Positions 1-64,000 of a stretch of 64,000 bases of DNA are shown piece by piece. How positions within the stretch are numbered: the stretch's first letter is position 1; every line of letters begins with the position of its first letter. The translations under genes and the position numbers were made by a program. The stretch spans positions 1-64,000 of the forward strand of contig JAJZED010000004.1 of the NCBI GenBank assembly GCA_021805775.1, written 5' to 3'. The stretch is from a bacterium. GTDB taxonomy: Bacteria; Vulcanimicrobiota; Vulcanimicrobiia; Vulcanimicrobiales; Vulcanimicrobiaceae. The notes under the pieces were generated by a model. That model did not search any database and was not told the origin of the DNA. It worked only from the letters and a program-made list of their open reading frames with translations.

Positions 1-214
1 TCTACGCGGCGAACCGCGTCTTTCTTGAATTCTTCGCTATAGGTCCGATTCTGCGTTTCCATGACACCTCATTGGCCGGATATTCGCCGGCTCTATCCAA
101 GTGTCCGGGAAACCGGGACAGCCTCAAGTTCGGATTCGTGCCAAACGCAGCCGCCACGGGCTGCGACGAGAACCGTCGTGACCTGTTAGCACTCCTGACG
201 AAACGCGCGTGCCC

Positions 215-1033
215 CTACCCGATGAGGTAGCCGCCGTCGCAGACGAGGGTTTGCCCCGTGATGTAACTAGCGGCGTCGCCGGCGAGGAAGAGCACGCATG
301 CAGCGATATCTTCGGGCGTGCCGACGCGCCCGAGCACCGTGCGCGCGCCGAAGGTTGCCGTGCTTTGCGCCATCGTTGTGGGCGCACCCTTACTCATCGC
401 GGCGACGCCTTCGGTTGCGATCATTCCGGGTAGCACCGTATTGACCGTGATCTTGTCGGGTCCAAATTCGAGCGCCGCGCTGCGCGTGAGCATGTTGACG
501 CCGCCCTTGCTCGCATCGTAGTGCGCGAGCCCGACCATCGACGGGTGCAGCGAGTCGATCGAGGAGATGTTGACGATCCGCCCGCCGCTGCCTTGCTTGC
601 GCATCTGCAGGGCGGCCGCGCGCAGGCACAGGAACGTGCCGCGTAGGTTGACGCCCTGCACGCGCTCCCAGTCCTGCAGCGTCATCTCGGCGATCGGCGT
701 GGTTGGAAAGATCCCGGCATCGTTGACGAGGATGTCGATCCGCCCGAAACGCTCGAGCGTCGCTCGCATCGTCGCTGCGACGCTCGCTTCGTCGCTGACG
801 TCGGTGCGAATCGCGAAGGCGCTCTCGGGGCGTGCGGCGTTGAGCTCATCGGTGACGCGAGCGGCCGCCTCAGGGCTGATCTCCGCAATAACAACGCGGG
901 CACCGGCGGCCGCCAGGTAACGCGCGATTCCGTGGCCGATGCCGCTTCCGGCACCGGTTACAATGGCGACCTTCTCGGTGAGCCCGAAGAGCTTGCTGAA
1001 GAAGGTGGTTGCGGTCGGTTCGTCTGCGATCAT
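215..1033 (-). CDS. SDR-family short-chain dehydrogenase/reductase
   Basis: 272-aa ORF. N-terminal Rossmann glycine motif TGAGSGIGHGIA, NNAG-type motif (VNDAG), catalytic YxxxK (YDASK). Classical SDR length. Confidence 0.85.
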   Translation of the reverse strand: MIADEPTATTFFSKLFGLTEKVAIVTGAGSGIGHGIARYLAAAGARVVIAEISPEAAARVTDELNAARPESAFAIRTDVSDEASVAATMRATLERFGRIDILVNDAGIFPTTPIAEMTLQDWERVQGVNLRGTFLCLRAAALQMRKQGSGGRIVNISSIDSLHPSMVGLAHYDASKGGVNMLTRSAALEFGPDKITVNTVLPGMIATEGVAAMSKGAPTTMAQSTATFGARTVLGRVGTPEDIAACVLFLAGDAASYITGQTLVCDGGYLIG

Positions 1034-1384
1034 ACGACCATCTTAGAACCGGGGCGGGAACGCGGCGCGAAGGCCGCTTCACAACTGCCGCGCCGTGGCG
1101 GGGCCACGAATCGGCAGCACCACCGGCGGCTGCGTCGGGCAAAGATCGATGGTTTTCCCGGGGAAAGCAATTGAATTGACCCAGGACATTCGTGATAAAC
1201 GTACTGGTTTTCGATGCGGTTCGTTCGGTTTGGTAGGGAAGGTGTTTTGCTTACGGCATATAGTCGGAAACGAGGCATGCGTGTGGAGCATGCTTCGAAT
1301 ACGCCGTTGTTTTATTTAATTAGAAATGCTGTTCGCATCGATAGCGATCGCCGAAGTCGACCGTGCACCGAGGGAGTGACGCAA

Positions 1385-1762
1385 GTGAAAGTTCTCATCA
1401 TTGAAGACAACGAGATGAATAGAGATATGCTTTCGCGGCGGTTGCTGCGCAAGGGCTACGACGTCGTCATGGCCGTCGATGGTGAAGAAGGCGTTGCGAT
1501 GGCGAGCTCCGAGGCGCCGGACATTATTTTGATGGACATGGACTTGCCGAAGATCGACGGTTGGGAAGCGACGCGTCGGATAAAAGCCAGCGACGACTTA
1601 AAAAACATTCCCGTAATTGCGTTGACCGCTCATGCGATGACGGGGGATCTCGATCGGGCGATCGGAGCCGGTTGTGACGACTACGATACAAAACCGATCG
1701 AGCTACCGCGGCTTCTTGAGAAAATCGAAAAATTGCTGGACTCTTCGACGCCCCGGTTGTAG
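1385..1762 (+). CDS. Single-domain response regulator (CheY-like receiver)
   Basis: Receiver domain: KVLIIEDNE, phospho-acceptor context ILMDMDLP, conserved T (ALTAH) and K (DYDTKP). GTG start at 1385 is preceded by GGGAG 8 nt upstream. The longer track ORF (from 1214) has no receiver homology before this point. The stop TAG is 4 nt before the next gene's GTG. Confidence 0.75.
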   Translation: MKVLIIEDNEMNRDMLSRRLLRKGYDVVMAVDGEEGVAMASSEAPDIILMDMDLPKIDGWEATRRIKASDDLKNIPVIALTAHAMTGDLDRAIGAGCDDYDTKPIELPRLLEKIEKLLDSSTPRL

Positions 1763-1766
1763 TTTT

Positions 1767-3344
1767 GTGGAAGAAGATCACCGATGGAGGCGCAGTGCGC
1801 TCGTGGCGCACATACGCCAAGAGTTAATGGCTCCGGTTTCGGCGATTGTCGGCTATTGCGAAATGCTTTGCGATGAAGCGCACGGCCGCAGCGACGAGGT
1901 GGTATCCGATCTCGGACGCATCAACGCATCGGCGTTACAACTTTACGAGCTATCGGGGCGACTGCTAGACAAGGAGTCGAGCGTTGCGCTGCTCGACGGC
2001 GCGGAACTCGATAGCGCCCAATCCACCATTCGACACGACTTACGCACCCCGCTCAATGCGATCAAGGGCTATAGCGAAATGCTGATCGAAGACGCGCTGG
2101 ATCCGGCCCTGGTCGCGGACCTTTCGAAGTTACTCGATGAAACGACCCTCCTGCTGAACCGACTTGAATCGATCGTCGATTTCAGTCGCATCGACCGTAC
2201 CGCGATGGAGGCAATGCCGGAGGCCGAGGCCTCGACGATGGTCGCACACCTCGAAACGGTGATCCGGCCGCTTTCCGAGAGCATTCGGCGGAAAGCGATG
2301 CCGGGACATCTCCTCGTGGTTGACGACAACGAGTCCAACCGCGAGCTTCTGTCGCGACGGCTGCACAGAGAGGGGCATAGCGTAGAGATCGCGCGGGATG
2401 GGTACGAGGCGTTGGCCGCGATGGACCGACAGGCGTTCGACCTCGTGTTGCTCGATTTGATGATGCCCGGACTGAGCGGAATCGAGGTGCTCGATCGCAT
2501 TAAGGTGCGTCCGGAGTTAGCCGGTATCCCGGTGATCATGGTTTCGGCACTCCACGAAATGGAGATGATCGTTCGCTGCATCGAAGCCGGCGCCGACGAC
2601 TATCTTCCAAAACCGGTCAATGCGACGCTGCTTTCGGTTCGCGTCGACGCATTATTGGAGCGAAAACAAGCGCAAGATCGCGAACGTTCGTACTTGAAAC
2701 AAATCGAAGAAGAAAAGCGCACGAGCGGGAGGCTGCTCCTCAACATCCTTCCCCCGGAAATTGTCAAACGAATGAGTGACGGCGAATTGCAAATCGCCGA
2801 TCGCTTCGAAGACGTAACCATTCTCTTCTCGGACGTTGTCGGCTTCACTGCCATGTCGAGTGAAATCGCAGCTCATACGCTCGTCGATGGGCTCAATCAA
2901 CTGTTCTCCGCCTTCGACGAAGAGACGAAACGGTTCGGCATCGAGAAAATTAAAACGATCGGCGACGCCTACATGGCCGCGGCCGGGCTCCCCGAACCCC
3001 GCGCCGATCACGCTGAAGTCAGCCTTCGATTCGCACGCGCGTTAATGGAGGCCACACGAAAGATCGGCAGCGTCGATGGACATGCTCTCAACATCCGCAT
3101 AGGTCTCCATTCGGGGCCGGTCGTGGCGGGCATCATCGGCTCGCACAAGTTCGCCTACGACGTCTGGGGCGACACCGTCAACGTGGCCTCTCGGATGGAG
3201 TCTCACGGCGTTCCCGGACGCATTCATCTATCTGCGGAGACGGCGCGCCGCTTAGCGGGGCGCTTCCCCTTGGAATCGCGGGGACTCATAACGATCAAGG
3301 GCAAGGGCGAGTTGGAGACATTCCTTCTCGCGGAAGGAGCGTAA
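1767..3344 (+). CDS. Signal-transduction fusion: two HisKA-like phosphoacceptor (H-box) segments, a receiver domain, and a class III adenylate cyclase
   Basis: Two H-box helices (AHIRQELMAPVSAIVGYCEML and [22 protein letters not shown]) with no HATPase_c domain. Receiver: HLLVVDDNE ... LLDLMMPGLSG ... DDYLPKP. Class III nucleotidyl cyclase: FSDVVGFTAMS, KTIGDAYMAAAG, GLHSGPVVAGIIG, YDVWGDTVNVASRMES. The Lys/Asp specificity pair implies ATP as substrate. GTG start at 1767 immediately follows the upstream stop. The track ORF from 1674 overlaps the upstream gene and was rejected. Confidence 0.8.
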   Translation: MEEDHRWRRSALVAHIRQELMAPVSAIVGYCEMLCDEAHGRSDEVVSDLGRINASALQLYELSGRLLDKESSVALLDGAELDSAQSTIRHDLRTPLNAIKGYSEMLIEDALDPALVADLSKLLDETTLLLNRLESIVDFSRIDRTAMEAMPEAEASTMVAHLETVIRPLSESIRRKAMPGHLLVVDDNESNRELLSRRLHREGHSVEIARDGYEALAAMDRQAFDLVLLDLMMPGLSGIEVLDRIKVRPELAGIPVIMVSALHEMEMIVRCIEAGADDYLPKPVNATLLSVRVDALLERKQAQDRERSYLKQIEEEKRTSGRLLLNILPPEIVKRMSDGELQIADRFEDVTILFSDVVGFTAMSSEIAAHTLVDGLNQLFSAFDEETKRFGIEKIKTIGDAYMAAAGLPEPRADHAEVSLRFARALMEATRKIGSVDGHALNIRIGLHSGPVVAGIIGSHKFAYDVWGDTVNVASRMESHGVPGRIHLSAETARRLAGRFPLESRGLITIKGKGELETFLLAEGA

Positions 3345-3347
3345 AAA

Positions 3348-6098
3348 ATGTCGACCGTCGAGGATCTCCGACGTTTGCAATCCATCCTCGATACCGCCCC
3401 CGTCGGAGTGGGAATTTCAACAAACGGTGTCGTGCGCTTCGCCAACGTGCGGCTGCATGAAATTATCAACGTACATGTCGGCGCGTCGAGTCGCGATCTC
3501 TACGTCGATCCCGTAGAGCGCGACGCAATCGCGGCACGCATCGCCGCCGGGGGGGTCGTCAGGGATGCAGAAATGCGGATGTACGCGCCCGGGGGAGTTG
3601 AGGTTCGCGACATCTCCGCGAGTTTTTTGCCTGGCGATTATGACGGAGTGCCCGGGCTTTTGGTCTGGATGGTCGATATCACCGAAAGCAAACAGGCGGC
3701 AGCGGCGCTTGAGGAACAGCGATATTTTCTCGCCGCGATCCTCGACAATCTACCCGATGCAACGTTCGCGATCGATAACCAAGGGTGCATCACAGCGTGG
3801 AACCGAGCCGCAGAAGAGATGACCGGGGTCAAAGCCGAGGATATGTTCGGCAAAGGGAACTACGAGTACGCGATTCCGTTCTACGGAGAGCGGCGGCCGA
3901 TTCTCATCGACTTGTTGTTTTCTCCGGAAAAAGAAATATTAAAATATCATCACGTTCGACGCGTCGGCGATGCATTGCTCGGCGACGGATATATCCGGTG
4001 GCCGCATCGAGAAATATGGTTCGAAGGCAGCGCCGCACTCTTACGCGATTCGCGCGGGCAAGTCATCGGCGCGATCGAAACCATACGCGACCAAACGGAG
4101 CGCCGGAGAGCAGAAATAAAAACCGAGTCGTCGAATCTTCGACTCTCGGGCGTCATCGATGCTTTACCGGATGCGGCCTTCGTCATCGATGACGAAGGCA
4201 AGGTGGTGGCGTGGAACAAAGCCTTGGTTGCGATGACGGGCGTTGAAGCAGAAAAAATGATCGGGAAGGGCAACCACGAGTATGCGATTCCGTTCTACGG
4301 AGAGCGTCGGCCGATCGTCATCGACTTAATCGATAAACCCGATGAAGAACTCGCGCAAAATTATGCGTGGCTGCGTCGCGAAAGCGGCGGCGTTCTTTCG
4401 GGAGAGGTTGAAATCGATTTTCCCTTCATCGATCACAAACTCTACATACAAGCTCGCGCGCGGGCTCTCTACGAGGCAGAGGGCGAAAAAGCGGGTGCCA
4501 TCGAGATCATCCACGACCTAACCGAGCGGCAACGCATCGAGAGCGAACTCACCGTCGCGAAACGCAGCGCCGAGGAAGCCAATCGGGCTAAAAGTGCTTT
4601 CTTGGCCAATATGAGCCATGAGTTGCGCACCCCATTGAACGCAATTATCGGCTATTCGGAGATGCTCGCCGAGGAATTGGAAGAGATGGGCGAGGCTCGT
4701 ATGGTTGACGACAGCAAAAAAATACGATCGGCCGGCAAGCACTTGCTCGGGTTGATCAATGAAGTTCTCGATATTTCGAAAATCGAAGCCGGCAAGATGA
4801 CGCTTAGCATCGAACAGATTGACATTCCGGCGATGATTGGCGATGTTGTGTCAACCGTCACGCCGCTCACTGCGAAAAATGCAAATACCCTCGCGGTAGA
4901 ATGCTCGCCGGATATTCCGCCGATCCAGGCCGACCTGATGAAAGTGCGACAATCGTTGCTCAATTTACTCAGCAACGCTTGCAAATTCGCAAAAGGAGGT
5001 GCCATACAACTGCGCGTCTCGAGCGATGGAGATTGGGTTGACTTCATCGTCGCCGATAACGGCATCGGCATGACGCCGGAGCAGTGTGGCAAGCTGTTTC
5101 AAGCATTCTCCCAAGCCGATTCCTCAATCACGCGTGAATATGGTGGAACCGGCCTCGGCTTGGCCATCACCCGTAAGTTCTGCCGACTGATGGGCGGCGA
5201 TGTATTCGTAGAAAGCTCGTTGGGTAAGGGCTCCACATTCACAATGCGTCTGCCCGTTATTGCGAAAGATATGACCGTGGCGCCCTCGGCAAGTGCCGGG
5301 GAAGAGCGCAAAGAGAGCTCCGCTTCTCGTCCGTTGGCCTTAGTGGTTGACGACGACCCGGCGGCGCGTGAAATGCTGCAGCGAAGTTTAGAGAGGTGCG
5401 GCTACCGCGTCGCCACGGCAAACGATGGGGAAGAGGCGCTTCGTGTCGCAGTGGATCTGAAACCCTCGATTATTACGCTGGACGCAATTATGCCGCGTAC
5501 GGACGGGTGGGCGACGCTTAGCCGTCTGAAAGCCGACAGCGCACTCGCGAGTATCCCCGTCATCATGGTCTCGGTACTGGGGGATTCCCAGATGGCCTAC
5601 GCCTTGGGCGCGGCCCATTATCTATCCAAGCCCGTCGATCAAAGCGAACTTTGCGCCGTGCTCGAGCAGTACCGAGGCAATCGGAACGTGTTACTTGTGG
5701 AGGACGACGAAACGACCCGCGCGATGATGCGTCGCATGCTGGAGAAGAGCGGATGGTCGGTAATCGAAGCGCAAAATGGGAAGATCGGGCTGGAGCGGAT
5801 GGAGGAAGCGTTGCCCGATATCGTTCTGCTCGACTTGACGATGCCGGTGATGGACGGTTTTGAATTCGTCGCCGAAATTCGGCAGCACGAGAACTGGCGC
5901 GCGGTTCCGATCATCGTGCTGACCGCAAAGGACGTTACTCCCGCTGAATCGGCGCGCCTTGCAGGGCGCACCACGCGAATTTTGCAGAAAGGTTCGGTTA
6001 ATCTCGACGCACTTGCAGAGCAAATTCGCAGTCTGCTCCCGTCGGACGGGCCTGACGCGATTCATGGAGCAGTACGCACTCTAGAAAATCGGCGTTAG
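3348..6098 (+). CDS. Hybrid sensor histidine kinase (2x PAS, HisKA, HATPase_c, 2x receiver)
   Basis: 916 aa. H-box [19 protein letters not shown]. ATPase N/G boxes ([24 protein letters not shown]). Two C-terminal receiver domains (LALVVDDD ... TLDAIMP; NVLLVEDDE ... [11 protein letters not shown]). AAGGAG RBS sits 9 nt upstream of the ATG. The gene starts 3 nt after the cyclase stop. Confidence 0.9.
3711..4503 (+). repeat. Intragenic tandem duplication of a PAS domain (about 125 aa per copy) inside the hybrid kinase
   Basis: Two copies share the block W-N[37 protein letters not shown]. Their DNA is near-identical (for example tacgcgattccgttctacggagagcggcggccgat versus tatgcgattccgttctacggagagcgtcggccgat). 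Coordinates are approximate. Confidence 0.7.
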
Positions 6099-6291
6099 GG
6101 CTCGATTTTATCCGGCGCGCACGCTCGTTTCGCGCGCTCGAAGTAGATCGGTGAGCCGTTTTCGGCACGCTGCGGGCGAAAGTGCTTGACGGAAGGTGCC
6201 ACCTCGTGCCATGCTGGGTGAAATTCACCCCGCGCCGAGCTTTCGACATATCGTGCGATCGTTTTGTGCACGCTCGAAAGTATCGACATTC

Positions 6292-7473
<1,182 letters not shown>

Positions 7474-7489
7474 CCTTTTCCTCGGAACG

Positions 7490-9850
<2,361 letters not shown>

Positions 9851-11923
9851 GTGAGCCAGCCCAAAAGCGCGGATGCATACGGCAACGATGCCGCCGTCGT
9901 TCTGCGTGCGCTCGCCCCGAAAATCGGCGAGGCGACCGATCGATTCGTTGCTACGTTCTACGATAATCGCACCGAGTATCCCGGGCAAGCCGAGATCGTC
10001 GGGCGGCTGACCCCCCGCGAATTCGAGCGCTTGCAGGCACATCAAAACGCGCACCTCCGCATGCTGCTCGATCCCGAGCTCGACGAAGCGCGGCACCGTG
10101 CGGTGGCGCGGCGGGTCGGGCGCATTCATGCGCTTACCGGGGTCGAGCCGGGGTGGATCGTCGACGGTTACGAACGCTATCGCCGCGTCGTCCTCGATCT
10201 CTCGAGTATCGCGCAGCGCGAATATCGCGCCCTCTGCGATATTCTCGATCGGCGTCTGAGCATCGAACTCCACGAACAACTCGATGCACCGCGCGAACTC
10301 AACGTCGTGCAGCACGCGGCGCTCCAGCGCATCGATCGGCTGGTCGGCTCGTCGACGACCTTCAGCGACTTAGCGAGCGGGCTCTTGGAGATTCTCATCA
10401 CGCTCGATGGCATCGTTACTGCCGCGATCTCGCGCCCCGATCCGCAAGGGAATTTGCAATACGAAGTGACGGGAGGCGAGCAAGCGCGGCGCTATCTCGG
10501 CATGCTTGCAGCCGGGAAAGCCCCGCCGATCAGCATTCATGCCGATCGCCCAACCGGCCAAGGGCCGAGCGGGCGCGCGTGGCGCAGCGGAAACGTCGAA
10601 CATACGCTGGCGATGGCGCTCGACCCCGGTATGGCGGTTTGGCAAGATATGCTCGCCGAATTGCAACTCCGCTCCGCTGCGACGGTCCCGGTTCTCGATA
10701 ACGACGATCGTCCGCAACTGCTCGTCCAGCTCTGGAGCGATCTCACGGGACATTTTATTATTCCCTTACGACAGACGCTGATCGAACATCTCCAGCGAGC
10801 GCTGGGGCACGCGTTTGCGCGCCTCGGACAACGCGATCAACAGAGCCTCGTCGTCGTTCCGCACGGCCGGCGTCTCGAGTGGCGCGAGCTGCTGCAGCAC
10901 GATGGGCTCGAGATGCATTTTCAACCGGTCGTCGATCTCACGAGCGGCGCGTTGCAAAAAGTCGAAGCGTTAGCGCGGCTGCGCAACGCACGGGAAGAGC
11001 TGATTCTTCCCGCGCAATTTCTTCCGGCATTCGGTGAATGGGAGCTGCAACGCCTCTTCGCGCAAGGGCTCGATCAAGGCATCGAGGCGCTTCGCATGTG
11101 GGAGCAGAGCGGTATCTCCACGAAAATCTCCATCAATCTTCCGCCGCAGGGGCTCAAAGACCGTCGATATCTTGAGATCCTTCGCGAAGCGCTCGCGCGC
11201 ACAAACATCGATCCCGGGCGCATCACGCTCGAGTTGCTTGAGACCGGAAACGTCGAGCAGTCCGCGGTGCAGGGAACGATCGTCAACGCGATCCGAGAGA
11301 TTGGCGTCGGTCTTGCCGAGGACGATTTAGGTTCGGGGTACAGCTCGCTCCTACGCATGGATCGAATCGCCTTCGATGAGATGAAGATCGACCAAGGCCT
11401 CGTCTGCAACTCGACGCAGACGCCGCGCAAGGCATTGGGCTTCATTCATTATCTCACGCGTTTAAGCCACGATTTCGGCATTCCGGTGACGGTCGAAGGG
11501 TTGGAAAACGACGGCCTCGTCGAGGCGGCGGTGATTTTCAGTGCAAATATGGGGCAAGGCTATGCCATAGCGTCGCCGATGCGCGCCGCGGAGTTGAAGG
11601 ATTGGGCGGATCGCTTCACGCTGGCGGTCGACCGCACGCGCCCCAAAACTGCGCTCGGAGCATTCGCAACGAATATGCTCTGGCACTTACAGTTGGTAAG
11701 CCTCAGCCCATGGCGGGAGTTGCTCGATAATTTTCTGGGAATGCCATCGAGCTTAGCGCAGTACATCGCAAACCAGGGCGCAGGCGCTACGTCGTTGCTC
11801 GATGCGCACGACGAACTGTACAGCGTTGCTTCCCTGCACGGTCCGAGCGATCCGAGGTATTTGAATGCGCGCGGCCGCATGGAAGCGTTGCTCGCCGAAC
11901 GCATCGCATTCGAAAACGAATAA
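9851..11923 (+). CDS. Globin-coupled-sensor (protoglobin-like) + GAF + EAL c-di-GMP phosphodiesterase
   Basis: The N-terminus has the globin-sensor signature (FYDNRT ... RVGRIHALTGVEPGWIVDGYERYRRVV), resembling the H-x-RIG ... P-x-W ... Y proximal-His region of HemAT/DosC. Central GAF-like region. C-terminal EAL domain: QPVVDL, EALARL, ISINL, ELLE, DDLGSGYSSL, KIDQ. No GGDEF domain. GTG start with GAGGAGG RBS. Confidence 0.75.
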   Translation: MSQPKSADAYGNDAAVVLRALAPKIGEATDRFVATFYDNRTEYPGQAEIVGRLTPREFERLQAHQNAHLRMLLDPELDEARHRAVARRVGRIHALTGVEPGWIVDGYERYRRVVLDLSSIAQREYRALCDILDRRLSIELHEQLDAPRELNVVQHAALQRIDRLVGSSTTFSDLASGLLEILITLDGIVTAAISRPDPQGNLQYEVTGGEQARRYLGMLAAGKAPPISIHADRPTGQGPSGRAWRSGNVEHTLAMALDPGMAVWQDMLAELQLRSAATVPVLDNDDRPQLLVQLWSDLTGHFIIPLRQTLIEHLQRALGHAFARLGQRDQQSLVVVPHGRRLEWRELLQHDGLEMHFQPVVDLTSGALQKVEALARLRNAREELILPAQFLPAFGEWELQRLFAQGLDQGIEALRMWEQSGISTKISINLPPQGLKDRRYLEILREALARTNIDPGRITLELLETGNVEQSAVQGTIVNAIREIGVGLAEDDLGSGYSSLLRMDRIAFDEMKIDQGLVCNSTQTPRKALGFIHYLTRLSHDFGIPVTVEGLENDGLVEAAVIFSANMGQGYAIASPMRAAELKDWADRFTLAVDRTRPKTALGAFATNMLWHLQLVSLSPWRELLDNFLGMPSSLAQYIANQGAGATSLLDAHDELYSVASLHGPSDPRYLNARGRMEALLAERIAFENE

Positions 11924-11934
11924 GTCCGCGGGCG

Positions 11935-12420
11935 TTAGGAAGGGTGTCGCCGTCGCCTCGCCCAGTGCGGCATCGATGTTTCGGTGAGGGCAAACGAAAC
12001 GAAACACATCGCGAGCACGAGATGATTGAGCGAGGCGCCGAAGTACTCCCAAAACGGGGCGCCCGCGCCGGGATAGTTTGAAGAGAACAGCAATGCGAGC
12101 ATGTAGATCGCGCCGCAGGCGCTCGCGAGCCGCACCAAGATTCCCGATACGAGCGCGAGCCCGATTGCGAGTTCGCCGTACGCCGCGAGATACGCGATGA
12201 TGGCGGCATGCGGCAACACGAACCCTTGTAAGACCGGAACCATAAATGGATAGGTGGCACGATCGTTGAGGAAGCGCTCGATCCACATTTGGAACCCGCC
12301 GCCTTGCGTGAATTCCGTGCCGAAGACTTTATACTGCGCGAAAATAAGAAAAAGCACGCCGACGGCGATTCGTAACGATCGAAATGCCGTCTCGGCGGAG
12401 AGCGTTGTGCGCCTGCGCAC
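11935..12420 (-). CDS. DoxX-family membrane protein
   Basis: 161 aa, four predicted TM helices. DoxX-like pattern (AYGELAIGLALVSGILVRLASACGAIYML). Confidence 0.6.
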   Translation of the reverse strand: MRRRTTLSAETAFRSLRIAVGVLFLIFAQYKVFGTEFTQGGGFQMWIERFLNDRATYPFMVPVLQGFVLPHAAIIAYLAAYGELAIGLALVSGILVRLASACGAIYMLALLFSSNYPGAGAPFWEYFGASLNHLVLAMCFVSFALTETSMPHWARRRRHPS

Positions 12421-12422
12421 GC

Positions 12423-15400
12423 CTATCTCGCCGGCGGCAGGATGGGAAGCAGATGAGCTCCCGCGGCGTGCAAGCGAGCGTTGAGCCCCGGTATGGAGCG
12501 GACGTATGCGTTATAAGCGGCGCGTGCGGAACGATATTTCGCTTCGATCCGCGCGTAAAACTGCGCCGCAGCCTGGGTAATGATGCCTTGAACCGGGAAG
12601 GATTGCAGCGAACTGAGCGCTCCATCGAGGTTCTCCCGTAGCGCGCCTGGCCGCGAGACGGAATCCTCGCTGTTGGTATAGTTTGCGGTCAGCTGCGCCA
12701 TGACGGCGATGCGCCCGCTCCGAGCGCGTGCGATCGCCGCTGCGGCAGGCCCCGCGAGCGTCGGCTCGGCGGCGAGTGTTTTTCCGACGGCGTCGAGGTG
12801 GTTCAGCATCGTGTCGACGCTGGAATACAGGTTGTTGAGGTGTGCGAACGCGTTGTAGCTCTCGCGCATCTGCGCGAGCGTCTCGGTCGCTTGCGGGTCG
12901 GCCTTGACGGCGAAGCGTTGCACGAACGTTCGCCCGTCAAGCGTTACTCGCACGGCATAGCTCCCCGGTACGACCGTCGCGCCGTCAGTGGGCCCGGCGA
13001 ATGCAGGGTTCGCTGCGCCGGTCCATGGTACGGGCGGCGCGGTCGTGAAGTTCCAAACGATACGGTTGAGCCCGGGGCGGTTGCTGCCTTTCAACGTGCG
13101 GACGACGCGCCCGGAGGAATCGAGAATCGCAAGCATCGGAACCCGCGCTTGTGCTTTGGCTTGGTAGTAGCTGATCGGAACGCCGTAGGGCGGATTCTTC
13201 GCCGCGAAATTCGTGTAGGTGCCTTCGGTATTGTTGGTGAGGTTGTACTCATACGAAGTGCGCGGAGCGAAAAGCATCGCCCCCGCCGCCACGGCTTTCG
13301 GCAATTGCTGCAGCGGGCGGAGATCGTCCATCACCCAGATCGAGCGGCCGTGCGTCGCAATAACGAGGTCGTCGAATTGCGGTTGGATGCGAATATCGCG
13401 CACCGAGACCGGCGGCATGTTATTGCGCAAACTCTGCCAGTGCGAGCCGCGATCGTACGAAACCCACACGCCCTCCTCGGTCCCGAGATAGACGAGGTTC
13501 GGGTTGTGAATGTCGGGGCGAATCGAACGCGTCCAGAGATCGTGCGGCAAATCGTTCACGATGGAGCGCCAATGGGCACCGTAGTCGCTGGTGACCCAAA
13601 CTTGCGGTGCATCGTCGCCCATAAGATGGGAATCTTCCACCGCGTACGCCGTGCCGCGCTGAAGCGGTGATGGCGCCACGGTCTCAAAACGTCCGTTGGG
13701 ATCGGCGCCGGGCGGGGTAACGTTTTTCCAATGCGCGCCGCCGTCGCGCGTGAGTTGCACGAGCCCGTCATCGGTGCCGACCCAAATCTCGCCGCGCGAG
13801 ATCGGCGAGCCCTCGATATCGAGAATGGTGTCGGTGTATTCGGCTCCGGTGACGTCGTGCGTGATCGGTCCGCCCGACGGCCCTTCGTGTGCTTTGTCGT
13901 TGCGCGTCAGATCGGGGCTGATCGCTTTCCAGGTCAGGCCGCGATCGGTGGTTTGAAAGACGACGTTTCCGCCGAACCAGACGATATGCGGATTCCACGG
14001 CGCGAAACCGATCGGCGATTCCCAATTAAAGCGATACGGGCTCGACGCGATATTGTAATCTTGCTGGACGCTCGTAAAATACGGTTCGGCAAACGTGTAT
14101 TCGCGCGAGGTACGATCGAACCGAAAAAGCGCACCATCTTGGCCGTCGGACCAAATGATGTTGGAATCGTGCGGGTCGGGAATCGCCCACTGGCCGTCGT
14201 CGTCGTAGACGACTGCATACCAGGCCGCGTTCGTGATGCCGGCCATATCGAGTGAGTTCGAGGGCCCGCAATACGAATTATTATCTTGTAGGCCGCCGCA
14301 GATCGTGTAGGGATTGTCGTTTCCTAATCCGACGCGGTAGAACTGCCCGATGGGGAGATTCGCCCAGAATGCCCAGGTGCGCCCGCCGTTGACGGTGAGC
14401 GCGTAGCCGCCGTCTTCGCCGACGATCATGCGCTGCGAATCGTTCGGTGCGATCCAGATTGCGTGGAAATCGCCGTGCACGTTATCGGCGATCGCCTTGA
14501 AGTGGAGGCCGCCGTCGGTGCTCTTGGCGAGCGCGGTCGATGCCGTATAGACGGTATTGGGATTGTTGGGATCGACTTCAATATGCGAGAAGTAGAAGGG
14601 GCGCTGGTCGACGAGGGTGTTCGAACTCACGAGTCTCCAGGTATTGCCGTCGTCGTCGGAGCGCCAAAGAATGCCGTGCTTCGCTTCGATCAACGCATAG
14701 ACGCGTTGCGGATCGCTCGGTGCGACGGCGAGCCCGATGCGCCCGGTGATTCCCGCGGGAAGGCCGCCGCCGGTCAGCCGTTTCCACGTGCGCCCGCCGT
14801 CGGTCGAACGGTAGATGCCGTCGCGTTTACCGCCGCTGCGAAAGGTCCACGGTCGCCGCTGAAACTCCCAGACGCCGGCGAAGATGACGTTGGGCGTACG
14901 CGGATTCATCGCGAGATCGGAGACGCCGCTGATCGGCCCGACGTCAAGCGTCTTGCTCCAGCTCTTCCCACCGTTAAAAGTGACGTAGACGCCGCGGTGC
15001 GGCGAGCTCGCAAAGACGTCGCCGAGTGCGCCGACGATAACGTGCTGCGGGTCGCTGGGGTCGATGAGGATGCGTGAGATATATTTCGTGCCGCGCAGGC
15101 CGACGTTCTTCCAGGTTTTTCCGCCATCGGTCGTTTTGTAGAGGCCGTCACCGTAACTCACGTCGTTACGTGGATTCGATTCCCCGGTGCCGACCCAGAC
15201 GGTACGATCGTTCGTCGGGTCGATGGCGATCGCACCGATCGAGCCGACGCTTTCGTGGTCGAAGACGGGTTTCCAAGAGGCACCGCCGTCGTTGCTTTTC
15301 CATACACCGCCGCCCGCCGCACCGAGATAGTAAAGGTGGGGGTTGCGGGCCGATCCGGCGACCGATGTGACGCGCCCCCCGGCCGCCGCCGGGCCGGTTT

Positions 15401-15494
15401 CGCGCCAGTGCAGGTTCCCGGTGGGAAGGGTCGCCGCAGCGCCGATAACCGGCGCGAGCAAAAACGCGGTCAAAGCAACGAACGAACGGATCAT
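12423..15494 (-). CDS. Secreted BNR/Asp-box repeat protein (sortilin/VPS10-like or GH74-like beta-propeller glycosidase family)
   Basis: 1023 aa. N-terminal signal peptide (MIRSFVALTAFLLAPVIGAAA). At least 11 Asp-box motifs S/T-x-D-x-G-x-T/S-W (SNDGGASWK, TTDGGKTWK, STDGGRTWK, SDDDGNTWR, TTDRGLTWK, TRDGGAHWK, SYDRGSHWQ and others). Confidence 0.8.
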   Translation of the reverse strand: MIRSFVALTAFLLAPVIGAAATLPTGNLHWRETGPAAAGGRVTSVAGSARNPHLYYLGAAGGGVWKSNDGGASWKPVFDHESVGSIGAIAIDPTNDRTVWVGTGESNPRNDVSYGDGLYKTTDGGKTWKNVGLRGTKYISRILIDPSDPQHVIVGALGDVFASSPHRGVYVTFNGGKSWSKTLDVGPISGVSDLAMNPRTPNVIFAGVWEFQRRPWTFRSGGKRDGIYRSTDGGRTWKRLTGGGLPAGITGRIGLAVAPSDPQRVYALIEAKHGILWRSDDDGNTWRLVSSNTLVDQRPFYFSHIEVDPNNPNTVYTASTALAKSTDGGLHFKAIADNVHGDFHAIWIAPNDSQRMIVGEDGGYALTVNGGRTWAFWANLPIGQFYRVGLGNDNPYTICGGLQDNNSYCGPSNSLDMAGITNAAWYAVVYDDDGQWAIPDPHDSNIIWSDGQDGALFRFDRTSREYTFAEPYFTSVQQDYNIASSPYRFNWESPIGFAPWNPHIVWFGGNVVFQTTDRGLTWKAISPDLTRNDKAHEGPSGGPITHDVTGAEYTDTILDIEGSPISRGEIWVGTDDGLVQLTRDGGAHWKNVTPPGADPNGRFETVAPSPLQRGTAYAVEDSHLMGDDAPQVWVTSDYGAHWRSIVNDLPHDLWTRSIRPDIHNPNLVYLGTEEGVWVSYDRGSHWQSLRNNMPPVSVRDIRIQPQFDDLVIATHGRSIWVMDDLRPLQQLPKAVAAGAMLFAPRTSYEYNLTNNTEGTYTNFAAKNPPYGVPISYYQAKAQARVPMLAILDSSGRVVRTLKGSNRPGLNRIVWNFTTAPPVPWTGAANPAFAGPTDGATVVPGSYAVRVTLDGRTFVQRFAVKADPQATETLAQMRESYNAFAHLNNLYSSVDTMLNHLDAVGKTLAAEPTLAGPAAAAIARARSGRIAVMAQLTANYTNSEDSVSRPGALRENLDGALSSLQSFPVQGIITQAAAQFYARIEAKYRSARAAYNAYVRSIPGLNARLHAAGAHLLPILPPAR

Positions 15495-15496
15495 CT

Positions 15497-15664
15497 CTAC
15501 GCTCTCTCTTCCTCGTCATCGGCGCCGTGGTGGAGATCTTTTTGGTCGTCACGGTTCGGGTCCATGTCGGTGTCGGCATAGACGGCCATCGCCTCTTCGA
15601 TCTCTTTTTTTAGTTTCTCCGAGGGTGGCGTATCGCTGGAAGCTTGCTTTTTCTCTTGGCTCAT
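15497..15664 (-). CDS. Small acidic hypothetical protein (55 aa)
   Basis: Start at the MSQEKKQASSD Met. Highly charged, acidic C-terminus (DDEEERA). The longer track ORF has an Arg/Ser-rich, non-protein-like N-terminus. Transcribed divergently from the SPFH gene. Confidence 0.35.
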   Translation of the reverse strand: MSQEKKQASSDTPPSEKLKKEIEEAMAVYADTDMDPNRDDQKDLHHGADDEEERA

Positions 15665-15852
15665 GGCCGGCCTCGCTTTCGTGCTGCGATTTTCGGTTCG
15701 GCGTGCGCTCTTAGACGTCCCGTGCCGCGAACCCGGGGAATAAGCGTTCGAGGAGCGCAGTTTGGAGCGACCGCGCCTTGGGTATACATCAAAACGGGTC
15801 CACGACGCTTCGTGCAGCGTCATTAGGCGCTTAGCGCCGAAAGGACGGCAAT

Positions 15853-16650
15853 ATGCTGTCATCGATAGTCCTCCTGCCAGTCTACGTCATCGTTCTCATT
15901 ACCCTGCTCTCAAGCATCAAGATTCTTCGGGAGTACGAGCGGGCGGTGGTCTTCCAACTCGGGCGTTTTCAAGCCGTTCGGGGGCCGGGTCTCGTCCTGA
16001 TCGTGCCGTTCGTCCAACAGATCGTGCGGGTCGATCTCCGGACGGTGGTGATGGAGGTTCCCGCCCAGGACGTCATTTCACGCGATAACGTTTCGATGAA
16101 GGTCGACGCGATTCTGTACTTTCGGGTCATTGACGCTGAAAAGGCGATCATTCAGGTCGAAAACTACATCGGAGCGACGAACATGCTCGCACAGACAACC
16201 TTGCGCTCGGTTCTCGGACAGCACGAACTCGACGAGATGCTTGCTAAACGCACCGATTTAAATGCAGACGTTCAAAATACCCTCGACGCTCAGACGGAAT
16301 CGTGGGGCATCAAAGTCATCAGCGTGGAGATTCGCGAGGTGCAACTCACGGAGAATATGGTTCGCTCGATTGCCAAACAGGCCGAGGCCGAGCGCGACCG
16401 CCGCGCCAAAGTGATACACGCGAACGCAGAGTTTCAAGCTGCGCAGACGCTGCTCGACGCGGCACGTATTCTCGCGTCCGATCCGGCGGCGATGCAACTG
16501 CGATATCTCCAAACCCTCACAGAAGTCGGCGCCGAACATAATTCCACGATCGTCTTCCCGATGCCGATCGATATCATAAAACCGTTCTTACAGATCGCTC
16601 AGAAGCACGCCGACGAATTGACGGCGAGAGCAAACGGGCCTCGGGTGTAG
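15853..16650 (+). CDS. SPFH/band-7 (stomatin/prohibitin-like) membrane protein
   Basis: N-terminal TM helix, then the band-7 core (IKILREYERAVVFQLGRF ... VRVDLRT ... ISRDNVSMKVDAILYFRV) and a coiled-coil AEAERDRRAK segment. Confidence 0.9.
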   Translation: MLSSIVLLPVYVIVLITLLSSIKILREYERAVVFQLGRFQAVRGPGLVLIVPFVQQIVRVDLRTVVMEVPAQDVISRDNVSMKVDAILYFRVIDAEKAIIQVENYIGATNMLAQTTLRSVLGQHELDEMLAKRTDLNADVQNTLDAQTESWGIKVISVEIREVQLTENMVRSIAKQAEAERDRRAKVIHANAEFQAAQTLLDAARILASDPAAMQLRYLQTLTEVGAEHNSTIVFPMPIDIIKPFLQIAQKHADELTARANGPRV

Positions 16651-16663
16651 CGGCACCTCGTCT

Positions 16664-18427
16664 GTGCCTGCCGAAGAAGAGAGGATGCAAGAGGCACGTC
16701 ATGGCGGCGATCGTATCGCTGAAACGCTGGCGGCACACGGCGTGCTCCGGCTCTATACGCTCTGCGGCGGGCATATCTCGCCGATTCTAACGGCGGCGAA
16801 GGCGCGCGGCATCCGCGTTCTCGACGTTCGCGACGAGGCGACTGCGGTCTTCGCGGCGGATGCCGAAGGGCGGCTCACCGGTATCCCGGGCGTGGCGGCG
16901 GTGACCGCGGGGCCCGGGCTCACCAACGCCATCACCGCGATGCAGAATGCGCGGCTCGCGCAATCGCCGCTGATTTTGCTCTGCGGCGGCGTACCGACCG
17001 CGCTGCGCGGTCGCGGTGCGTTGCAAGATATCGATCAGCGCGCGGCGATCGCCCCGCACGTGAAGCGGGCGATGCAGGTTCGGCGCGTGGCCGATCTGCA
17101 ACCCGCGCTCGAAGCGGCATTCGCAACCGCGCGTGCCGGTGTTCCGGGCCCGGTCTTCCTCGAGGCCCCGGTCGATTTGCTCTACGATGAGGCGACGATT
17201 CGCAGTTGGTACGCACAGGCGGCGAGCAAGGGAAAATCGCTCGCCGATCGCGCGCAGCGCTGGTATCTCAACCGGCATGCCGCGCGTCTTTTCGCCGGCT
17301 CGCACCGAGCGCATACGCCGACGGATGCACCGCACGATCTGCCGATGCCGTCGCACGCGCGCATCGCGTCGGCGCACGTGGCACTGCAGCGGGCGGAGCG
17401 GCCGCTCGCCGTCATCGGCAGCCAGGCGCTATCCGCCCCGCAGAATGCGCGTGCGATTGCCGATGCGATCGGTGCAATCGGCATCCCCGTCTATCTCTCA
17501 GGCATGGCCCGTGGCTTGCTGGGACGCGAGCATCCCTTGCAAATGCGACATCGCCGGCGCGAGGCCTTACGCGAGGCGGATTGCGTCGTATTAGCGGGCG
17601 TTCCGTGCGATTTTCGGCTCGGGTACGGTGCCGATATTCGGCGCAGCAGCACGCTCGTTGCTGCGAATCGCAGCCGCGCCGATGCGGGCCTCAATCGCCG
17701 GCCCACGATCGCCGCGATCGGCGATGCGGGGCTCTTCTTGACGAGCCTTGCCCGGCGAGGGCCTTGGAAGAATGCGCCGGGGAACGATTGGATCGCACGG
17801 TTGCGCGAGCGCCACGCGGAGCGCGAACGCGAGATATCGGAGACCGAACGTCGCCCCGGCGAGTATGTCAACGCGATCTCGCTTCTGCGCGCCATCGATC
17901 GCTGCGCCGACGAACGAGCGATATTCGTCGCCGACGGCGGTGATTTCGTTGCAACGGCTTCCTACGTGTTGCGTCCGCGCGCGCCGTTGAGTTGGCTCGA
18001 CCCGGGGGTTTTCGGAACGCTCGGCGTCGGCGCGGGGTTCTCGCTCGCCGCTGCGCTCGCGCGCCCGCAGAGCGAGCTCTGGGCGCTCTTCGGCGACGGT
18101 GCATGCGGGTACGCGCTCGCGGAGTTCGACACGTTCGTACGACATCGGATCGGGCTTATCGCCGTCGTCGGTAACGACGCGTGTTGGTCGCAGATCGCAC
18201 GCGAACAGGTGAAAATGCTCGGCGACGACGTCGGCACGGTGCTTGCCCGAACGGCGTATCACGAAGTTGCAGCGGGATTTGGTGCGCTCGGCATTCTCGT
18301 GAAGAGCGAAAGCGAGATCGAGCCGGCGCTCGCCCGCGCGCGCGAATCGGCGCGCAACGGCGTGCCGGCGCTCGTGAACGTCTGGCTCGAGCGGAACGAC
18401 TTTCGCGAGGGGTCGATCTCGATGTAA
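16664..18427 (+). CDS. Thiamine-pyrophosphate-dependent enzyme (acetolactate-synthase/oxalyl-CoA-decarboxylase family)
   Basis: N-terminal pyrimidine-binding fold ([13 protein letters not shown]) and C-terminal TPP-binding motif [12 protein letters not shown] ... VGNDACW (GDG-x24-N). Confidence 0.8.
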
Positions 18428-18513
18428 GTGAGATGTAAGGGGAGCCTGGTTTCATGGATGGCGGGGTGCCATAACCGAAGCAAGCAACCGCATTTGAAGC
18501 GCTGGAGGTCTCT

Positions 18514-19757
18514 GTGCGCGAGAGAGCTGTTCGACCGGGGGCTACATTCGCTGCGGCGGCGGCGACGTTCGCCCTCCTTGCCGGTGTCGCAAGCGCTGCG
18601 CCACGCTCGAAGGCGTTCGTTCCAAGGACGAACACGATCTTGCAGGCGATGGCCGCTGCGCTCGGCGGCAGCGCGCGAATCGCGAAGATCGACACGATCT
18701 ATTTCGAATGGCACGTGCTCGGCGTGCAAATCCGCAATGGGTCAGATCGGTGGAGTGCGAACGCATCAGCGCGCGAGAGAATGGTTTACCGCCGCAGGCG
18801 ACGATCGCATGGAGGCCCTCACGGCGGCGATGCAGGGAGCCCCGGTGCTGCGGGTCTTTATTCCGGGTACGATCCACGAGAGTCTCTCGATCGTGGTAAC
18901 CGATTCCGGGCGATACGTTCGGGCATCGAATGGAACGAAGTGTTCTTCGGCCTCGGGAGGGCTCTGCGTCGAACCGACCGAGATCGACCTGGATACGGCG
19001 GCCTCCCACGTTCGAACGAGCGCCCGGATCGACGTCACCGAGAGCGGATACAACGGCAGCTTTAGCGAGAGCGATACCTGCGCGGGTATTGCGAGCATCG
19101 TTCCCGTCGGGAAGGCAAATGCACCGGCTGTGTTTTCGGTGACGCCTTCTCACCCCGGCCGATGCACCGTTACTTTTTCGTCGAGTTCGCCGCAGGGGTG
19201 GCCGCTTGAAGGCGATCAGGGATCGCCGAGCGGTAATAGCACCGGAGCGCTGCAAGCTCCCGATCTTTCGCGTGAGATTTCCTGCGTTTATTGGATGACG
19301 TTTGCATATTTACACGCCGGCGCTCTCCCCGGCCGCATCCGGTACGTTCCTATCCGCGGCGCCGACGAATACGAACTGAATATGCAGCCGCAGGGCGGCG
19401 AGCCGATCGTTGCCACGATAAACGGGGCAACATTTTTACCCGACAAAATTCAAATTGGCAGCGAGCCCTTCGAGATGATCGTCAATCCGAGTGCCTGGAA
19501 GGCGACCGCCGGCGTGCTCTTCCCGATTGTAAGGCACGCCGTCGGAAGTCGGCTGTCGGCATAACCCCGGGCATATTGGAGATATCTATTACGGGAACCC
19601 CATCCTTTCGTTTACCGATGAGACGGCGACGCCGGGGCGGCTCGATTATTAATTCATCGAGGAGGGCTCACCCAACGACTTTGGACCGAACGGCCGGATA
19701 CGCACCCTGCAGGTCGACATGCGCTATTCAAACGGCGTGCGAATCATCACGCATTAG
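18514..19757 (+). pseudogene. Degraded secreted-protein gene (at least two frameshifts and an internal stop)
   Basis: Frame 1 (18514 to about 18775) encodes a signal peptide plus protein-like sequence, then turns Arg-rich. Frame 2 (track ORF 18428..19564) is Arg-rich before about 18776 and protein-like after it. The junction lies in a GCGCGAGAGA run. Frame 0 continues from about 19533, with protein-like translation across an in-frame TAA to about 19757. The end coordinate is approximate. Confidence 0.4.
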
Positions 19758-19815
19758 CACGTAGCAGCTCCCCGGTCGAGCGAAGTTCCAGAGAAGGCCG
19801 CCGGATCGAGCGTTC

Positions 19816-20841
19816 TTGCGCTTTTCCCTCGATATGCGCAGAATGGGAGCTATGAACGCACGGCTACGGGCTCCGGCGGCGATCGGCATAGTGCTGGTAT
19901 CGATCATTGTCGTCGCCTGGATTCTCAAGCCCCTGCTGTCGATCGTCGTTCCGACCGGGGCCTACGCGCTCATCACGTGGCCATTGGTGCGGCTTCTGCG
20001 GCGATACATGCCGTCGGCCCTCGCAACCGTCCTCGCCAATGCCGCGCTCGCCGCCCTCATTGCGGGTATCTCCATCCTCTTCGGCCCGGTACTTTACGCG
20101 CAGGCACTTCAGTTGCTCGCGACGCTGCCCGAGGCCGCCGGCAGCGCGCTCGCCGCATTGCCCGCGGGAGCGCGCGACGAACTCGTACGGCTCGCCGGGC
20201 AGGTGGACGTGGGCGTGCTCTCGTGGTCGCGCGAAATTTTCGGCGCATCGTTGAAGCTCTTGCGTTCGACCACGGCGATCGTGGGTGCTACGGTGCTCGT
20301 GCCGGTCCTTGCGACATACCTGCAACTCGACGCTCCGCGCTACCTGCGCGCGCTCGACAGGATCGTTCCTGTCGATCGGGTGGAAAACGTTCGCGAAACG
20401 ATCGCCGAAATGTACGCCGTGCTCGACGGATTCGTGCGAGCGCAGATCGTGGTCAGCGCGATCGTCGGGTTTCTCGTCTTCCTCGCTTTGCAACTGCTCG
20501 GCATTCCGTTTGCCTTGACGATCGGCATCATGACGGCGGCGATCGATCTCATACCCTATCTCGGGGGTATCGCGGCGATCCTCCCGTCGGTCGTACTTGC
20601 TCTTGCCGACGGCGGCTTCGCGAAAGCGCTTATCGTGCTCGTTCTCATCCTCGCGATTTTTGAATTCGAAGCGCAGGTACTCTCGCCGCAATTCGTCGGA
20701 AGGCGAACCCGCCTTCCGGTCTCAATGGTGGTTCTTGCGTTGCTCGTCGGCGGCGAATTATTCGGTCCGCTCGGGCTCTATCTCGCCGTTCCCGTGGCGG
20801 CGATGGCGCGGGTTGCCATCGCGCGTAGTTTGGGAACATAA
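19816..20841 (+). CDS. AI-2E family transporter (PerM/UPF0118)
   Basis: 341 aa, about 8 TM helices. Conserved C-terminal block IGIMTAAIDLIPYLGGIAAILP ... FVGRRTRLP typical of PF01594. Confidence 0.8.
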   Translation: MRFSLDMRRMGAMNARLRAPAAIGIVLVSIIVVAWILKPLLSIVVPTGAYALITWPLVRLLRRYMPSALATVLANAALAALIAGISILFGPVLYAQALQLLATLPEAAGSALAALPAGARDELVRLAGQVDVGVLSWSREIFGASLKLLRSTTAIVGATVLVPVLATYLQLDAPRYLRALDRIVPVDRVENVRETIAEMYAVLDGFVRAQIVVSAIVGFLVFLALQLLGIPFALTIGIMTAAIDLIPYLGGIAAILPSVVLALADGGFAKALIVLVLILAIFEFEAQVLSPQFVGRRTRLPVSMVVLALLVGGELFGPLGLYLAVPVAAMARVAIARSLGT

Positions 20842-23433
20842 TTGGAAAACGGAGTGGAACCGGTCACCGATAGGCTCGCCGACGCTGAAACGGCAGCGCT
20901 TGGGCTCGGTTCGGTAGAGGCTGCTCGACGGCTCGCGCTCGACGGGGCGAACGAACTGCCGTCGGCAAAACGGCGTTCGTGGCTCTCGGTCGCCGCCGAG
21001 GCCGCGCGCGAACCGATGTTCCTGTTGTTGGTCGCTTGCGGCGTCGTGTACATTCTCCTCGGCGATCCCGCCGAGGCCGCGATGCTGCTCGCCTTCGTTG
21101 CCGTCGTCGTCGGAATCAGCATTTCGCAGGCACAGAAGGCGGAGAGAACGCTCGACACGCTTCGCGAGCTCTCCGCTTTCCAAGCGATCGTCATTCGTGA
21201 CGGCCGCCAACAACGCATCTCCGCGCGCGATATCGTCTGCGGCGACGCCATCGTCATCCTCGAAGGCGATCGCGTTCCCGCCGATGCGGTGCTGCTCTCC
21301 GGGAACAACGTGAAGGTCGATGAAGCCCTACTCACCGGCGAATCGGTCGCGGTTCGTAAAGCGGTGCGCTCGCCGATACCCGATCGGATGGCGAAACCCG
21401 GCGGAGAAGATCTTCCGTTCGTTTATTCGGGCACAATGGTCGTCGGCGGGAAGGGCGTCGCGCGCGTGCTTGCGATCGGTTCGAAGACCGAGATCGGCGC
21501 GATCGGCAGTGCGCTCGCCGATGTAAAGATCGAACCGACCCGCATCCAGCGGGAGACGAACTCGGTGGTGCGGCGGCTAGCCGTTGCGGCGTTGATTGTC
21601 AGCGCATTGGTCGCGCTCGCCTACGGCTTGCACCGCGGAGATTGGTTGCGCGCCGTGTTGGTCGGCATCGCGCTTGCGATGGCGATTCTTCCCGAAGAAC
21701 TTCCCGTCGTGTTGTCGGTATTTCTCGGGCTCGGTGCTTGGAGAATCGCGCAGAAAAATGTACTGACGCGCCGCCTTCCGGCGATTGAAATGTTGGGTTC
21801 GGCGACGCTCCTTTGCGTCGATAAAACCGGCACGCTCACTGAAAATCGCATGTCCGTCGTAACGCTCGCCGCCGCCGACGGTGCGCTTTGCCGTTGCGAT
21901 AGTGCGACACCGATCCCCGCGCAGTACCACGATATTCTCGAATACGGCGCATTGGCGAGCCATCGCGATCCCTTCGACCCGACCGAACGCGCGATCGCCG
22001 ATGCGTTAGCGCATCGCTTAGCGGGAAGCGACCGCAGGCATCGCGACTGGGTGCTCGCCGGTGAGTACCCGCTATCGCGCTCGATGCTCGCAATGTCGCG
22101 GGTTTGGGTTCGTCCCGATGCTCGGAGCTGGGTCGTTGCTGCAAAAGGCGCACCGGAAGCAATCGCCGATCTCTGCCATCTCGACCGCGTTCGAACCGAG
22201 GCCCTCGAAGCCCGCGTATCGGAGATCGCCTCGACGGGGCTGCGCGTTTTGGGTGTGGCGCGAGCGCTCTACAACGGCGATACCCTGCCCGAGGGGCAGC
22301 ACGATTTCGAGTTTGAATTTGTCGGATTGATCGGCCTCGCCGATCCGATTCGGCCGCGCGTGCCGGCGGCGGTCGCCGAGGCCTACACCGCGGGCATCCG
22401 CGTCGTCATCATCACTGGCGACTACCCGGCGACGGCGGTCAGCGTTGCGAAGAGTATCGGGTTGAAGAGCCCGGAGCGTTATCTGACCGGCGTGCAGATC
22501 GAAGCGATGGACGATGCGGCGCTCTCGGCGGCGGTCGCCGAGACGAATATTTTCTGTCGCGTTATTCCCGAGCAGAAACTACGATTGGTCGAGGCCTTCA
22601 AACGAAACGGTGAGATCGTCGCGATGACGGGAGACGGTGTTAACGATGCGCCTGCTTTGAAAGCCGCTCACGTCGGCATTGCCATGGGTGCGCGAGGAAC
22701 CGATGTCGCGCGCGAAGCGGCGGCGCTGGTGCTTCTCGATGACGATTTCGGTTCGATTATCGATGCCGTGAAACTCGGGCGACGGATCTTTGACAATCTC
22801 CACAAGGCAATCGCGTTCGTTATTTCCGCACACGTTCCAATCGTGGGAATGAGCTTGATTCCGGTGCTTTTCGGAATGCCGTTGCTGCTGTTACCCGTGC
22901 ATATTCTGTTCTTACAGCTCATCATCGATCCGGCGTGCTCGATCGCGTTCGAGGCAGAGCCGGCTGAAGAAGATATTATGCGGCGGCCGCCGAGACCCGT
23001 CGGCGCGTCCTTGTTCGATCGCGCGCTTCTCATTCATGCCGGAATGCAAGGGGGCATCGCCTTGGCCGCAACGCTTGCGGTCTTTGTTGCGGCTCTTGCG
23101 TTCGGGCGCGACGAACGCGTCGCGCGCGCGTTGGCATTTACGACGATGGTGTTGGTGAGCGTCGCGCTCCTGTTCATCAATCGCTCGACCGGTGGGAGCG
23201 TCGCGCGCACGATGCGCGTTCGCAACCCGGCGGTAACGATCATCGCCGTGGGGGCGCTGCTCTTCCTTGTCGCGGCGCTGACCGTCGTTCCGATCCGTCA
23301 CCTGTTTTCGTTTGAGGCTCTGCGACTGCAGGATCTTCTCTTACCGGCCGCCGCGTGGGTCGCCTCGATTCTCGGATTGGTGCTCCTTCGTTTTGCGGCG
23401 ACGCACGCGCGCGAGCGCTCGTGGGCGAACTAG
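20842..23433 (+). CDS. Cation-transporting P-type ATPase (type IIA, Ca2+/Mg2+-like)
   Basis: 863 aa. TGES, phosphorylation motif CVDKTGTLTEN, hinge TGDGVNDAPALKAAHVGIAMG, 10-TM topology. No CPC or heavy-metal motif. Confidence 0.9.
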   Translation: MENGVEPVTDRLADAETAALGLGSVEAARRLALDGANELPSAKRRSWLSVAAEAAREPMFLLLVACGVVYILLGDPAEAAMLLAFVAVVVGISISQAQKAERTLDTLRELSAFQAIVIRDGRQQRISARDIVCGDAIVILEGDRVPADAVLLSGNNVKVDEALLTGESVAVRKAVRSPIPDRMAKPGGEDLPFVYSGTMVVGGKGVARVLAIGSKTEIGAIGSALADVKIEPTRIQRETNSVVRRLAVAALIVSALVALAYGLHRGDWLRAVLVGIALAMAILPEELPVVLSVFLGLGAWRIAQKNVLTRRLPAIEMLGSATLLCVDKTGTLTENRMSVVTLAAADGALCRCDSATPIPAQYHDILEYGALASHRDPFDPTERAIADALAHRLAGSDRRHRDWVLAGEYPLSRSMLAMSRVWVRPDARSWVVAAKGAPEAIADLCHLDRVRTEALEARVSEIASTGLRVLGVARALYNGDTLPEGQHDFEFEFVGLIGLADPIRPRVPAAVAEAYTAGIRVVIITGDYPATAVSVAKSIGLKSPERYLTGVQIEAMDDAALSAAVAETNIFCRVIPEQKLRLVEAFKRNGEIVAMTGDGVNDAPALKAAHVGIAMGARGTDVAREAAALVLLDDDFGSIIDAVKLGRRIFDNLHKAIAFVISAHVPIVGMSLIPVLFGMPLLLLPVHILFLQLIIDPACSIAFEAEPAEEDIMRRPPRPVGASLFDRALLIHAGMQGGIALAATLAVFVAALAFGRDERVARALAFTTMVLVSVALLFINRSTGGSVARTMRVRNPAVTIIAVGALLFLVAALTVVPIRHLFSFEALRLQDLLLPAAAWVASILGLVLLRFAATHARERSWAN

Positions 23434-23939
23434 TGGGCGAGCGGCGGTCGCCCGTGCGACCGCGGCTGGACGCCGACGTTATCGCGGCCGCCGGTGGTTT
23501 TCTGTTCTTTTCCGGCGTGCGGCGGCCGATGGGAGAAATCCAAACGCGCGGCATCGATGCAGTACCCCGCTTCGGAGACGATCGCGGGATCGATCGTCAG
23601 CGTATTCAGCCGCAATTCGATATAAATTTCGCTCAGGCGCGCGAGCAGGTGTTCGACGGTGTGTCGGAGGCGTTCGTTGCCGACGAGGAGGCCGCGTGCG
23701 ACCAACTCGTCGACCATCGTCGTGGCCTCGAACGGCGCGAGCGGCATCAGTCTTCGCGCCTCGCCTTCGCCGATGCTGACGATCATTGAAGGGCCGGCAG
23801 TCGCGGTCGGGTCGATAGCGATGCGAACTTTTGTTCGGTGCCGTTTCCCGAGGCTTTCGTGCGTTCCATCGGCGGGATGGACGCGTAGGCCGAAACGTTC
23901 CAGGTCGATAAGGGCTTCGGGTCCAGTATGCACGTTCAT
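23430..23939 (-). CDS. Hypothetical protein resembling only the C-terminal ATP-grasp_5 part of ADP-forming acyl-CoA synthetases (probable gene remnant)
   Basis: 169 aa. ELRLNTLTIDPAIVSEAGYCIDAARLDFS resembles the lEINPL ... alDAk ... D tail of succinyl-/acetyl-CoA synthetase ATP-grasp domains. An in-frame stop lies immediately upstream, so no N-terminal CoA-binding or ligase domains are present. Confidence 0.35.
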   Translation of the reverse strand: MNVHTGPEALIDLERFGLRVHPADGTHESLGKRHRTKVRIAIDPTATAGPSMIVSIGEGEARRLMPLAPFEATTMVDELVARGLLVGNERLRHTVEHLLARLSEIYIELRLNTLTIDPAIVSEAGYCIDAARLDFSHRPPHAGKEQKTTGGRDNVGVQPRSHGRPPLAH

Positions 23940-24006
23940 ACAAAAATCCTAGCGATTACCGAAGAAGAGGCGATGAATCCCGAGTGCAGGCGTCTTCTCG
24001 CCGGGG

Positions 24007-27000
24007 TTACACCGTCGCCGCTTCAACGAAGCGGCAGAGCAGATTGAGCATCGCCATCTGCTCGACCGTCGAGCAGCGCAGATCGAGCAAGCCCGGGTTG
24101 GTCACCAATACCGTCATGCATTGAGCGCGTGAAATCGCGACGTTAAAACGGTTCTTTTCGAATAAGAAATCGATCCCGCGGGGTGCCGATTCGAGGCTCG
24201 ACGTCGCCATCGTATAGAAAACGATCGGCGCTTCCTGTCCTTGAAACTTATCGACGGTTCCGACCCGGATATCGGGAAAACCGGCGTCGGCGAGCATGCC
24301 CTCGAGAAGGAGACGCTGCCCGTTATACGGCGTGACGACAAGAATATCGGCATCGACGATCGCGCGTGCCTTTTGCTTGCCGACGCGCACTCGCCCCGTA
24401 CGCAGGCGTTTGATTTCGGCGAGAACGCGTTCTGCCTCTTCGACGGATTCGCGCGAGTTGCCGTCGTGGATGACGGGCAAATATCGGAGCCCCGCCCCGC
24501 GCAGCCCGGAACTTTCGACCAACGAACCCTCGGTATCGGGCGCGGAGTGCAAGCGGCCTGCATACACGTGGCGAGAGATAAAGGAACAGATGTCGGGGTG
24601 CATGCGAAATGACGTATCGAGAAATATGCCGCGTTCGGGCGGCACGGTTGCCGCGTCATCGAGCAAATAGCTGAGAACGGAGCCTCCCATTCCGGGCGGA
24701 TGAACGCCTTGCGATACTTGGGCGAGTTGGAGTGGGTCGCCCAACAAGACGAGGTTTTTGGCGGCGGGTGCGACGGCGATGACGTCGGCGAGCGCGATCT
24801 GTCCGGCCTCATCGATAAACAGATAGTCGAGGTCGACGGCAAAATCTTCGCGAGAAAAGAGCCACGAAGTTCCGGCGGCGAGTTCGCAGGATCCCGCGAC
24901 GAATGCAGCATTATTCGTGGTGCCGTCGATATATGGAGAGCGCATCTTCGACGCGAAATTTTCGCCGCTGCCGACCTTGTAGAGTCCGCGGAAGTCGACG
25001 CGCTGCGTTTTCGCAGCCGCTTCGATCTTATGAAGCAGGTTTTGAATAGCTTTATGGGTCGTCGACATAACGCCGATACGTTTGCCTTCGCCGAGGAGCG
25101 TGGCGATCGTCTTCGATGCAACCGTCGATTTTCCCGAACCCGGCGGGCCCTGGACGAAAAGATAGCTTTCGTCGAGCTTGCGGACGACCGGTACGATGTG
25201 CTCGACGTCGACGCTCTCCGGCTGGATCGTGCCGTTCTTGCCGATCCCGCGGATGCGCGGGCGGCGCAGAAGCAGATCGATGACCGAGCGCGGCCGAGCA
25301 TGTTGCAAGTCCGCGGGAAGTGCTTCGGCGATGCGTACCAGCGAAGCCCGTTGCGCCCTCGTGTCGATCGGCGGTGCGGGAATGAGCGCGGTTAACGTGC
25401 GGGCGCGGGCGATATCCCCGCTGCGACGAATGCGAATGCGTCGCTTCTCTTCGTCGATGTCGACGAACGTACCGGCAGCTTTCATGGTCAGAGGGTCGAG
25501 CATCCGATCCGTAACGCTGTATTCTTGTTCCGGGAAGCGATAGGTGTAGGTGCGATTTCTTTCGCGCCCGTGGAGAGCGGGCTCGTGCGTGTCGACCAAC
25601 TGCAGGCCGCCGAGGCATTCGGCGCGCTCGATATGATCGGTCGCCGACATCTCGGAGAGGTCGAAGAGATTCCACCAGGTCGGCTTATCTTCGCGGCGAT
25701 GGTACGAGAGCAATTGCGCGACGATCCAGCAGACGCGCGCGTATTCTTCGCTCGCCTCGAGCTCTTCGCTGCTCCCGATCGTCGGTGCCTCGGCGAGTAG
25801 GCGTTGTTGTAGGTCGCTCAATGCGGCGAGTTTGGCGGCGCGCTCTTCTTCGAGCGAGGGCGGTTCTCGCTTCGGGCGCCAGGGAATCTCGCAGCCGAAG
25901 CGCTTTTGGGCGTCGGCGCGAAGGGCAATAAGCCACTCGCGCAACTCGAACGTGGAGCGACAATCTTCCTCGTTATAACGCTCGATCGTTTCGAGAAGGG
26001 CGCGGTTGCTTTGGTCGAGGAGCCACTGCTCGAACATGACGACGGAGTCGTCTCCGCTGCGCAGCTCGGCCGCACGTTTGAACCCATAGTAAAGTTCGAG
26101 TTTTTTAATTGAGTAACTGGGCTGCCCGACGCAGATCGCCTGGCGGACGACCGTGTAGAGATCGACCAGAACCTCCGCGCGAAGAAGGTCGTCGATCTCG
26201 GCCTCGCGCGTCGCGTGCCGAACGCTGAGTCTGCGCAGCGCCCCTTTTTCGTACGAAGCGTAATGATAGATGTGAAGATCGGGATACTTCTGACGGCGCG
26301 TCATGAAGAAATCGATGCACTCTTCGAACGCGCGGCGTTCCGATTTCGCGTCGGTCCCCCAGAACGGCACGAAGCGTCGTTCCTCGGCGAGATAGATACC
26401 GAAGAGATACTCCAATCCCAAACCCGGAGCGAAGAGCGGGTCGCCCTCCATATCGAAAAAAATATCGCCGAGATTCGGCTGGGGAAGAAAGCCGAAGCCA
26501 CGGAGTTCCTCGGGGGGAAGAAGTTCGTAGCGCGGCACGCCGCCGTCACGCTGCTCCACCTGCAGGCGCGCCTGGCGGCGGAGGCCGGCGAAGGTGTCGC
26601 GCGCGATACCCGATGGGAGCGATCGATCGGGAGCCTTGGCGAGTTGCCGCATCGTAAGGATCGGCGGATCGGCTGCCGCGAATAAGCGGATCTGGTCGGA
26701 ACGCATGTTCGAAACGAGACTGAGGTGGTCGCGCGCCTCGCGAAGATCTTCGCAACGCGTCTTCCAGGTACAGAGCGCGCAGTGCTTTACGGGGGATGGA
26801 ACGGCGTCGAGGCGCATCTCCAATGCCCCGGAACGAAGCTCGGCGATTTCGTTGAGAAACGACGATTTCAAGCGTCGATAATATGCACTGTAGTCATCGA
26901 GGCGAAAGGTGCGGCGTTCGTTCGAGCCGAGGAGTAGGTGCATGAATTCCGGAGCGATGCCGAATACGCGCTCCACTTGCTCGCTGTAAAAGCAGAGTTG

Positions 27001-27447
27001 AATGATAAAATAGGGCTTTTCCGAGAGCGCGAGTTTCGCATCTTCGACTTCATAGCGAGCGTCCGCGCCCGGCGCCTCGGGCACGACGCGGCGGAGAAAA
27101 TCGGCGCGACCAAACCACGTTCCATCGAAAAAAGCGGCTTGGTAGATCGTCGGGGCGCCGGCACGCATCGCTGCGATCGTCTGCGCCTCAGCATGTTCGA
27201 AGGCTGCAATCGATGGGCGAGCGATCGCGGGGATCGCCTCCACGCGCTCTTCTCGCTCGAGCGAGGCAAGGTAGCGATGCTCGTGCTCCTGTCCCTTGCG
27301 GGCGAGCAACTCGCTCTGAAGATCGAGCGAAGCGTCGATGCGGTGCTCGCCTGCGACGGAAAGATCGAGCGCGGTGAGGCTCCGACATTCAAGAAATCGG
27401 TTCAGGTCGGAGGGCGAAAAAATCAGGCGCCCGTCGAGAATTTGCAC
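24007..27447 (-). CDS. Large nuclease-helicase fusion: TM0106/RecB(Cas4)-like PD-(D/E)xK nuclease with Cys cluster, RNase-H-like 3'-5' exonuclease-like region, and SF1B (DNA2/Upf1-type) helicase
   Basis: 1146 aa. N-terminus LDGRLIFSPSDLNRFLECRSLTALD plus Cys cluster KHCALCTWKTRCED (RecB-family/Cas4-like). Middle region IFFDMEGDP ... HIYHYASYEKGALRRL (DEDD/RNase-H-like). C-terminal helicase motifs: Walker A GPPGSGKST, motif II LFIDEAGQ, LVLLGDPLQL, FRMHPDICSF, TVDKFQGQE, VAISRAQ. Confidence 0.85.
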   Translation of the reverse strand: MQILDGRLIFSPSDLNRFLECRSLTALDLSVAGEHRIDASLDLQSELLARKGQEHEHRYLASLEREERVEAIPAIARPSIAAFEHAEAQTIAAMRAGAPTIYQAAFFDGTWFGRADFLRRVVPEAPGADARYEVEDAKLALSEKPYFIIQLCFYSEQVERVFGIAPEFMHLLLGSNERRTFRLDDYSAYYRRLKSSFLNEIAELRSGALEMRLDAVPSPVKHCALCTWKTRCEDLREARDHLSLVSNMRSDQIRLFAAADPPILTMRQLAKAPDRSLPSGIARDTFAGLRRQARLQVEQRDGGVPRYELLPPEELRGFGFLPQPNLGDIFFDMEGDPLFAPGLGLEYLFGIYLAEERRFVPFWGTDAKSERRAFEECIDFFMTRRQKYPDLHIYHYASYEKGALRRLSVRHATREAEIDDLLRAEVLVDLYTVVRQAICVGQPSYSIKKLELYYGFKRAAELRSGDDSVVMFEQWLLDQSNRALLETIERYNEEDCRSTFELREWLIALRADAQKRFGCEIPWRPKREPPSLEEERAAKLAALSDLQQRLLAEAPTIGSSEELEASEEYARVCWIVAQLLSYHRREDKPTWWNLFDLSEMSATDHIERAECLGGLQLVDTHEPALHGRERNRTYTYRFPEQEYSVTDRMLDPLTMKAAGTFVDIDEEKRRIRIRRSGDIARARTLTALIPAPPIDTRAQRASLVRIAEALPADLQHARPRSVIDLLLRRPRIRGIGKNGTIQPESVDVEHIVPVVRKLDESYLFVQGPPGSGKSTVASKTIATLLGEGKRIGVMSTTHKAIQNLLHKIEAAAKTQRVDFRGLYKVGSGENFASKMRSPYIDGTTNNAAFVAGSCELAAGTSWLFSREDFAVDLDYLFIDEAGQIALADVIAVAPAAKNLVLLGDPLQLAQVSQGVHPPGMGGSVLSYLLDDAATVPPERGIFLDTSFRMHPDICSFISRHVYAGRLHSAPDTEGSLVESSGLRGAGLRYLPVIHDGNSRESVEEAERVLAEIKRLRTGRVRVGKQKARAIVDADILVVTPYNGQRLLLEGMLADAGFPDIRVGTVDKFQGQEAPIVFYTMATSSLESAPRGIDFLFEKNRFNVAISRAQCMTVLVTNPGLLDLRCSTVEQMAMLNLLCRFVEAATV

Positions 27448-27494
27448 CAGCCGCCCTCCCCCGTCGCTATCGACGATCCCTGCAAGGATGAACG

Positions 27495-28712
27495 ATGCCG
27501 GAAGTGGGAACAGGCTCGGAGATGTCGCTTCGAACTCCCTTGCTGCCGCTGTACGCAGGGCGCGCCCTGCGCAGCGTCTCGCAAGGGTATCTCGCTATCG
27601 TCGTGCCGCTCTACTTGCTCTCGCTGGGTTACAGCGCTACCGCAGTCGGGCTGCTCATCGCGATCGGCTCGGGCTCGGGAGCGCTGCTCACGCTCGCCGT
27701 CGGCGCGCTCGCAGATCGGATCGGCCGCAAACCGATTCTCGCGGCGTTCGGAATTCTGACGGCACTCGCCGGCGTGGTATTTGCGGTTCAGGGAAATTTT
27801 TTCGTCCTCGCGATCGCCGGTGCGCTTGGAACGATCGGCCAAGGCGGCGGCGTCGGCAGCGGGGGCGCATTCGGGCCGTATTTTGTCGCCGAGCAGGCGC
27901 TTACTGCGGAGCTCTCAGGAGACGAACGGCGCACGGCGGTTTTCGCTCGGCTCTCGTTAGTCGGTACGGTTGGGAGCGTGCTGGGGGCCGGTCTCGCCGT
28001 CTTTCCCGCCCGCCCGCTCTTCTGGTTGACGGCGATCATCGGCGTTGCACTGGCGCTCGTCGTCATGCCGATCAAAGAACAGCGTTCGCGCGCGGTTCGC
28101 GCTCGTTCGAAAGCATCGCTCGCGCCGAATACCTGGAGATTGATTCGGCGCTTCATGCTGACGAATGCGACGAACGGCCTGGCGATCGGCTTTCTCGGCC
28201 CGATCTTGGTGCTCTGGTTCCACGAACGCTTTCGCGTCAACGCCGACCAAATTGCGGTGCTCTATACGACGATCAACGTGCTCTCGATCCTTTCGTACCT
28301 CGGGGTAACGCGCATCGTCGCGGCGATCGGCGGCGCCGTACGCACGGTCGTCGCCTTGCGGGTCTTTTCGTGCGTATTGCTCGCCGCGATGCCGTTCGCG
28401 CCGAGTTTCGTCTTCGCCGGTGCGATCTACGCGTTGCGCATGTTGGTCAACATCGTGACCTTCCCGGTGCGCCAATCCTATGCGATGGGGATTATCCCCG
28501 CCTCGGAGCGCTCGCGAGCCTCCGCGCTTTCGAATCTACCGGCGCGCGTCGGCTCGATGGGCGGGCCGCTCGTCGCCGGTGCGCTCATCGAGCACGCATG
28601 GATCGGGCTGCCGCTGGAGTTTGCCTCGGCGCTGCAATTGCTCAACGCGGGGCTCTATTGGCTGTTTTTCCGCAACTTGCCGCCGCCTGAAGAAGTTGAA
28701 GGCGAGGTATGA
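27495..28712 (+). CDS. MFS transporter
   Basis: 405 aa, 12 predicted TM helices. MFS loop motif GALADRIGRKP between TM2 and TM3. Confidence 0.85.
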   Translation: MPEVGTGSEMSLRTPLLPLYAGRALRSVSQGYLAIVVPLYLLSLGYSATAVGLLIAIGSGSGALLTLAVGALADRIGRKPILAAFGILTALAGVVFAVQGNFFVLAIAGALGTIGQGGGVGSGGAFGPYFVAEQALTAELSGDERRTAVFARLSLVGTVGSVLGAGLAVFPARPLFWLTAIIGVALALVVMPIKEQRSRAVRARSKASLAPNTWRLIRRFMLTNATNGLAIGFLGPILVLWFHERFRVNADQIAVLYTTINVLSILSYLGVTRIVAAIGGAVRTVVALRVFSCVLLAAMPFAPSFVFAGAIYALRMLVNIVTFPVRQSYAMGIIPASERSRASALSNLPARVGSMGGPLVAGALIEHAWIGLPLEFASALQLLNAGLYWLFFRNLPPPEEVEGEV

Positions 28713-29719
28713 TGAATGTATTTGCAGTCCAATCGGCGAGCGCCGGGCGCATCGAACGCGACCAACGCGAGATCCCAACGCCCGCGGCGGAGAGCGTCCG
28801 CATCCGCATCGAAGCATGCGGAATCTGTCACAGCGATGCGCTGACCGTCTACAACGTTTGGCCCGGAATCGCGTTTCCGCGCGTGCCGGGGCACGAAATT
28901 GCGGGCCGGATCGATGCGCTCGGCGAGCGCGTAACGGGCTGGAAGGTCGGCGACCGCGTCGGCCTCGGTTGGCATGGCGGACATTGCGGGCACTGCGACC
29001 GGTGTCGGCGCGGCGATTTTCTGACCTGTCGCTCTCTACAGGTTCCCGGTATTGTGTACGACGGCGGTTACGCCCAATATGCAGTCGCTCCGGCGAACGC
29101 GCTCGCGCGGATTCCCGACGCGCTCACGGCAAGCGAGGCTGCGCCGCTGATGTGTGCCGGCGTCACCACGTTTAACGCGTTGCGCAATAGCAAAGCGCGC
29201 CCCGGCGACCTCGTGGCGATTCTCGGAATCGGCGGCCTCGGTCATCTCGGCGTGCAGTATGCCGCGAAGATGGGCTTTGAAACCGTGGCGATCGCGCGCG
29301 GAGCGTCGAAACGCGAACTCGCGCTCGAACTCGGCGCGCACCATTACATCGATAGCGAGCGCGGCGACTTCGGTGCCGATCTGCAAAAACTCGGCGGAGC
29401 GAAAGTGGTGCTGGCAACCGCAACCTCGGCGAAGGCGATGGAGCCGGCGATGGGTGGCCTCGCAATCGATGGATCGCTCACGATCGTCGGAGCCTCGATG
29501 GAGCCGCTCGCGCTGAACACCGCGGCGATGATCGGCGGGCGGCATAGCGTGACGGCCTGGCCATCGGGAACCTGCGTCGATTCCGAAGCGGCGATGGCGT
29601 TTAGCGCGCAGAGCGGCGTGCGCGCCCGGATCGAAGAGCGGCCGCTCGAAGAGGCCCCCGCAGCATTCGATCGCATGATGAGCGGAGCGGCTCGCTTCCG
29701 CGTCGTTCTAACGATGTGA
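28709..29719 (+). CDS. Zinc-dependent alcohol dehydrogenase (MDR family)
   Basis: CGICHSD catalytic-Zn motif, structural-Zn Cys cluster GHCGHCDRCRRGDFLTC, NAD(P) Rossmann GIGGLGHLGVQ. ATGA overlap with the MFS stop. Confidence 0.9.
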   Translation: MMNVFAVQSASAGRIERDQREIPTPAAESVRIRIEACGICHSDALTVYNVWPGIAFPRVPGHEIAGRIDALGERVTGWKVGDRVGLGWHGGHCGHCDRCRRGDFLTCRSLQVPGIVYDGGYAQYAVAPANALARIPDALTASEAAPLMCAGVTTFNALRNSKARPGDLVAILGIGGLGHLGVQYAAKMGFETVAIARGASKRELALELGAHHYIDSERGDFGADLQKLGGAKVVLATATSAKAMEPAMGGLAIDGSLTIVGASMEPLALNTAAMIGGRHSVTAWPSGTCVDSEAAMAFSAQSGVRARIEERPLEEAPAAFDRMMSGAARFRVVLTM

Positions 29720-29757
29720 GCCGATAGCGGTGCATCGGTGGAGGCGGGCGCGCATCG

Positions 29758-30477
29758 TTACGCGCCCGCAGCCGCGAGCACCGCGCGCACGATGGTGCTA
29801 CGAAGGCGCCCGTCTTCGAGTTGCAACAGCCCTTCGATGGTGCAACCGGCAGGGGTCGTGACCGCAGTTTTCAGCGCGGCCGGGTGCTCGTCGCTCGCTA
29901 AGACCGATGCTGCGGCTCCAAGCATCGTTTGCGCGACGAGCGTGCGCGCGACCTCATAGGAAAACCCCAATTTTATCCCGGCGTCGATCCATGCTTCGAC
30001 CATGAGATAGACATAGGCGGGGCCGCATCCGTTCATCGCCGTTGCCGCATCCATCAGTCGCTCGTCGATCCGTACCGTGCGCCCCATCGCGCCGAAGATC
30101 GCTTCGCTACGTTCGAGATGCTCCGGCGCGCTTTCGTTTGCAAGCGCGGTCATGCCCGCGAGTTCGCCGACCGGGAGGTTCGGCATGGCGCGCACCACAC
30201 CGACATGAGGCGGCAGAGCGGCGCGCAGCGAGGCCAGCGTCGTTTTTGCAGCGACGCTGATAAGCAGGCTTCCGTGCGGCATGCTCGGCGCAAGCAGTTC
30301 GAGTGCCTCTAGCACCTGGTGCGGTTTCACGCACAGGAGCACGGCGTCGGCATCGGCGACGGATGCGATGGTGTCACCTCGACCGAGGATCGGTACGGGG
30401 AGCAGCGGATCCACGCGGCGTAGCGCCTCGCGAATCGCGCTGCCGATCGTTCCGTTTCCGATGATGACGACGTTCAT
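29758..30477 (-). CDS. proC: Pyrroline-5-carboxylate reductase
   Basis: N-terminal NADP fold VVIIGNGTIGSAI, VLLCVKPHQV, and C-terminal dimerisation motif TTPAGCTIEGLLQLE typical of ProC. Confidence 0.85.
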   Translation of the reverse strand: MNVVIIGNGTIGSAIREALRRVDPLLPVPILGRGDTIASVADADAVLLCVKPHQVLEALELLAPSMPHGSLLISVAAKTTLASLRAALPPHVGVVRAMPNLPVGELAGMTALANESAPEHLERSEAIFGAMGRTVRIDERLMDAATAMNGCGPAYVYLMVEAWIDAGIKLGFSYEVARTLVAQTMLGAAASVLASDEHPAALKTAVTTPAGCTIEGLLQLEDGRLRSTIVRAVLAAAGA

Positions 30478-30518
30478 AATATGGGCTAGCTCCTTCGTTG
30501 GGATCGCTTTTGGGAAAT

Positions 30519-30549
30519 AAAAAAACGCCGCTCCGACTGGAGAGCGACG
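30519..30549 (-). terminator. Probable rho-independent terminator (minus strand) downstream of the SRAP gene
   Basis: On the minus strand, CGUCGCUCUCC-AGUC-GGAGCGGCG forms a GC-rich hairpin (about 9 bp with a 2-nt bulge), followed immediately by a run of 7 U (plus-strand A7 at 30519-30525). It lies 125 nt after the SRAP stop and about 40 nt before the proC start. Confidence 0.5.
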
Positions 30550-30673
30550 TTTCGCGAGTGATGCTCGCAGCGTGCACTATCCGGCCGGCACCCTCGGGGG
30601 CGGCGTAGGTAGGCACGGAGGCATCGAGTGGCGGATCACAGTTCGGCGATCATAGCGGGCTTTCAAGCGCGCG

Positions 30674-31357
30674 TCAAGGCATCGACGAGGGAGGGAAAAG
30701 CGATAGATCTCGCGCGGCCTCGGAGAGCGGCGGTGAGGCGAGCAGCTCCGGCCCGTCGTTATGTACATCGTTGACGTCGCGCGAAACCTCGCGGAACGAG
30801 AAGCGCATCGCACCATCGTCGCGCGGCGCGAGCAGCGCCTCTCGATCTTCGGGCGAGAGGCGCGCGTCGAGCCAGTGCAGCGCGTCCTCGGCGGCGATAA
30901 CGGCGGGCTCGCGATGATGGATCGAGCGCAGTTCGAGGCGCGAGGTACGGGTGAGGATAGAAAAACAGGGCGACGCATCGCGAAAATCCCATAATGCGGC
31001 AAAAAAGATCGGGCGTTGGTCGGCGGCGGAAATATAAAACGCTCGCTTTCCGCTCGGCGTCGGCTCCCATTCAAACCAGCCGTTCGCCGGCACGAGTGCC
31101 GGGCGAGCGAGATACGAACGTCGATAGAGCGGGCGTTCCGCCGCGCTCTCCGCACGCGCGTTAAATGTGTGCGGACGGCCGAATCCCCAAAGAGCGGTGG
31201 TTGCATGAAGATCGCTACGGACGATCGGCGTGCGTTGCGTTGGAGCGATATTGTATCGTGCCGGAACGGCGCTATCGAAATCCGGTGCGAGCAGTAAAAA
31301 CGGAAAAGCGGCGGCGATATCGGCGCGCCGAGCGAAAAACGAGAATCTACCGCACAT
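30674..31357 (-). CDS. SOS-response-associated peptidase (SRAP/YedK, abasic-site processing protein)
   Basis: Starts MCGRF, the invariant Cys2 nucleophile of the SRAP/DUF159 family. Further conserved blocks: YNIAPTQ, FNARAES, PANGWFEW. The track ORF extends 20 codons upstream. Truncating to MCGRF is the family-consistent start. Confidence 0.85.
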   Translation of the reverse strand: MCGRFSFFARRADIAAAFPFLLLAPDFDSAVPARYNIAPTQRTPIVRSDLHATTALWGFGRPHTFNARAESAAERPLYRRSYLARPALVPANGWFEWEPTPSGKRAFYISAADQRPIFFAALWDFRDASPCFSILTRTSRLELRSIHHREPAVIAAEDALHWLDARLSPEDREALLAPRDDGAMRFSFREVSRDVNDVHNDGPELLASPPLSEAARDLSLFPPSSMP

Positions 31358-31418
31358 CGAGGGAGCGGCTCCATCCCCACGCAAGGATCGATGCGGCGCT
31401 CGGGCGTACGGTCGCACG

Positions 31419-32198
31419 ATGAGCGCGGAATCGCAAACGTTGGCTCTCGACGGCGGCGAGATCGAGTATATCTATCGTCGAGCGACCGACGGCGATTCGC
31501 CGACGATTGTTTTTCTGCATGAGGGTTTGGGAACGCTGAAGCTCTGGCGCGATCTTCCCGCGCGCATCTGCGATGGGATGCCGTATGGATCGCTCGTCTA
31601 TTCGCGTTTTGGGAACGGTTTTTCGAGCGAACTGCAAGGGGCGCGTTTGCCGACCTACATGCACGACGAAGCCATGAAGGTGCTTCCCGAGATCCTCGAC
31701 CGTTTGGGAATCGAGCGTGCGTTTCTGCTCGGGCATAGCGATGGTGCCTCGATCGCCGCGATCTTCGCCGGTGCCTTCACGGAGCGTTGTTCGGGGTTGA
31801 TTCTCGAGGCACCGCACCTGTTTGTCGAACGCGAATCGATCGAGGCGATCGCCGCTATCGGGGCGCGGTATCGAAGCGATGCCGCGTTTCGCGAGCGCAT
31901 CGGACGGCACCATCGAAACGGCGAACGAACGTTTTTTGGTTGGAACGATATCTGGCTTCATCGATCGTTCCGCAACTGGAATATCGAAGAGTACGTCGCG
32001 CGCATTACCGCTCCGATTCTCGCCGTGCAGGGGAGCGGGGACGAGTACGGCACGTTGGAACAGGTAACGCGCGTTGCGACACTCGCGCGAGGCGATCTCG
32101 ACCGGGTGTTGCTCTCGCGTTGCGGGCACGCTCCGCATCGCGATCGGAGGGAGGTTTTTATTGCGCTGGCGCGCGCCTGGCTCGCCGAACGCAGCTAG
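31419..32198 (+). CDS. Alpha/beta-fold hydrolase
   Basis: HEGLG oxyanion region, nucleophile elbow GHSDG, and a C-terminal His (CGHAPH) complete an S-D-H triad layout. Start at the MSAESQ Met. Confidence 0.75.
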   Translation: MSAESQTLALDGGEIEYIYRRATDGDSPTIVFLHEGLGTLKLWRDLPARICDGMPYGSLVYSRFGNGFSSELQGARLPTYMHDEAMKVLPEILDRLGIERAFLLGHSDGASIAAIFAGAFTERCSGLILEAPHLFVERESIEAIAAIGARYRSDAAFRERIGRHHRNGERTFFGWNDIWLHRSFRNWNIEEYVARITAPILAVQGSGDEYGTLEQVTRVATLARGDLDRVLLSRCGHAPHRDRREVFIALARAWLAERS

Positions 32199-32245
32199 GC
32201 GCCGGTTGCCGTTCGGGGTACGCCGGTTAAGGCTTCGGGAAAATT

Positions 32246-32815
32246 CTAGTGCGGTCCCGCGCGCTGGCATCGCTCGACCGAAGGGCTATCGCTTGGAAAA
32301 ACGACGAACATCGTTCCACTCTTCACGACGATGTTATTTCCGTGATGAAAAAAATTGAATGCGCCGATCGCAACGCTGACGCCGGGGATCGGTATCGCGC
32401 CGAGATATCCGGGTAGGTTGCCCGAGCTTCCGTTTCGCACGAGATCGTTCGCGCGATGGTCGAGCACGACACCGTAGTGTCGACCATGAAGAACGAAATA
32501 GCGCGGCTCGAGGACGAGCGTGCCCGAGACGCCGTTCCTCCCTGCTGCCGATGCAACGGAGACGACGCCGTAGCCCACCGTGTGAGTCGGGATCGCTATG
32601 CCGGCGCCGACGGTAACGGCGTTGATGCTTTGAAAGCGAAAAAAATCGCCCGGGCGTGCATTCCCGGAGTCGATCGTATCGATCATTTCCACCGCGACCG
32701 GCGTGCATGCGTTGAGCCCGACGAAGGTCGCGCCCGAGGATCGGTGCGGCAGCGCGACGAGCGCTAGAACGAGCGCGAAGGCGGCCGACGATGGAAAACG
32801 CTTTTGCATGCGCAT
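32246..32815 (-). CDS. Secreted hypothetical protein
   Basis: Start at MRMQKRFPSSAAFALVLALVALP (signal peptide). No recognisable catalytic motif. The 50 upstream codons of the track ORF are Ser/Arg-rich. Confidence 0.5.
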   Translation of the reverse strand: MRMQKRFPSSAAFALVLALVALPHRSSGATFVGLNACTPVAVEMIDTIDSGNARPGDFFRFQSINAVTVGAGIAIPTHTVGYGVVSVASAAGRNGVSGTLVLEPRYFVLHGRHYGVVLDHRANDLVRNGSSGNLPGYLGAIPIPGVSVAIGAFNFFHHGNNIVVKSGTMFVVFPSDSPSVERCQRAGPH

Positions 32816-32870
32816 GCTCGCCCCTTCTCGTCTGCACGCGCTCGCTCCCGCAGAGAGCCCGCGACGGCGA

Positions 32871-34298
32871 TCAGGGGCGTGCGATCTCGATACGGCCGCG
32901 CGCGTAGTCGAACGTAACGACGAACTTTGCGAGAAGTCCGTTGCCGATGTGGCCGTCGCCGACACCGTGCAGGCCTTCTGTCGCTCCGATTGTGACGTGT
33001 TTAAGATGAAGCGAGCCGAGCGTGATGCCTGCTATGGTGCCGAGATGCTCGGTGCTGGTCCCGCCGACGCCGCGCACGAAGCGGCTCTCGGTAACGTGGA
33101 AGAGCGTGGGATGGGCGTGGAAAAAATCCGCTCCGAGGTTAATCGCCGACTCGTCGCCGGTATCGACGAGAAGGCGAGCGGGGGTCGCCCCAAGGGTAGC
33201 GCGAACGGTTGGTACGAGTGCGAGAAAGCGTATCGGTAAGCCCGTGCTGACGGCGACGGCCCTTGGGGGCTGCACGATGACGCGGCGGTGCGGCCCGTCG
33301 ATCGTCACGCGCGCCGCAGCTAAAAAATCGGTTCCGAGAATCACGTCGTAGCTCGTTCCCTCGAGATCGGAGAGCACCACATAGGTCGCTTTCGGCAGCG
33401 TTACCGCACCGATTCGTAGCGGCGGAGCGCCGACCAACTCGGTGAGATAATCGCCGATGCCTTGGATCTCGAAGGTGCCGGTCGGATGGAGATGCAGGCG
33501 CTCGGCGAGCGAGAGCGTCATCGAGAGCCCGGAATTTCCGCTATCGATGAGACAGCGGAGCGGTCGACCGCCGATACTGCACGCGACGATCGGAATCTTC
33601 GCGCGCGGAAGCCACGGAAGGACGACCGGGGCTGCGGCGAAGGCGAGCGCGAGCGGGTGCGGTGCGATGAACGGAGCGTTCTCGATGCGAATCCGGTGAA
33701 ATGTGATGTAGGGTTTCCCGTCGCGGTCGATGCGCGTCGGCAGGCGCACTTTCCCGACGTTGCGATATGCGGAAAACTCGTAGCGCGACGATCCGATTTG
33801 TGCGCTTCGAATCAGCGCGTCGGCGCCGATGCCCAGCGTGAACGGTGAGATGCCCTTGGCTTGTATTCCCAGCGAAAAGCGCTCGTTCCGCGCCGGCGGT
33901 AGAAGAGCGAGCGTGCCGCCGGCCTTGCGAAAGCCCCGCCGTAGGAACTCGTGCGAGAGCGCGAGCAAGAGCGCCGGCTCGCTCGAGGTTAATTGCGGCG
34001 CGGGCAGCGGGGTGTCGTTGACCGTGAGATCGTCGGCCTGCGAGCCGTGATAGAAGCGCCCCAAGCAGAGATCGTTGAGACAGCGGTGTAAAACCAAATG
34101 ATCCCCGCGGGCATCGATATGCGCGCGGGTAAGAATCGTGCCGTCGCTGATATCGACGACGGCATCGAGATGAGCCGACCAAAGAGGGCCGGCCGCAACG
34201 CGCATACGCTCGCGAAGGTCGCCGAGGGGGGTGGTTCGCGCCGAAGGCGACGCCGTGAGGGCGAAAAGAAGGGCCAAGGTCGCGACGGCGAACCGCAT
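32871..34298 (-). CDS. Secreted tandem retropepsin-like (clan AA) aspartic protease
   Basis: Signal peptide MRFAVATLALLFALTASPSA. Two hhh-D-S/T-G-a motifs (LIDSGNSG and LVDTGDES) about 130 aa apart. This is a fused pseudo-dimer of two retropepsin-like lobes. Confidence 0.65.
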   Translation of the reverse strand: MRFAVATLALLFALTASPSARTTPLGDLRERMRVAAGPLWSAHLDAVVDISDGTILTRAHIDARGDHLVLHRCLNDLCLGRFYHGSQADDLTVNDTPLPAPQLTSSEPALLLALSHEFLRRGFRKAGGTLALLPPARNERFSLGIQAKGISPFTLGIGADALIRSAQIGSSRYEFSAYRNVGKVRLPTRIDRDGKPYITFHRIRIENAPFIAPHPLALAFAAAPVVLPWLPRAKIPIVACSIGGRPLRCLIDSGNSGLSMTLSLAERLHLHPTGTFEIQGIGDYLTELVGAPPLRIGAVTLPKATYVVLSDLEGTSYDVILGTDFLAAARVTIDGPHRRVIVQPPRAVAVSTGLPIRFLALVPTVRATLGATPARLLVDTGDESAINLGADFFHAHPTLFHVTESRFVRGVGGTSTEHLGTIAGITLGSLHLKHVTIGATEGLHGVGDGHIGNGLLAKFVVTFDYARGRIEIARP

Positions 34299-34304
34299 GC
34301 GGTG

Positions 34305-34616
34305 ATGTTCGAGCTTCTCGATAGCTACCTTCTTGAGAGCGCGCCGGGAAAGGCTGCCGTCATCGCCGCCCTATTGGCTCAGAAGCCGAACGGAGAGCAC
34401 CTGCGCCCATTCATGGAGGGGATCGCTCGCTTGGGCGATCGGACACCCGATTTAGCGCTGCTCGCCCTTCGTCTGGCGGCGGCGAATCTTCGCGCCGACG
34501 ATGCGACGGTATTAGCATTGCGAGATGCCTCGCAGCGCGCTCGCTCCGGAGATGCATCGGCGCGCGAGGCCTATTTTAAGATTCTCCGGATCGATGGAAC
34601 GTCGCCGACACCGTAA
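34305..34616 (+). CDS. Hypothetical small protein (103 aa)
   Basis: ORF diverges only 6 nt from the protease start. Helical, Ala/Leu-rich, with several rare codons. Retained only as a possible gene. Confidence 0.25.
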   Translation: MFELLDSYLLESAPGKAAVIAALLAQKPNGEHLRPFMEGIARLGDRTPDLALLALRLAAANLRADDATVLALRDASQRARSGDASAREAYFKILRIDGTSPTP

Positions 34617-34637
34617 TGCGTTCTTAGATTATCTATC

Positions 34638-34940
34638 GTGAAACGCTCTATCTTTTTGCTCTCCGCATTACTCGCACTCGCACCGGGTGCTCTCGTCGCG
34701 CATCCCTCACGCACGCTTTCGTTCGTCGGGAAGATCGTCGCCATTCACTACCAGCATCCCGGCATCGGCGTTCGAGTCGATCCGAAAACGGTATTGGAGG
34801 TGACGGTGACTCCCAATACCTCGATCCAGCGAGCCGGCGGTTTCGCTACCCTGGCAAGCCTGCGGCTCGGCGACCGCGTCGAGGTACTGGCGGCCCGCTC
34901 CGGGAAGATGCTTGTAGCGCAATCGATCAGCGCGCACTAA
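34638..34940 (+). CDS. Small secreted hypothetical protein (100 aa)
   Basis: GTG start. Signal peptide MKRSIFLLSALLALAPGALVAHP. Beta-rich mature part. No clear SD sequence. Confidence 0.45.
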   Translation: MKRSIFLLSALLALAPGALVAHPSRTLSFVGKIVAIHYQHPGIGVRVDPKTVLEVTVTPNTSIQRAGGFATLASLRLGDRVEVLAARSGKMLVAQSISAH

Positions 34941-34973
34941 CGTCGCGTTCCTCCCTATCAAGAAGGAGCCGTT

Positions 34974-36455
34974 CTGAGCGAGTTCGTCGACCTGGCAGAG
35001 GGTGTTCTCGCGGTTGGATTCCCGGGTTCGGAGCTCGACGAGGCGACCCGCGCGGAGTTCACGCTGCGGGGCTTCGGCGGTTACGTCCTTTTTGCAAGAA
35101 ATCTGCCCTCTGTGGAGCGCGCGCGCGCCCTCACCGACGCGCTGCGGTCACTCCGTCCCGACGACCCGATGCCGATTCTCGCCATCGACCAGGAGGGAGG
35201 CCGCGTGGCGCGGCTGCGCGAGGGAGTCGCTGCGATGCCCTCGATGATGGCCGTCGGTGCCGCCGCCGACCTCGATCTCGCACGGCAGCTCGGGGAACAG
35301 ATCGCTCACGATCTTCGTCGCATCGGAGCGAACGTCGATTTCGCACCGGTTCTCGATCTTGCCATAGACCGCGCGAGTACCGTCATCGGAACGCGCTCGT
35401 TCGGTGATAATCCCGAGCGCGTCGCCGACCTCGCAGGGGCGTTCGCGAGCGGAATGGGGCGCCGCGGCATCGTGCCGACCTTCAAACATTTCCCCGGACA
35501 CGGAAGCACCGCCGTCGATTCGCATGTCGCATTGCCGACGATTACCCTCCCGCCCCCGATCCTACACGTACGCGATCTCGCACCCTTCTGCGATCTCTTG
35601 CCGCATGCGCGCGCGGCGATGGTCGCGCATGTTGTCGTCGAAGCCGTCGATCGCGAACGACCGGCGACGCTCTCCGAGGAAGTGCTGAAGACGTTGTTGC
35701 GCGAGAGTTGCTCGTTCAACGGCGTCGCCTTCACCGACGATCTGGAGATGGGTGCGCTCGATCGATTCGGCACGATTCCCGAGCGCGCGGCGACGGCGAT
35801 TCAGGCCGGTGCCGATTGCGCGCTTATCGGCGAGCGGCTCGACGCGGCGATGCCGGCGGTGCGCGAGATCGCCGCGCGCATTGCACGCGGCGAGATGCGC
35901 GAGTGGCGCTTGCGCGAGGCCGGCATGCGCATGCGCATGCTGCGGGCGACGCTCGCCGCGCCGATTCCGCTCGATGCTCCCGCGCCGTTCCCGAACGTCG
36001 GCACGACGATCGCCGCGCGCGCCGTGGTCCGCGTTCGCGGTACGCCGCGTGCGCGAGCAAATGAAAGTATCGTCGTGCGATTCGGCGTCGAAGGCGATCT
36101 CGGCCCGGGCGGGCTCGGCGCCGAGGAAGCCCCTCGGTTGCATCCGGGTGAGCCCGCCTCGGTGGAGCGCACGCTATCTGCGCTGGCGAGCTCCGGGCGC
36201 CGCCCGGTGCTGCTCTCGTACCGCACGCATCTCGATGCCGCCGCGATCGATGCGATCCGGCGCATTGTCGATCGTTTTCCGGAGAGCATCTTCGTCTCGA
36301 CGATGGAGCCATTCGATATCGAGACGGCGCCGTTCGTCAACCATGCACTCTGCTGCTTCGGCAGCGATATGCTACACCTCCACGCCGCGGCCGCCGCGAT
36401 TTTTGCCGGCGCACCGACGAACGGTAAATTACCGGTTACCCTCGCTCGTGGTTGA
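34974..36455 (+). CDS. nagZ: Beta-N-acetylhexosaminidase (GH3)
   Basis: GH3 N-terminal domain: ILAIDQEGGRVARL, KHFPGHG, catalytic-Asp region. Homology to E. coli NagZ (ELDAEEREIL ... GGLILFTRN) clearly extends about 45 codons upstream of the track GTG (35112), in the same frame. That stretch contains no ATG, GTG or TTG. AAGGAG at 34962-34967 lies 6 nt before a CTG (34974), taken here as the provisional start. Confidence 0.8.
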   Translation: MSEFVDLAEGVLAVGFPGSELDEATRAEFTLRGFGGYVLFARNLPSVERARALTDALRSLRPDDPMPILAIDQEGGRVARLREGVAAMPSMMAVGAAADLDLARQLGEQIAHDLRRIGANVDFAPVLDLAIDRASTVIGTRSFGDNPERVADLAGAFASGMGRRGIVPTFKHFPGHGSTAVDSHVALPTITLPPPILHVRDLAPFCDLLPHARAAMVAHVVVEAVDRERPATLSEEVLKTLLRESCSFNGVAFTDDLEMGALDRFGTIPERAATAIQAGADCALIGERLDAAMPAVREIAARIARGEMREWRLREAGMRMRMLRATLAAPIPLDAPAPFPNVGTTIAARAVVRVRGTPRARANESIVVRFGVEGDLGPGGLGAEEAPRLHPGEPASVERTLSALASSGRRPVLLSYRTHLDAAAIDAIRRIVDRFPESIFVSTMEPFDIETAPFVNHALCCFGSDMLHLHAAAAAIFAGAPTNGKLPVTLARG

Positions 36456-37485
36456 TCGCTTTCACGAGAGCGACGGCGTGCTGCGTGCGGCACTCGGTCG
36501 GCGCTTCACCGCTGCCGTCGCGCGCGTCGAACGGCACGGTCGGGTCCTCTTCGAGCGCGCGTATGGTGAGACGCGAGCCGATTGCCACGCTCGGCCGGTG
36601 GAGATCGACACGCGCTTCGATCTCGCATCGCTGACGAAGATCGTGGTAGCGACCGTTGCGCTCGATGCAATCGCGCGCGGGCGCTTCGACCTCGACGAAA
36701 CGCTCGTAGCGACGATTCCGGAATGGGATCCGTTGCCGCAACGCGCGATAACGATGCGTATGCTCTTCGCCCATACCTCGGGCATGCAATCGGGCGCGCA
36801 TTATCGCGCGCTCCGCGATCGTTCCGTTGAAGAGTATGCACTAACCGCCGATCTGCACGCCGCCGTCGGCAGCGGCGTGCTCTACAGCGACCTCGGGTTT
36901 ATAGCGCTCGGTATCGCGCTTGCACGGCGCGAAGGGCGCTCGCTGCAGAGTCTTGTCGAAAAATTCGTTGCGCGCCCCGGCCTCGGTTACCGGCCGCATC
37001 GGAGCGATTGGGGCGCGATTCCGGCGACGGAATGCGATAGTTGGCGCGGCCGCGTACAGGGACGCGTGCATGACGAAAAAGCCTACCTCTGCGGCGGCGT
37101 TGCCGGGCACGCCGGTCTATTTGGAAGCGCCGCCGATGCGGCGTGGGTCGGCGAACAATATCTCGCAACCCAACACGGCCGCGCCTCCGTGCTCGACGAA
37201 GGACTCGCGCGCGAGGCGCTCCGCGAGCAGGCTTTCGATCCGACGCTCCGTCGCGCTCTCGGTTGGGCGCTGAAAACGCGCGATGATAATTCCTGCGGCC
37301 CCGGCTTTTCGCGCGACTCCTTCGGGCATACCGGCTTTACCGGAACCTGCATCTGGGTCGATCCGCAGCGCGATCTTACCGCCGTGTTGCTGACGAACAC
37401 CGTGTATTTCGGCCGCGAGGACAGTACCGATCTGCGGCGTGTATTTTTTACCGGCGTTACCGATGCGGTGGATCGCTCGGCATGA
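36448..37485 (+). CDS. Serine hydrolase of the beta-lactamase/PBP family (AmpH-like)
   Basis: S-x-x-K motif in LASLTKIVVA, YSD (YxN-like) and HTGFTG (KTG-like) boxes. GTG start overlaps the nagZ stop (GTGGTTGA). The track ORF from 35752 is a spurious upstream extension, antisense to and overlapping nagZ. Confidence 0.8.
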   Translation: MVDRFHESDGVLRAALGRRFTAAVARVERHGRVLFERAYGETRADCHARPVEIDTRFDLASLTKIVVATVALDAIARGRFDLDETLVATIPEWDPLPQRAITMRMLFAHTSGMQSGAHYRALRDRSVEEYALTADLHAAVGSGVLYSDLGFIALGIALARREGRSLQSLVEKFVARPGLGYRPHRSDWGAIPATECDSWRGRVQGRVHDEKAYLCGGVAGHAGLFGSAADAAWVGEQYLATQHGRASVLDEGLAREALREQAFDPTLRRALGWALKTRDDNSCGPGFSRDSFGHTGFTGTCIWVDPQRDLTAVLLTNTVYFGREDSTDLRRVFFTGVTDAVDRSA

Positions 37486-38636
37486 TTGCGTTAGGAATGA
37501 TGAGCGGTACCTCGCTCGATGGAATCGATTGTGCGCTCGTCGACCTGCGGAGTCGCGGCGAGGGCATGGAGATCGATCTGCTCGATGCGCGGACGTTTGC
37601 ATTCGAAGCGGAAGTTGCAGAACTATTGGACGAACTCGTTCGCCGCGAGCGTGGTGGCCTTTCCGCAGTTGCGCGCCTGCATCGCGCGCTCGGCCTCGCG
37701 CACGCCGACGCCGCCGAGCGCTTTCTCGACGGGCGATCCGTCGACTTCGCCGCCATGCACGGCCAAACGATCTACCACGACGGCGCGGCGGCGCTCACGT
37801 TACAGATCGGCGATCCGTTTGCGCTGCGCGACCGCATCGCTGCCAGCGTCTGTTTCGATTTTCGGGGCGCCGATTGCGCCCTCGGCGGAGCGGGAGCGCC
37901 GTTGGTTCCCCACGTCGACGTAATGCTCGTAGCCGATCCCGGCGAGAAACGCGTTGCGTTGAATTGCGGCGGAATCGCGAACGTCACGTTGCTCCCGGCA
38001 TCCGCGCACCTCGACGAGCGGCACATCGTCGCTTTCGATACCGGCCCCGGCAACATGCTCCTCGATGCGTGGATCGCCGAGGCGAGCGGCGGGCGTCTGC
38101 GCTTCGATCGCAACGGCGAAACCGCGGCGCGCGGCTCCGTCGATGCATCGTTGCTCGCAGCGATGCTCGACGATCCCTACTTCGCGCAACCGGGGCCGAA
38201 ATCAACCGGGCGCGAGCGTTTCGGTGAAGCGTTCTTCTCTCGCTATCGCGCCGCATTACGCGCGCTCCCACTCGAGGATGGATTGGCGACGTTGCTTGCG
38301 TTGACCGTCGAAAGTATCGCGCGGGCGCTCGAACGTTATCGCTTCGACGATGCGCGCATTCTCTGCTCGGGCGGCGGTGCGCGCAACAGTCGGCTGATGC
38401 AGGCGCTGGGCGAGCGGCTATCGCATGCGCGCGTCGAATCGAGCGATGCGGTTGGGGTGCCGGCCGATTCGAAGGAGGCGGTCGCCTTCGCCGTCCTCGG
38501 ATACCAAACGCTGCGCGAGCGCAGTGCGAACCTGCCGTCGGTAACCGGGGCTCGAAGGCGGAGCGTTCTCGGTGCCGTGGCACCGCACCGGCTCGCGACC
38601 TTGCTTGAAAAAATCGCGAAGGAAGAGGCACGATGA
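37482..38636 (+). CDS. anmK: Anhydro-N-acetylmuramic acid kinase
   Basis: MSGTSLDGID N-terminus, FDTGPGN, and RFDRNGE ... SVD blocks typical of AnmK. ATGA overlap with the upstream gene. Confidence 0.9.
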   Translation: MIALGMMSGTSLDGIDCALVDLRSRGEGMEIDLLDARTFAFEAEVAELLDELVRRERGGLSAVARLHRALGLAHADAAERFLDGRSVDFAAMHGQTIYHDGAAALTLQIGDPFALRDRIAASVCFDFRGADCALGGAGAPLVPHVDVMLVADPGEKRVALNCGGIANVTLLPASAHLDERHIVAFDTGPGNMLLDAWIAEASGGRLRFDRNGETAARGSVDASLLAAMLDDPYFAQPGPKSTGRERFGEAFFSRYRAALRALPLEDGLATLLALTVESIARALERYRFDDARILCSGGGARNSRLMQALGERLSHARVESSDAVGVPADSKEAVAFAVLGYQTLRERSANLPSVTGARRRSVLGAVAPHRLATLLEKIAKEEAR

Positions 38637-39529
38637 TTCTCGGGATCGACCTCGGTGGGAGTAAGAGCGTTGCGGTAGCCCGCGACGGCGAACGCAGCGT
38701 GCGAGCCGAGGGAGGCCCGGCGAATCCCTCGGCGCTTCCGCTCGATAACGTGCGCGACGTGCTTCACGCGATGTTGCGCGATCTCGCGCTCGAAAGGCAA
38801 CCCGATGCGATCGTGCTCGGAGCCGCCGGTATTTCGAAACCGGGAGTCGCCGAAGCGCTTGAAACGAGCCTTCGCGAGCTCTATCCGCACGCGCGCGTCA
38901 TCTGCACGAGCGATCTGGAGATCGCGTTGCGGGCGGCGACGCCGACGGGCGATGGGGCGGTGTTGGTGCTCGGAACGGGAAGTGGAGTCTACGGCGAGAG
39001 CGGCGAGCAGCGCGTCGCACTCGGCGGCGGCGGTTACCTCCTCGGCGATGAAGGTGCGGGTTTCGCGCTCGGTGGAGCGGCCGCGCGCCTTTTGCTGCGT
39101 TCGTACGAAGGGCGCGCACCGCGCGACCCATGGCTATCGCAGATCGAGCGGGCACTCGATTGTTCCGACCGCGAAACGCTCTTCTCGGCGATCTATCGCA
39201 CGCCGGTTCCCGTCGCGTCGATCGCCGCGCTCGCACCGCTCGTGCTTGCCGCGGCCGACACCGGCGATCGATCGGCGGTGAAGATCGTCCAAGGAGCGGC
39301 ACTCGAGCTCGCCGATCTCGTGCGCGCGCTCTTGCGTCGGCTCGATGCGTTGCAACGCCCATTCTCACTCGCGCTCTGCGGCGGGTTGGTGCGTCGGAAT
39401 TCTTTGCTGACCTTTCTTTTCGAAACGCGTCTCTCGAATGAGGCGCCGTTCCTGACGATACAAAAATTCGCGGGCGAGCCGGTTGAAGGGGCGCTGCTTT
39501 TAGCGGAGCGTGCGAGCGCGAAACAATGA
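38633..39529 (+). CDS. BadF/BadG/BcrA/BcrD-type sugar kinase (N-acetylglucosamine kinase-like)
   Basis: ILGIDLGGSKS phosphate-1 motif, LVLGTGSG phosphate-2, YLLGDEGAGFALG adenosine motif. Overlapping start and stop with both neighbours. Confidence 0.8.
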   Translation: MILGIDLGGSKSVAVARDGERSVRAEGGPANPSALPLDNVRDVLHAMLRDLALERQPDAIVLGAAGISKPGVAEALETSLRELYPHARVICTSDLEIALRAATPTGDGAVLVLGTGSGVYGESGEQRVALGGGGYLLGDEGAGFALGGAAARLLLRSYEGRAPRDPWLSQIERALDCSDRETLFSAIYRTPVPVASIAALAPLVLAAADTGDRSAVKIVQGAALELADLVRALLRRLDALQRPFSLALCGGLVRRNSLLTFLFETRLSNEAPFLTIQKFAGEPVEGALLLAERASAKQ

Positions 39530-40404
39530 GCGAAGAGCTTCCCGCTACCGAAGCGCTCTCGCAGCAAGCCGCGTTAGAGCGTTTGGAGATCGCCGATTGC
39601 GTCGCCGAGATCGTTGGCGTTCAGGCGCGCGCGGTCGAGGCCGTCGCGGCGGCGCGCGAGGCGATTGCCGCCGCCGCGACGGCGGCAGCCGCGGCGATGG
39701 CGAAGGGCGCGACGTGGCATACCATCGGCGCGGGAAGCAGCGGGCGCCTCGCCGCGCTCGATGCAGTCGAGCTGCATCCGACGTTTGGGCTCGATCCGCG
39801 CCGCATTTGCATTCACCTTGCAGGCGGAGAGGCCGCCTTTCGCGGCGCTATCGAAGGTGCCGAGGATGACGGAGCGGCGGGTGCGCGCGATGCCGCGTGC
39901 GTGAACGCCGGTGACGTTGCCATCGCGCTCTCGGCGAGCGGACGGGCACCCTATGTCGTTGCGGCGTTGCGAACGGCGCGAGAGCGCGGCGCGCTCGCGA
40001 TCGCCGTTGCCAACGACGGTAACGCGCCGCTCTTCGCCGAGGCCGATTGCGCGATCTTTCTCGCCACCGGGCCGGAGCCGATCGTCGGATCGACGCGACT
40101 GATCGCAGGCACGGCACAGAAGATCGCGCTCAACGCGTTCTCGACAGCGGTAATGGTGGCATTGGGAACGACCTACGAAAATATGATGGTCGATGTCGTC
40201 GTCACCAACGAAAAATTACGTTACCGCGCCGAACGAATCGTGATGCAGGTGGCGCCGTGTCGGCGCGAACGCGCGCGCGCGCTCCTTAACGGTGCGTCGG
40301 GTTCGGTAAAAACGGCGATTGCGATGGCCTGGCTCGAAACCGATGCACGTGGCGCGCAAGATGCGCTCGCGCGGAACGGCGGGCGATTGCGCGGCCTTCG
40401 GTGA
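39526..40404 (+). CDS. murQ: N-acetylmuramic acid 6-phosphate etherase
   Basis: SIS domain with TIGAGSSGRLA, the MurQ-specific GSTRLIAGTAQK, and C-terminal YENMMVDVVVTNEKL. Confidence 0.9.
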   Translation: MSEELPATEALSQQAALERLEIADCVAEIVGVQARAVEAVAAAREAIAAAATAAAAAMAKGATWHTIGAGSSGRLAALDAVELHPTFGLDPRRICIHLAGGEAAFRGAIEGAEDDGAAGARDAACVNAGDVAIALSASGRAPYVVAALRTARERGALAIAVANDGNAPLFAEADCAIFLATGPEPIVGSTRLIAGTAQKIALNAFSTAVMVALGTTYENMMVDVVVTNEKLRYRAERIVMQVAPCRRERARALLNGASGSVKTAIAMAWLETDARGAQDALARNGGRLRGLR

Positions 40405-42047
40405 CGAGCGCGTCCCGTCGCCTTTTCGCGATGCTCGTTTTTGTTTTTGCGTGCGGCGGCATCGCACGCGCGGCGAACGCCCCGGTACTCTTCGTGCCGC
40501 TCGACGACCGCCCGGTGACGCGGCAACTTCCCGCGATGCTCGGAGCGATCTCCGGCGTGCGCGTGCTCGAACCGCAGCGGCATCTTCTCGGTAACTATCT
40601 GCGTGCCGGCGATCCGGCGGCGATCGGGCGCTGGCTCGATCGTGAGAGCGCCGAACGCGATTTCGGTAGTGCGGTGATCTCCACCGATATGCTCGCCTAC
40701 GGCGGATTGGTCGCTTCGCGCATTCCGGGCCCCGATTACACGACCGCTTTTCAGCGCCTCAGTGCGATCCGGCGCCTCCACGATCGAGATCCGCACGCCT
40801 GGGTCGCGGCCTTTGCAACCGTCGTGCGCCTCGCGCCGACCGGCGTTCCGCCGATCGGCGATGCGAGGCACTTCTTTGCCGCCTACCCGATCTGGAAATA
40901 CATTCAGCAATATGCAAATCTTCCCGACCCGTTGCCGGAGCGCGATGCAGCGTACGCCGCACGCTTGCGCGCGCTCGCCGGGCCGGCACTCGACGAGTAT
41001 CTCGCGGTACGCGCACGCAACCTCGCCGTCGATCGCGCGCTGCTCCTTGCGACCGCCGCCGGCACGATCGATCGACTCGTCATCGGGCAGGATGACGCGG
41101 GCGTCGTCGGCCTCCACGTTCCCGAGATCGCGCAACTCGAAACGATGGAGCGGCAATATCTCTCACCGAAGCAGTCGTCGATCGAACCGGGTGCCGATGA
41201 ACTCGGCATGGTTCTCGTCGCGCACGCGATGGCCCGCGATGCGCGCTGGCACCCGCGGATCGCCGTGCGTTATTCCACACCCTCCGGCGCGCTGGTGCAA
41301 GATCCGCTCGAATTCGAGCCGATCGGTGCGACGATCGCATCGCTCGTCCGTCTTGTCGGCGGCCGCGAAGTGAGGCGACGCCCCGATATCGTGCTCGCCG
41401 TGCGCGTGCCGCATCCGACGGCGCTTACGGATCGCCTGTTCCTTGCTTCGATGCGCGGTGCGCTCGCACGCAAGCGGCGGGTAGCGCTGGTCGATCTAAC
41501 GTTTCTCGATGGGAACGACGCTGCGGAGCTCTCGTTCATGCAGCGCTTGCTGCGCGACGGCCTTGCGGCGCGCCTCGACGCCTACGCGTCCTGGAATACC
41601 GATGCGAACAGCGTCGGGACGGCGTTAGCCGAGGCGGTCGCTGCGGGGGCCGGGCGACGCCTCGGCACCTTCGATCGGCGCGCGCAGGTGGCATTCACGT
41701 TCGACCGCATTCTCGACGACGTCTATTTCCATGCGGTTGTGCGACCCGATCTCGAACGCACGCTCGCGCTCGAGGGAATCGTCGATCATACCTATCTCTT
41801 GCCTCGGGTTGCCGCGCGCACGCAACGCCTTGCGAGCGCCGCGCTCTGGCAATACGCACCGGGACTCCTCGCAGCGCTCGCTCCGCGCGAGCATATTGCC
41901 GCGCTGCGTATCACGCTACCGTGGGATCGTACGTTCGAGTGCGAGATCGAACCGGCGCTCGCACCCGACCTTCCGCGGAGCGCTATGCGCTCCGTGCGAT
42001 CTCCTCGGCGGAGCGCTACGCGCTCCGCGCGATCTCCTCGTCGGTGA
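40401..42047 (+). CDS. DUF4127-family protein (uncharacterised), co-operonic with murQ
   Basis: N-terminal signal/TM then VLFVPLDDRPV, the family-typical start of DUF4127. 548 aa. The last about 25 codons (PRSAMRSVRSPRRSATRSARSPRR) are read through a tandem DNA repeat and may not be part of the native protein. Confidence 0.6.
   Translation: MTSASRRLFAMLVFVFACGGIARAANAPVLFVPLDDRPVTRQLPAMLGAISGVRVLEPQRHLLGNYLRAGDPAAIGRWLDRESAERDFGSAVISTDMLAYGGLVASRIPGPDYTTAFQRLSAIRRLHDRDPHAWVAAFATVVRLAPTGVPPIGDARHFFAAYPIWKYIQQYANLPDPLPERDAAYAARLRALAGPALDEYLAVRARNLAVDRALLLATAAGTIDRLVIGQDDAGVVGLHVPEIAQLETMERQYLSPKQSSIEPGADELGMVLVAHAMARDARWHPRIAVRYSTPSGALVQDPLEFEPIGATIASLVRLVGGREVRRRPDIVLAVRVPHPTALTDRLFLASMRGALARKRRVALVDLTFLDGNDAAELSFMQRLLRDGLAARLDAYASWNTDANSVGTALAEAVAAGAGRRLGTFDRRAQVAFTFDRILDDVYFHAVVRPDLERTLALEGIVDHTYLLPRVAARTQRLASAALWQYAPGLLAALAPREHIAALRITLPWDRTFECEIEPALAPDLPRSAMRSVRSPRRSATRSARSPRR
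41976..42040. repeat. Tandem direct repeat (2 x about 33 bp), each unit an internal hairpin, at the convergent 3' ends of the DUF4127 and radical-SAM genes
   Basis: cggagcgctatgcgctccgtgcgatctcctcgg followed by cggagcgctacgcgctccgcgcgatctcctcg (two mismatches). Each unit contains GGAGCGC-ta(t/c)-GCGCTCC, a 7-bp stem. This is probably a bidirectional GC-hairpin terminator that overlaps both coding ends. Confidence 0.6.
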
Positions 42048-43188
42048 GGTAGCAACCCGGATCGGAGCCCCACATATCGCCGGTCATGCCGAGTGATCGC
42101 GCGCGGAACCCACCTCCGCAGAGATCGAAGAAGTTACACTTCGCACAGCGCCCGCTAATCTGCGCCGAACGATCGCGAAGCTCGGCGAGCGTTGCAATGC
42201 TGTCGTCTTCCCAAATCTCGCTAAATTTGCGGTCGCGCACGTTGCCGAGCGTGATCTGCTGCATGAACTGATCGGGGTGCACGTTGCCGTAGAAATCGAT
42301 ATTCCCGATCCCGCGGCCGGTCGAGTGGCTTGCGCCACCGTTCCAGAGCAGCATCTCGCGCGCTTTTGCCGCTCGCTGCGGCGACGCGGCGGCTAGCGTG
42401 AGGTAAGCAAACGGCGCGTCGGCGTGATTGTCGACGGTGAGAATCTCGCGCGGATCGCCGCGCTGCGCGAGATCGAGCGTGCGCTCGAAAATTCGGCTCA
42501 CCGCACCGCGCGCCGCTTCGAGATCGAGCGTGGTCGCGGCGCGCCCGCGCCCGGCGGGAACGAGGTGGTAGAAGCAGGCGCGCTCGATGCCCTCGCGCTC
42601 GATAAAATCGAAGATCTCGTCGAGGTCGGCGATGGTCTGCGGCGTGAGCGTGAGGCGGAGGCCGACCTTTTGCCCGACGGTACGAAGTTCGCGGATCGCC
42701 TGGTGCGCTCGCTCGAAGGCCCCCGGGCGACCGCGAAAGAGATCGTTGGTCGCTCCCATGCCGTCGAAGGAGATGCCGACGTAGGTGAAGCCCGTCTCTT
42801 TAATCGCCTCCGCGCGTTTGCGGTCGATGAGGGTGCCGTTGGTCGAGAGGGTGAGTTTGAGGCCCTTTTTGCGCGCGTACCGGGCGATTTCGAAGAGGTC
42901 GGGGCGCGCGAGCGGCTCGCCGCCGGAGAGTAAGAGCGCCGGGACGCCGTAATCGGCGAGATCGTCGACGAGTTTGAGCGCCTCTTCGTGGTTGAGCTCC
43001 CCGTCGTAATGCTTCGCCTCGGAATCGCTGTAGCAATGGACGCAGCGGAGGTTACAGGTTCTCGTTACGTTCCAGACGACGACCGGGCGCCGCCCGCGAG
43101 CGCTCTTTTCGGCATCGTGCCCGCGCCCGTAGCGGTGGCCGTCCATCGGTTGCTCGAGGTCGCAGAGAATCCGGGTGACGTTGAACAT
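42016..43188 (-). CDS. Radical SAM enzyme with C-terminal SPASM/twitch-type Cys cluster (NirJ/AhbC/PqqE-like)
   Basis: CNLRCVHCY (CxxxCxxC) at residues about 46-54 after a 40-aa N-terminal extension. LLSGGEPL, LSTNG. C-terminal auxiliary-cluster cysteines (CAKCNFFDLCGG). AAGGAG RBS. Confidence 0.8.
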   Translation of the reverse strand: MFNVTRILCDLEQPMDGHRYGRGHDAEKSARGRRPVVVWNVTRTCNLRCVHCYSDSEAKHYDGELNHEEALKLVDDLADYGVPALLLSGGEPLARPDLFEIARYARKKGLKLTLSTNGTLIDRKRAEAIKETGFTYVGISFDGMGATNDLFRGRPGAFERAHQAIRELRTVGQKVGLRLTLTPQTIADLDEIFDFIEREGIERACFYHLVPAGRGRAATTLDLEAARGAVSRIFERTLDLAQRGDPREILTVDNHADAPFAYLTLAAASPQRAAKAREMLLWNGGASHSTGRGIGNIDFYGNVHPDQFMQQITLGNVRDRKFSEIWEDDSIATLAELRDRSAQISGRCAKCNFFDLCGGGFRARSLGMTGDMWGSDPGCYLTDEEIARSA

Positions 43189-43273
43189 GTGCTCTCCTTG
43201 GGGCGGCTTTGTTGGAACGATGGTATCGCCGAGATGGGGAGAGCGTAAGAAGAAGTTGAGAAATGCAGGAGGG

Positions 43274-43678
43274 TTACGCGGAGTGCTCCTGCTGACAGAG
43301 CTCGATGAGGACGCCTGCGGTCGAGGCCGGATGGATGAAGGCGATAAGGTTTCCGTGCGCCCCCTTTCGCGGCCGCTCGTCGATCATCCGGACGCCGCGC
43401 GCGCGGAGCGCGGCGATCTCGGCGGGGAGATCGTCAACGCGGTAGGCGGTGTGGTGAAGTTTGCTCGCCGCACTCCCGCGGAAGCGAGCGATCGGCGAGC
43501 CTTCGTCGAGCGGGCGCAGTAACTCGATGCTCGATTCGCCTGCCTGCAAGCCGACCGCCTCGACCCCCTGGTCGGCGATCGTCTCGCGGTAGATCTGCTC
43601 GAAGCCGAGGCTCTGCGTGTAGATCGCCAGGGTCGCCTCCAGATCGGCGACGACGATTGCGATGTGGTCGATTTTCAC
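43274..43678 (-). CDS. Methylmalonyl-CoA epimerase (VOC/glyoxalase fold)
   Basis: GTG start ([10 protein letters not shown]). Two betaalphabetabetabeta modules with metal ligands (HIAI ... E ... HTAY ... E). GTGA overlap with the mutase stop. Confidence 0.75.
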
Positions 43679-45255
43679 GCGAGGCTCTCCCGCGCGCGAT
43701 AGGTGCCGAAGACCTCGCGTAGCGCGTCGCATATCTCGCCGAGGCTCGCTCCGGCATCGACCGCCTCCACGAAATGCGGCATCAGGTTCTCGCGCCCGGT
43801 AGCGGCGCTGCGAACGGCGGCGAGGCGCGCCGCAACGGCGTCGCCGTCGCGAGCGGAGCGGAAGCGCTCGAGGCGTTCCACTTGCTCGCGTTCGACGCGT
43901 TCGTCGATGCGTTGGAGCGTCGGCGTTTCGGCGTGGCTATCGGCATCGACGAACGCGTTGACGCCGATGACGAGCGATTCTTTTCGTTCGATCGCCTGCT
44001 GGGCGAGATAGGCCGAATCGCCGATGCGGTTCTGCATCCAACCGCTTTCGATCGCCGCGATGCTTCCCCCGAGGGCATCGATCTCGGCGATCGTCGCGCG
44101 CGCCGCCTCGATTAGTTCGTTCGTGAGCGTCTCGACGTAATAGGAACCGGCGAGCGGATCGACGACATCGGCGACACCGCTTTCGTAGCCGATGATCTGT
44201 TGCGTGCGCAGAGCGAGTTTCGCGCTCCGGGCAGTCGGCAGCGCGAGCGCCTCATCTTGCCCGTTGGTATGGAGCGACTGCGTTCCGCCGAGAACGGCGG
44301 CGAGCGCCTGCAGCGTTACGCGAACGACGTTGTTCTCCGGCTCTTGTGCCGCCAGGGTGGAACCGGCGGTCTGCGTGTGAAAGCGGAGCATCTGCGATCG
44401 CGGGTCGCGGCAGCCGAATTCATCGCGGGTTATGTGCGCCCACAGGTAGCGCGCGGCGCGAAACTTCGCGATCTCCTCGAAGAAATCGTTGTGCGCGTTC
44501 CAGAAGAAGGAGAGGCGCGGCGCGATCGTATCGAGATCGATGCCGGCATCGCGCGCGGCTTGAAGATAGGCCTTCGCGTTCGCGAGCGTAAAAGCGATCT
44601 CTTCGACCGCGGTCGACCCCGCTTCGCGAATGTGGTAACCGCTAATCGAGATCGTGTTCCACTGCGGAACCTCGCGCGCACAATAGGCCATGACGTCGGT
44701 GACCAAGCGCATCGAAGCCTTCGGCGGATAGATATAGGTGCCGCGGGCGGCGTATTCTTTGAGGACGTCGTTTTGGATCGTTCCGCCGAGCCGGTCGAAG
44801 GGAATTCCGCGCCGTCGCGCGACCGCGAGGAGCATTGCGAGAAGAATCGAGGCCGGCGCGTTGATCGTCATCGAGATCGTGACCTCTGCAAGCGGAATAT
44901 CGTGCAGCAGGGTCTCCATGTCGTCGATCGAGTCGATGGCGACGCCGACCTTGCCGACCTCCCCTCGCGCGACGCTTGCGTCGGAATCGTAGCCGAGTTG
45001 CGTCGGTAGATCGAAGGCGACGGAGAGCCCCGTCTGCCCGCGCGCGAGAAGGTAGCGGTAGCGCTCGTTCGATTCGGCGGCAGTGGCGAATCCGGCATAC
45101 TGACGCATCGTCCAGAGGCGCCCGCGATATTGATCGGCGCGGATCGCGCGACCGAACGGGAACGCCCCCGGCGCTCCGAGATCGTGCGCCGATCCCTCCG
45201 GAGCGTCGTAGAACGGCTGTAGCGGAATGCCGCTAGCGTTGATCGAGCGTGCCAC
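43675..45255 (-). CDS. Methylmalonyl-CoA mutase, catalytic (TIM-barrel) subunit lacking the B12-binding domain
   Basis: 526 aa. RTIRQYAGF-like ([12 protein letters not shown]), [10 protein letters not shown], and conserved barrel blocks through the C-terminus. No DxHxxG cobalamin-binding module. Confidence 0.9.
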
Positions 45256-45267
45256 GTTGTTCCGTGC

Positions 45268-47010
45268 TCATTCTAGCGTCAGAATCGGCCGGTCGGCTTC
45301 GATCGTTCCGCCGGCCTCGACGTGAAGTTTGCCGACGCGTCCGGCGCGATGGGCGCGTATTTCGTTCATCATCTTCATCGCTTCGATTACGGCAACGACA
45401 TCGCCCTCGGCGACCTCGTCGCCGGGCGCGACGCGCAATTCGATCACCACGCCGTGCATCGGCGAGAGAATATCTGCCCCGTCGTGCGTGGGGTTGCGGC
45501 GCGGTTGGCTTCGTGCGACCGGCGGGCGGCGGCTCTGCGTGCGTGTCGGTGCAACGGCGTCGACGACGCGCACGCGAAAGAGCTTGCCGTTTACCTCGAC
45601 GCGCACCACGTCGGGCTCATTCGCTGCGGCTGCAGGCTGCGATGCGTCGACGAACGGCGTGGCGTCCTGAGCCCAACGCTCGGTAAACGGTTCGAGGCTC
45701 GCCGTGCCGTAACTCGCGTCGGCGACCATCGGTGCGTCGCAGAGCGCGTGCAGAAGCGGTAACGTCGTCGGTAAGCCGCCGACGACGTATTCGCCGGTCG
45801 CCCGTTTCATACGCGCGAGCGCTTGTTCGCGCGTCGGGGCCCAAACGATGAGTTTGGCGACCATCGAATCGTAATCGGGCGAGATCGTCATGCCGACGCG
45901 GGCGGCGGAATCGATGCGAATGCCCAACCCGCCTGGTTCGCGATAGCGATCGATCGTGCCGGGAGCGGGGCGAAAATTTTGCGCCGGGTCTTCGGCGTTG
46001 ACGCGCCCTTCGATCGCCGCACCGCGAAAATGAATCTGCTCTTGGGTGTAGCCGAGCGGCTCGCCGGCGGCGACGCGGATCATTTCGCGAACGAGATCGA
46101 TGCCGGCGATCTCTTCGGTCACGGTATGCTCGACCTGAATGCGCGTGTTCATTTCGAGAAAATAGAAATCGTCACCGACGACGAGACATTCGATCGTACC
46201 GACGGAATCGTAGCCGATCGCGCGGGCCGCGCGCATGCCCGCAGCACGCATCGCTTCCCGAGCGCGATTGGAGATCTGTGCGGGCGCCTCTTCCCAGAGC
46301 TTCTGGTGTCGGCGTTGGAGCGAGCAATCGCGGTCGCCGACGTGCAGCACCGTACCGTGCTTATCGGCGAGAATCTGCAATTCAACGTGTTTCGGGTTGT
46401 CGAGATAGCGCTCGGCGTAAACGACGGGATTCTTGAAGTACGCCTCCGCTTCGCGCACCGCCGTCGTAAACGCGCTCTCGATATCGTCGACGCTGCGAAC
46501 GATTTTCAAACCCTTGCCGCCGCCGCCGCCCGAGGCCTTCAGCGCTAGCGGGAGGCCGAAACGTTCGACGGCTTCGCGGACCGCGGCGAGGTCGGCGAGC
46601 GGTTCGGTGCCGCCGGGAACGAAAGGAACCTTCGCTTTTGCCATCGCCGCGCGGGCGCGCAATTTGTCGCCCATCGCGTCGATTGCATCGGGATGCGGGC
46701 CGATCCAGGTAAGCCCGGCGGCGATAACGCGCCGAGCGAAGCCCGCATTTTCGGCAAAAAAACCGTAGCCGGGATGAATCGCATCGGCGCCGCTGCGGGC
46801 CGCTATATCGAGAAGCGCATCGGCGTTGAGATAACTCTGCGCCGGGGCCGCGCCGCCGAGAAAATATGCCTCGTCGGCGATGCCGACGTGGAGCGCATCG
46901 CGGTCGGGTTCGGAATAGACGGCAACGCCGGCGATACCCATCTCCCGCAACGTACGCAGGACGCGAATCGCGATCTCGCCGCGATTGGCGACGAGAACTT
47001 TAGAGAACAC
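45268..47010 (-). CDS. Acyl-CoA (propionyl/acetyl-CoA) carboxylase alpha subunit: biotin carboxylase + BCCP
   Basis: Biotin carboxylase blocks (KVLVANRGEIA, GGGGKG, EMNTRIQVEH). C-terminal biotinyl domain with EAMKMMNEI. Confidence 0.9.
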   Translation of the reverse strand: MFSKVLVANRGEIAIRVLRTLREMGIAGVAVYSEPDRDALHVGIADEAYFLGGAAPAQSYLNADALLDIAARSGADAIHPGYGFFAENAGFARRVIAAGLTWIGPHPDAIDAMGDKLRARAAMAKAKVPFVPGGTEPLADLAAVREAVERFGLPLALKASGGGGGKGLKIVRSVDDIESAFTTAVREAEAYFKNPVVYAERYLDNPKHVELQILADKHGTVLHVGDRDCSLQRRHQKLWEEAPAQISNRAREAMRAAGMRAARAIGYDSVGTIECLVVGDDFYFLEMNTRIQVEHTVTEEIAGIDLVREMIRVAAGEPLGYTQEQIHFRGAAIEGRVNAEDPAQNFRPAPGTIDRYREPGGLGIRIDSAARVGMTISPDYDSMVAKLIVWAPTREQALARMKRATGEYVVGGLPTTLPLLHALCDAPMVADASYGTASLEPFTERWAQDATPFVDASQPAAAANEPDVVRVEVNGKLFRVRVVDAVAPTRTQSRRPPVARSQPRRNPTHDGADILSPMHGVVIELRVAPGDEVAEGDVVAVIEAMKMMNEIRAHRAGRVGKLHVEAGGTIEADRPILTLE

Positions 47011-47175
47011 CGGCGGTACGCATGCGGGCGCGGATATCGTCGAGCGTCATCTCCGGATCGCGAGCGGCAACGCGCCAAGGCGGAACCGCCCGCTCGGAAC
47101 GTTCGTTTGCCTTCGGCCGCTCGGCGAGTACGGCGAAGATCGCCGCCGCCTCTTCCTCGGTTGGAGCGGGAGCGA

Positions 47176-47967
47176 TCACGCCGGTTTTTCCGGCGGAGGA
47201 TACATCCCCATTGCATGAAAGCCGGCGTCGACGAAATGAATGTCGCCGGTAATTGCCGATGCGAGCGGCGATGCGAGATAGACCGCCGTGTTCCCGACGT
47301 CTTCGATCGTGACGTTTCGGCGGAGCGGTGCCGTTGCCGCGACGACATCGAGCATCTTCGTGAAGCCGCCGACCTGCCGCGCGCTCGCCGTTTTAATCGG
47401 TCCGGCAGAGATGCCGTTCACGCGAATGCTGCGGTCGCCGAGATCGAAGGCAAGATAACGGATCGAGGCCTCTAACGCTGCCTTTGCGATGCCCATAAGG
47501 TTGTAATTCGGGACGATCTGCGTTGCGCCGAGGTAGGTCATCGCCATAATCGACGCGCCGTCGTTGAGACGTTCGCGCAGCGCCTGAACTAAGGCGATCA
47601 GCGAGTAGGCCGAGACATCGAGCGAGAGCGCAAAGCCGTCGCGAGTAGTATCGTAGACTTTCCCAACGAGGTCTTCTTTATTTGCGTAAGCGATCGAATG
47701 CACGAGAATATCGAGCGAGCCGAAATCGCGCGCGAGCGCCTCGCTCATCGCGACGATCGATGCGTGGTCGCCGACGTCGCAGGGAAGCACCGGGCCGCCC
47801 CCGAGCTCGGCGGCGAGTTTTGCTACCTCGTCGCGGACGCGTTCGCCCTGGTACGAAAATGCGAGTTGCGCCCCGTGCTCGTGCATCTTGCGCGCGATGC
47901 CGGTAGCGATCGACCAACGATTCGCGACGCCCGTAATGAGGGCGCGCTTGCCTTCAAGAAGTTTCAC
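47176..47967 (-). CDS. fabI: Enoyl-[acyl-carrier-protein] reductase (NADH)
   Basis: KRALITGVANRWSIA, catalytic Y-x6-K (NYNLMGIAKAALE), GPIKT. 263 aa. Confidence 0.9.
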   Translation of the reverse strand: MKLLEGKRALITGVANRWSIATGIARKMHEHGAQLAFSYQGERVRDEVAKLAAELGGGPVLPCDVGDHASIVAMSEALARDFGSLDILVHSIAYANKEDLVGKVYDTTRDGFALSLDVSAYSLIALVQALRERLNDGASIMAMTYLGATQIVPNYNLMGIAKAALEASIRYLAFDLGDRSIRVNGISAGPIKTASARQVGGFTKMLDVVAATAPLRRNVTIEDVGNTAVYLASPLASAITGDIHFVDAGFHAMGMYPPPEKPA

Positions 47968-48024
47968 GAGTCGATAGATAGCAGGGAGCCGCGGCTTCTC
48001 CCTGCCGCGGCGGCGGTGCCGAGG

Positions 48025-48735
48025 CTAGAGCGACGTTTGCAGCAGCGTGAAGCCGCGCTCCTGAATCGCATGGACCGCCCAGACGCCTGCGGGCACCACG
48101 GTCGCACGCGGCACCAACCCCTGGGTTAAACGAGCGTAGGTCGTCCCCTGGGATTCGTGGAGCAGGCCCGAGAGTGTCGTCGAAAATCCGTAGAGCGCGT
48201 TGTTGCAGACATAGAGTTGCAGGCGCGTCTGTGCCATGAGTGCGTCGATGGAGAAAAGATCGTCGGGGCGCGCGCCGACGGCGGGATGGAGCGCGGGGTT
48301 CCCCGAGCCGGGCTTCAATGTAGCCGGGAGAGCGCTGCGAATCCATGCGGGGAGCCGCGCCGCCGCGGGAATAAGGACGTCGTTCCAAGTTGCATCGTCG
48401 AAAGCGAGCGCGATGCCGACGTGGTAGAGTACGGCGACCGGAAAGATCGTGCTAAAAGACGTTCCGAGCAATTGGTATGCGTCCATCGTGTTCGCGACCG
48501 CGTCGAAAACATCGCCGTCGTCGATGAGTTTCGACGCGAAGAGATGTCGGTGGGTCGCCGGCGCTCCGAGTGTCGTCTCGAAGGTCGAGAGATCGAACTG
48601 TGGCGGCGATTGCCCTCCCGGTGAGGGGAGGTGCGGAGCGGCCGCAGCGGCTGCGGCTCCGAGCGGGCGTTCGAAGAGCGGGGCGAGCGCCGCCAACGAC
48701 GTGCTGACGGCGATAAAGCCTTTACGCGTACTCAT
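48025..48735 (-). CDS. Hypothetical protein (possible secreted)
   Basis: 236 aa. N-terminal hydrophobic segment with Ala-rich region. No recognised motif. Confidence 0.45.
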   Translation of the reverse strand: MSTRKGFIAVSTSLAALAPLFERPLGAAAAAAAPHLPSPGGQSPPQFDLSTFETTLGAPATHRHLFASKLIDDGDVFDAVANTMDAYQLLGTSFSTIFPVAVLYHVGIALAFDDATWNDVLIPAAARLPAWIRSALPATLKPGSGNPALHPAVGARPDDLFSIDALMAQTRLQLYVCNNALYGFSTTLSGLLHESQGTTYARLTQGLVPRATVVPAGVWAVHAIQERGFTLLQTSL

Positions 48736-48794
48736 TTCGCGCCCGGTTCGCTATGGCTGCCGCGTCGCCTCTTGAGAATGGCGCACGCCCTCGC

Positions 48795-49106
48795 ATGACG
48801 AACAGCGGCCGCATGTATTTGTTGCTCTCGCGTTATACAAAGCCGCTCGCCGAAGTCGATCGGCACGTCATCGCGCATCGCGCGTTTCTCGACCGCTATT
48901 ACGCCTCGGGCGATCTCATCGTCTCCGGACCGATGGAGCCGCGCGAAGGTGGGGTGATTATCGCCAACACGATGCCGCGCGAGCGACTCGATGCAATGCT
49001 CGCCGAAGATCCGTTCGTGCGCGAGCGGGTTAGCGAATATCAGGTCATCGAATTTCACGCCGCCCGTCGGCACGCCGCGCTCGCGGAGCTCGTTTCGTTA
49101 CAGTAA
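48795..49106 (+). CDS. YciI-family (Dabb-fold) protein
   Basis: About 103 aa from the MTNSGRMYLLL Met. YciI-like pattern YLLLSRYTKP ... HRAFLDR ... GPM ... GGVII. Upstream track codons are Ala/Arg-rich. Confidence 0.65.
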   Translation: MTNSGRMYLLLSRYTKPLAEVDRHVIAHRAFLDRYYASGDLIVSGPMEPREGGVIIANTMPRERLDAMLAEDPFVRERVSEYQVIEFHAARRHAALAELVSLQ

Positions 49107-49136
49107 GGGCGCGGTCGCAACCGCCGCGCGAAAAGT

Positions 49137-49670
49137 TTATGGCTCGGAATGAGGATCCACGATCGTAGGCGACTCCATCGCCTCAAGAACCTCCTGGGGA
49201 TCGACGCGCTCGCGGAGTTCGCGCACCTCGGGATCGTTGTGGGTCGGAATCGATGGGATGTCGCGCCGCATCTTGTCGAGCATGTCGATGATTTTGGCGA
49301 CCTTGCGTTCGGTAAGCAGATTGATTTGCAAATCGAGTCGGTTGCGCAAGATCGCGATTTGCGAAAGGCGGTGCTCGGTGGTTAGGATAAGGACCGTCAT
49401 GAGCAGCGCCGTGAGGCTCACGATTCCCTGAAGCCCGTAGAAGGGTGGCGGATCGAGCGTTCCGTGATGAACGAAATAGAAAAACGAGTTTGTCGTCACC
49501 CAGAGAGTGACGAAGGCGAAAATGATATAGACCATGCGCGGTTGAGCGATGCGCTGGGTAACGCGTTCGATCCAGCGTTGGTGACCCGAGACATCGTCTT
49601 CCGCGCGTCGTTCGAGTTCGGCGATCGACTCAATGGCTTCGTCGACTGGCCGGTGCGTTTGTTTTATCAA
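49137..49670 (-). CDS. DUF1003-family membrane protein
   Basis: Charged N-terminal region, then two TM helices (MVYIIFAFVTLWVT ... IVSLTALLMTVLILTTEHRL) and the conserved LQINLLTERK-type tail of DUF1003. Confidence 0.65.
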   Translation of the reverse strand: MIKQTHRPVDEAIESIAELERRAEDDVSGHQRWIERVTQRIAQPRMVYIIFAFVTLWVTTNSFFYFVHHGTLDPPPFYGLQGIVSLTALLMTVLILTTEHRLSQIAILRNRLDLQINLLTERKVAKIIDMLDKMRRDIPSIPTHNDPEVRELRERVDPQEVLEAMESPTIVDPHSEP

Positions 49671-49746
49671 GAGAGCTCGATGATACCCCGCTTCCCCGGA
49701 GTTGAAACACCTCGTGTGTTTTTCTCGTTCTTTCGAGCATTAAAGG

Positions 49747-51300
49747 CTACAGCGGAATATTCCCGTGCTTGCGTTTCGGGCGTTCGACGCGCTTGTTATC
49801 GAGCATCGTAAGGGCAGCGGCGACCGCGCGCCGCGTCGAGCGCGCCTCGATAACGTCGTCGATATAGCCGCGTTGCGCGGCGATATACGGGTTGGCGAAA
49901 CGATCGGTATACTCGTCGATAAGCTCGGCCATTTTTGCAGCCGGGTCGTTCGCCGCGGCGATCTCGCGACGGAAGATCGTTTTCACCGCTCCCTCGGCAC
50001 CCATCACGGCGATCTCGGCGGTCGGCCACGCGAGATTGATATCGGCGCGGATATGCTTGCTCGCCATAACGTCGTAAGCGCCGCCGTAGGCTTTGCGCGT
50101 GATGACGGTGATTTTCGGCACCGTTGCCTCGGCGTAGGCGTAGAGCAGTTTAGCGCCATGCAGGATGATGCCGCCGTACTCTTGTTCGGTACCGGGAAGA
50201 AACCCAGGCACGTCTTCGAAGGTGAGGATCGGGATGTTGAAGGCGTCGCAAGTGCGTACGAAGCGCGCCGCCTTAATCGATGACTGAATATCGAGAACCC
50301 CTGCGAGAACGTTCGGCTGATTGGCGACGATGCCGATGCTGCGCCCGTCGATACGACCGAAGCCGACGATGATATTGCGCGCGAATTCGGGTTGAATCTC
50401 GAAGAAGATGCCTTCGTCGAGAACGGCGCGGAGAACGTCGTGCATATCGTAGGGTTTGTTGGGAGAATCGGGGATGAGGGCGTCGAGCTCGGGGGCTTCG
50501 CGCTCCGCATCGTCTGGGGTGTCGAAGCGCGGTGGATCTTCGAGATTGTTCTGCGGGAGATACGAGAGCAGCTCGTGGGTCTGCGCGACGAGATCGTCCT
50601 CGTCGACGGCGACGAGATGAGCGACGCCGCTCTTTCGCGCGTGCGCGAGCGCCCCGCCGAGTTCTTCGAATGTGACTTCTTCGCCGGTAACCGTTTTAAT
50701 AATCTCGGGTCCGGTAATGAACATCTGCGAGATGCCCTGCGTCATGATCGTGAAATCGGTGATCGCCGGCGAATAGACTGCGCCGCCGGCGCACGGACCG
50801 GCGATGAGGCTGAGTTGCGGAATCACGCCGCTTGCCTGAACGTTGCGCCAAAAAATCTCCGCGTAGCCGCCGAGCGAAACGACGCCCTCTTGAATGCGAG
50901 CGCCGCCTGAATCGTTGATGCCGATCATCGGCGCGCCGGTACGCACTGCGAGATCCATCACCTTGCAAATTTTTTCGGCGAAGGCTTCGCCGAGCGATCC
51001 ACCGAGCACGCTGAAATCTTGCGAGAAAAGAAAGACCGGGCGCCCGGCAATCGTTGCATGGCCGGTGATAACGCCGTCGCCGAGAAATTCGCGTTCGTCG
51101 AGTCCGAACGCCGTCGTCCTGTGCGTGACGAAGGCGTCGAGCTCGTGAAAACTCTGCGGGTCGACGAGCGCCTCGACGCGTTCGCGCGCACTGCGTTTTC
51201 CCCGCGCGTGCTGCCGTTCGATGCCCTCGGGTCCGGTCGGCTCGAGCGCGAGCGCCCGTCGGCGCGCGAGTTCGGCATATTTGTCCTGCGTCGTCTTCAT
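49747..51300 (-). CDS. pccB: Propionyl-CoA carboxylase beta subunit / acyl-CoA carboxyltransferase
   Basis: Carboxyltransferase N- and C-halves: [41 protein letters not shown]. Start at [11 protein letters not shown], by alignment with actinobacterial PccB N-termini. Confidence 0.9.
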
Positions 51301-51362
51301 CGCCGATGGGCTTTGCGCGCCCGGCGGGTGCCCCCTCTGCGCGGGGACGAATAGCCCCACCT

Positions 51363-51866
51363 ATGGATCGAGAGCGCACGTACGCCTGGGGCGACCCCGG
51401 GGAACTTCTTGCGGCGATGGGGCGCGAGGAGCAGCACCTCGGCTGGATGCAGGGAATGATCGAGGGCCGGCTCCCGGCGCCGGCCTTCGGCGCGACGCTC
51501 GAACTTCGGCCGGTTGAGGCAAGCCTCGAATCGATGAGCTTCGCGATGCCCCTTCGCGAGTGGATGCTCAACCCGGCGGGGGTGATTCACGGCGGCGTTT
51601 TGGCGACGCTGCTGGATTCGGCGATGACGCTCGCGGTCATCGCCCATCTGGATCGTTCCAAGATCGCCACCACCACGACCCTTACCACGCACTTCGTCCG
51701 TCCGCTGCTCGCCGATGGCAGCGAGGTTCGCGCGCTCGCCCAGGTCCTGCACTGCGGACGCACCCACGCGACGGCGCGCGCGGAGATCACCGATACCAAG
51801 GGGCGCCTCATCGCGCATGGCGATGCGGCATTTGCGGTCATCCCCGCGCCCTTCGCTTCGCCATAG
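51363..51866 (+). CDS. PaaI/hotdog-fold thioesterase
   Basis: About 167 aa. Hotdog signature GVIHGGVLATLLDSAM and C-terminal GRLIAHGDAAFAV. Transcribed divergently from pccB. Confidence 0.7.
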   Translation: MDRERTYAWGDPGELLAAMGREEQHLGWMQGMIEGRLPAPAFGATLELRPVEASLESMSFAMPLREWMLNPAGVIHGGVLATLLDSAMTLAVIAHLDRSKIATTTTLTTHFVRPLLADGSEVRALAQVLHCGRTHATARAEITDTKGRLIAHGDAAFAVIPAPFASP

Positions 51867-51984
51867 CGCCTCGTTCCCTGCGACTATTCTCGGAATACTC
51901 TTCGGAAATTCCCGCGATTCTCTTCGCTCCCCAATACGATAGCGAAATAGAAATATGTAGCGCGTTGACGATTGGGAGATAGCT

Positions 51985-52470
51985 ATGAAAATTCGTAACT
52001 CACGAAGCATTCTGTCGGCGGTCTTGGGCGGGGCGCTCTTCCTCGGCGGCGTCGCTTACGGCGCGCAGCTTCAGCAGTCGACCCAGAAAGATCTCATGAC
52101 GGCCATGCACGGTGAGGCGTTTGCGTATGCCAAGTACATGGCGTTCGCCGACGAAGCGCGCACGCATGGGGAGCCGAAAATTGCGGCCCTCTTCGAACGC
52201 ACGGCGAACGTCGAAATAAAGTCTCATTTTGCGACGCACGCGCATCAGTATGGCCTCGTGCGGAGCACCGCCGCGAATCTCCAGAACGCGATCGATGGCG
52301 AAAATTACGAGACGACGAAGATGTATCCGGAGATGGCGGCTCGCGCCCGCGCCGCCGGGGATCTCGGCGTTGCCGCGATTTTCACCGCGGTCGGCAAAGA
52401 CGAAGCGACACACCGGAATCAGTTTCAGGCAGCGCTTGCAACGCTTCGTAAGGGCGGCAAGGGAAGGTAG
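51985..52470 (+). CDS. Rubrerythrin/ferritin-like diiron protein with N-terminal signal peptide
   Basis: Signal peptide (SILSAVLGGALFLGGVAYGA). Two E-x-x-H pairs (EAFAYAKY ... E ... H and ENYETTKMYPE ... EATH), typical of the rubrerythrin four-helix bundle. Confidence 0.65.
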   Translation: MKIRNSRSILSAVLGGALFLGGVAYGAQLQQSTQKDLMTAMHGEAFAYAKYMAFADEARTHGEPKIAALFERTANVEIKSHFATHAHQYGLVRSTAANLQNAIDGENYETTKMYPEMAARARAAGDLGVAAIFTAVGKDEATHRNQFQAALATLRKGGKGR

Positions 52471-52551
52471 CTTTCCTGCTCGCTCGGCGTATCGGGCGTG
52501 TACGTACGTGGCCGCCACGCTTTGGATCCACCGCAGAGCGAAACAGGAACG

Positions 52552-52587
52552 CGCGGGTGAGTTCGGCGATCGCCGAACTCACCCGCG
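52552..52587. repeat. 36-bp perfect palindrome (18-bp arms) between convergent genes
   Basis: CGCGGGTGAGTTCGGCGA|TCGCCGAACTCACCCGCG. No flanking U/A tract. Candidate factor-independent bidirectional terminator or protein-binding operator. Confidence 0.6.
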
Positions 52588-52631
52588 GCTATGTTGCAAT
52601 CCGGGCGCGTCTTCGATTCTAGGGGGAGTCG

Positions 52632-53060
52632 TTATGCGATGCCGGCGGGTTCGCGCGATCGCTGGTGCGCGAAGAGACGGTCGACGATAATGTAGAGGGC
52701 GTCGCAGGTCTCAAGGAAGGCCGAAATTTGCGGCGTCACGCGGCGCCACGACTCGACGAAGGCGAACGGCTGCCGGACTAACACCTCGCGCTGCCAACTC
52801 GGAAGTACGGATAAAATCGTCCGGTGCAGATCGTCGCTCTCGCCGAGATGGGCGCGCCACATCGGCGTTAGGCGAAGGCTCGCGCTAATACGCTCCTCTT
52901 CGTCGCGCAGGCGCGCAAAAGTCTCGAAAAAATCGTTGACGAGCGTGAGGCAGTCGTCGACGTGAATATCTTGCGAGCGTCGCGGGATCGTCGCAACGAG
53001 ATGTCGCAGGTGCGCGACGCAGGCGCGCGCGGCGGAGGTGAGTTCGTCGATATCGCCCAT
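52632..53060 (-). CDS. Hypothetical protein
   Basis: 142 aa from the MGDIDEL Met. The alternative start at 53081 would overlap the upstream HD-GYP stop. Helical, with no recognised motif. Lies downstream of the HD-GYP gene on the same strand. Confidence 0.4.
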   Translation of the reverse strand: MGDIDELTSAARACVAHLRHLVATIPRRSQDIHVDDCLTLVNDFFETFARLRDEEERISASLRLTPMWRAHLGESDDLHRTILSVLPSWQREVLVRQPFAFVESWRRVTPQISAFLETCDALYIIVDRLFAHQRSREPAGIA

Positions 53061-53065
53061 CGCAT

Positions 53066-53938
53066 TTACGCCGCGACGCACTTTGCTGCGCCCAGCGTCG
53101 TGCGGAGTGCGTCGACGACGTCGGTATCAAAGAGTCGCCCCCGATGCTCCTCGATATAGGCGAGAACCTCGGAAGCTTCGTACGTCGGTGCGTAAGAGCG
53201 AGGTGAGGTCATCGCGTGGAACACGTCGGCGACGGCGACAACGCGGGATTCAAAGGGAATCTCGCTCCCGACGAGTCCGTCGGGATAACCCGAACCGTCG
53301 ATGCGTTCGTGATGCGAACGCACGGCGGCGGCGTACCGCGACAGGAGGGCATCGCGAGCGACGATCTCCTGGCTCTCGCGAACGTGATTCTCGACGATGC
53401 CGCGCTTCTGGGGGGGTAGCACGGCACCGTCGAGAATGGTTTTTGGCAGACGAATCTTGCCGACGTCGTGAATGCGGCCGACGTTCGCACAATCACGCGC
53501 GACCTCGCTGTTGCAACCCATCGCCAAAGCGATGCGCATTGCCAGCGATCCGACCGAAGTGGAATGGTTGGCGAGAGCTGGATTCACGGCGGCGATCGCG
53601 GCGATCATCCCGTCGATGTACGTGCTCTCGGAGGAGGCGCGGCGCGCTTCGATCTCTTGGAGTTGTGAATCGACGACGCTACGCAATTGGTCGAGCCGTC
53701 GGGTGACGAGCGAACGGCCGTGCGGAGCGACGCTGCGAAGATAATCGGAGATCGCGGCGTCGAGAAGATGGGCGATGTCGGGGCGCGAGGCAGCGTGCGA
53801 TTCGCGCGCCACCCACGAGAGAATGCTCGAATCGTTCCCATCGCGCGCCATTCCCTTCACGCGCTCTCCCAAATCGTGGAATGCAACGTTAAGATCGGGA
53901 TAACGCTCCCGAAGAACGGGCGGGCGATGGGCGATCAC
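53066..53938 (-). CDS. HD-GYP domain c-di-GMP phosphodiesterase
   Basis: HD motif (HDVGKI), second metal His cluster (HHERIDGSGYPDG), lid-region GYP. GTG start. Confidence 0.8.
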   Translation of the reverse strand: MIAHRPPVLRERYPDLNVAFHDLGERVKGMARDGNDSSILSWVARESHAASRPDIAHLLDAAISDYLRSVAPHGRSLVTRRLDQLRSVVDSQLQEIEARRASSESTYIDGMIAAIAAVNPALANHSTSVGSLAMRIALAMGCNSEVARDCANVGRIHDVGKIRLPKTILDGAVLPPQKRGIVENHVRESQEIVARDALLSRYAAAVRSHHERIDGSGYPDGLVGSEIPFESRVVAVADVFHAMTSPRSYAPTYEASEVLAYIEEHRGRLFDTDVVDALRTTLGAAKCVAA

Positions 53939-53955
53939 GTTCGTGAGCCTACTGT

Positions 53956-54018
53956 TTAGAGGACGATGGGCGGATAGATCGCAGTGACGATGATGGCGAT
54001 AACGATTGCGGTGGTCAT
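53956..54018 (-). CDS. 20-aa hydrophobic single-TM peptide (MTTAIVIAIIVTAIYPPIVL)
   Basis: ATG is preceded by GAGGAG 6 nt upstream. A stop follows 20 codons later. Ends 17 nt before the HD-GYP start. Fully hydrophobic, of KdpF/Prli42-like small membrane protein size. The surrounding 76-aa track ORF is Arg/Ser-rich upstream of this Met. Confidence 0.45.
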   Translation of the reverse strand: MTTAIVIAIIVTAIYPPIVL

Positions 54019-54127
54019 GAAGTTCTCCTCGGCATGGAACGAGTGAAAGATCAAGTTCATGCTACGGGCGGAGAGCGGCGGCGTATATAGTCCAAATTGA
54101 GTAGAGCGTTGCGAGCCACCGTATCGG

Positions 54128-56671
54128 CTAGAGATATCCTCGCTGCTTGGCGATCGCAATCGCCTCGATGCGATTGGTCGCCTCAAGCTTGCGGAAGATC
54201 GAGCGCAGGTGGGCGCGAATGGTGGCGACGCTTCGTGCCGAAGATTCGGCGATGCGCTTCGGCGTTAGCCCGCGGTCGAGCGCTATCACGATCTCCAACT
54301 CGGCCTGAGTGAGGACATATAAGCGCTCTATGGTCGCCCCGTTGGGTTTCAGAGAATCGAGTGCGGTGCGCAATAGCCGAGCGAAACCATGTCGACCCGC
54401 CGCATCGAGGCCCGCAATTGCGGCGCGCCGCTCGCTCTCCGCATTGCCGGGATGCGCGAGGGCGATCGTCCGGACCGCCTCGCAGAGCGCGCGGTCCCAC
54501 GCTCTGTTAACCCTCTGCGGCAGATGACGGAGGGCGAGGCTCGGGCGCCCGGAAAAGATCTCGGCGATCGCGAGGTGCGTTCGCGCGACGATATCGAAGT
54601 TCCGATCGATCGCCGTTGCGCGCGGCGGGGCGCTCTTCGCCAGATCGATCTCGGAGATCGCTTCATCGCGATTGCCTGAAAATGCGCGAAACATCGCCGT
54701 CGTCGCCACGAGCGCACGCGCCTCAGATGCGTTGTGAATCTCGCCAATGCAAGAAGCCAATCGTCTCGTCGCCTCGGCAAAATTACGATCCCACCCCAGG
54801 CGCGTCGCCGTCGCGAAGGCGTAAAAAAAGTCACTGCGATAAATTTTCCCGGCAGAGGCGATCGTCGAGGAGAGCGTTGCCGCCTTTTCGGCGTCGCCGA
54901 ATTCAACCGCGATCGAAAACCGGAGGCGCCGCGCGTGCTCCGCAATCTGTCGATTTCCGTCGCGTTCGGCGCTCCTCTCCATTTCGGTCGCATATTGCAA
55001 AGCGTGGCCGAGGTCGTCGTGAAATGTGACAGAAAGCGAGGATAGAATTCCGTAGAGCCCGGCTACGAGCGCGTCATCCCCCAAGCGTCGCGCGAGTTCG
55101 AGCGCTCGCATCGCAATACGCTCGGCGTCGGCCGGCCGGTCGCAGTGGAACGCCACCCAGGCGGCGCGCATCGAGACGCGGGCGACGAGCGCCTCTTCGC
55201 CCTCGACGCTCACCTCTTCGAGTGCGGCGCGTACTTCACGCCACGCCTCATCGAGGTTGCCGGTGACCACGAGCGCGAGCGCATGAACGCTGCGAGAATC
55301 GGCGCGACTCATCGCGCTTCCCTCCTCGACCGCCGGGGCGATCGTCGCGAGCGCCTCCGGGCGCGCGAGGTTTATATAGAGCAGACTCAAGCGCCGCGAG
55401 AGTGCCGAGTGTAACTCGGGGTCACGACAGGCGCGAATCGCGGCGATATAGAGTTGCTCGGAGCGATCGACGTTGCCGTGGAAGGCTTCGAGCGCCGCGC
55501 GGACGCCCAAGAGCATCGGCTCGCCGCGTCGTCGTTCCAGCGAGACGGCGTGCAACGCCTGTTCGACGCTCTCCCAACGCCCGGCATCGAGTAATGCGAA
55601 GCCTTCTTGCGCCAGCAGCGCATCGATGCGTTCGGGTGCGTAGGTCCGCGCGAGGTCGAGCGCCTCGCCGGCTCGTCCGCATGCGGCGAGTGCCGCGACG
55701 ACGCGCGAGAGAATCGCACTGCGCTCCTGCGGGATCGCCGAGCGAACGATCGCCTCGGTGGCAAGATCGTGGAGGCTCATGCGCGTCGGCGCATCGTGAA
55801 TCGGGAATGCGGACTCGCGCAGCCAGCGCAGACCCGCATGCGGCTCGGCGACTCCGCAGCGTTCGAGCAACTCCGCATCGATCCAGCGCGCAAAGGCCGC
55901 GACCAAGGCGAGTTCGCGCCATTGCGGCGGCGATTCATGGGCGAACTGCTCGGCAAGATAGGCGAAGGCCATCTCTCGCGTCATCGCTTGTAAGGCGATG
56001 AGATCGCCGGCACGCTCGGCGGCGCGTTGTGCGAAGCGCAGGACGATCGGCCAACCATCGGCGAGCGAGAGCGCCGCGCGGAGGGCCCCTTCGTCGAGAT
56101 GCGGGGCGCGTTCGGCGAGCAACGCGCGCGCCGCAGGCGGCTCCAGCGCGAGGTCGTCGGCGACGACTGCAAGCGATGCGTCGCCGGTCGCAAGCCAATT
56201 TCCCCAGGGCAGCGGCAACGCACGCCGCGAGATCAGCAGCCACCGTGCTTCGTGCAGGCGCTCGACGAGCGCTTCGAGGAGCGCCATAGAAAGATGGTCG
56301 TCGACGAGAAGATGCAGGTCGTCGAGCGCGAGCAGCGGCTCGAGATCGAGGCGATGGGCGCAGAACCACTCGACGAGCGCGCGCACGCTCTCATCTTCGC
56401 GCGCCTCTTTTAAGAGCTTGGCGAGCGCCGCGCGCGAGAGCTCGAACGCATCGGCGAGGAGAAAGGCAAGCGCTCCGCTCTCGGCGGGTGCGTCGCGAAC
56501 CTCGATCCAGCGAACCGAACGCCCGGTACAGGCGGCTCGCGCTGCGGTGCTCTTCCCCCAGCCCGCCCCGGCTTGGATGCGTGCTACGCGAAAACGCAGC
56601 GCGGCGGAAACGGCGATCTCGGCGCGCCCCTTTGCCGCCCCGATCTCGCCGATCCGTTTACCAGATGCCAA
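54128..56671 (-). CDS. LuxR-family STAND (MalT-like) transcriptional regulator: P-loop NTPase + helical repeats + LuxR HTH
   Basis: Walker A GAGWGKST near the N-terminus. Long Ala/Leu-rich TPR-like middle. C-terminal LuxR HTH (LTQAELEIVIALDRGLTPKRIAESSARSVATIRAHLRSIFRKL). Confidence 0.8.
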   Translation of the reverse strand: MASGKRIGEIGAAKGRAEIAVSAALRFRVARIQAGAGWGKSTAARAACTGRSVRWIEVRDAPAESGALAFLLADAFELSRAALAKLLKEAREDESVRALVEWFCAHRLDLEPLLALDDLHLLVDDHLSMALLEALVERLHEARWLLISRRALPLPWGNWLATGDASLAVVADDLALEPPAARALLAERAPHLDEGALRAALSLADGWPIVLRFAQRAAERAGDLIALQAMTREMAFAYLAEQFAHESPPQWRELALVAAFARWIDAELLERCGVAEPHAGLRWLRESAFPIHDAPTRMSLHDLATEAIVRSAIPQERSAILSRVVAALAACGRAGEALDLARTYAPERIDALLAQEGFALLDAGRWESVEQALHAVSLERRRGEPMLLGVRAALEAFHGNVDRSEQLYIAAIRACRDPELHSALSRRLSLLYINLARPEALATIAPAVEEGSAMSRADSRSVHALALVVTGNLDEAWREVRAALEEVSVEGEEALVARVSMRAAWVAFHCDRPADAERIAMRALELARRLGDDALVAGLYGILSSLSVTFHDDLGHALQYATEMERSAERDGNRQIAEHARRLRFSIAVEFGDAEKAATLSSTIASAGKIYRSDFFYAFATATRLGWDRNFAEATRRLASCIGEIHNASEARALVATTAMFRAFSGNRDEAISEIDLAKSAPPRATAIDRNFDIVARTHLAIAEIFSGRPSLALRHLPQRVNRAWDRALCEAVRTIALAHPGNAESERRAAIAGLDAAGRHGFARLLRTALDSLKPNGATIERLYVLTQAELEIVIALDRGLTPKRIAESSARSVATIRAHLRSIFRKLEATNRIEAIAIAKQRGYL

Positions 56672-56969
56672 GGGCGACCTTCACATCGTCGCTCGCCATC
56701 GTTTTCGGATCCCACGGAGGGGAGAACGTAATCTCCACTTTCACGCTCTCGACGCCATCGACGGCTTTCGTGCGATCTTCCACCGACTGTTTGAAGAGCG
56801 GGCCGACCGGGCACATCGGCGAGGTCAAGGTCATCGTTACGGTAACGTGCTCGCCCTTTGCGCCTTCGACCGTGACGTCGTAGAGCAATCCTAATTCGAC
56901 AATACCGAGATTGAGTTCGGGGTCTTTGACCTCCGCGAGTGCTTCGCGAACTTGGTCGACGGTCGGCAT
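56658..56969 (-). CDS. DUF59/MIP18-family Fe-S cluster assembly protein (SufT-like)
   Basis: 103 aa. DPELNLGIVELGLLYDV ... LTSPMCPV with the conserved Cys. Classic DUF59. Confidence 0.75.
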   Translation of the reverse strand: MPTVDQVREALAEVKDPELNLGIVELGLLYDVTVEGAKGEHVTVTMTLTSPMCPVGPLFKQSVEDRTKAVDGVESVKVEITFSPPWDPKTMASDDVKVALGIW

Positions 56970-57042
56970 GGGGAGTGCTCTTTCTACTTTACAACAAACG
57001 CTTCGATAGGCTTTCGGAACCTACGCGCCGTAGGGTGCCGAT

Positions 57043-57498
57043 GTGTCAATGCGCCGTATGGGATTGCTCTCAACCATCACCTTCCTCCTTGCGCTCGCGC
57101 CGGGAGTCGCGCTTGCGGGCGCCTCTGCTGCCGTGGGCCTCGCCGTCACCAGCCAGCCGAACTCGACCGGGGGGATGGCCATCCTCAGCAGCGGGCCATC
57201 GATTCCCTTGCTGCCGATCGATTTTCAGGGCAGTCTCGCGGTGCCGCTCACCAAGAACGGCGGCTTTGCGTTGACCGCCGAGATGCGCGGCTTCACCGGA
57301 GGCGGCTTCGGCGGCGCCTATTTCGGGGGCGGGGTCGGGCTCGGGACGATCGGCACCACCCGGACGATGGGGCCGGTTCTGACGGTCTTTGCCGGCAAGT
57401 CGATCGCGCCGTTTACCTCGTTGGAGATTCGCCTCTACCAAGCCACGCGGGATGGGGGCAGCACGATCGGGTTCGTCGGGCTTCGCTTCGGGCTGTAA
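57043..57498 (+). CDS. Gly-rich secreted hypothetical protein (possible small beta-barrel/outer-membrane protein)
   Basis: Signal peptide MSMRRMGLLSTITFLLALAPGVALA. Gly-rich beta-strand-like repeats. C-terminal aromatic residue (RFGL). Confidence 0.5.
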   Translation: MSMRRMGLLSTITFLLALAPGVALAGASAAVGLAVTSQPNSTGGMAILSSGPSIPLLPIDFQGSLAVPLTKNGGFALTAEMRGFTGGGFGGAYFGGGVGLGTIGTTRTMGPVLTVFAGKSIAPFTSLEIRLYQATRDGGSTIGFVGLRFGL

Positions 57499-57555
57499 CG
57501 AGCGAAACTTTATGCGCGTTCTACGGTTGGAGAGAGTAAGAGGAGACGAGTAAAG

Positions 57556-60054
57556 ATGTCGATGTGGGAACCGTTCACCGAGCGGGCGCGCCGGAGTATC
57601 GTTTTGGCTCAGGAAGAAGCGCAACGTCTCGGCAATAATTATATCGGTACGGAGCACATCTTGCTCGGCATCATTTCCGAGGGCGAGAGCCTCGCCGCCA
57701 AAGTGCTCGAATCGCTCGGCGTCAATCTAGCAAAAGTGCGCCAGGAAGTCGAAGCGATCGTCGGGCGCGGCGGGCAGTCGATGCAACAAGAGATGGTCTT
57801 CACTCCGCGCGCAAAACGCGTGATCGAGCTCGCGTTCGAAGAAGCGCGTCAGCTCAACCACAACTATATCGGAACCGAACATCTGCTGCTCGGGCTCATC
57901 CGCGAGGGCGAAGGCGTCGCGGCGCGCGTGCTCGCCAATCTCGGCGTCGACCCGGCGAAGGTGCGCGTGCAGACCACGTCGCTTCTCGGGAGCGAGGCGC
58001 AGACGCCGGTTCCGAAAGGAAAGAGTAAGACCCCGACGCTCGACACCTACGGGCGCGACCTCACGCAACTCGCGCGCGACCGTAAGCTCGACCCGGTCAT
58101 CGGGCGTGCGAACGAAATCGAACGCGTGATTCAAATTCTCTCGCGTCGCACCAAGAACAATCCGGCTCTCATCGGTGAGCCCGGCGTCGGCAAAACGGCG
58201 ATCGCCGAAGGGCTCGCGCAGCGCGTGATCTCCGGTGAGATTCCCGAGCCGCTCCGCGACAAGCGCGTCATTACGCTCGATCTCGCGGGGCTCGTCGCCG
58301 GCACGAAATATCGCGGCGAGTTCGAAGAGCGCATGAAACGCGTCATGGACGAAATCCGCAATGCCGCCGGCGAGATTATCCTCTTCATCGACGAGTTGCA
58401 CACGCTCGTCGGTGCGGGAGCCGCCGAAGGCGCGATCGATGCGAGCAATATCATCAAGCCGGCGCTCGCGCGCGGAGAATTGCAATGCATCGGCGCGACG
58501 ACACTCAACGAGTTTCGAAAATACATCGAGAAGGACAGCGCCCTCGAGCGCCGCTTCCAACCCGTGATGGTCGGCGAGCCGAGCCTCGATGAAACCGTCG
58601 AGATTCTTAAAGGGCTGCGCGAACGCTACGAACAGCATCACAAAGTGCGCATCACCGACGACGCGCTCGTTGCTGCCGCAAAGCTCTCGGATCGCTACGT
58701 CACCGATCGCTTCTTGCCCGATAAAGCCGTCGATCTTATCGACGAAGCCGGCTCGCGCGTACGCCTACAGGCGACGTTACCGCCGCGCGAATTGCGCGAG
58801 CTCGATACGCAGATTCGCAAAGTCGTTTCCGACCGCGAGAGTGCGGTAAAGGCGCACGATTTCGACCGCGCGACGGCGCTGCGCGAACAAGAAGAGCGGA
58901 TGCGTCTCGAACGCGGTAAACTCGAGCACGACTGGAAAGAGGCGCGCGCCGCAAGCGAAGGTAAACTCGAAGTAACCGAGGCCGACATCGCACATATCGT
59001 CTCCTCGTGGACGAAGATTCCCGTAAGCCGCCTCGCGCAAGCCGAGACGCAGAAACTTCTGGAGATGAAGGAATCGCTGCATAAGCGCATCGTCGGGCAG
59101 GACGAAGCGATTGAAGTCATCACCCGCGCGATCCGTCGCTCGCGCGCCGGCCTGAAGAACCCAAATCGACCGATCGGTTCGTTCATCTTCCTCGGGCCCA
59201 CCGGCGTCGGCAAGACCGAAGTCGCGCGTAGCCTTGCGGAGTTTCTCTTCGACGACGAAGAATCGATGATCCGCATCGATATGTCGGAGTATATGGAGAA
59301 ATATTCGGTCTCGCGGCTCGTCGGAGCGCCTCCGGGATACGTGGGATACGAAGAAGGCGGGCAACTCACCGAAGCGGTGCGTCGCCGCCCCTACGCCGTC
59401 GTGCTTCTCGACGAGATCGAGAAAGCGCATCCCGACGTCTTCAACCTGCTCCTGCAGATGCTCGACGACGGTCGCTTGACCGATAGCCAAGGGCGGCAGG
59501 TCGATTTTAAAAACGCCGTCGTCATTATGACCAGCAATATCGGCGCGACCGGTATGCAAACGACGACCGATATCGGTTTCCGGCCGCAGAAACTCGATGC
59601 GGACGAGGGCAACAAGGCCTACGAACGCATGAAAGGCAAAGTGCTCGAAGAGGTCAAGCAGTCGTTCCGTCCCGAGTTCCTCAACCGAATCGACGAGCTC
59701 GTCGTTTTCCATCAACTCACGCGCGAACAGATCGAAGAGATCGTCGGTCTGGAACTCGAGAAAGTAATGCGCGAGGTCAAAGCGCAGGATATGCACCTAC
59801 GCGTGACCGATGCGGCGAAGGGCGTGCTGGCAAAGAAGGGCTGGGATCCGCAATTCGGAGCGCGGCCGTTGCGTCGCGCGATTCAACGGCTCGTCGAGGA
59901 CGAACTCGCCGAGGAGATGATCCGCGGGAACTTCACCGCCGGCGATACGATTCTCGCCGATATCGATCCGGAGAACGCGGAGAAATTACGCTTCAGCAAA
60001 ATTCCGTCGGTCGAGCCGCCGACGGCCCCGCCGGCTGAAGCCGCGCACGCATAG
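57556..60054 (+). CDS. clpC: ATP-dependent Clp protease ATP-binding subunit ClpC
   Basis: Two N-terminal Clp-R repeats, two AAA+ modules (GEPGVGKT and GPTGVGKT Walker A), a UVR-like linker between D1 and D2, and a ClpP-docking loop region. 832 aa. Confidence 0.95.
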
Positions 60055-60075
60055 TCGGCATCTCCGACCCGTAGG

Positions 60076-61065
60076 GTGGCTCGAGTCGATGCGAAGTCCG
60101 TGCTGCTGGTGCGTCTCCTCGGCGCGCTCGATGAAGGCTGCTATTCCTTCGACGGGCTGCGCGAGCGCATCGGCCAGGATGGAGCGCTCCCGAGCCCGCG
60201 GTCGTTGCGCCGTTATCTCTCGGTGCTCGCCGACGCGAATTTTCCGTGGTTTTACGACCGCGCTCGCGGCGTCTATCGCTTCGTCGACGGCTATTCGCTG
60301 CGTGCCCTCAAACTCGACCGCGGAGAGATCTTCGGGCTCGTTGCGCTTCGCTCGTTAGCGAAGTCGCTCGGCGGCTCGGTCGGTGCAGCGGTCGATACGC
60401 TCGCACGTCGCGTCGTTGCATCGGGTGCGGGGCAGTCGTCCGAAGCGCACGACCTTCCCTTTGGAATGCCGCTGCCCCACGCACAGCTCGACGAGCGCTC
60501 GGAGGGCGTCCGGGAGGTGCTCGCAGCCGCCGAGCGCGACAGCCGCGTGGTGACGATCGCGTACGTGGACCGTCACGGGAAAAGCAGTACGCGCGATTTC
60601 GAACCCTACGGACTCATCGTCGCCGGCGGGCGTTACTATTGCGTCGGATACGACCGGATGCGACGTGCCCGGCGGACCTTTGCGCTCGATGGAATGGAGT
60701 CGGCTCGCCTGACCGCGCGCACCTACCAGCGTCCCGCCGAGTTCGATTTGGACAAACTCATGTCGAGCTCGATTTCGGGGCTGATGACCGGGGAGGCGGC
60801 GCACGAAGTCGTCGTCCGCTTCGATTCGCGGATCGCTAAGGCCGCGGTGGCGACAACCTCCCGGCTCGACCGCGATGTCTCTAGGAACGACGATGGCAGC
60901 GTCGACCTTCGGCTTCGCGTCGCCGACCTCGACGAGTTGCTGCGTTGGGTACTGGGCTGGGGAAGCGAGGCGCGGCTCGTCGGCCCCCCAAGCGCGTTGG
61001 CAGGGATGCGCCGCTTGCTTTCCGAGATCGGCCGACACTACGAAGATGCCCCGAATATGAGGTGA
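60076..61065 (+). CDS. WYL-domain transcriptional regulator (YafY/PafBC-like HTH-WYL-WCX)
   Basis: N-terminal wHTH (LLVRLLGALDE ... LRRYLSVLAD). Central WYL-type beta region (VVTIAYVDRHGKSSTRDFEPYGLIVAGGRYYCVGYD). C-terminal WCX-like extension. GTG start. Confidence 0.7.
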   Translation: MARVDAKSVLLVRLLGALDEGCYSFDGLRERIGQDGALPSPRSLRRYLSVLADANFPWFYDRARGVYRFVDGYSLRALKLDRGEIFGLVALRSLAKSLGGSVGAAVDTLARRVVASGAGQSSEAHDLPFGMPLPHAQLDERSEGVREVLAAAERDSRVVTIAYVDRHGKSSTRDFEPYGLIVAGGRYYCVGYDRMRRARRTFALDGMESARLTARTYQRPAEFDLDKLMSSSISGLMTGEAAHEVVVRFDSRIAKAAVATTSRLDRDVSRNDDGSVDLRLRVADLDELLRWVLGWGSEARLVGPPSALAGMRRLLSEIGRHYEDAPNMR

Positions 61066-61095
61066 TTGAGGCACCGCGCCGAAGGCTACGCGTCG

Positions 61096-61611
61096 ATGAA
61101 ACGCACCATTACGTTCGCCGCTCTCGTCGGGCTCGCGCTCTCGCTGCTCGCGCCGAAGCCGGCATATAGTTTTTTTGGCGGTCTGCCGATCGACGGCATT
61201 CGTTGCGATGCAACCGAAGGCGTCGTCCTCCACATCCACAGCCACCTCCAACTCGTCGATCGCGGCCGCAACGTCGTTCTTCCGGCATATATCGGCATCC
61301 CGTCGGTGCAGCCGGCGTGCCTCTACTGGTTGCACACGCACGACGCAAGCGGCATCATCCATATCGAATCGCCGATGAAGCGTTCGTTCACGCTCGGTGA
61401 ATTTTTCGATGTGTGGGGGAAAAACCTCAATTGGAGTTCGGCGGGGCCTTTGCACGCGCCGCGCGGCACACGCCTACGCATCATCGTCAACGGCCGGGTC
61501 TGGCACGGTCGCTCGCCGCGCGAAATTCTGTTACGCAACCATGAAGATATCACGATCGAAGCCGGGCCGCCGTTCGTTCCCCAACAACCGTTTCATTGGT
61601 CGGGGATGTAG
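61096..61611 (+). CDS. His-rich secreted hypothetical protein
   Basis: Start at MKRTITFAALVGLALSLLAP (signal peptide). Mature region has clustered His: HIHSH, HTHD, IIHIE. Possibly metal-binding. No recognised family. Confidence 0.5.
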   Translation: MKRTITFAALVGLALSLLAPKPAYSFFGGLPIDGIRCDATEGVVLHIHSHLQLVDRGRNVVLPAYIGIPSVQPACLYWLHTHDASGIIHIESPMKRSFTLGEFFDVWGKNLNWSSAGPLHAPRGTRLRIIVNGRVWHGRSPREILLRNHEDITIEAGPPFVPQQPFHWSGM

Positions 61612-61620
61612 CCGATAGCG

Positions 61621-63156
61621 ATGCCTGCAACCACCACAACCGTCGAACTCGACGGTCGTCATCTCTCGCTTGAAAGCATCGCCGCCGTCGCCGAAGGCGG
61701 TGCGCGGTTACGCGTCACCGATGAAGCGATGGGGCGCGTCGCGCGGGCGCGGCAGTTTGTCGAAGAACGCTTCGCCGACGGCGATGCGATCTACGGCGTT
61801 ACGACGGGGTTCGGTCGGCTCGCGAACGTGCAGATCGATCCCGCCGACGCCGCACTGTTGCAACTCAATCTCGTCCGTAGCCACGCCGCCGGAACCGGCG
61901 CGCCGCTCGACGAGCGCTACGTTCGCGCCGCCGGCGTGCTGCGCGTGAATTCGCTTGCCGCGGGGCATTCGGGCATCGCTCCGGCGACGCTCTCGCTCTT
62001 AGTCGAAACCCTCAATCGCGCGGTGACGCCGGTCGTTCCGATGCAGGGTTCGGTCGGAGCGAGCGGCGATCTCGCTCCGCTCGCGCACATGTCGCTCTTG
62101 CTCATCGGCGAAGGCGAAGCGCTCTACGGCGGTAAGCGCATGCCTGCGGCGGAGGCGCTCGCGCAGGCGGGGCTGACGCCGGTCGTCCTCGGCGCGAAGG
62201 AAGGGCTCGCGCTCATCAACGGCACCCAGGTGATGACGGGCATCGCCGCGCTCTCGCTCCTACAAGCGCAACGCCTCGCCGATAGCGCCGACCTCATCGC
62301 CGCGCTCTCGCTGGAGGCGTATCTCGGTACCGATGCCGTCTTCGATCGACGTATCAACGCGTTGCGGCCGCACCGCGGGCAGCGCATCGTCGCCGCTCGG
62401 CTTCGTCGTTTTCTGGAAGGCTCGGAGATCATGCAGTCGCATCGCGCATGCGGCCGCGTTCAGGATCCCTATTCGTTCCGCTGCATCCCCGTCGTCCACG
62501 GCGCGGTGCGCGACTCGATCGAACACGCACGCACGGTTGCCGAGATCGAAGCCAACTCGGTCACCGATAATCCGCTGGTCTTTCCGGAGGATCGTGCGTT
62601 TTTAAGCGGAGGAAATTTTCACGGCGAACCGATCGCTTTGGCAATCGATTTTCTCAAAATGGCGATCTGCGAGATCGCCTCGATCTCGGAACGCCGTCTG
62701 TACTTACTGCTCAATGCCGCCGATCGCGATCTCCCACTCTTTCTCGCGCGGAAGAGCGGCCTTGAATCGGGACTCATGATCGTGCAGTACGCAGCGGCGG
62801 CGCTGGTCAACGATAACAAAGCGCTCGCCTGGCCGAGTAGCGTCGATTCGATTCCGACCTCGGCCGGGCAAGAAGACCACGTCAGTATGGGGATGACCTC
62901 GGCGAACAACCTGGTTCGCGTGCTCGATAATGTCGAAGGCGCGCTCGCCTGCGAACTGCTCGCCGCACTCGCTGCGACCGATTTTCGCCGCCCGCTGCGC
63001 AGCGCGCGCGCGACCGACGAACTCTACGCGCTTGCGCGCCACGAGATTCCACCGTTAGCCGGAGATCGTTCGCCGGCGCCCGATATTGCCGCCGCGCGCG
63101 CGCTGGTTCGCTCCGGTGCGATCGCGCGGATTTTTGCTCGAGAAGCCATTGACTAG
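61621..63156 (+). CDS. hutH: Histidine ammonia-lyase
   Basis: MIO-forming ASG triad in GSVGASGDLAPLAH, plus conserved YGVTTGFG and NGTQ blocks. 511 aa. Confidence 0.95.
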   Translation: MPATTTTVELDGRHLSLESIAAVAEGGARLRVTDEAMGRVARARQFVEERFADGDAIYGVTTGFGRLANVQIDPADAALLQLNLVRSHAAGTGAPLDERYVRAAGVLRVNSLAAGHSGIAPATLSLLVETLNRAVTPVVPMQGSVGASGDLAPLAHMSLLLIGEGEALYGGKRMPAAEALAQAGLTPVVLGAKEGLALINGTQVMTGIAALSLLQAQRLADSADLIAALSLEAYLGTDAVFDRRINALRPHRGQRIVAARLRRFLEGSEIMQSHRACGRVQDPYSFRCIPVVHGAVRDSIEHARTVAEIEANSVTDNPLVFPEDRAFLSGGNFHGEPIALAIDFLKMAICEIASISERRLYLLLNAADRDLPLFLARKSGLESGLMIVQYAAAALVNDNKALAWPSSVDSIPTSAGQEDHVSMGMTSANNLVRVLDNVEGALACELLAALAATDFRRPLRSARATDELYALARHEIPPLAGDRSPAPDIAAARALVRSGAIARIFAREAID

Positions 63157-63171
63157 CGAGAGGAAAGCGCG

Positions 63172-64000
63172 ATGAGTATGACGTTGTCGGGTCCGCGGCC
63201 GGTGCGCGCCGCGCGTGGTACGGAGTTGACCTGCTTGGGGTGGCCGCAGGAAGCCGCGCTGCGCATGCTGATGAACAACTTAGATCCCGAGGTCGCCGAA
63301 CGCCCCGACGACCTCGTCGTCTATGGCGGTAGCGGTCGGGCGGCACGCTCGTGGGAGGCCTTCGATGCCTTGGTCCGCACGCTGCGCCGACTTAAAAACG
63401 ATGAAACGATGATCGTCCAGAGCGGGAAGCCGGTCGCGGTTTGGAAGACGCACGAACGCGCGCCGCGCGTGTTGATCGCCAATAGCAATCTCGTTCCGAA
63501 GTGGGCCGACTGGGAGACCTTTCGTTCGCTCGAAGCGCAGGGCTTGACGATGTACGGCCAGATGACCGCAGGGTCGTGGATATACATCGGCACGCAAGGT
63601 ATCGTGCAAGGGACCTACGAGACTTTCGCGGAGCTCGCGCGGCAACATTACGGCGGCACGCTGCGCGGCCGTATCGCACTCACTGCCGGGATCGGCGGAA
63701 TGGGCGGCGCTCAGCCGCTGGCGATCACGATGTGCGAGGGCATTGCGTTGGTCGTCGACGTCGACCGCGCGCGGCTCGAACGTCGGCGCGATCTGCGATA
63801 TTTAGATATCGTCGTCGATTCGCGCGAAGAGGCGCTCGCGCGCGTCGAGCGCGCTCGACGCGAAGGCGAGGCGATCTCGGTGGGCTACCAAGGAAATGCA
63901 GCCGATGAATTCGCGGCGCTCTTCGACGCGGGCCTTCGCCCCGACGCGGTTACCGACCAGACCTCCGCGCACGATATGCTCAACGGCTACGTTCCCTCGG
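63172..64000 (+). CDS. hutU: Urocanate hydratase (5' partial, truncated by window end)
   Basis: ATG at 63172 after AGGA. Translation [53 protein letters not shown] ... matches the HutU N-terminus. No stop before position 64000. Confidence 0.85.

Follow-up and report, generated by a model that had tools for sequence, protein, structure and literature searches.

The protein encoded at positions 24007..27447 on the minus strand of the 64,000-nucleotide stretch of DNA analyzed here (the window) belongs to the TM0106/COG2251 'DNA2-like' family of nuclease-helicases, which also contains Mycobacterium tuberculosis Rv1251c, and its gene is an intact, vertically inherited, typical family copy and not a recently acquired defence cassette. 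Along the chain, a Cas4-type four-Cys PD-(D/E)xK nuclease is followed by a family-B-polymerase-type DEDDy exonuclease, a stalk with a beta-barrel, and an SF1B Upf1/DNA2-type motor; each of the three sets of catalytic residues is intact and is conserved in homologs from different phyla. By analogy with characterized enzymes, the most likely activity of such a protein would be two-strand DNA-end processing with ATP-driven 5'-3' translocation. For the window, the outcome is mainly a correction, as the gene proves to be an ordinary member of its family, passed on vertically, rather than a novel insertion; more broadly, it draws attention to a large family that reaches most bacterial phyla, includes Rv1251c, and retains three predicted catalytic activities.

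Domain architecture and family membership

In the window's ORF list, the ORF starts at a GTG codon and comprises 1146 aa plus a stop codon. The minus strand is open throughout, while the plus-strand translation of 24007-27447 contains many stops; the strand was missing from the earlier note. Homologs begin at a matching MQ..DGR position, and a GGGAGG Shine-Dalgarno-like motif can be read from the sequence at 27455..27460 (minus strand), 8-13 nt 5' of the GTG. A sigma-70 promoter scan returned 0 promoters, and terminator-like sites occurred only at chance level. The public-data counterpart of the protein is a 97%-identical sequence (P0001).

NCBIfam TIGR03491 ('TM0106 family RecB-like putative nuclease') matches aa 13-506 over profile positions 4-462 of 462, with 243.2 bits against a cutoff of 97.45 (E 5.6e-72). 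Pfam matches include RNase_H_2 (1.9e-27), AAA_12 (3.5e-27), and AAA_11/AAA_30/AAA_19 (about 1e-10). The N-terminal Cas4-type PD-(D/E)xK nuclease domain (aa 1-245; 26713..27447, minus strand) has C21, H55/E56, D116, D136-x-K138, Q150..Y154, C223, C226 and C232 as key residues. It displays the RecB motifs (D, D/E-x-K, QxxxY) and the one N-terminal and three C-terminal cysteines of Cas4 and iron-staple PD-(D/E)xK nucleases, and this four-Cys cluster, with its iron-staple pattern, is predicted to form a 4Fe-4S site. Cas_Cas4 and PDDEXK_1 are absent among the 16 Pfam matches at E <= 0.1; kinship with Cas4-type nucleases lies in TIGR03491, motifs and fold only. A helical linker (aa 246-325; 26473..26712, minus strand), drawn from AF2 secondary structure and contained within the TIGR03491 profile, joins this domain to the DEDDy-type 3'-5' exonuclease domain (RNase_H_2, PF13482; aa 329-506; 25930..26463, minus strand). 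Here an above-cutoff profile match coincides with the ExoI D-x-E (D332, E334) and ExoIII Y-x3-D (Y491-x3-D495) motifs, with Y396/E400 and D429 as further key residues. Both nuclease domains described in the earlier note are real; they are not independent fusions, however, since together they make up one curated composite module, TIGR03491.

Before the motor lie a long helical stalk and a small beta-barrel (aa 507-745; 25213..25929, minus strand), as in Upf1/DNA2-like helicases; this region has no Pfam match, and the AF2 model places helices at 482-606 and strands at 632-689. Helicase domain 1A (aa 746-925; 24673..25212, minus strand), the site of the AAA_11/AAA_30/AAA_19 matches, contains Walker A GPPGSGKS (767-774), DEAGQ (879-883) and GDPLQL (903-908). 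Domain 2A (AAA_12; aa 926-1146; 24010..24672, minus strand) contains motifs IV-VI (TPYNGQ, VDKFQGQE, NVAISRA). The combination of AAA_11 with AAA_12, intact motifs I-VI and the stalk/barrel accessory region is that of SF1B Upf1/DNA2-like helicases, and the IGHMBP2 family helicase model TIGR00376 scores below its cutoff (80.8 bits vs 348.9). Each motif quoted previously is present in the ORF: C223-x2-C226-x5-C232 (with C21 in addition), IFFDMEGD (D332, E334), YHYASYE (394-400), GPPGSGKST (767-775), DEAGQ, LLGDPLQL (901-908), DKFQGQE (1066-1072) and ISRAQ (1105-1109).

Because a PDB sequence search returned helicase matches alone (Upf1, IGHMBP2, DNA2, Sen1), the nuclease folds were viewed from a separate N-terminal AF2 model (pLDDT 93.2) alongside the full-length model (pLDDT 86.9, pTM 0.81). 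The best structural matches of the nuclease folds are DNA enzymes, namely Cas4, Dna2, AdnAB, MGME1, PolB proofreading domains and MrfB, and the best whole-chain match is mouse Dna2, with a Foldseek alignment of about 1190 columns. In an alignment of 30 homologs, the four cysteines, D116, D136-x-K138 and Q150..Y154 are invariant; the earlier note had made its reading depend on these PD-(D/E)xK residues. Across phyla, the catalytic residues and the four cysteines recur in 65 or more of 75 sequences, and four mis-called antisense ORFs largely account for the rest. Together, the Pfam, TIGR03491 and N-terminal fold matches bear out a three-module protein.

This architecture is widespread. We found more than 7000 full-length homologs in many phyla; the N-terminal module by itself retrieves 1603 clusters (50% identity, E <= 1e-30). 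Homologs are collinear over their full length at 36-97% identity, with the same domains and conserved residues; NCBI-named TIGR03491 homologs match at 100% query coverage, and plasmid CDSs of the same name are likewise collinear. The PD-(D/E)xK, PF13482 and tandem AAA arrangement has been catalogued as COG2251 (Steczkiewicz 2012; Majorek 2014). Given this listing of 2012-2014, the NCBI name and the number of homologs, the protein cannot be called undescribed. A literature search on the TM0106/TIGR03491 family, including the M. smegmatis member MSMEG_5044, returned no biochemical, genetic or other functional study, and Rv1251c appears in published work only within lists, MSMEG_5044 in one transcriptomics table. 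Nothing essential sets the window protein apart from the family at large, although members of its clade are without the Cys-rich C-x7-C-x2-C insert found behind the exonuclease domain in most homologs.

The locus and its inheritance

As the earlier note said, an MFS transporter gene lies divergently beside the nuclease-helicase gene (27495..28712, plus strand, with a 47-nt gap); it is syntenic in relatives and serves here as context only. Downstream on the same strand is a 169-aa ORF (23430..23939, minus strand), previously taken for a truncated acyl-CoA-synthetase-like fragment, and the locus was accordingly modelled as a recent insertion between the MFS gene and a disrupted acyl-CoA-synthetase-like gene. 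The ORF does weakly resemble ATP-grasp_5, below threshold (E 6.6e-4; 19.5 bits vs a cutoff of 27.6) and over the C-terminal third of the profile only, and in one relative (L002) two genes are inserted between the ORF and the nuclease-helicase ortholog, with IS elements nearby. However, the 169-aa ORF is full-length in all relatives compared (97, 73 and 71% identity) with a dN/dS of about 0.15-0.18, and is thus an intact, conserved small gene under purifying selection and no fragment. Orthologs at 97, 73 and 71% identity keep the gene order of the window, the 71-73% identity of the nuclease-helicase orthologs falls inside the 57-95% range of the flanking genes, the gene has a GC content of 0.59-0.62, inside the 0.54-0.68 range of the whole window, and its borders show no sign of an integrase, transposase or repeat. 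Because of the synteny in orthologs and the intact 169-aa gene, insertion is unsupported, and we consider it extremely improbable. The two genes that split the pair in L002 indicate that the 169-aa gene is not obligatorily linked to the nuclease-helicase.

In a neighbour-joining (NJ) tree, the window protein is nested in an Eremiobacterota clade; a false deep branch formed by antisense ORF miscalls (L027, L053, L056, L067) is to be disregarded. Synteny is partly retained in relatives at about 50% identity (ADH_zinc, SCFA_trans, MFS, TamB, rpoB/C). The ten nearest window genes are all non-defence, with no PADLOC match bar one weak candidate-family match, and the orthologous loci likewise have metabolic or transport neighbours.

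Mycobacterial orthologs have a conserved order of their own, DeaD-LprE-gene-MFS. From this order, published gene names and the H37Rv map, we take Rv1251c to be the family member of M. tuberculosis. The order agrees with the published co-transcription of lprE and Rv1251c. In M. smegmatis, a DNA-binding aureolic-acid drug raised expression of the ortholog MSMEG_5044 by about 2.2 log2.

Candidate roles and neighbourhoods across the family

We give about even weight to the reading that this is a stand-alone, vertically inherited TM0106/COG2251 enzyme for chromosomal DNA-end processing, which could serve repair or recombination and RecBCD-like degradation of foreign linear DNA. As in Dna2 and Geobacillus stearothermophilus Bad, the enzyme would load on a 5' single-stranded tail or an ss/ds junction, and its SF1B motor, judging from the superfamily, Bad and Dna2, would translocate 5'->3' at the expense of ATP. 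By the same analogies, the Fe-S nuclease may sit ahead of the motor and cut the tracked 5' strand, while the DEDDy domain may trim the displaced 3'-ended strand, so that a single chain would handle or degrade both strands of a DNA end, a task that RecBCD and AddAB divide among several subunits. We infer chromosomal DNA-end processing as the role in this Eremiobacterota genome. In weighing this reading, the family match and folds, the conserved catalytic residues, the vertical inheritance of the gene, its non-defence neighbours, the induction of MSMEG_5044 by a DNA-binding drug, the biochemistry of Bad and the mycobacterial synteny were counted in its favour; the RNA helicases that are the motor's best sequence matches (Upf1, IGHMBP2, MkoA) and the lack of a conserved repair-gene partner among the surveyed loci were counted against it.

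The same motor raises the prospect of an RNA-directed surveillance or decay enzyme, in which a Upf1-like motor would move along RNA and the nucleases would break it down, along the lines suggested for Mokosh and CoCoNuT. The motor's closest sequence relatives are the RNA helicases Upf1, IGHMBP2 and Sen1, together with Mokosh MkoA/MkoC; the mycobacterial neighbour DeaD is an RNA helicase; and an RNA target has been predicted for McrBC-type systems that are paired with a Upf1-like helicase (PMC11090510). By contrast, both nuclease folds and the whole chain find their best structural matches among DNA enzymes, the latter in Dna2, and the characterized bacterial analogue, Bad, acts on DNA. We regard an RNA-directed role as improbable.

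To survey neighbours, we called ORFs ourselves on 80 genome loci and compared them by all-against-all BLAST. Among these loci, no neighbour family is common to different phyla, nor is there a conserved partner among repair genes. WYL, McrBC-like or Shango genes occur within five genes of the homolog at 10 of the 20 proteobacterial loci and at 2 of the 60 others, and defence- or MGE-type neighbours at all seven plasmid contexts inspected (plasmids being a biased sample), in what is a small, non-random set of loci with no background control. Full-length homologs reside on 60 plasmids. The proteobacterial copies, on plasmids or ICEs, adjoin or form apparent operons with McrBC-like, Shango, WYL, Abi and Hhe-like genes. 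In Erythrobacter, SngA-SngB-SngC and the homolog follow one another on one strand, overlapping, beside a TrwC relaxase and a TrwB coupling protein; a Thermotogae MAG homolog also adjoins Shango, and the two proteins group in one mixed-phylum clade of the NJ tree. Apparent homolog -> McrB-like -> McrC operons occur in Paracoccus and Leisingera, the homolog is followed by an McrB-like gene in Novosphingobium, and McrB-like/McrC genes lie within a few genes of it in Maritimibacter and Gallionellaceae; the McrBC-linked homologs often have a divergent WYL regulator. Further plasmid neighbours include Abi with a DUF4011/Hhe-like protein, Bil-like ubiquitin genes, VapBC, HEPN and Fic.

Because these proteobacterial homologs reside on plasmids or ICEs and lie beside defence systems, the idea of defence survives at the family level, and the 10/20 and 7/7 contexts fit defence better than housekeeping repair. 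The protein might then be an effector devoted to innate immunity, a one-gene system in which a nuclease-helicase recognizes and shreds the foreign DNA of phages or plasmids, with the Eremiobacterota and Mycobacterium copies as fixed chromosomal versions of an otherwise mobile family. The C-terminal part of the helicase resembles Mokosh MkoA (5e-40), and isolated phages lack the family, with 0 full-length homologs in 50,697 records. About six full-length copies do appear among the 2.9 million contigs of IMG/VR, mostly near contig ends, and are therefore probably host flanks. Weighing on the other side are the syntenic metabolic and transport surroundings and flank-like divergence of the window locus and its clade, the synteny of the mycobacterial orthologs, the rarity of such neighbours outside Proteobacteria (2/60), the bias of the plasmid contexts, and an N-terminal module that matches no PADLOC model. 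Defence genes adjoin the family in Proteobacteria, whereas the window locus and its orthologous loci sit in no defence island. We hold an immune effector to be possible but doubtful. The fuller proposal, in which TM0106-SF1B proteins are widespread, unrecognized immune effectors that unwind foreign DNA and destroy both strands (5' Fe-S nuclease plus 3'-5' DEDDy), alone or as the nuclease arm of McrBC-like or Shango systems under WYL control, the Eremiobacterota and Mycobacterium (Rv1251c) copies being fixed chromosomal versions, strikes us as rather unlikely. If the defence reading is true, the family would supply a nuclease partner for the neighbouring McrBC-like and Shango loci and account for a conserved hypothetical gene of mycobacteria.

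Comparison with known systems

The likeness to eukaryotic DNA2 drawn in the earlier note stands for architecture and structure but does not extend to orthology: sequence similarity is limited to the helicase (aa 758-975, E 1.7e-12, phmmer), and a DEDDy domain is inserted. DNA2 itself (PDB 5EAN) has no such exonuclease domain and works with RPA and RecQ-family partners. Cas4 (PDB 4IC1, 8D3L, 7MI4) shares the N-terminal domain's fold and its four-Cys, RecB-motif and QxxxY pattern; unlike Cas4, the window protein has no CRISPR-cas context, and its nuclease domain is one part of a chain that also contains an exonuclease and a motor.

Mokosh (MkoA/MkoC) likewise combines a Upf1-like SF1 motor with a nuclease. 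The MkoA match, over helicase domain 2A, and the other Mokosh matches cover only query aa 845-1135 and the C-terminal parts of the PADLOC profiles; with the N-terminal part of MkoA and the PLD nuclease of MkoC unmatched, we rejected identity with Mokosh. Compared with Mokosh and CoCoNuT CnuH, the window protein lacks a PLD nuclease or coiled-coil insertion and its nucleases are of DNA type, although, like CnuH, some homologs of the window protein are paired with McrBC-like genes. PADLOC matches at E <= 0.1 include no model named Nhi, from a library that may hold no Nhi model.

Bad, like the window protein, is a single-chain bacterial protein with an Fe-S RecB-family nuclease, a central domain and an SF1B helicase; it carries an Fe-S cluster, translocates and unwinds in the 5'-3' direction, and cuts ssDNA endonucleolytically (Wilkinson et al. 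2020, PMC7430649). By its published description, the central domain of Bad has no recognizable homology, whereas the centre of the window protein is clearly recognizable as a PF13482 exonuclease; the homolog matches found include no Geobacillus sequence. Judging by gene context, the authors of that work suspect that Bad has a function akin to restriction, and they refer to a 'second class' in Mycobacteria (PMC7430649). RecBCD/AddAB/AdnAB, WRN and MrfA-MrfB (helicase plus DEDD exonuclease) offer functional analogy only, being a multi-subunit group with SF1A (and/or RecD) or SF2 motors; Chi-type regulation is not known for the window protein. Beside RecBCD, AddAB and AdnAB, a one-chain, two-polarity DNA-end processor would, if true, constitute a fourth solution.

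Domain make-up of the nuclease-helicase

The ORF at 24007-27447 encodes the 1146-aa protein that the earlier note described, from a GTG start, with its strand to be given as minus. A GGGAGG motif, read from the sequence, lies 8-13 nt 5' of this GTG; the start residue is shared with homologs in an alignment of 30; and the GC content of the gene (0.59-0.62) falls inside the window-wide range of 0.54-0.68. Profile searches and structure prediction, both proposed in the earlier note as checks, bore out its domain analysis, and every motif that it quoted was found. The NCBIfam model TIGR03491 ("TM0106 family RecB-like putative nuclease") matches aa 13-506 over nearly its whole profile, scoring 243 bits (cutoff 97), while Pfam places RNase_H_2 at aa 329-506 (E = 1.9e-27), AAA_11/AAA_30/AAA_19 at aa 757-914, and AAA_12 at aa 937-1117 (E = 3.5e-27). 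Because the TIGR03491 match spans aa 13-506, the nuclease and exonuclease that had been read as separate first and second modules are together one known composite module. A PDB sequence search returned helicases only (Upf1, IGHMBP2, DNA2 and Sen1), and the PADLOC profiles that match the protein (the MkoA C-terminus at 5e-40, MkoC, DpdJ and Hhe) do so only in its helicase part.

We assessed residue conservation in the 30 homologs, which share 48-75% identity. In the nuclease, C21, H55, E56, D116, E133, D136, K138, Q150, Y154, C223, C226 and C232, among them the catalytic PD-(D/E)xK residues of the N-terminal domain, are invariant in all 30; judged by alignment, they make up the RecB motif set and the one-plus-three cysteine pattern of the Cas4, AddB and Dna2 nucleases. 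The exonuclease residues D332, E334, Y396, E400, D429, Y491 and D495 are equally invariant (30/30) and correspond to the ExoI D-x-E, ExoII-like and ExoIII Y-x3-D motifs, and the same holds for the invariance of helicase motifs I-VI. Across many phyla, the residues of all three modules are kept in at least 65 of 75 sequences, the exceptions being largely four mis-called antisense ORFs.

AlphaFold2 modelled the protein confidently, both at full length (pLDDT 86.9, pTM 0.81) and for aa 1-516 (pLDDT 93.2). The stretch that has no Pfam match, aa 507-745, is predicted to form a long helical stalk and a small beta-barrel in the style of Upf1/DNA2-like helicases. Compared with the PDB by Foldseek, the whole chain matches first mouse Dna2 (5EAN, E = 5e-26, ~1190 aligned columns), then IGHMBP2 and Upf1. 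Sequence and models together show three predicted catalytic modules, all intact, that run from a 5' nuclease through a 3'-5' exonuclease to an SF1B motor, and the modelled fold has Dna2 as its closest overall structure.

Most homologs carry, directly after the exonuclease domain, a zinc-ribbon-like Cys-rich insert (C-H-x6-7-C-x2-C; columns ~598-620 of the homolog alignment A1). The window protein and its close relatives P0002-P0013 lack it; its expected site follows aa ~520, in the 25880-25930 region of the window.

Family membership and spread

A word-indexed protein search with the nuclease-helicase returned 7183 proteins; the best 120 of these are all ~1130-1210 aa long with an identical Pfam set, and the names given, where there are any, are "TM0106 family RecB-like putative nuclease" and "predicted RecB family nuclease." Eremiobacterota (Baltobacteraceae and Vulcanimicrobiaceae) supply the nearest of the named matches. 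With the N-terminal 516 aa as query, 1603 clusters (50% identity) were found at E <= 1e-30 and 4249 at E <= 1e-10, most top matches being 1100-1200 aa long. A phylum survey with one genome per species found full-length relatives in Actinomycetota (including Mycobacterium), Chloroflexota, Acidobacteriota, Alpha-, Beta- and Gammaproteobacteria, Bacteroidota, Verrucomicrobiota, Thermotogota, Myxococcota, Nitrospirota and Bacillota.

The protein had been put forward as undescribed. The family is in fact named (TIGR03491/COG2251) and its architecture listed: COG2251 combines PF13482 with a DUF83-like PD-(D/E)xK domain and, frequently, tandem AAA domains (Majorek et al., 2014), and has been grouped with Cas4/DUF83 (Steczkiewicz et al., 2012). 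Since the nuclease-helicase belongs to TIGR03491/COG2251, it is a further member of a named, uncharacterised family, within which the window copy is ordinary. A literature search for functional work on any TM0106/COG2251 nuclease-helicase found none; the family's sole functional data point is M. smegmatis MSMEG_5044, given as the ortholog of M. tuberculosis Rv1251c, at +2.18 log2 under an aureolic-acid DNA binder.

Genomic contexts

Gene order around the nuclease-helicase is kept with orthologs at 97%, 73% and 71% identity (loci L001, L002 and L003). The shared flank comprises genes for an aspartyl protease, an alpha/beta-hydrolase, SRAP, a P5CR-like protein, a zinc ADH and an MFS transporter on one side, and a 166-169-aa ORF, a P-type ATPase, an AI-2E transporter, a TPP enzyme and Band_7 on the other, and the window holds the same genes. 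In divergence, the target (71-73%) stays inside the range of its flanking genes (57-95%). This common order and flank-like divergence argue against the earlier suggestion that the gene was inserted into a pre-existing locus. The neighbour once taken for a truncated acyl-CoA-synthetase-like relic is the 166-169-aa ORF (window 23430-23939, minus strand; L001 13509-14018; L002 14705-15205; L003 13484-13984), which is full-length in all relatives, has dN/dS of 0.07-0.18, and gives a sub-threshold ATP-grasp_5 match resembling only the C-terminal part of that profile. It is a small conserved gene under purifying selection, not insertion debris.

Within its syntenic block, L002 carries an IS110 transposase, an IS605 OrfB/TnpB gene and two extra genes, one of these two ferritin/rubrerythrin-like, that separate the nuclease-helicase from the 166-aa ORF (2316-3512, 13556-14493 and 19087-20238); the locus is plastic here, yet the nuclease-helicase is retained. 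SRAP (SOS-response-associated peptidase, YedK/HMCES-type; window 30677-31417, minus strand) lies four genes from the nuclease-helicase, a position retained in L001-L003. It is the sole DNA-damage-related neighbour, and its proximity is probably coincidental.

Relatives at ~50% identity, on megabase contigs, have housekeeping surroundings that partly recur from one relative to another and in the window (zinc ADH, SCFA transporter, MFS, TamB, SpoIIE and rpoB/rpoC). In two of this Eremiobacterota clade, the gene directly before the nuclease-helicase encodes a DnaQ-like RNase_T exonuclease (L004, 3661-4368) or, beside rpoB, an SNF2-family helicase (L088, 7066-9849). A neighbour-joining tree without support values places the window protein within the clade that these Eremiobacterota sequences form, and we conclude that the gene was vertically inherited in this lineage.

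Mycobacterial loci run DeaD, LprE lipoprotein, nuclease-helicase and then a convergent MFS gene; we take the LprE-linked gene to be Rv1251c, partly from its place on the H37Rv map. The mycobacterial homologs form two clades in the tree, one LprE-linked (L048 and L061, of Rv1251c type, with L046) and one nearer Conexibacter and Thermoleophilia (L051 and L052), a split that suggests either two lineages or replacement by horizontal transfer. The conserved gene order in Eremiobacterota and Mycobacterium speaks for a role in chromosomal maintenance.

Among 80 genome loci, the best of a longer candidate list and with crude ORF calls, no neighbour family was conserved across phyla, so the nuclease-helicase works alone or with lineage-specific partners. 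The earlier note proposed testing whether homologs sit in defence islands. At the window locus, the ten nearest neighbours gave no match to defence models except the aspartyl protease, weakly, to a PADLOC candidate family. Proteobacterial loci look different: WYL, McrBC-like or Shango neighbours occur at 10 of 20 proteobacterial versus 2 of 60 other loci (raw counts, non-random sample), and seven loci have a WYL-WCX regulator no more than five genes away. In Erythrobacter sp. AP23 (L020, 3994-13405), SngA-SngB-SngC and then the nuclease-helicase lie on one strand with overlapping ends, adjoining a TrwC relaxase and TrwB coupling protein; in a Thermotogae MAG (L029, 10001-19636), SngA and SngC are directly beside it. 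These two homologs, from unrelated phyla, cluster in one mixed-phylum clade of the neighbour-joining tree.

In Paracoccus, the nuclease-helicase, a McrB-like AAA_5 protein and McrC form, in that order, an apparent operon; in Novosphingobium the McrB-like gene follows with a 4-nt overlap, and in Maritimibacter and Gallionellaceae both the McrB-like gene and McrC are at most four genes away. The Paracoccus AAA_5 protein has an N-terminal DUF4357. Such an arrangement, with the nuclease-helicase beside a large McrB-like AAA_5 protein or sharing an apparent operon with it, mostly with McrC and often with a divergent WYL-WCX regulator, recurs in Alpha- and Betaproteobacteria (L026, 10001-17097; L083, 6603-12904; L033, 4277-13312; L022; L087, a Leisingera plasmid, 6447-15819), and looks like an undescribed variant of McrBC-type systems.

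Full-length copies were found on 60 plasmids, at 36-40% identity, and in all seven contexts examined, a biased sample, genes of defence or of mobile elements abound: SNF2, VapBC, integrase and endonucleases; Fic with a multiubiquitin-E2-E1-DUF6527 set; in Leisingera, HEPN, WYL and a nuclease-helicase-AAA ATPase-McrC operon beside a T4SS; a WYL protein; a DUF2357 (McrC-like) protein; a helicase-related operon adjoining repABC; and Abi, a 3'-5' exonuclease and a DUF4011 (Hhe-like) protein. On Phenylobacterium plasmid pA (L086, 4609-11342), a Bil-like, ubiquitin-type multiubiquitin-E2-ThiF(E1)-DUF6527 set and a ClpP-like SDH protease gene directly precede the homolog and share its strand. Isolated phages lack the family, with no full-length match in 50,697 records. 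About six full-length copies occur on predicted viral or proviral contigs of IMG/VR (L095-L101), most near a contig end, and could represent host flanks or prophage-end cargo. In Proteobacteria, the contexts point towards restriction of foreign DNA; this and chromosomal maintenance need not exclude each other, by analogy with RecBCD.

Proposed mechanism and known systems

Cas4 and Dna2 nucleases cleave 5'-ended ssDNA, 3' ends are the substrate of DEDDy proofreading domains, and SF1B motors run 5'->3'. We propose that the nuclease-helicase would load onto a 5' tail and unwind, with the Fe-S nuclease cleaving the 5' strand and the DEDDy domain trimming the displaced 3' strand: overall, a putative single-chain, two-polarity DNA-end processor. 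RNA is a less likely target, since the structural matches of both nucleases are to enzymes that act on DNA. The family is worth experiments for its size, for the three active sites, for including an M. tuberculosis protein, and for the recurrent McrBC-like, Shango and WYL associations.

The DNA2 architecture invoked in the earlier note holds as a likeness: the protein appears to be built and to work like DNA2, yet it is not an ortholog, since sequence homology is limited to the helicase and it has an extra exonuclease domain. It scores below the IGHMBP2 equivalog cutoff, and its match to Mokosh is confined to the helicase end. The nearest characterised bacterial analogue is Bad, the DNA2-like helicase-nuclease of Geobacillus stearothermophilus, an Fe-S protein that is an ssDNA-dependent ATPase, a 5'-3' helicase and an ssDNA endonuclease (PMC7430649); in both Dna2 and Bad, the nuclease sits ahead of the motor on the tracked strand. 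Bad nevertheless appears to be of a different class. No homology was detected for its central domain, and the authors of the Bad study speak of a "second class" in Mycobacteria (PMC7430649).
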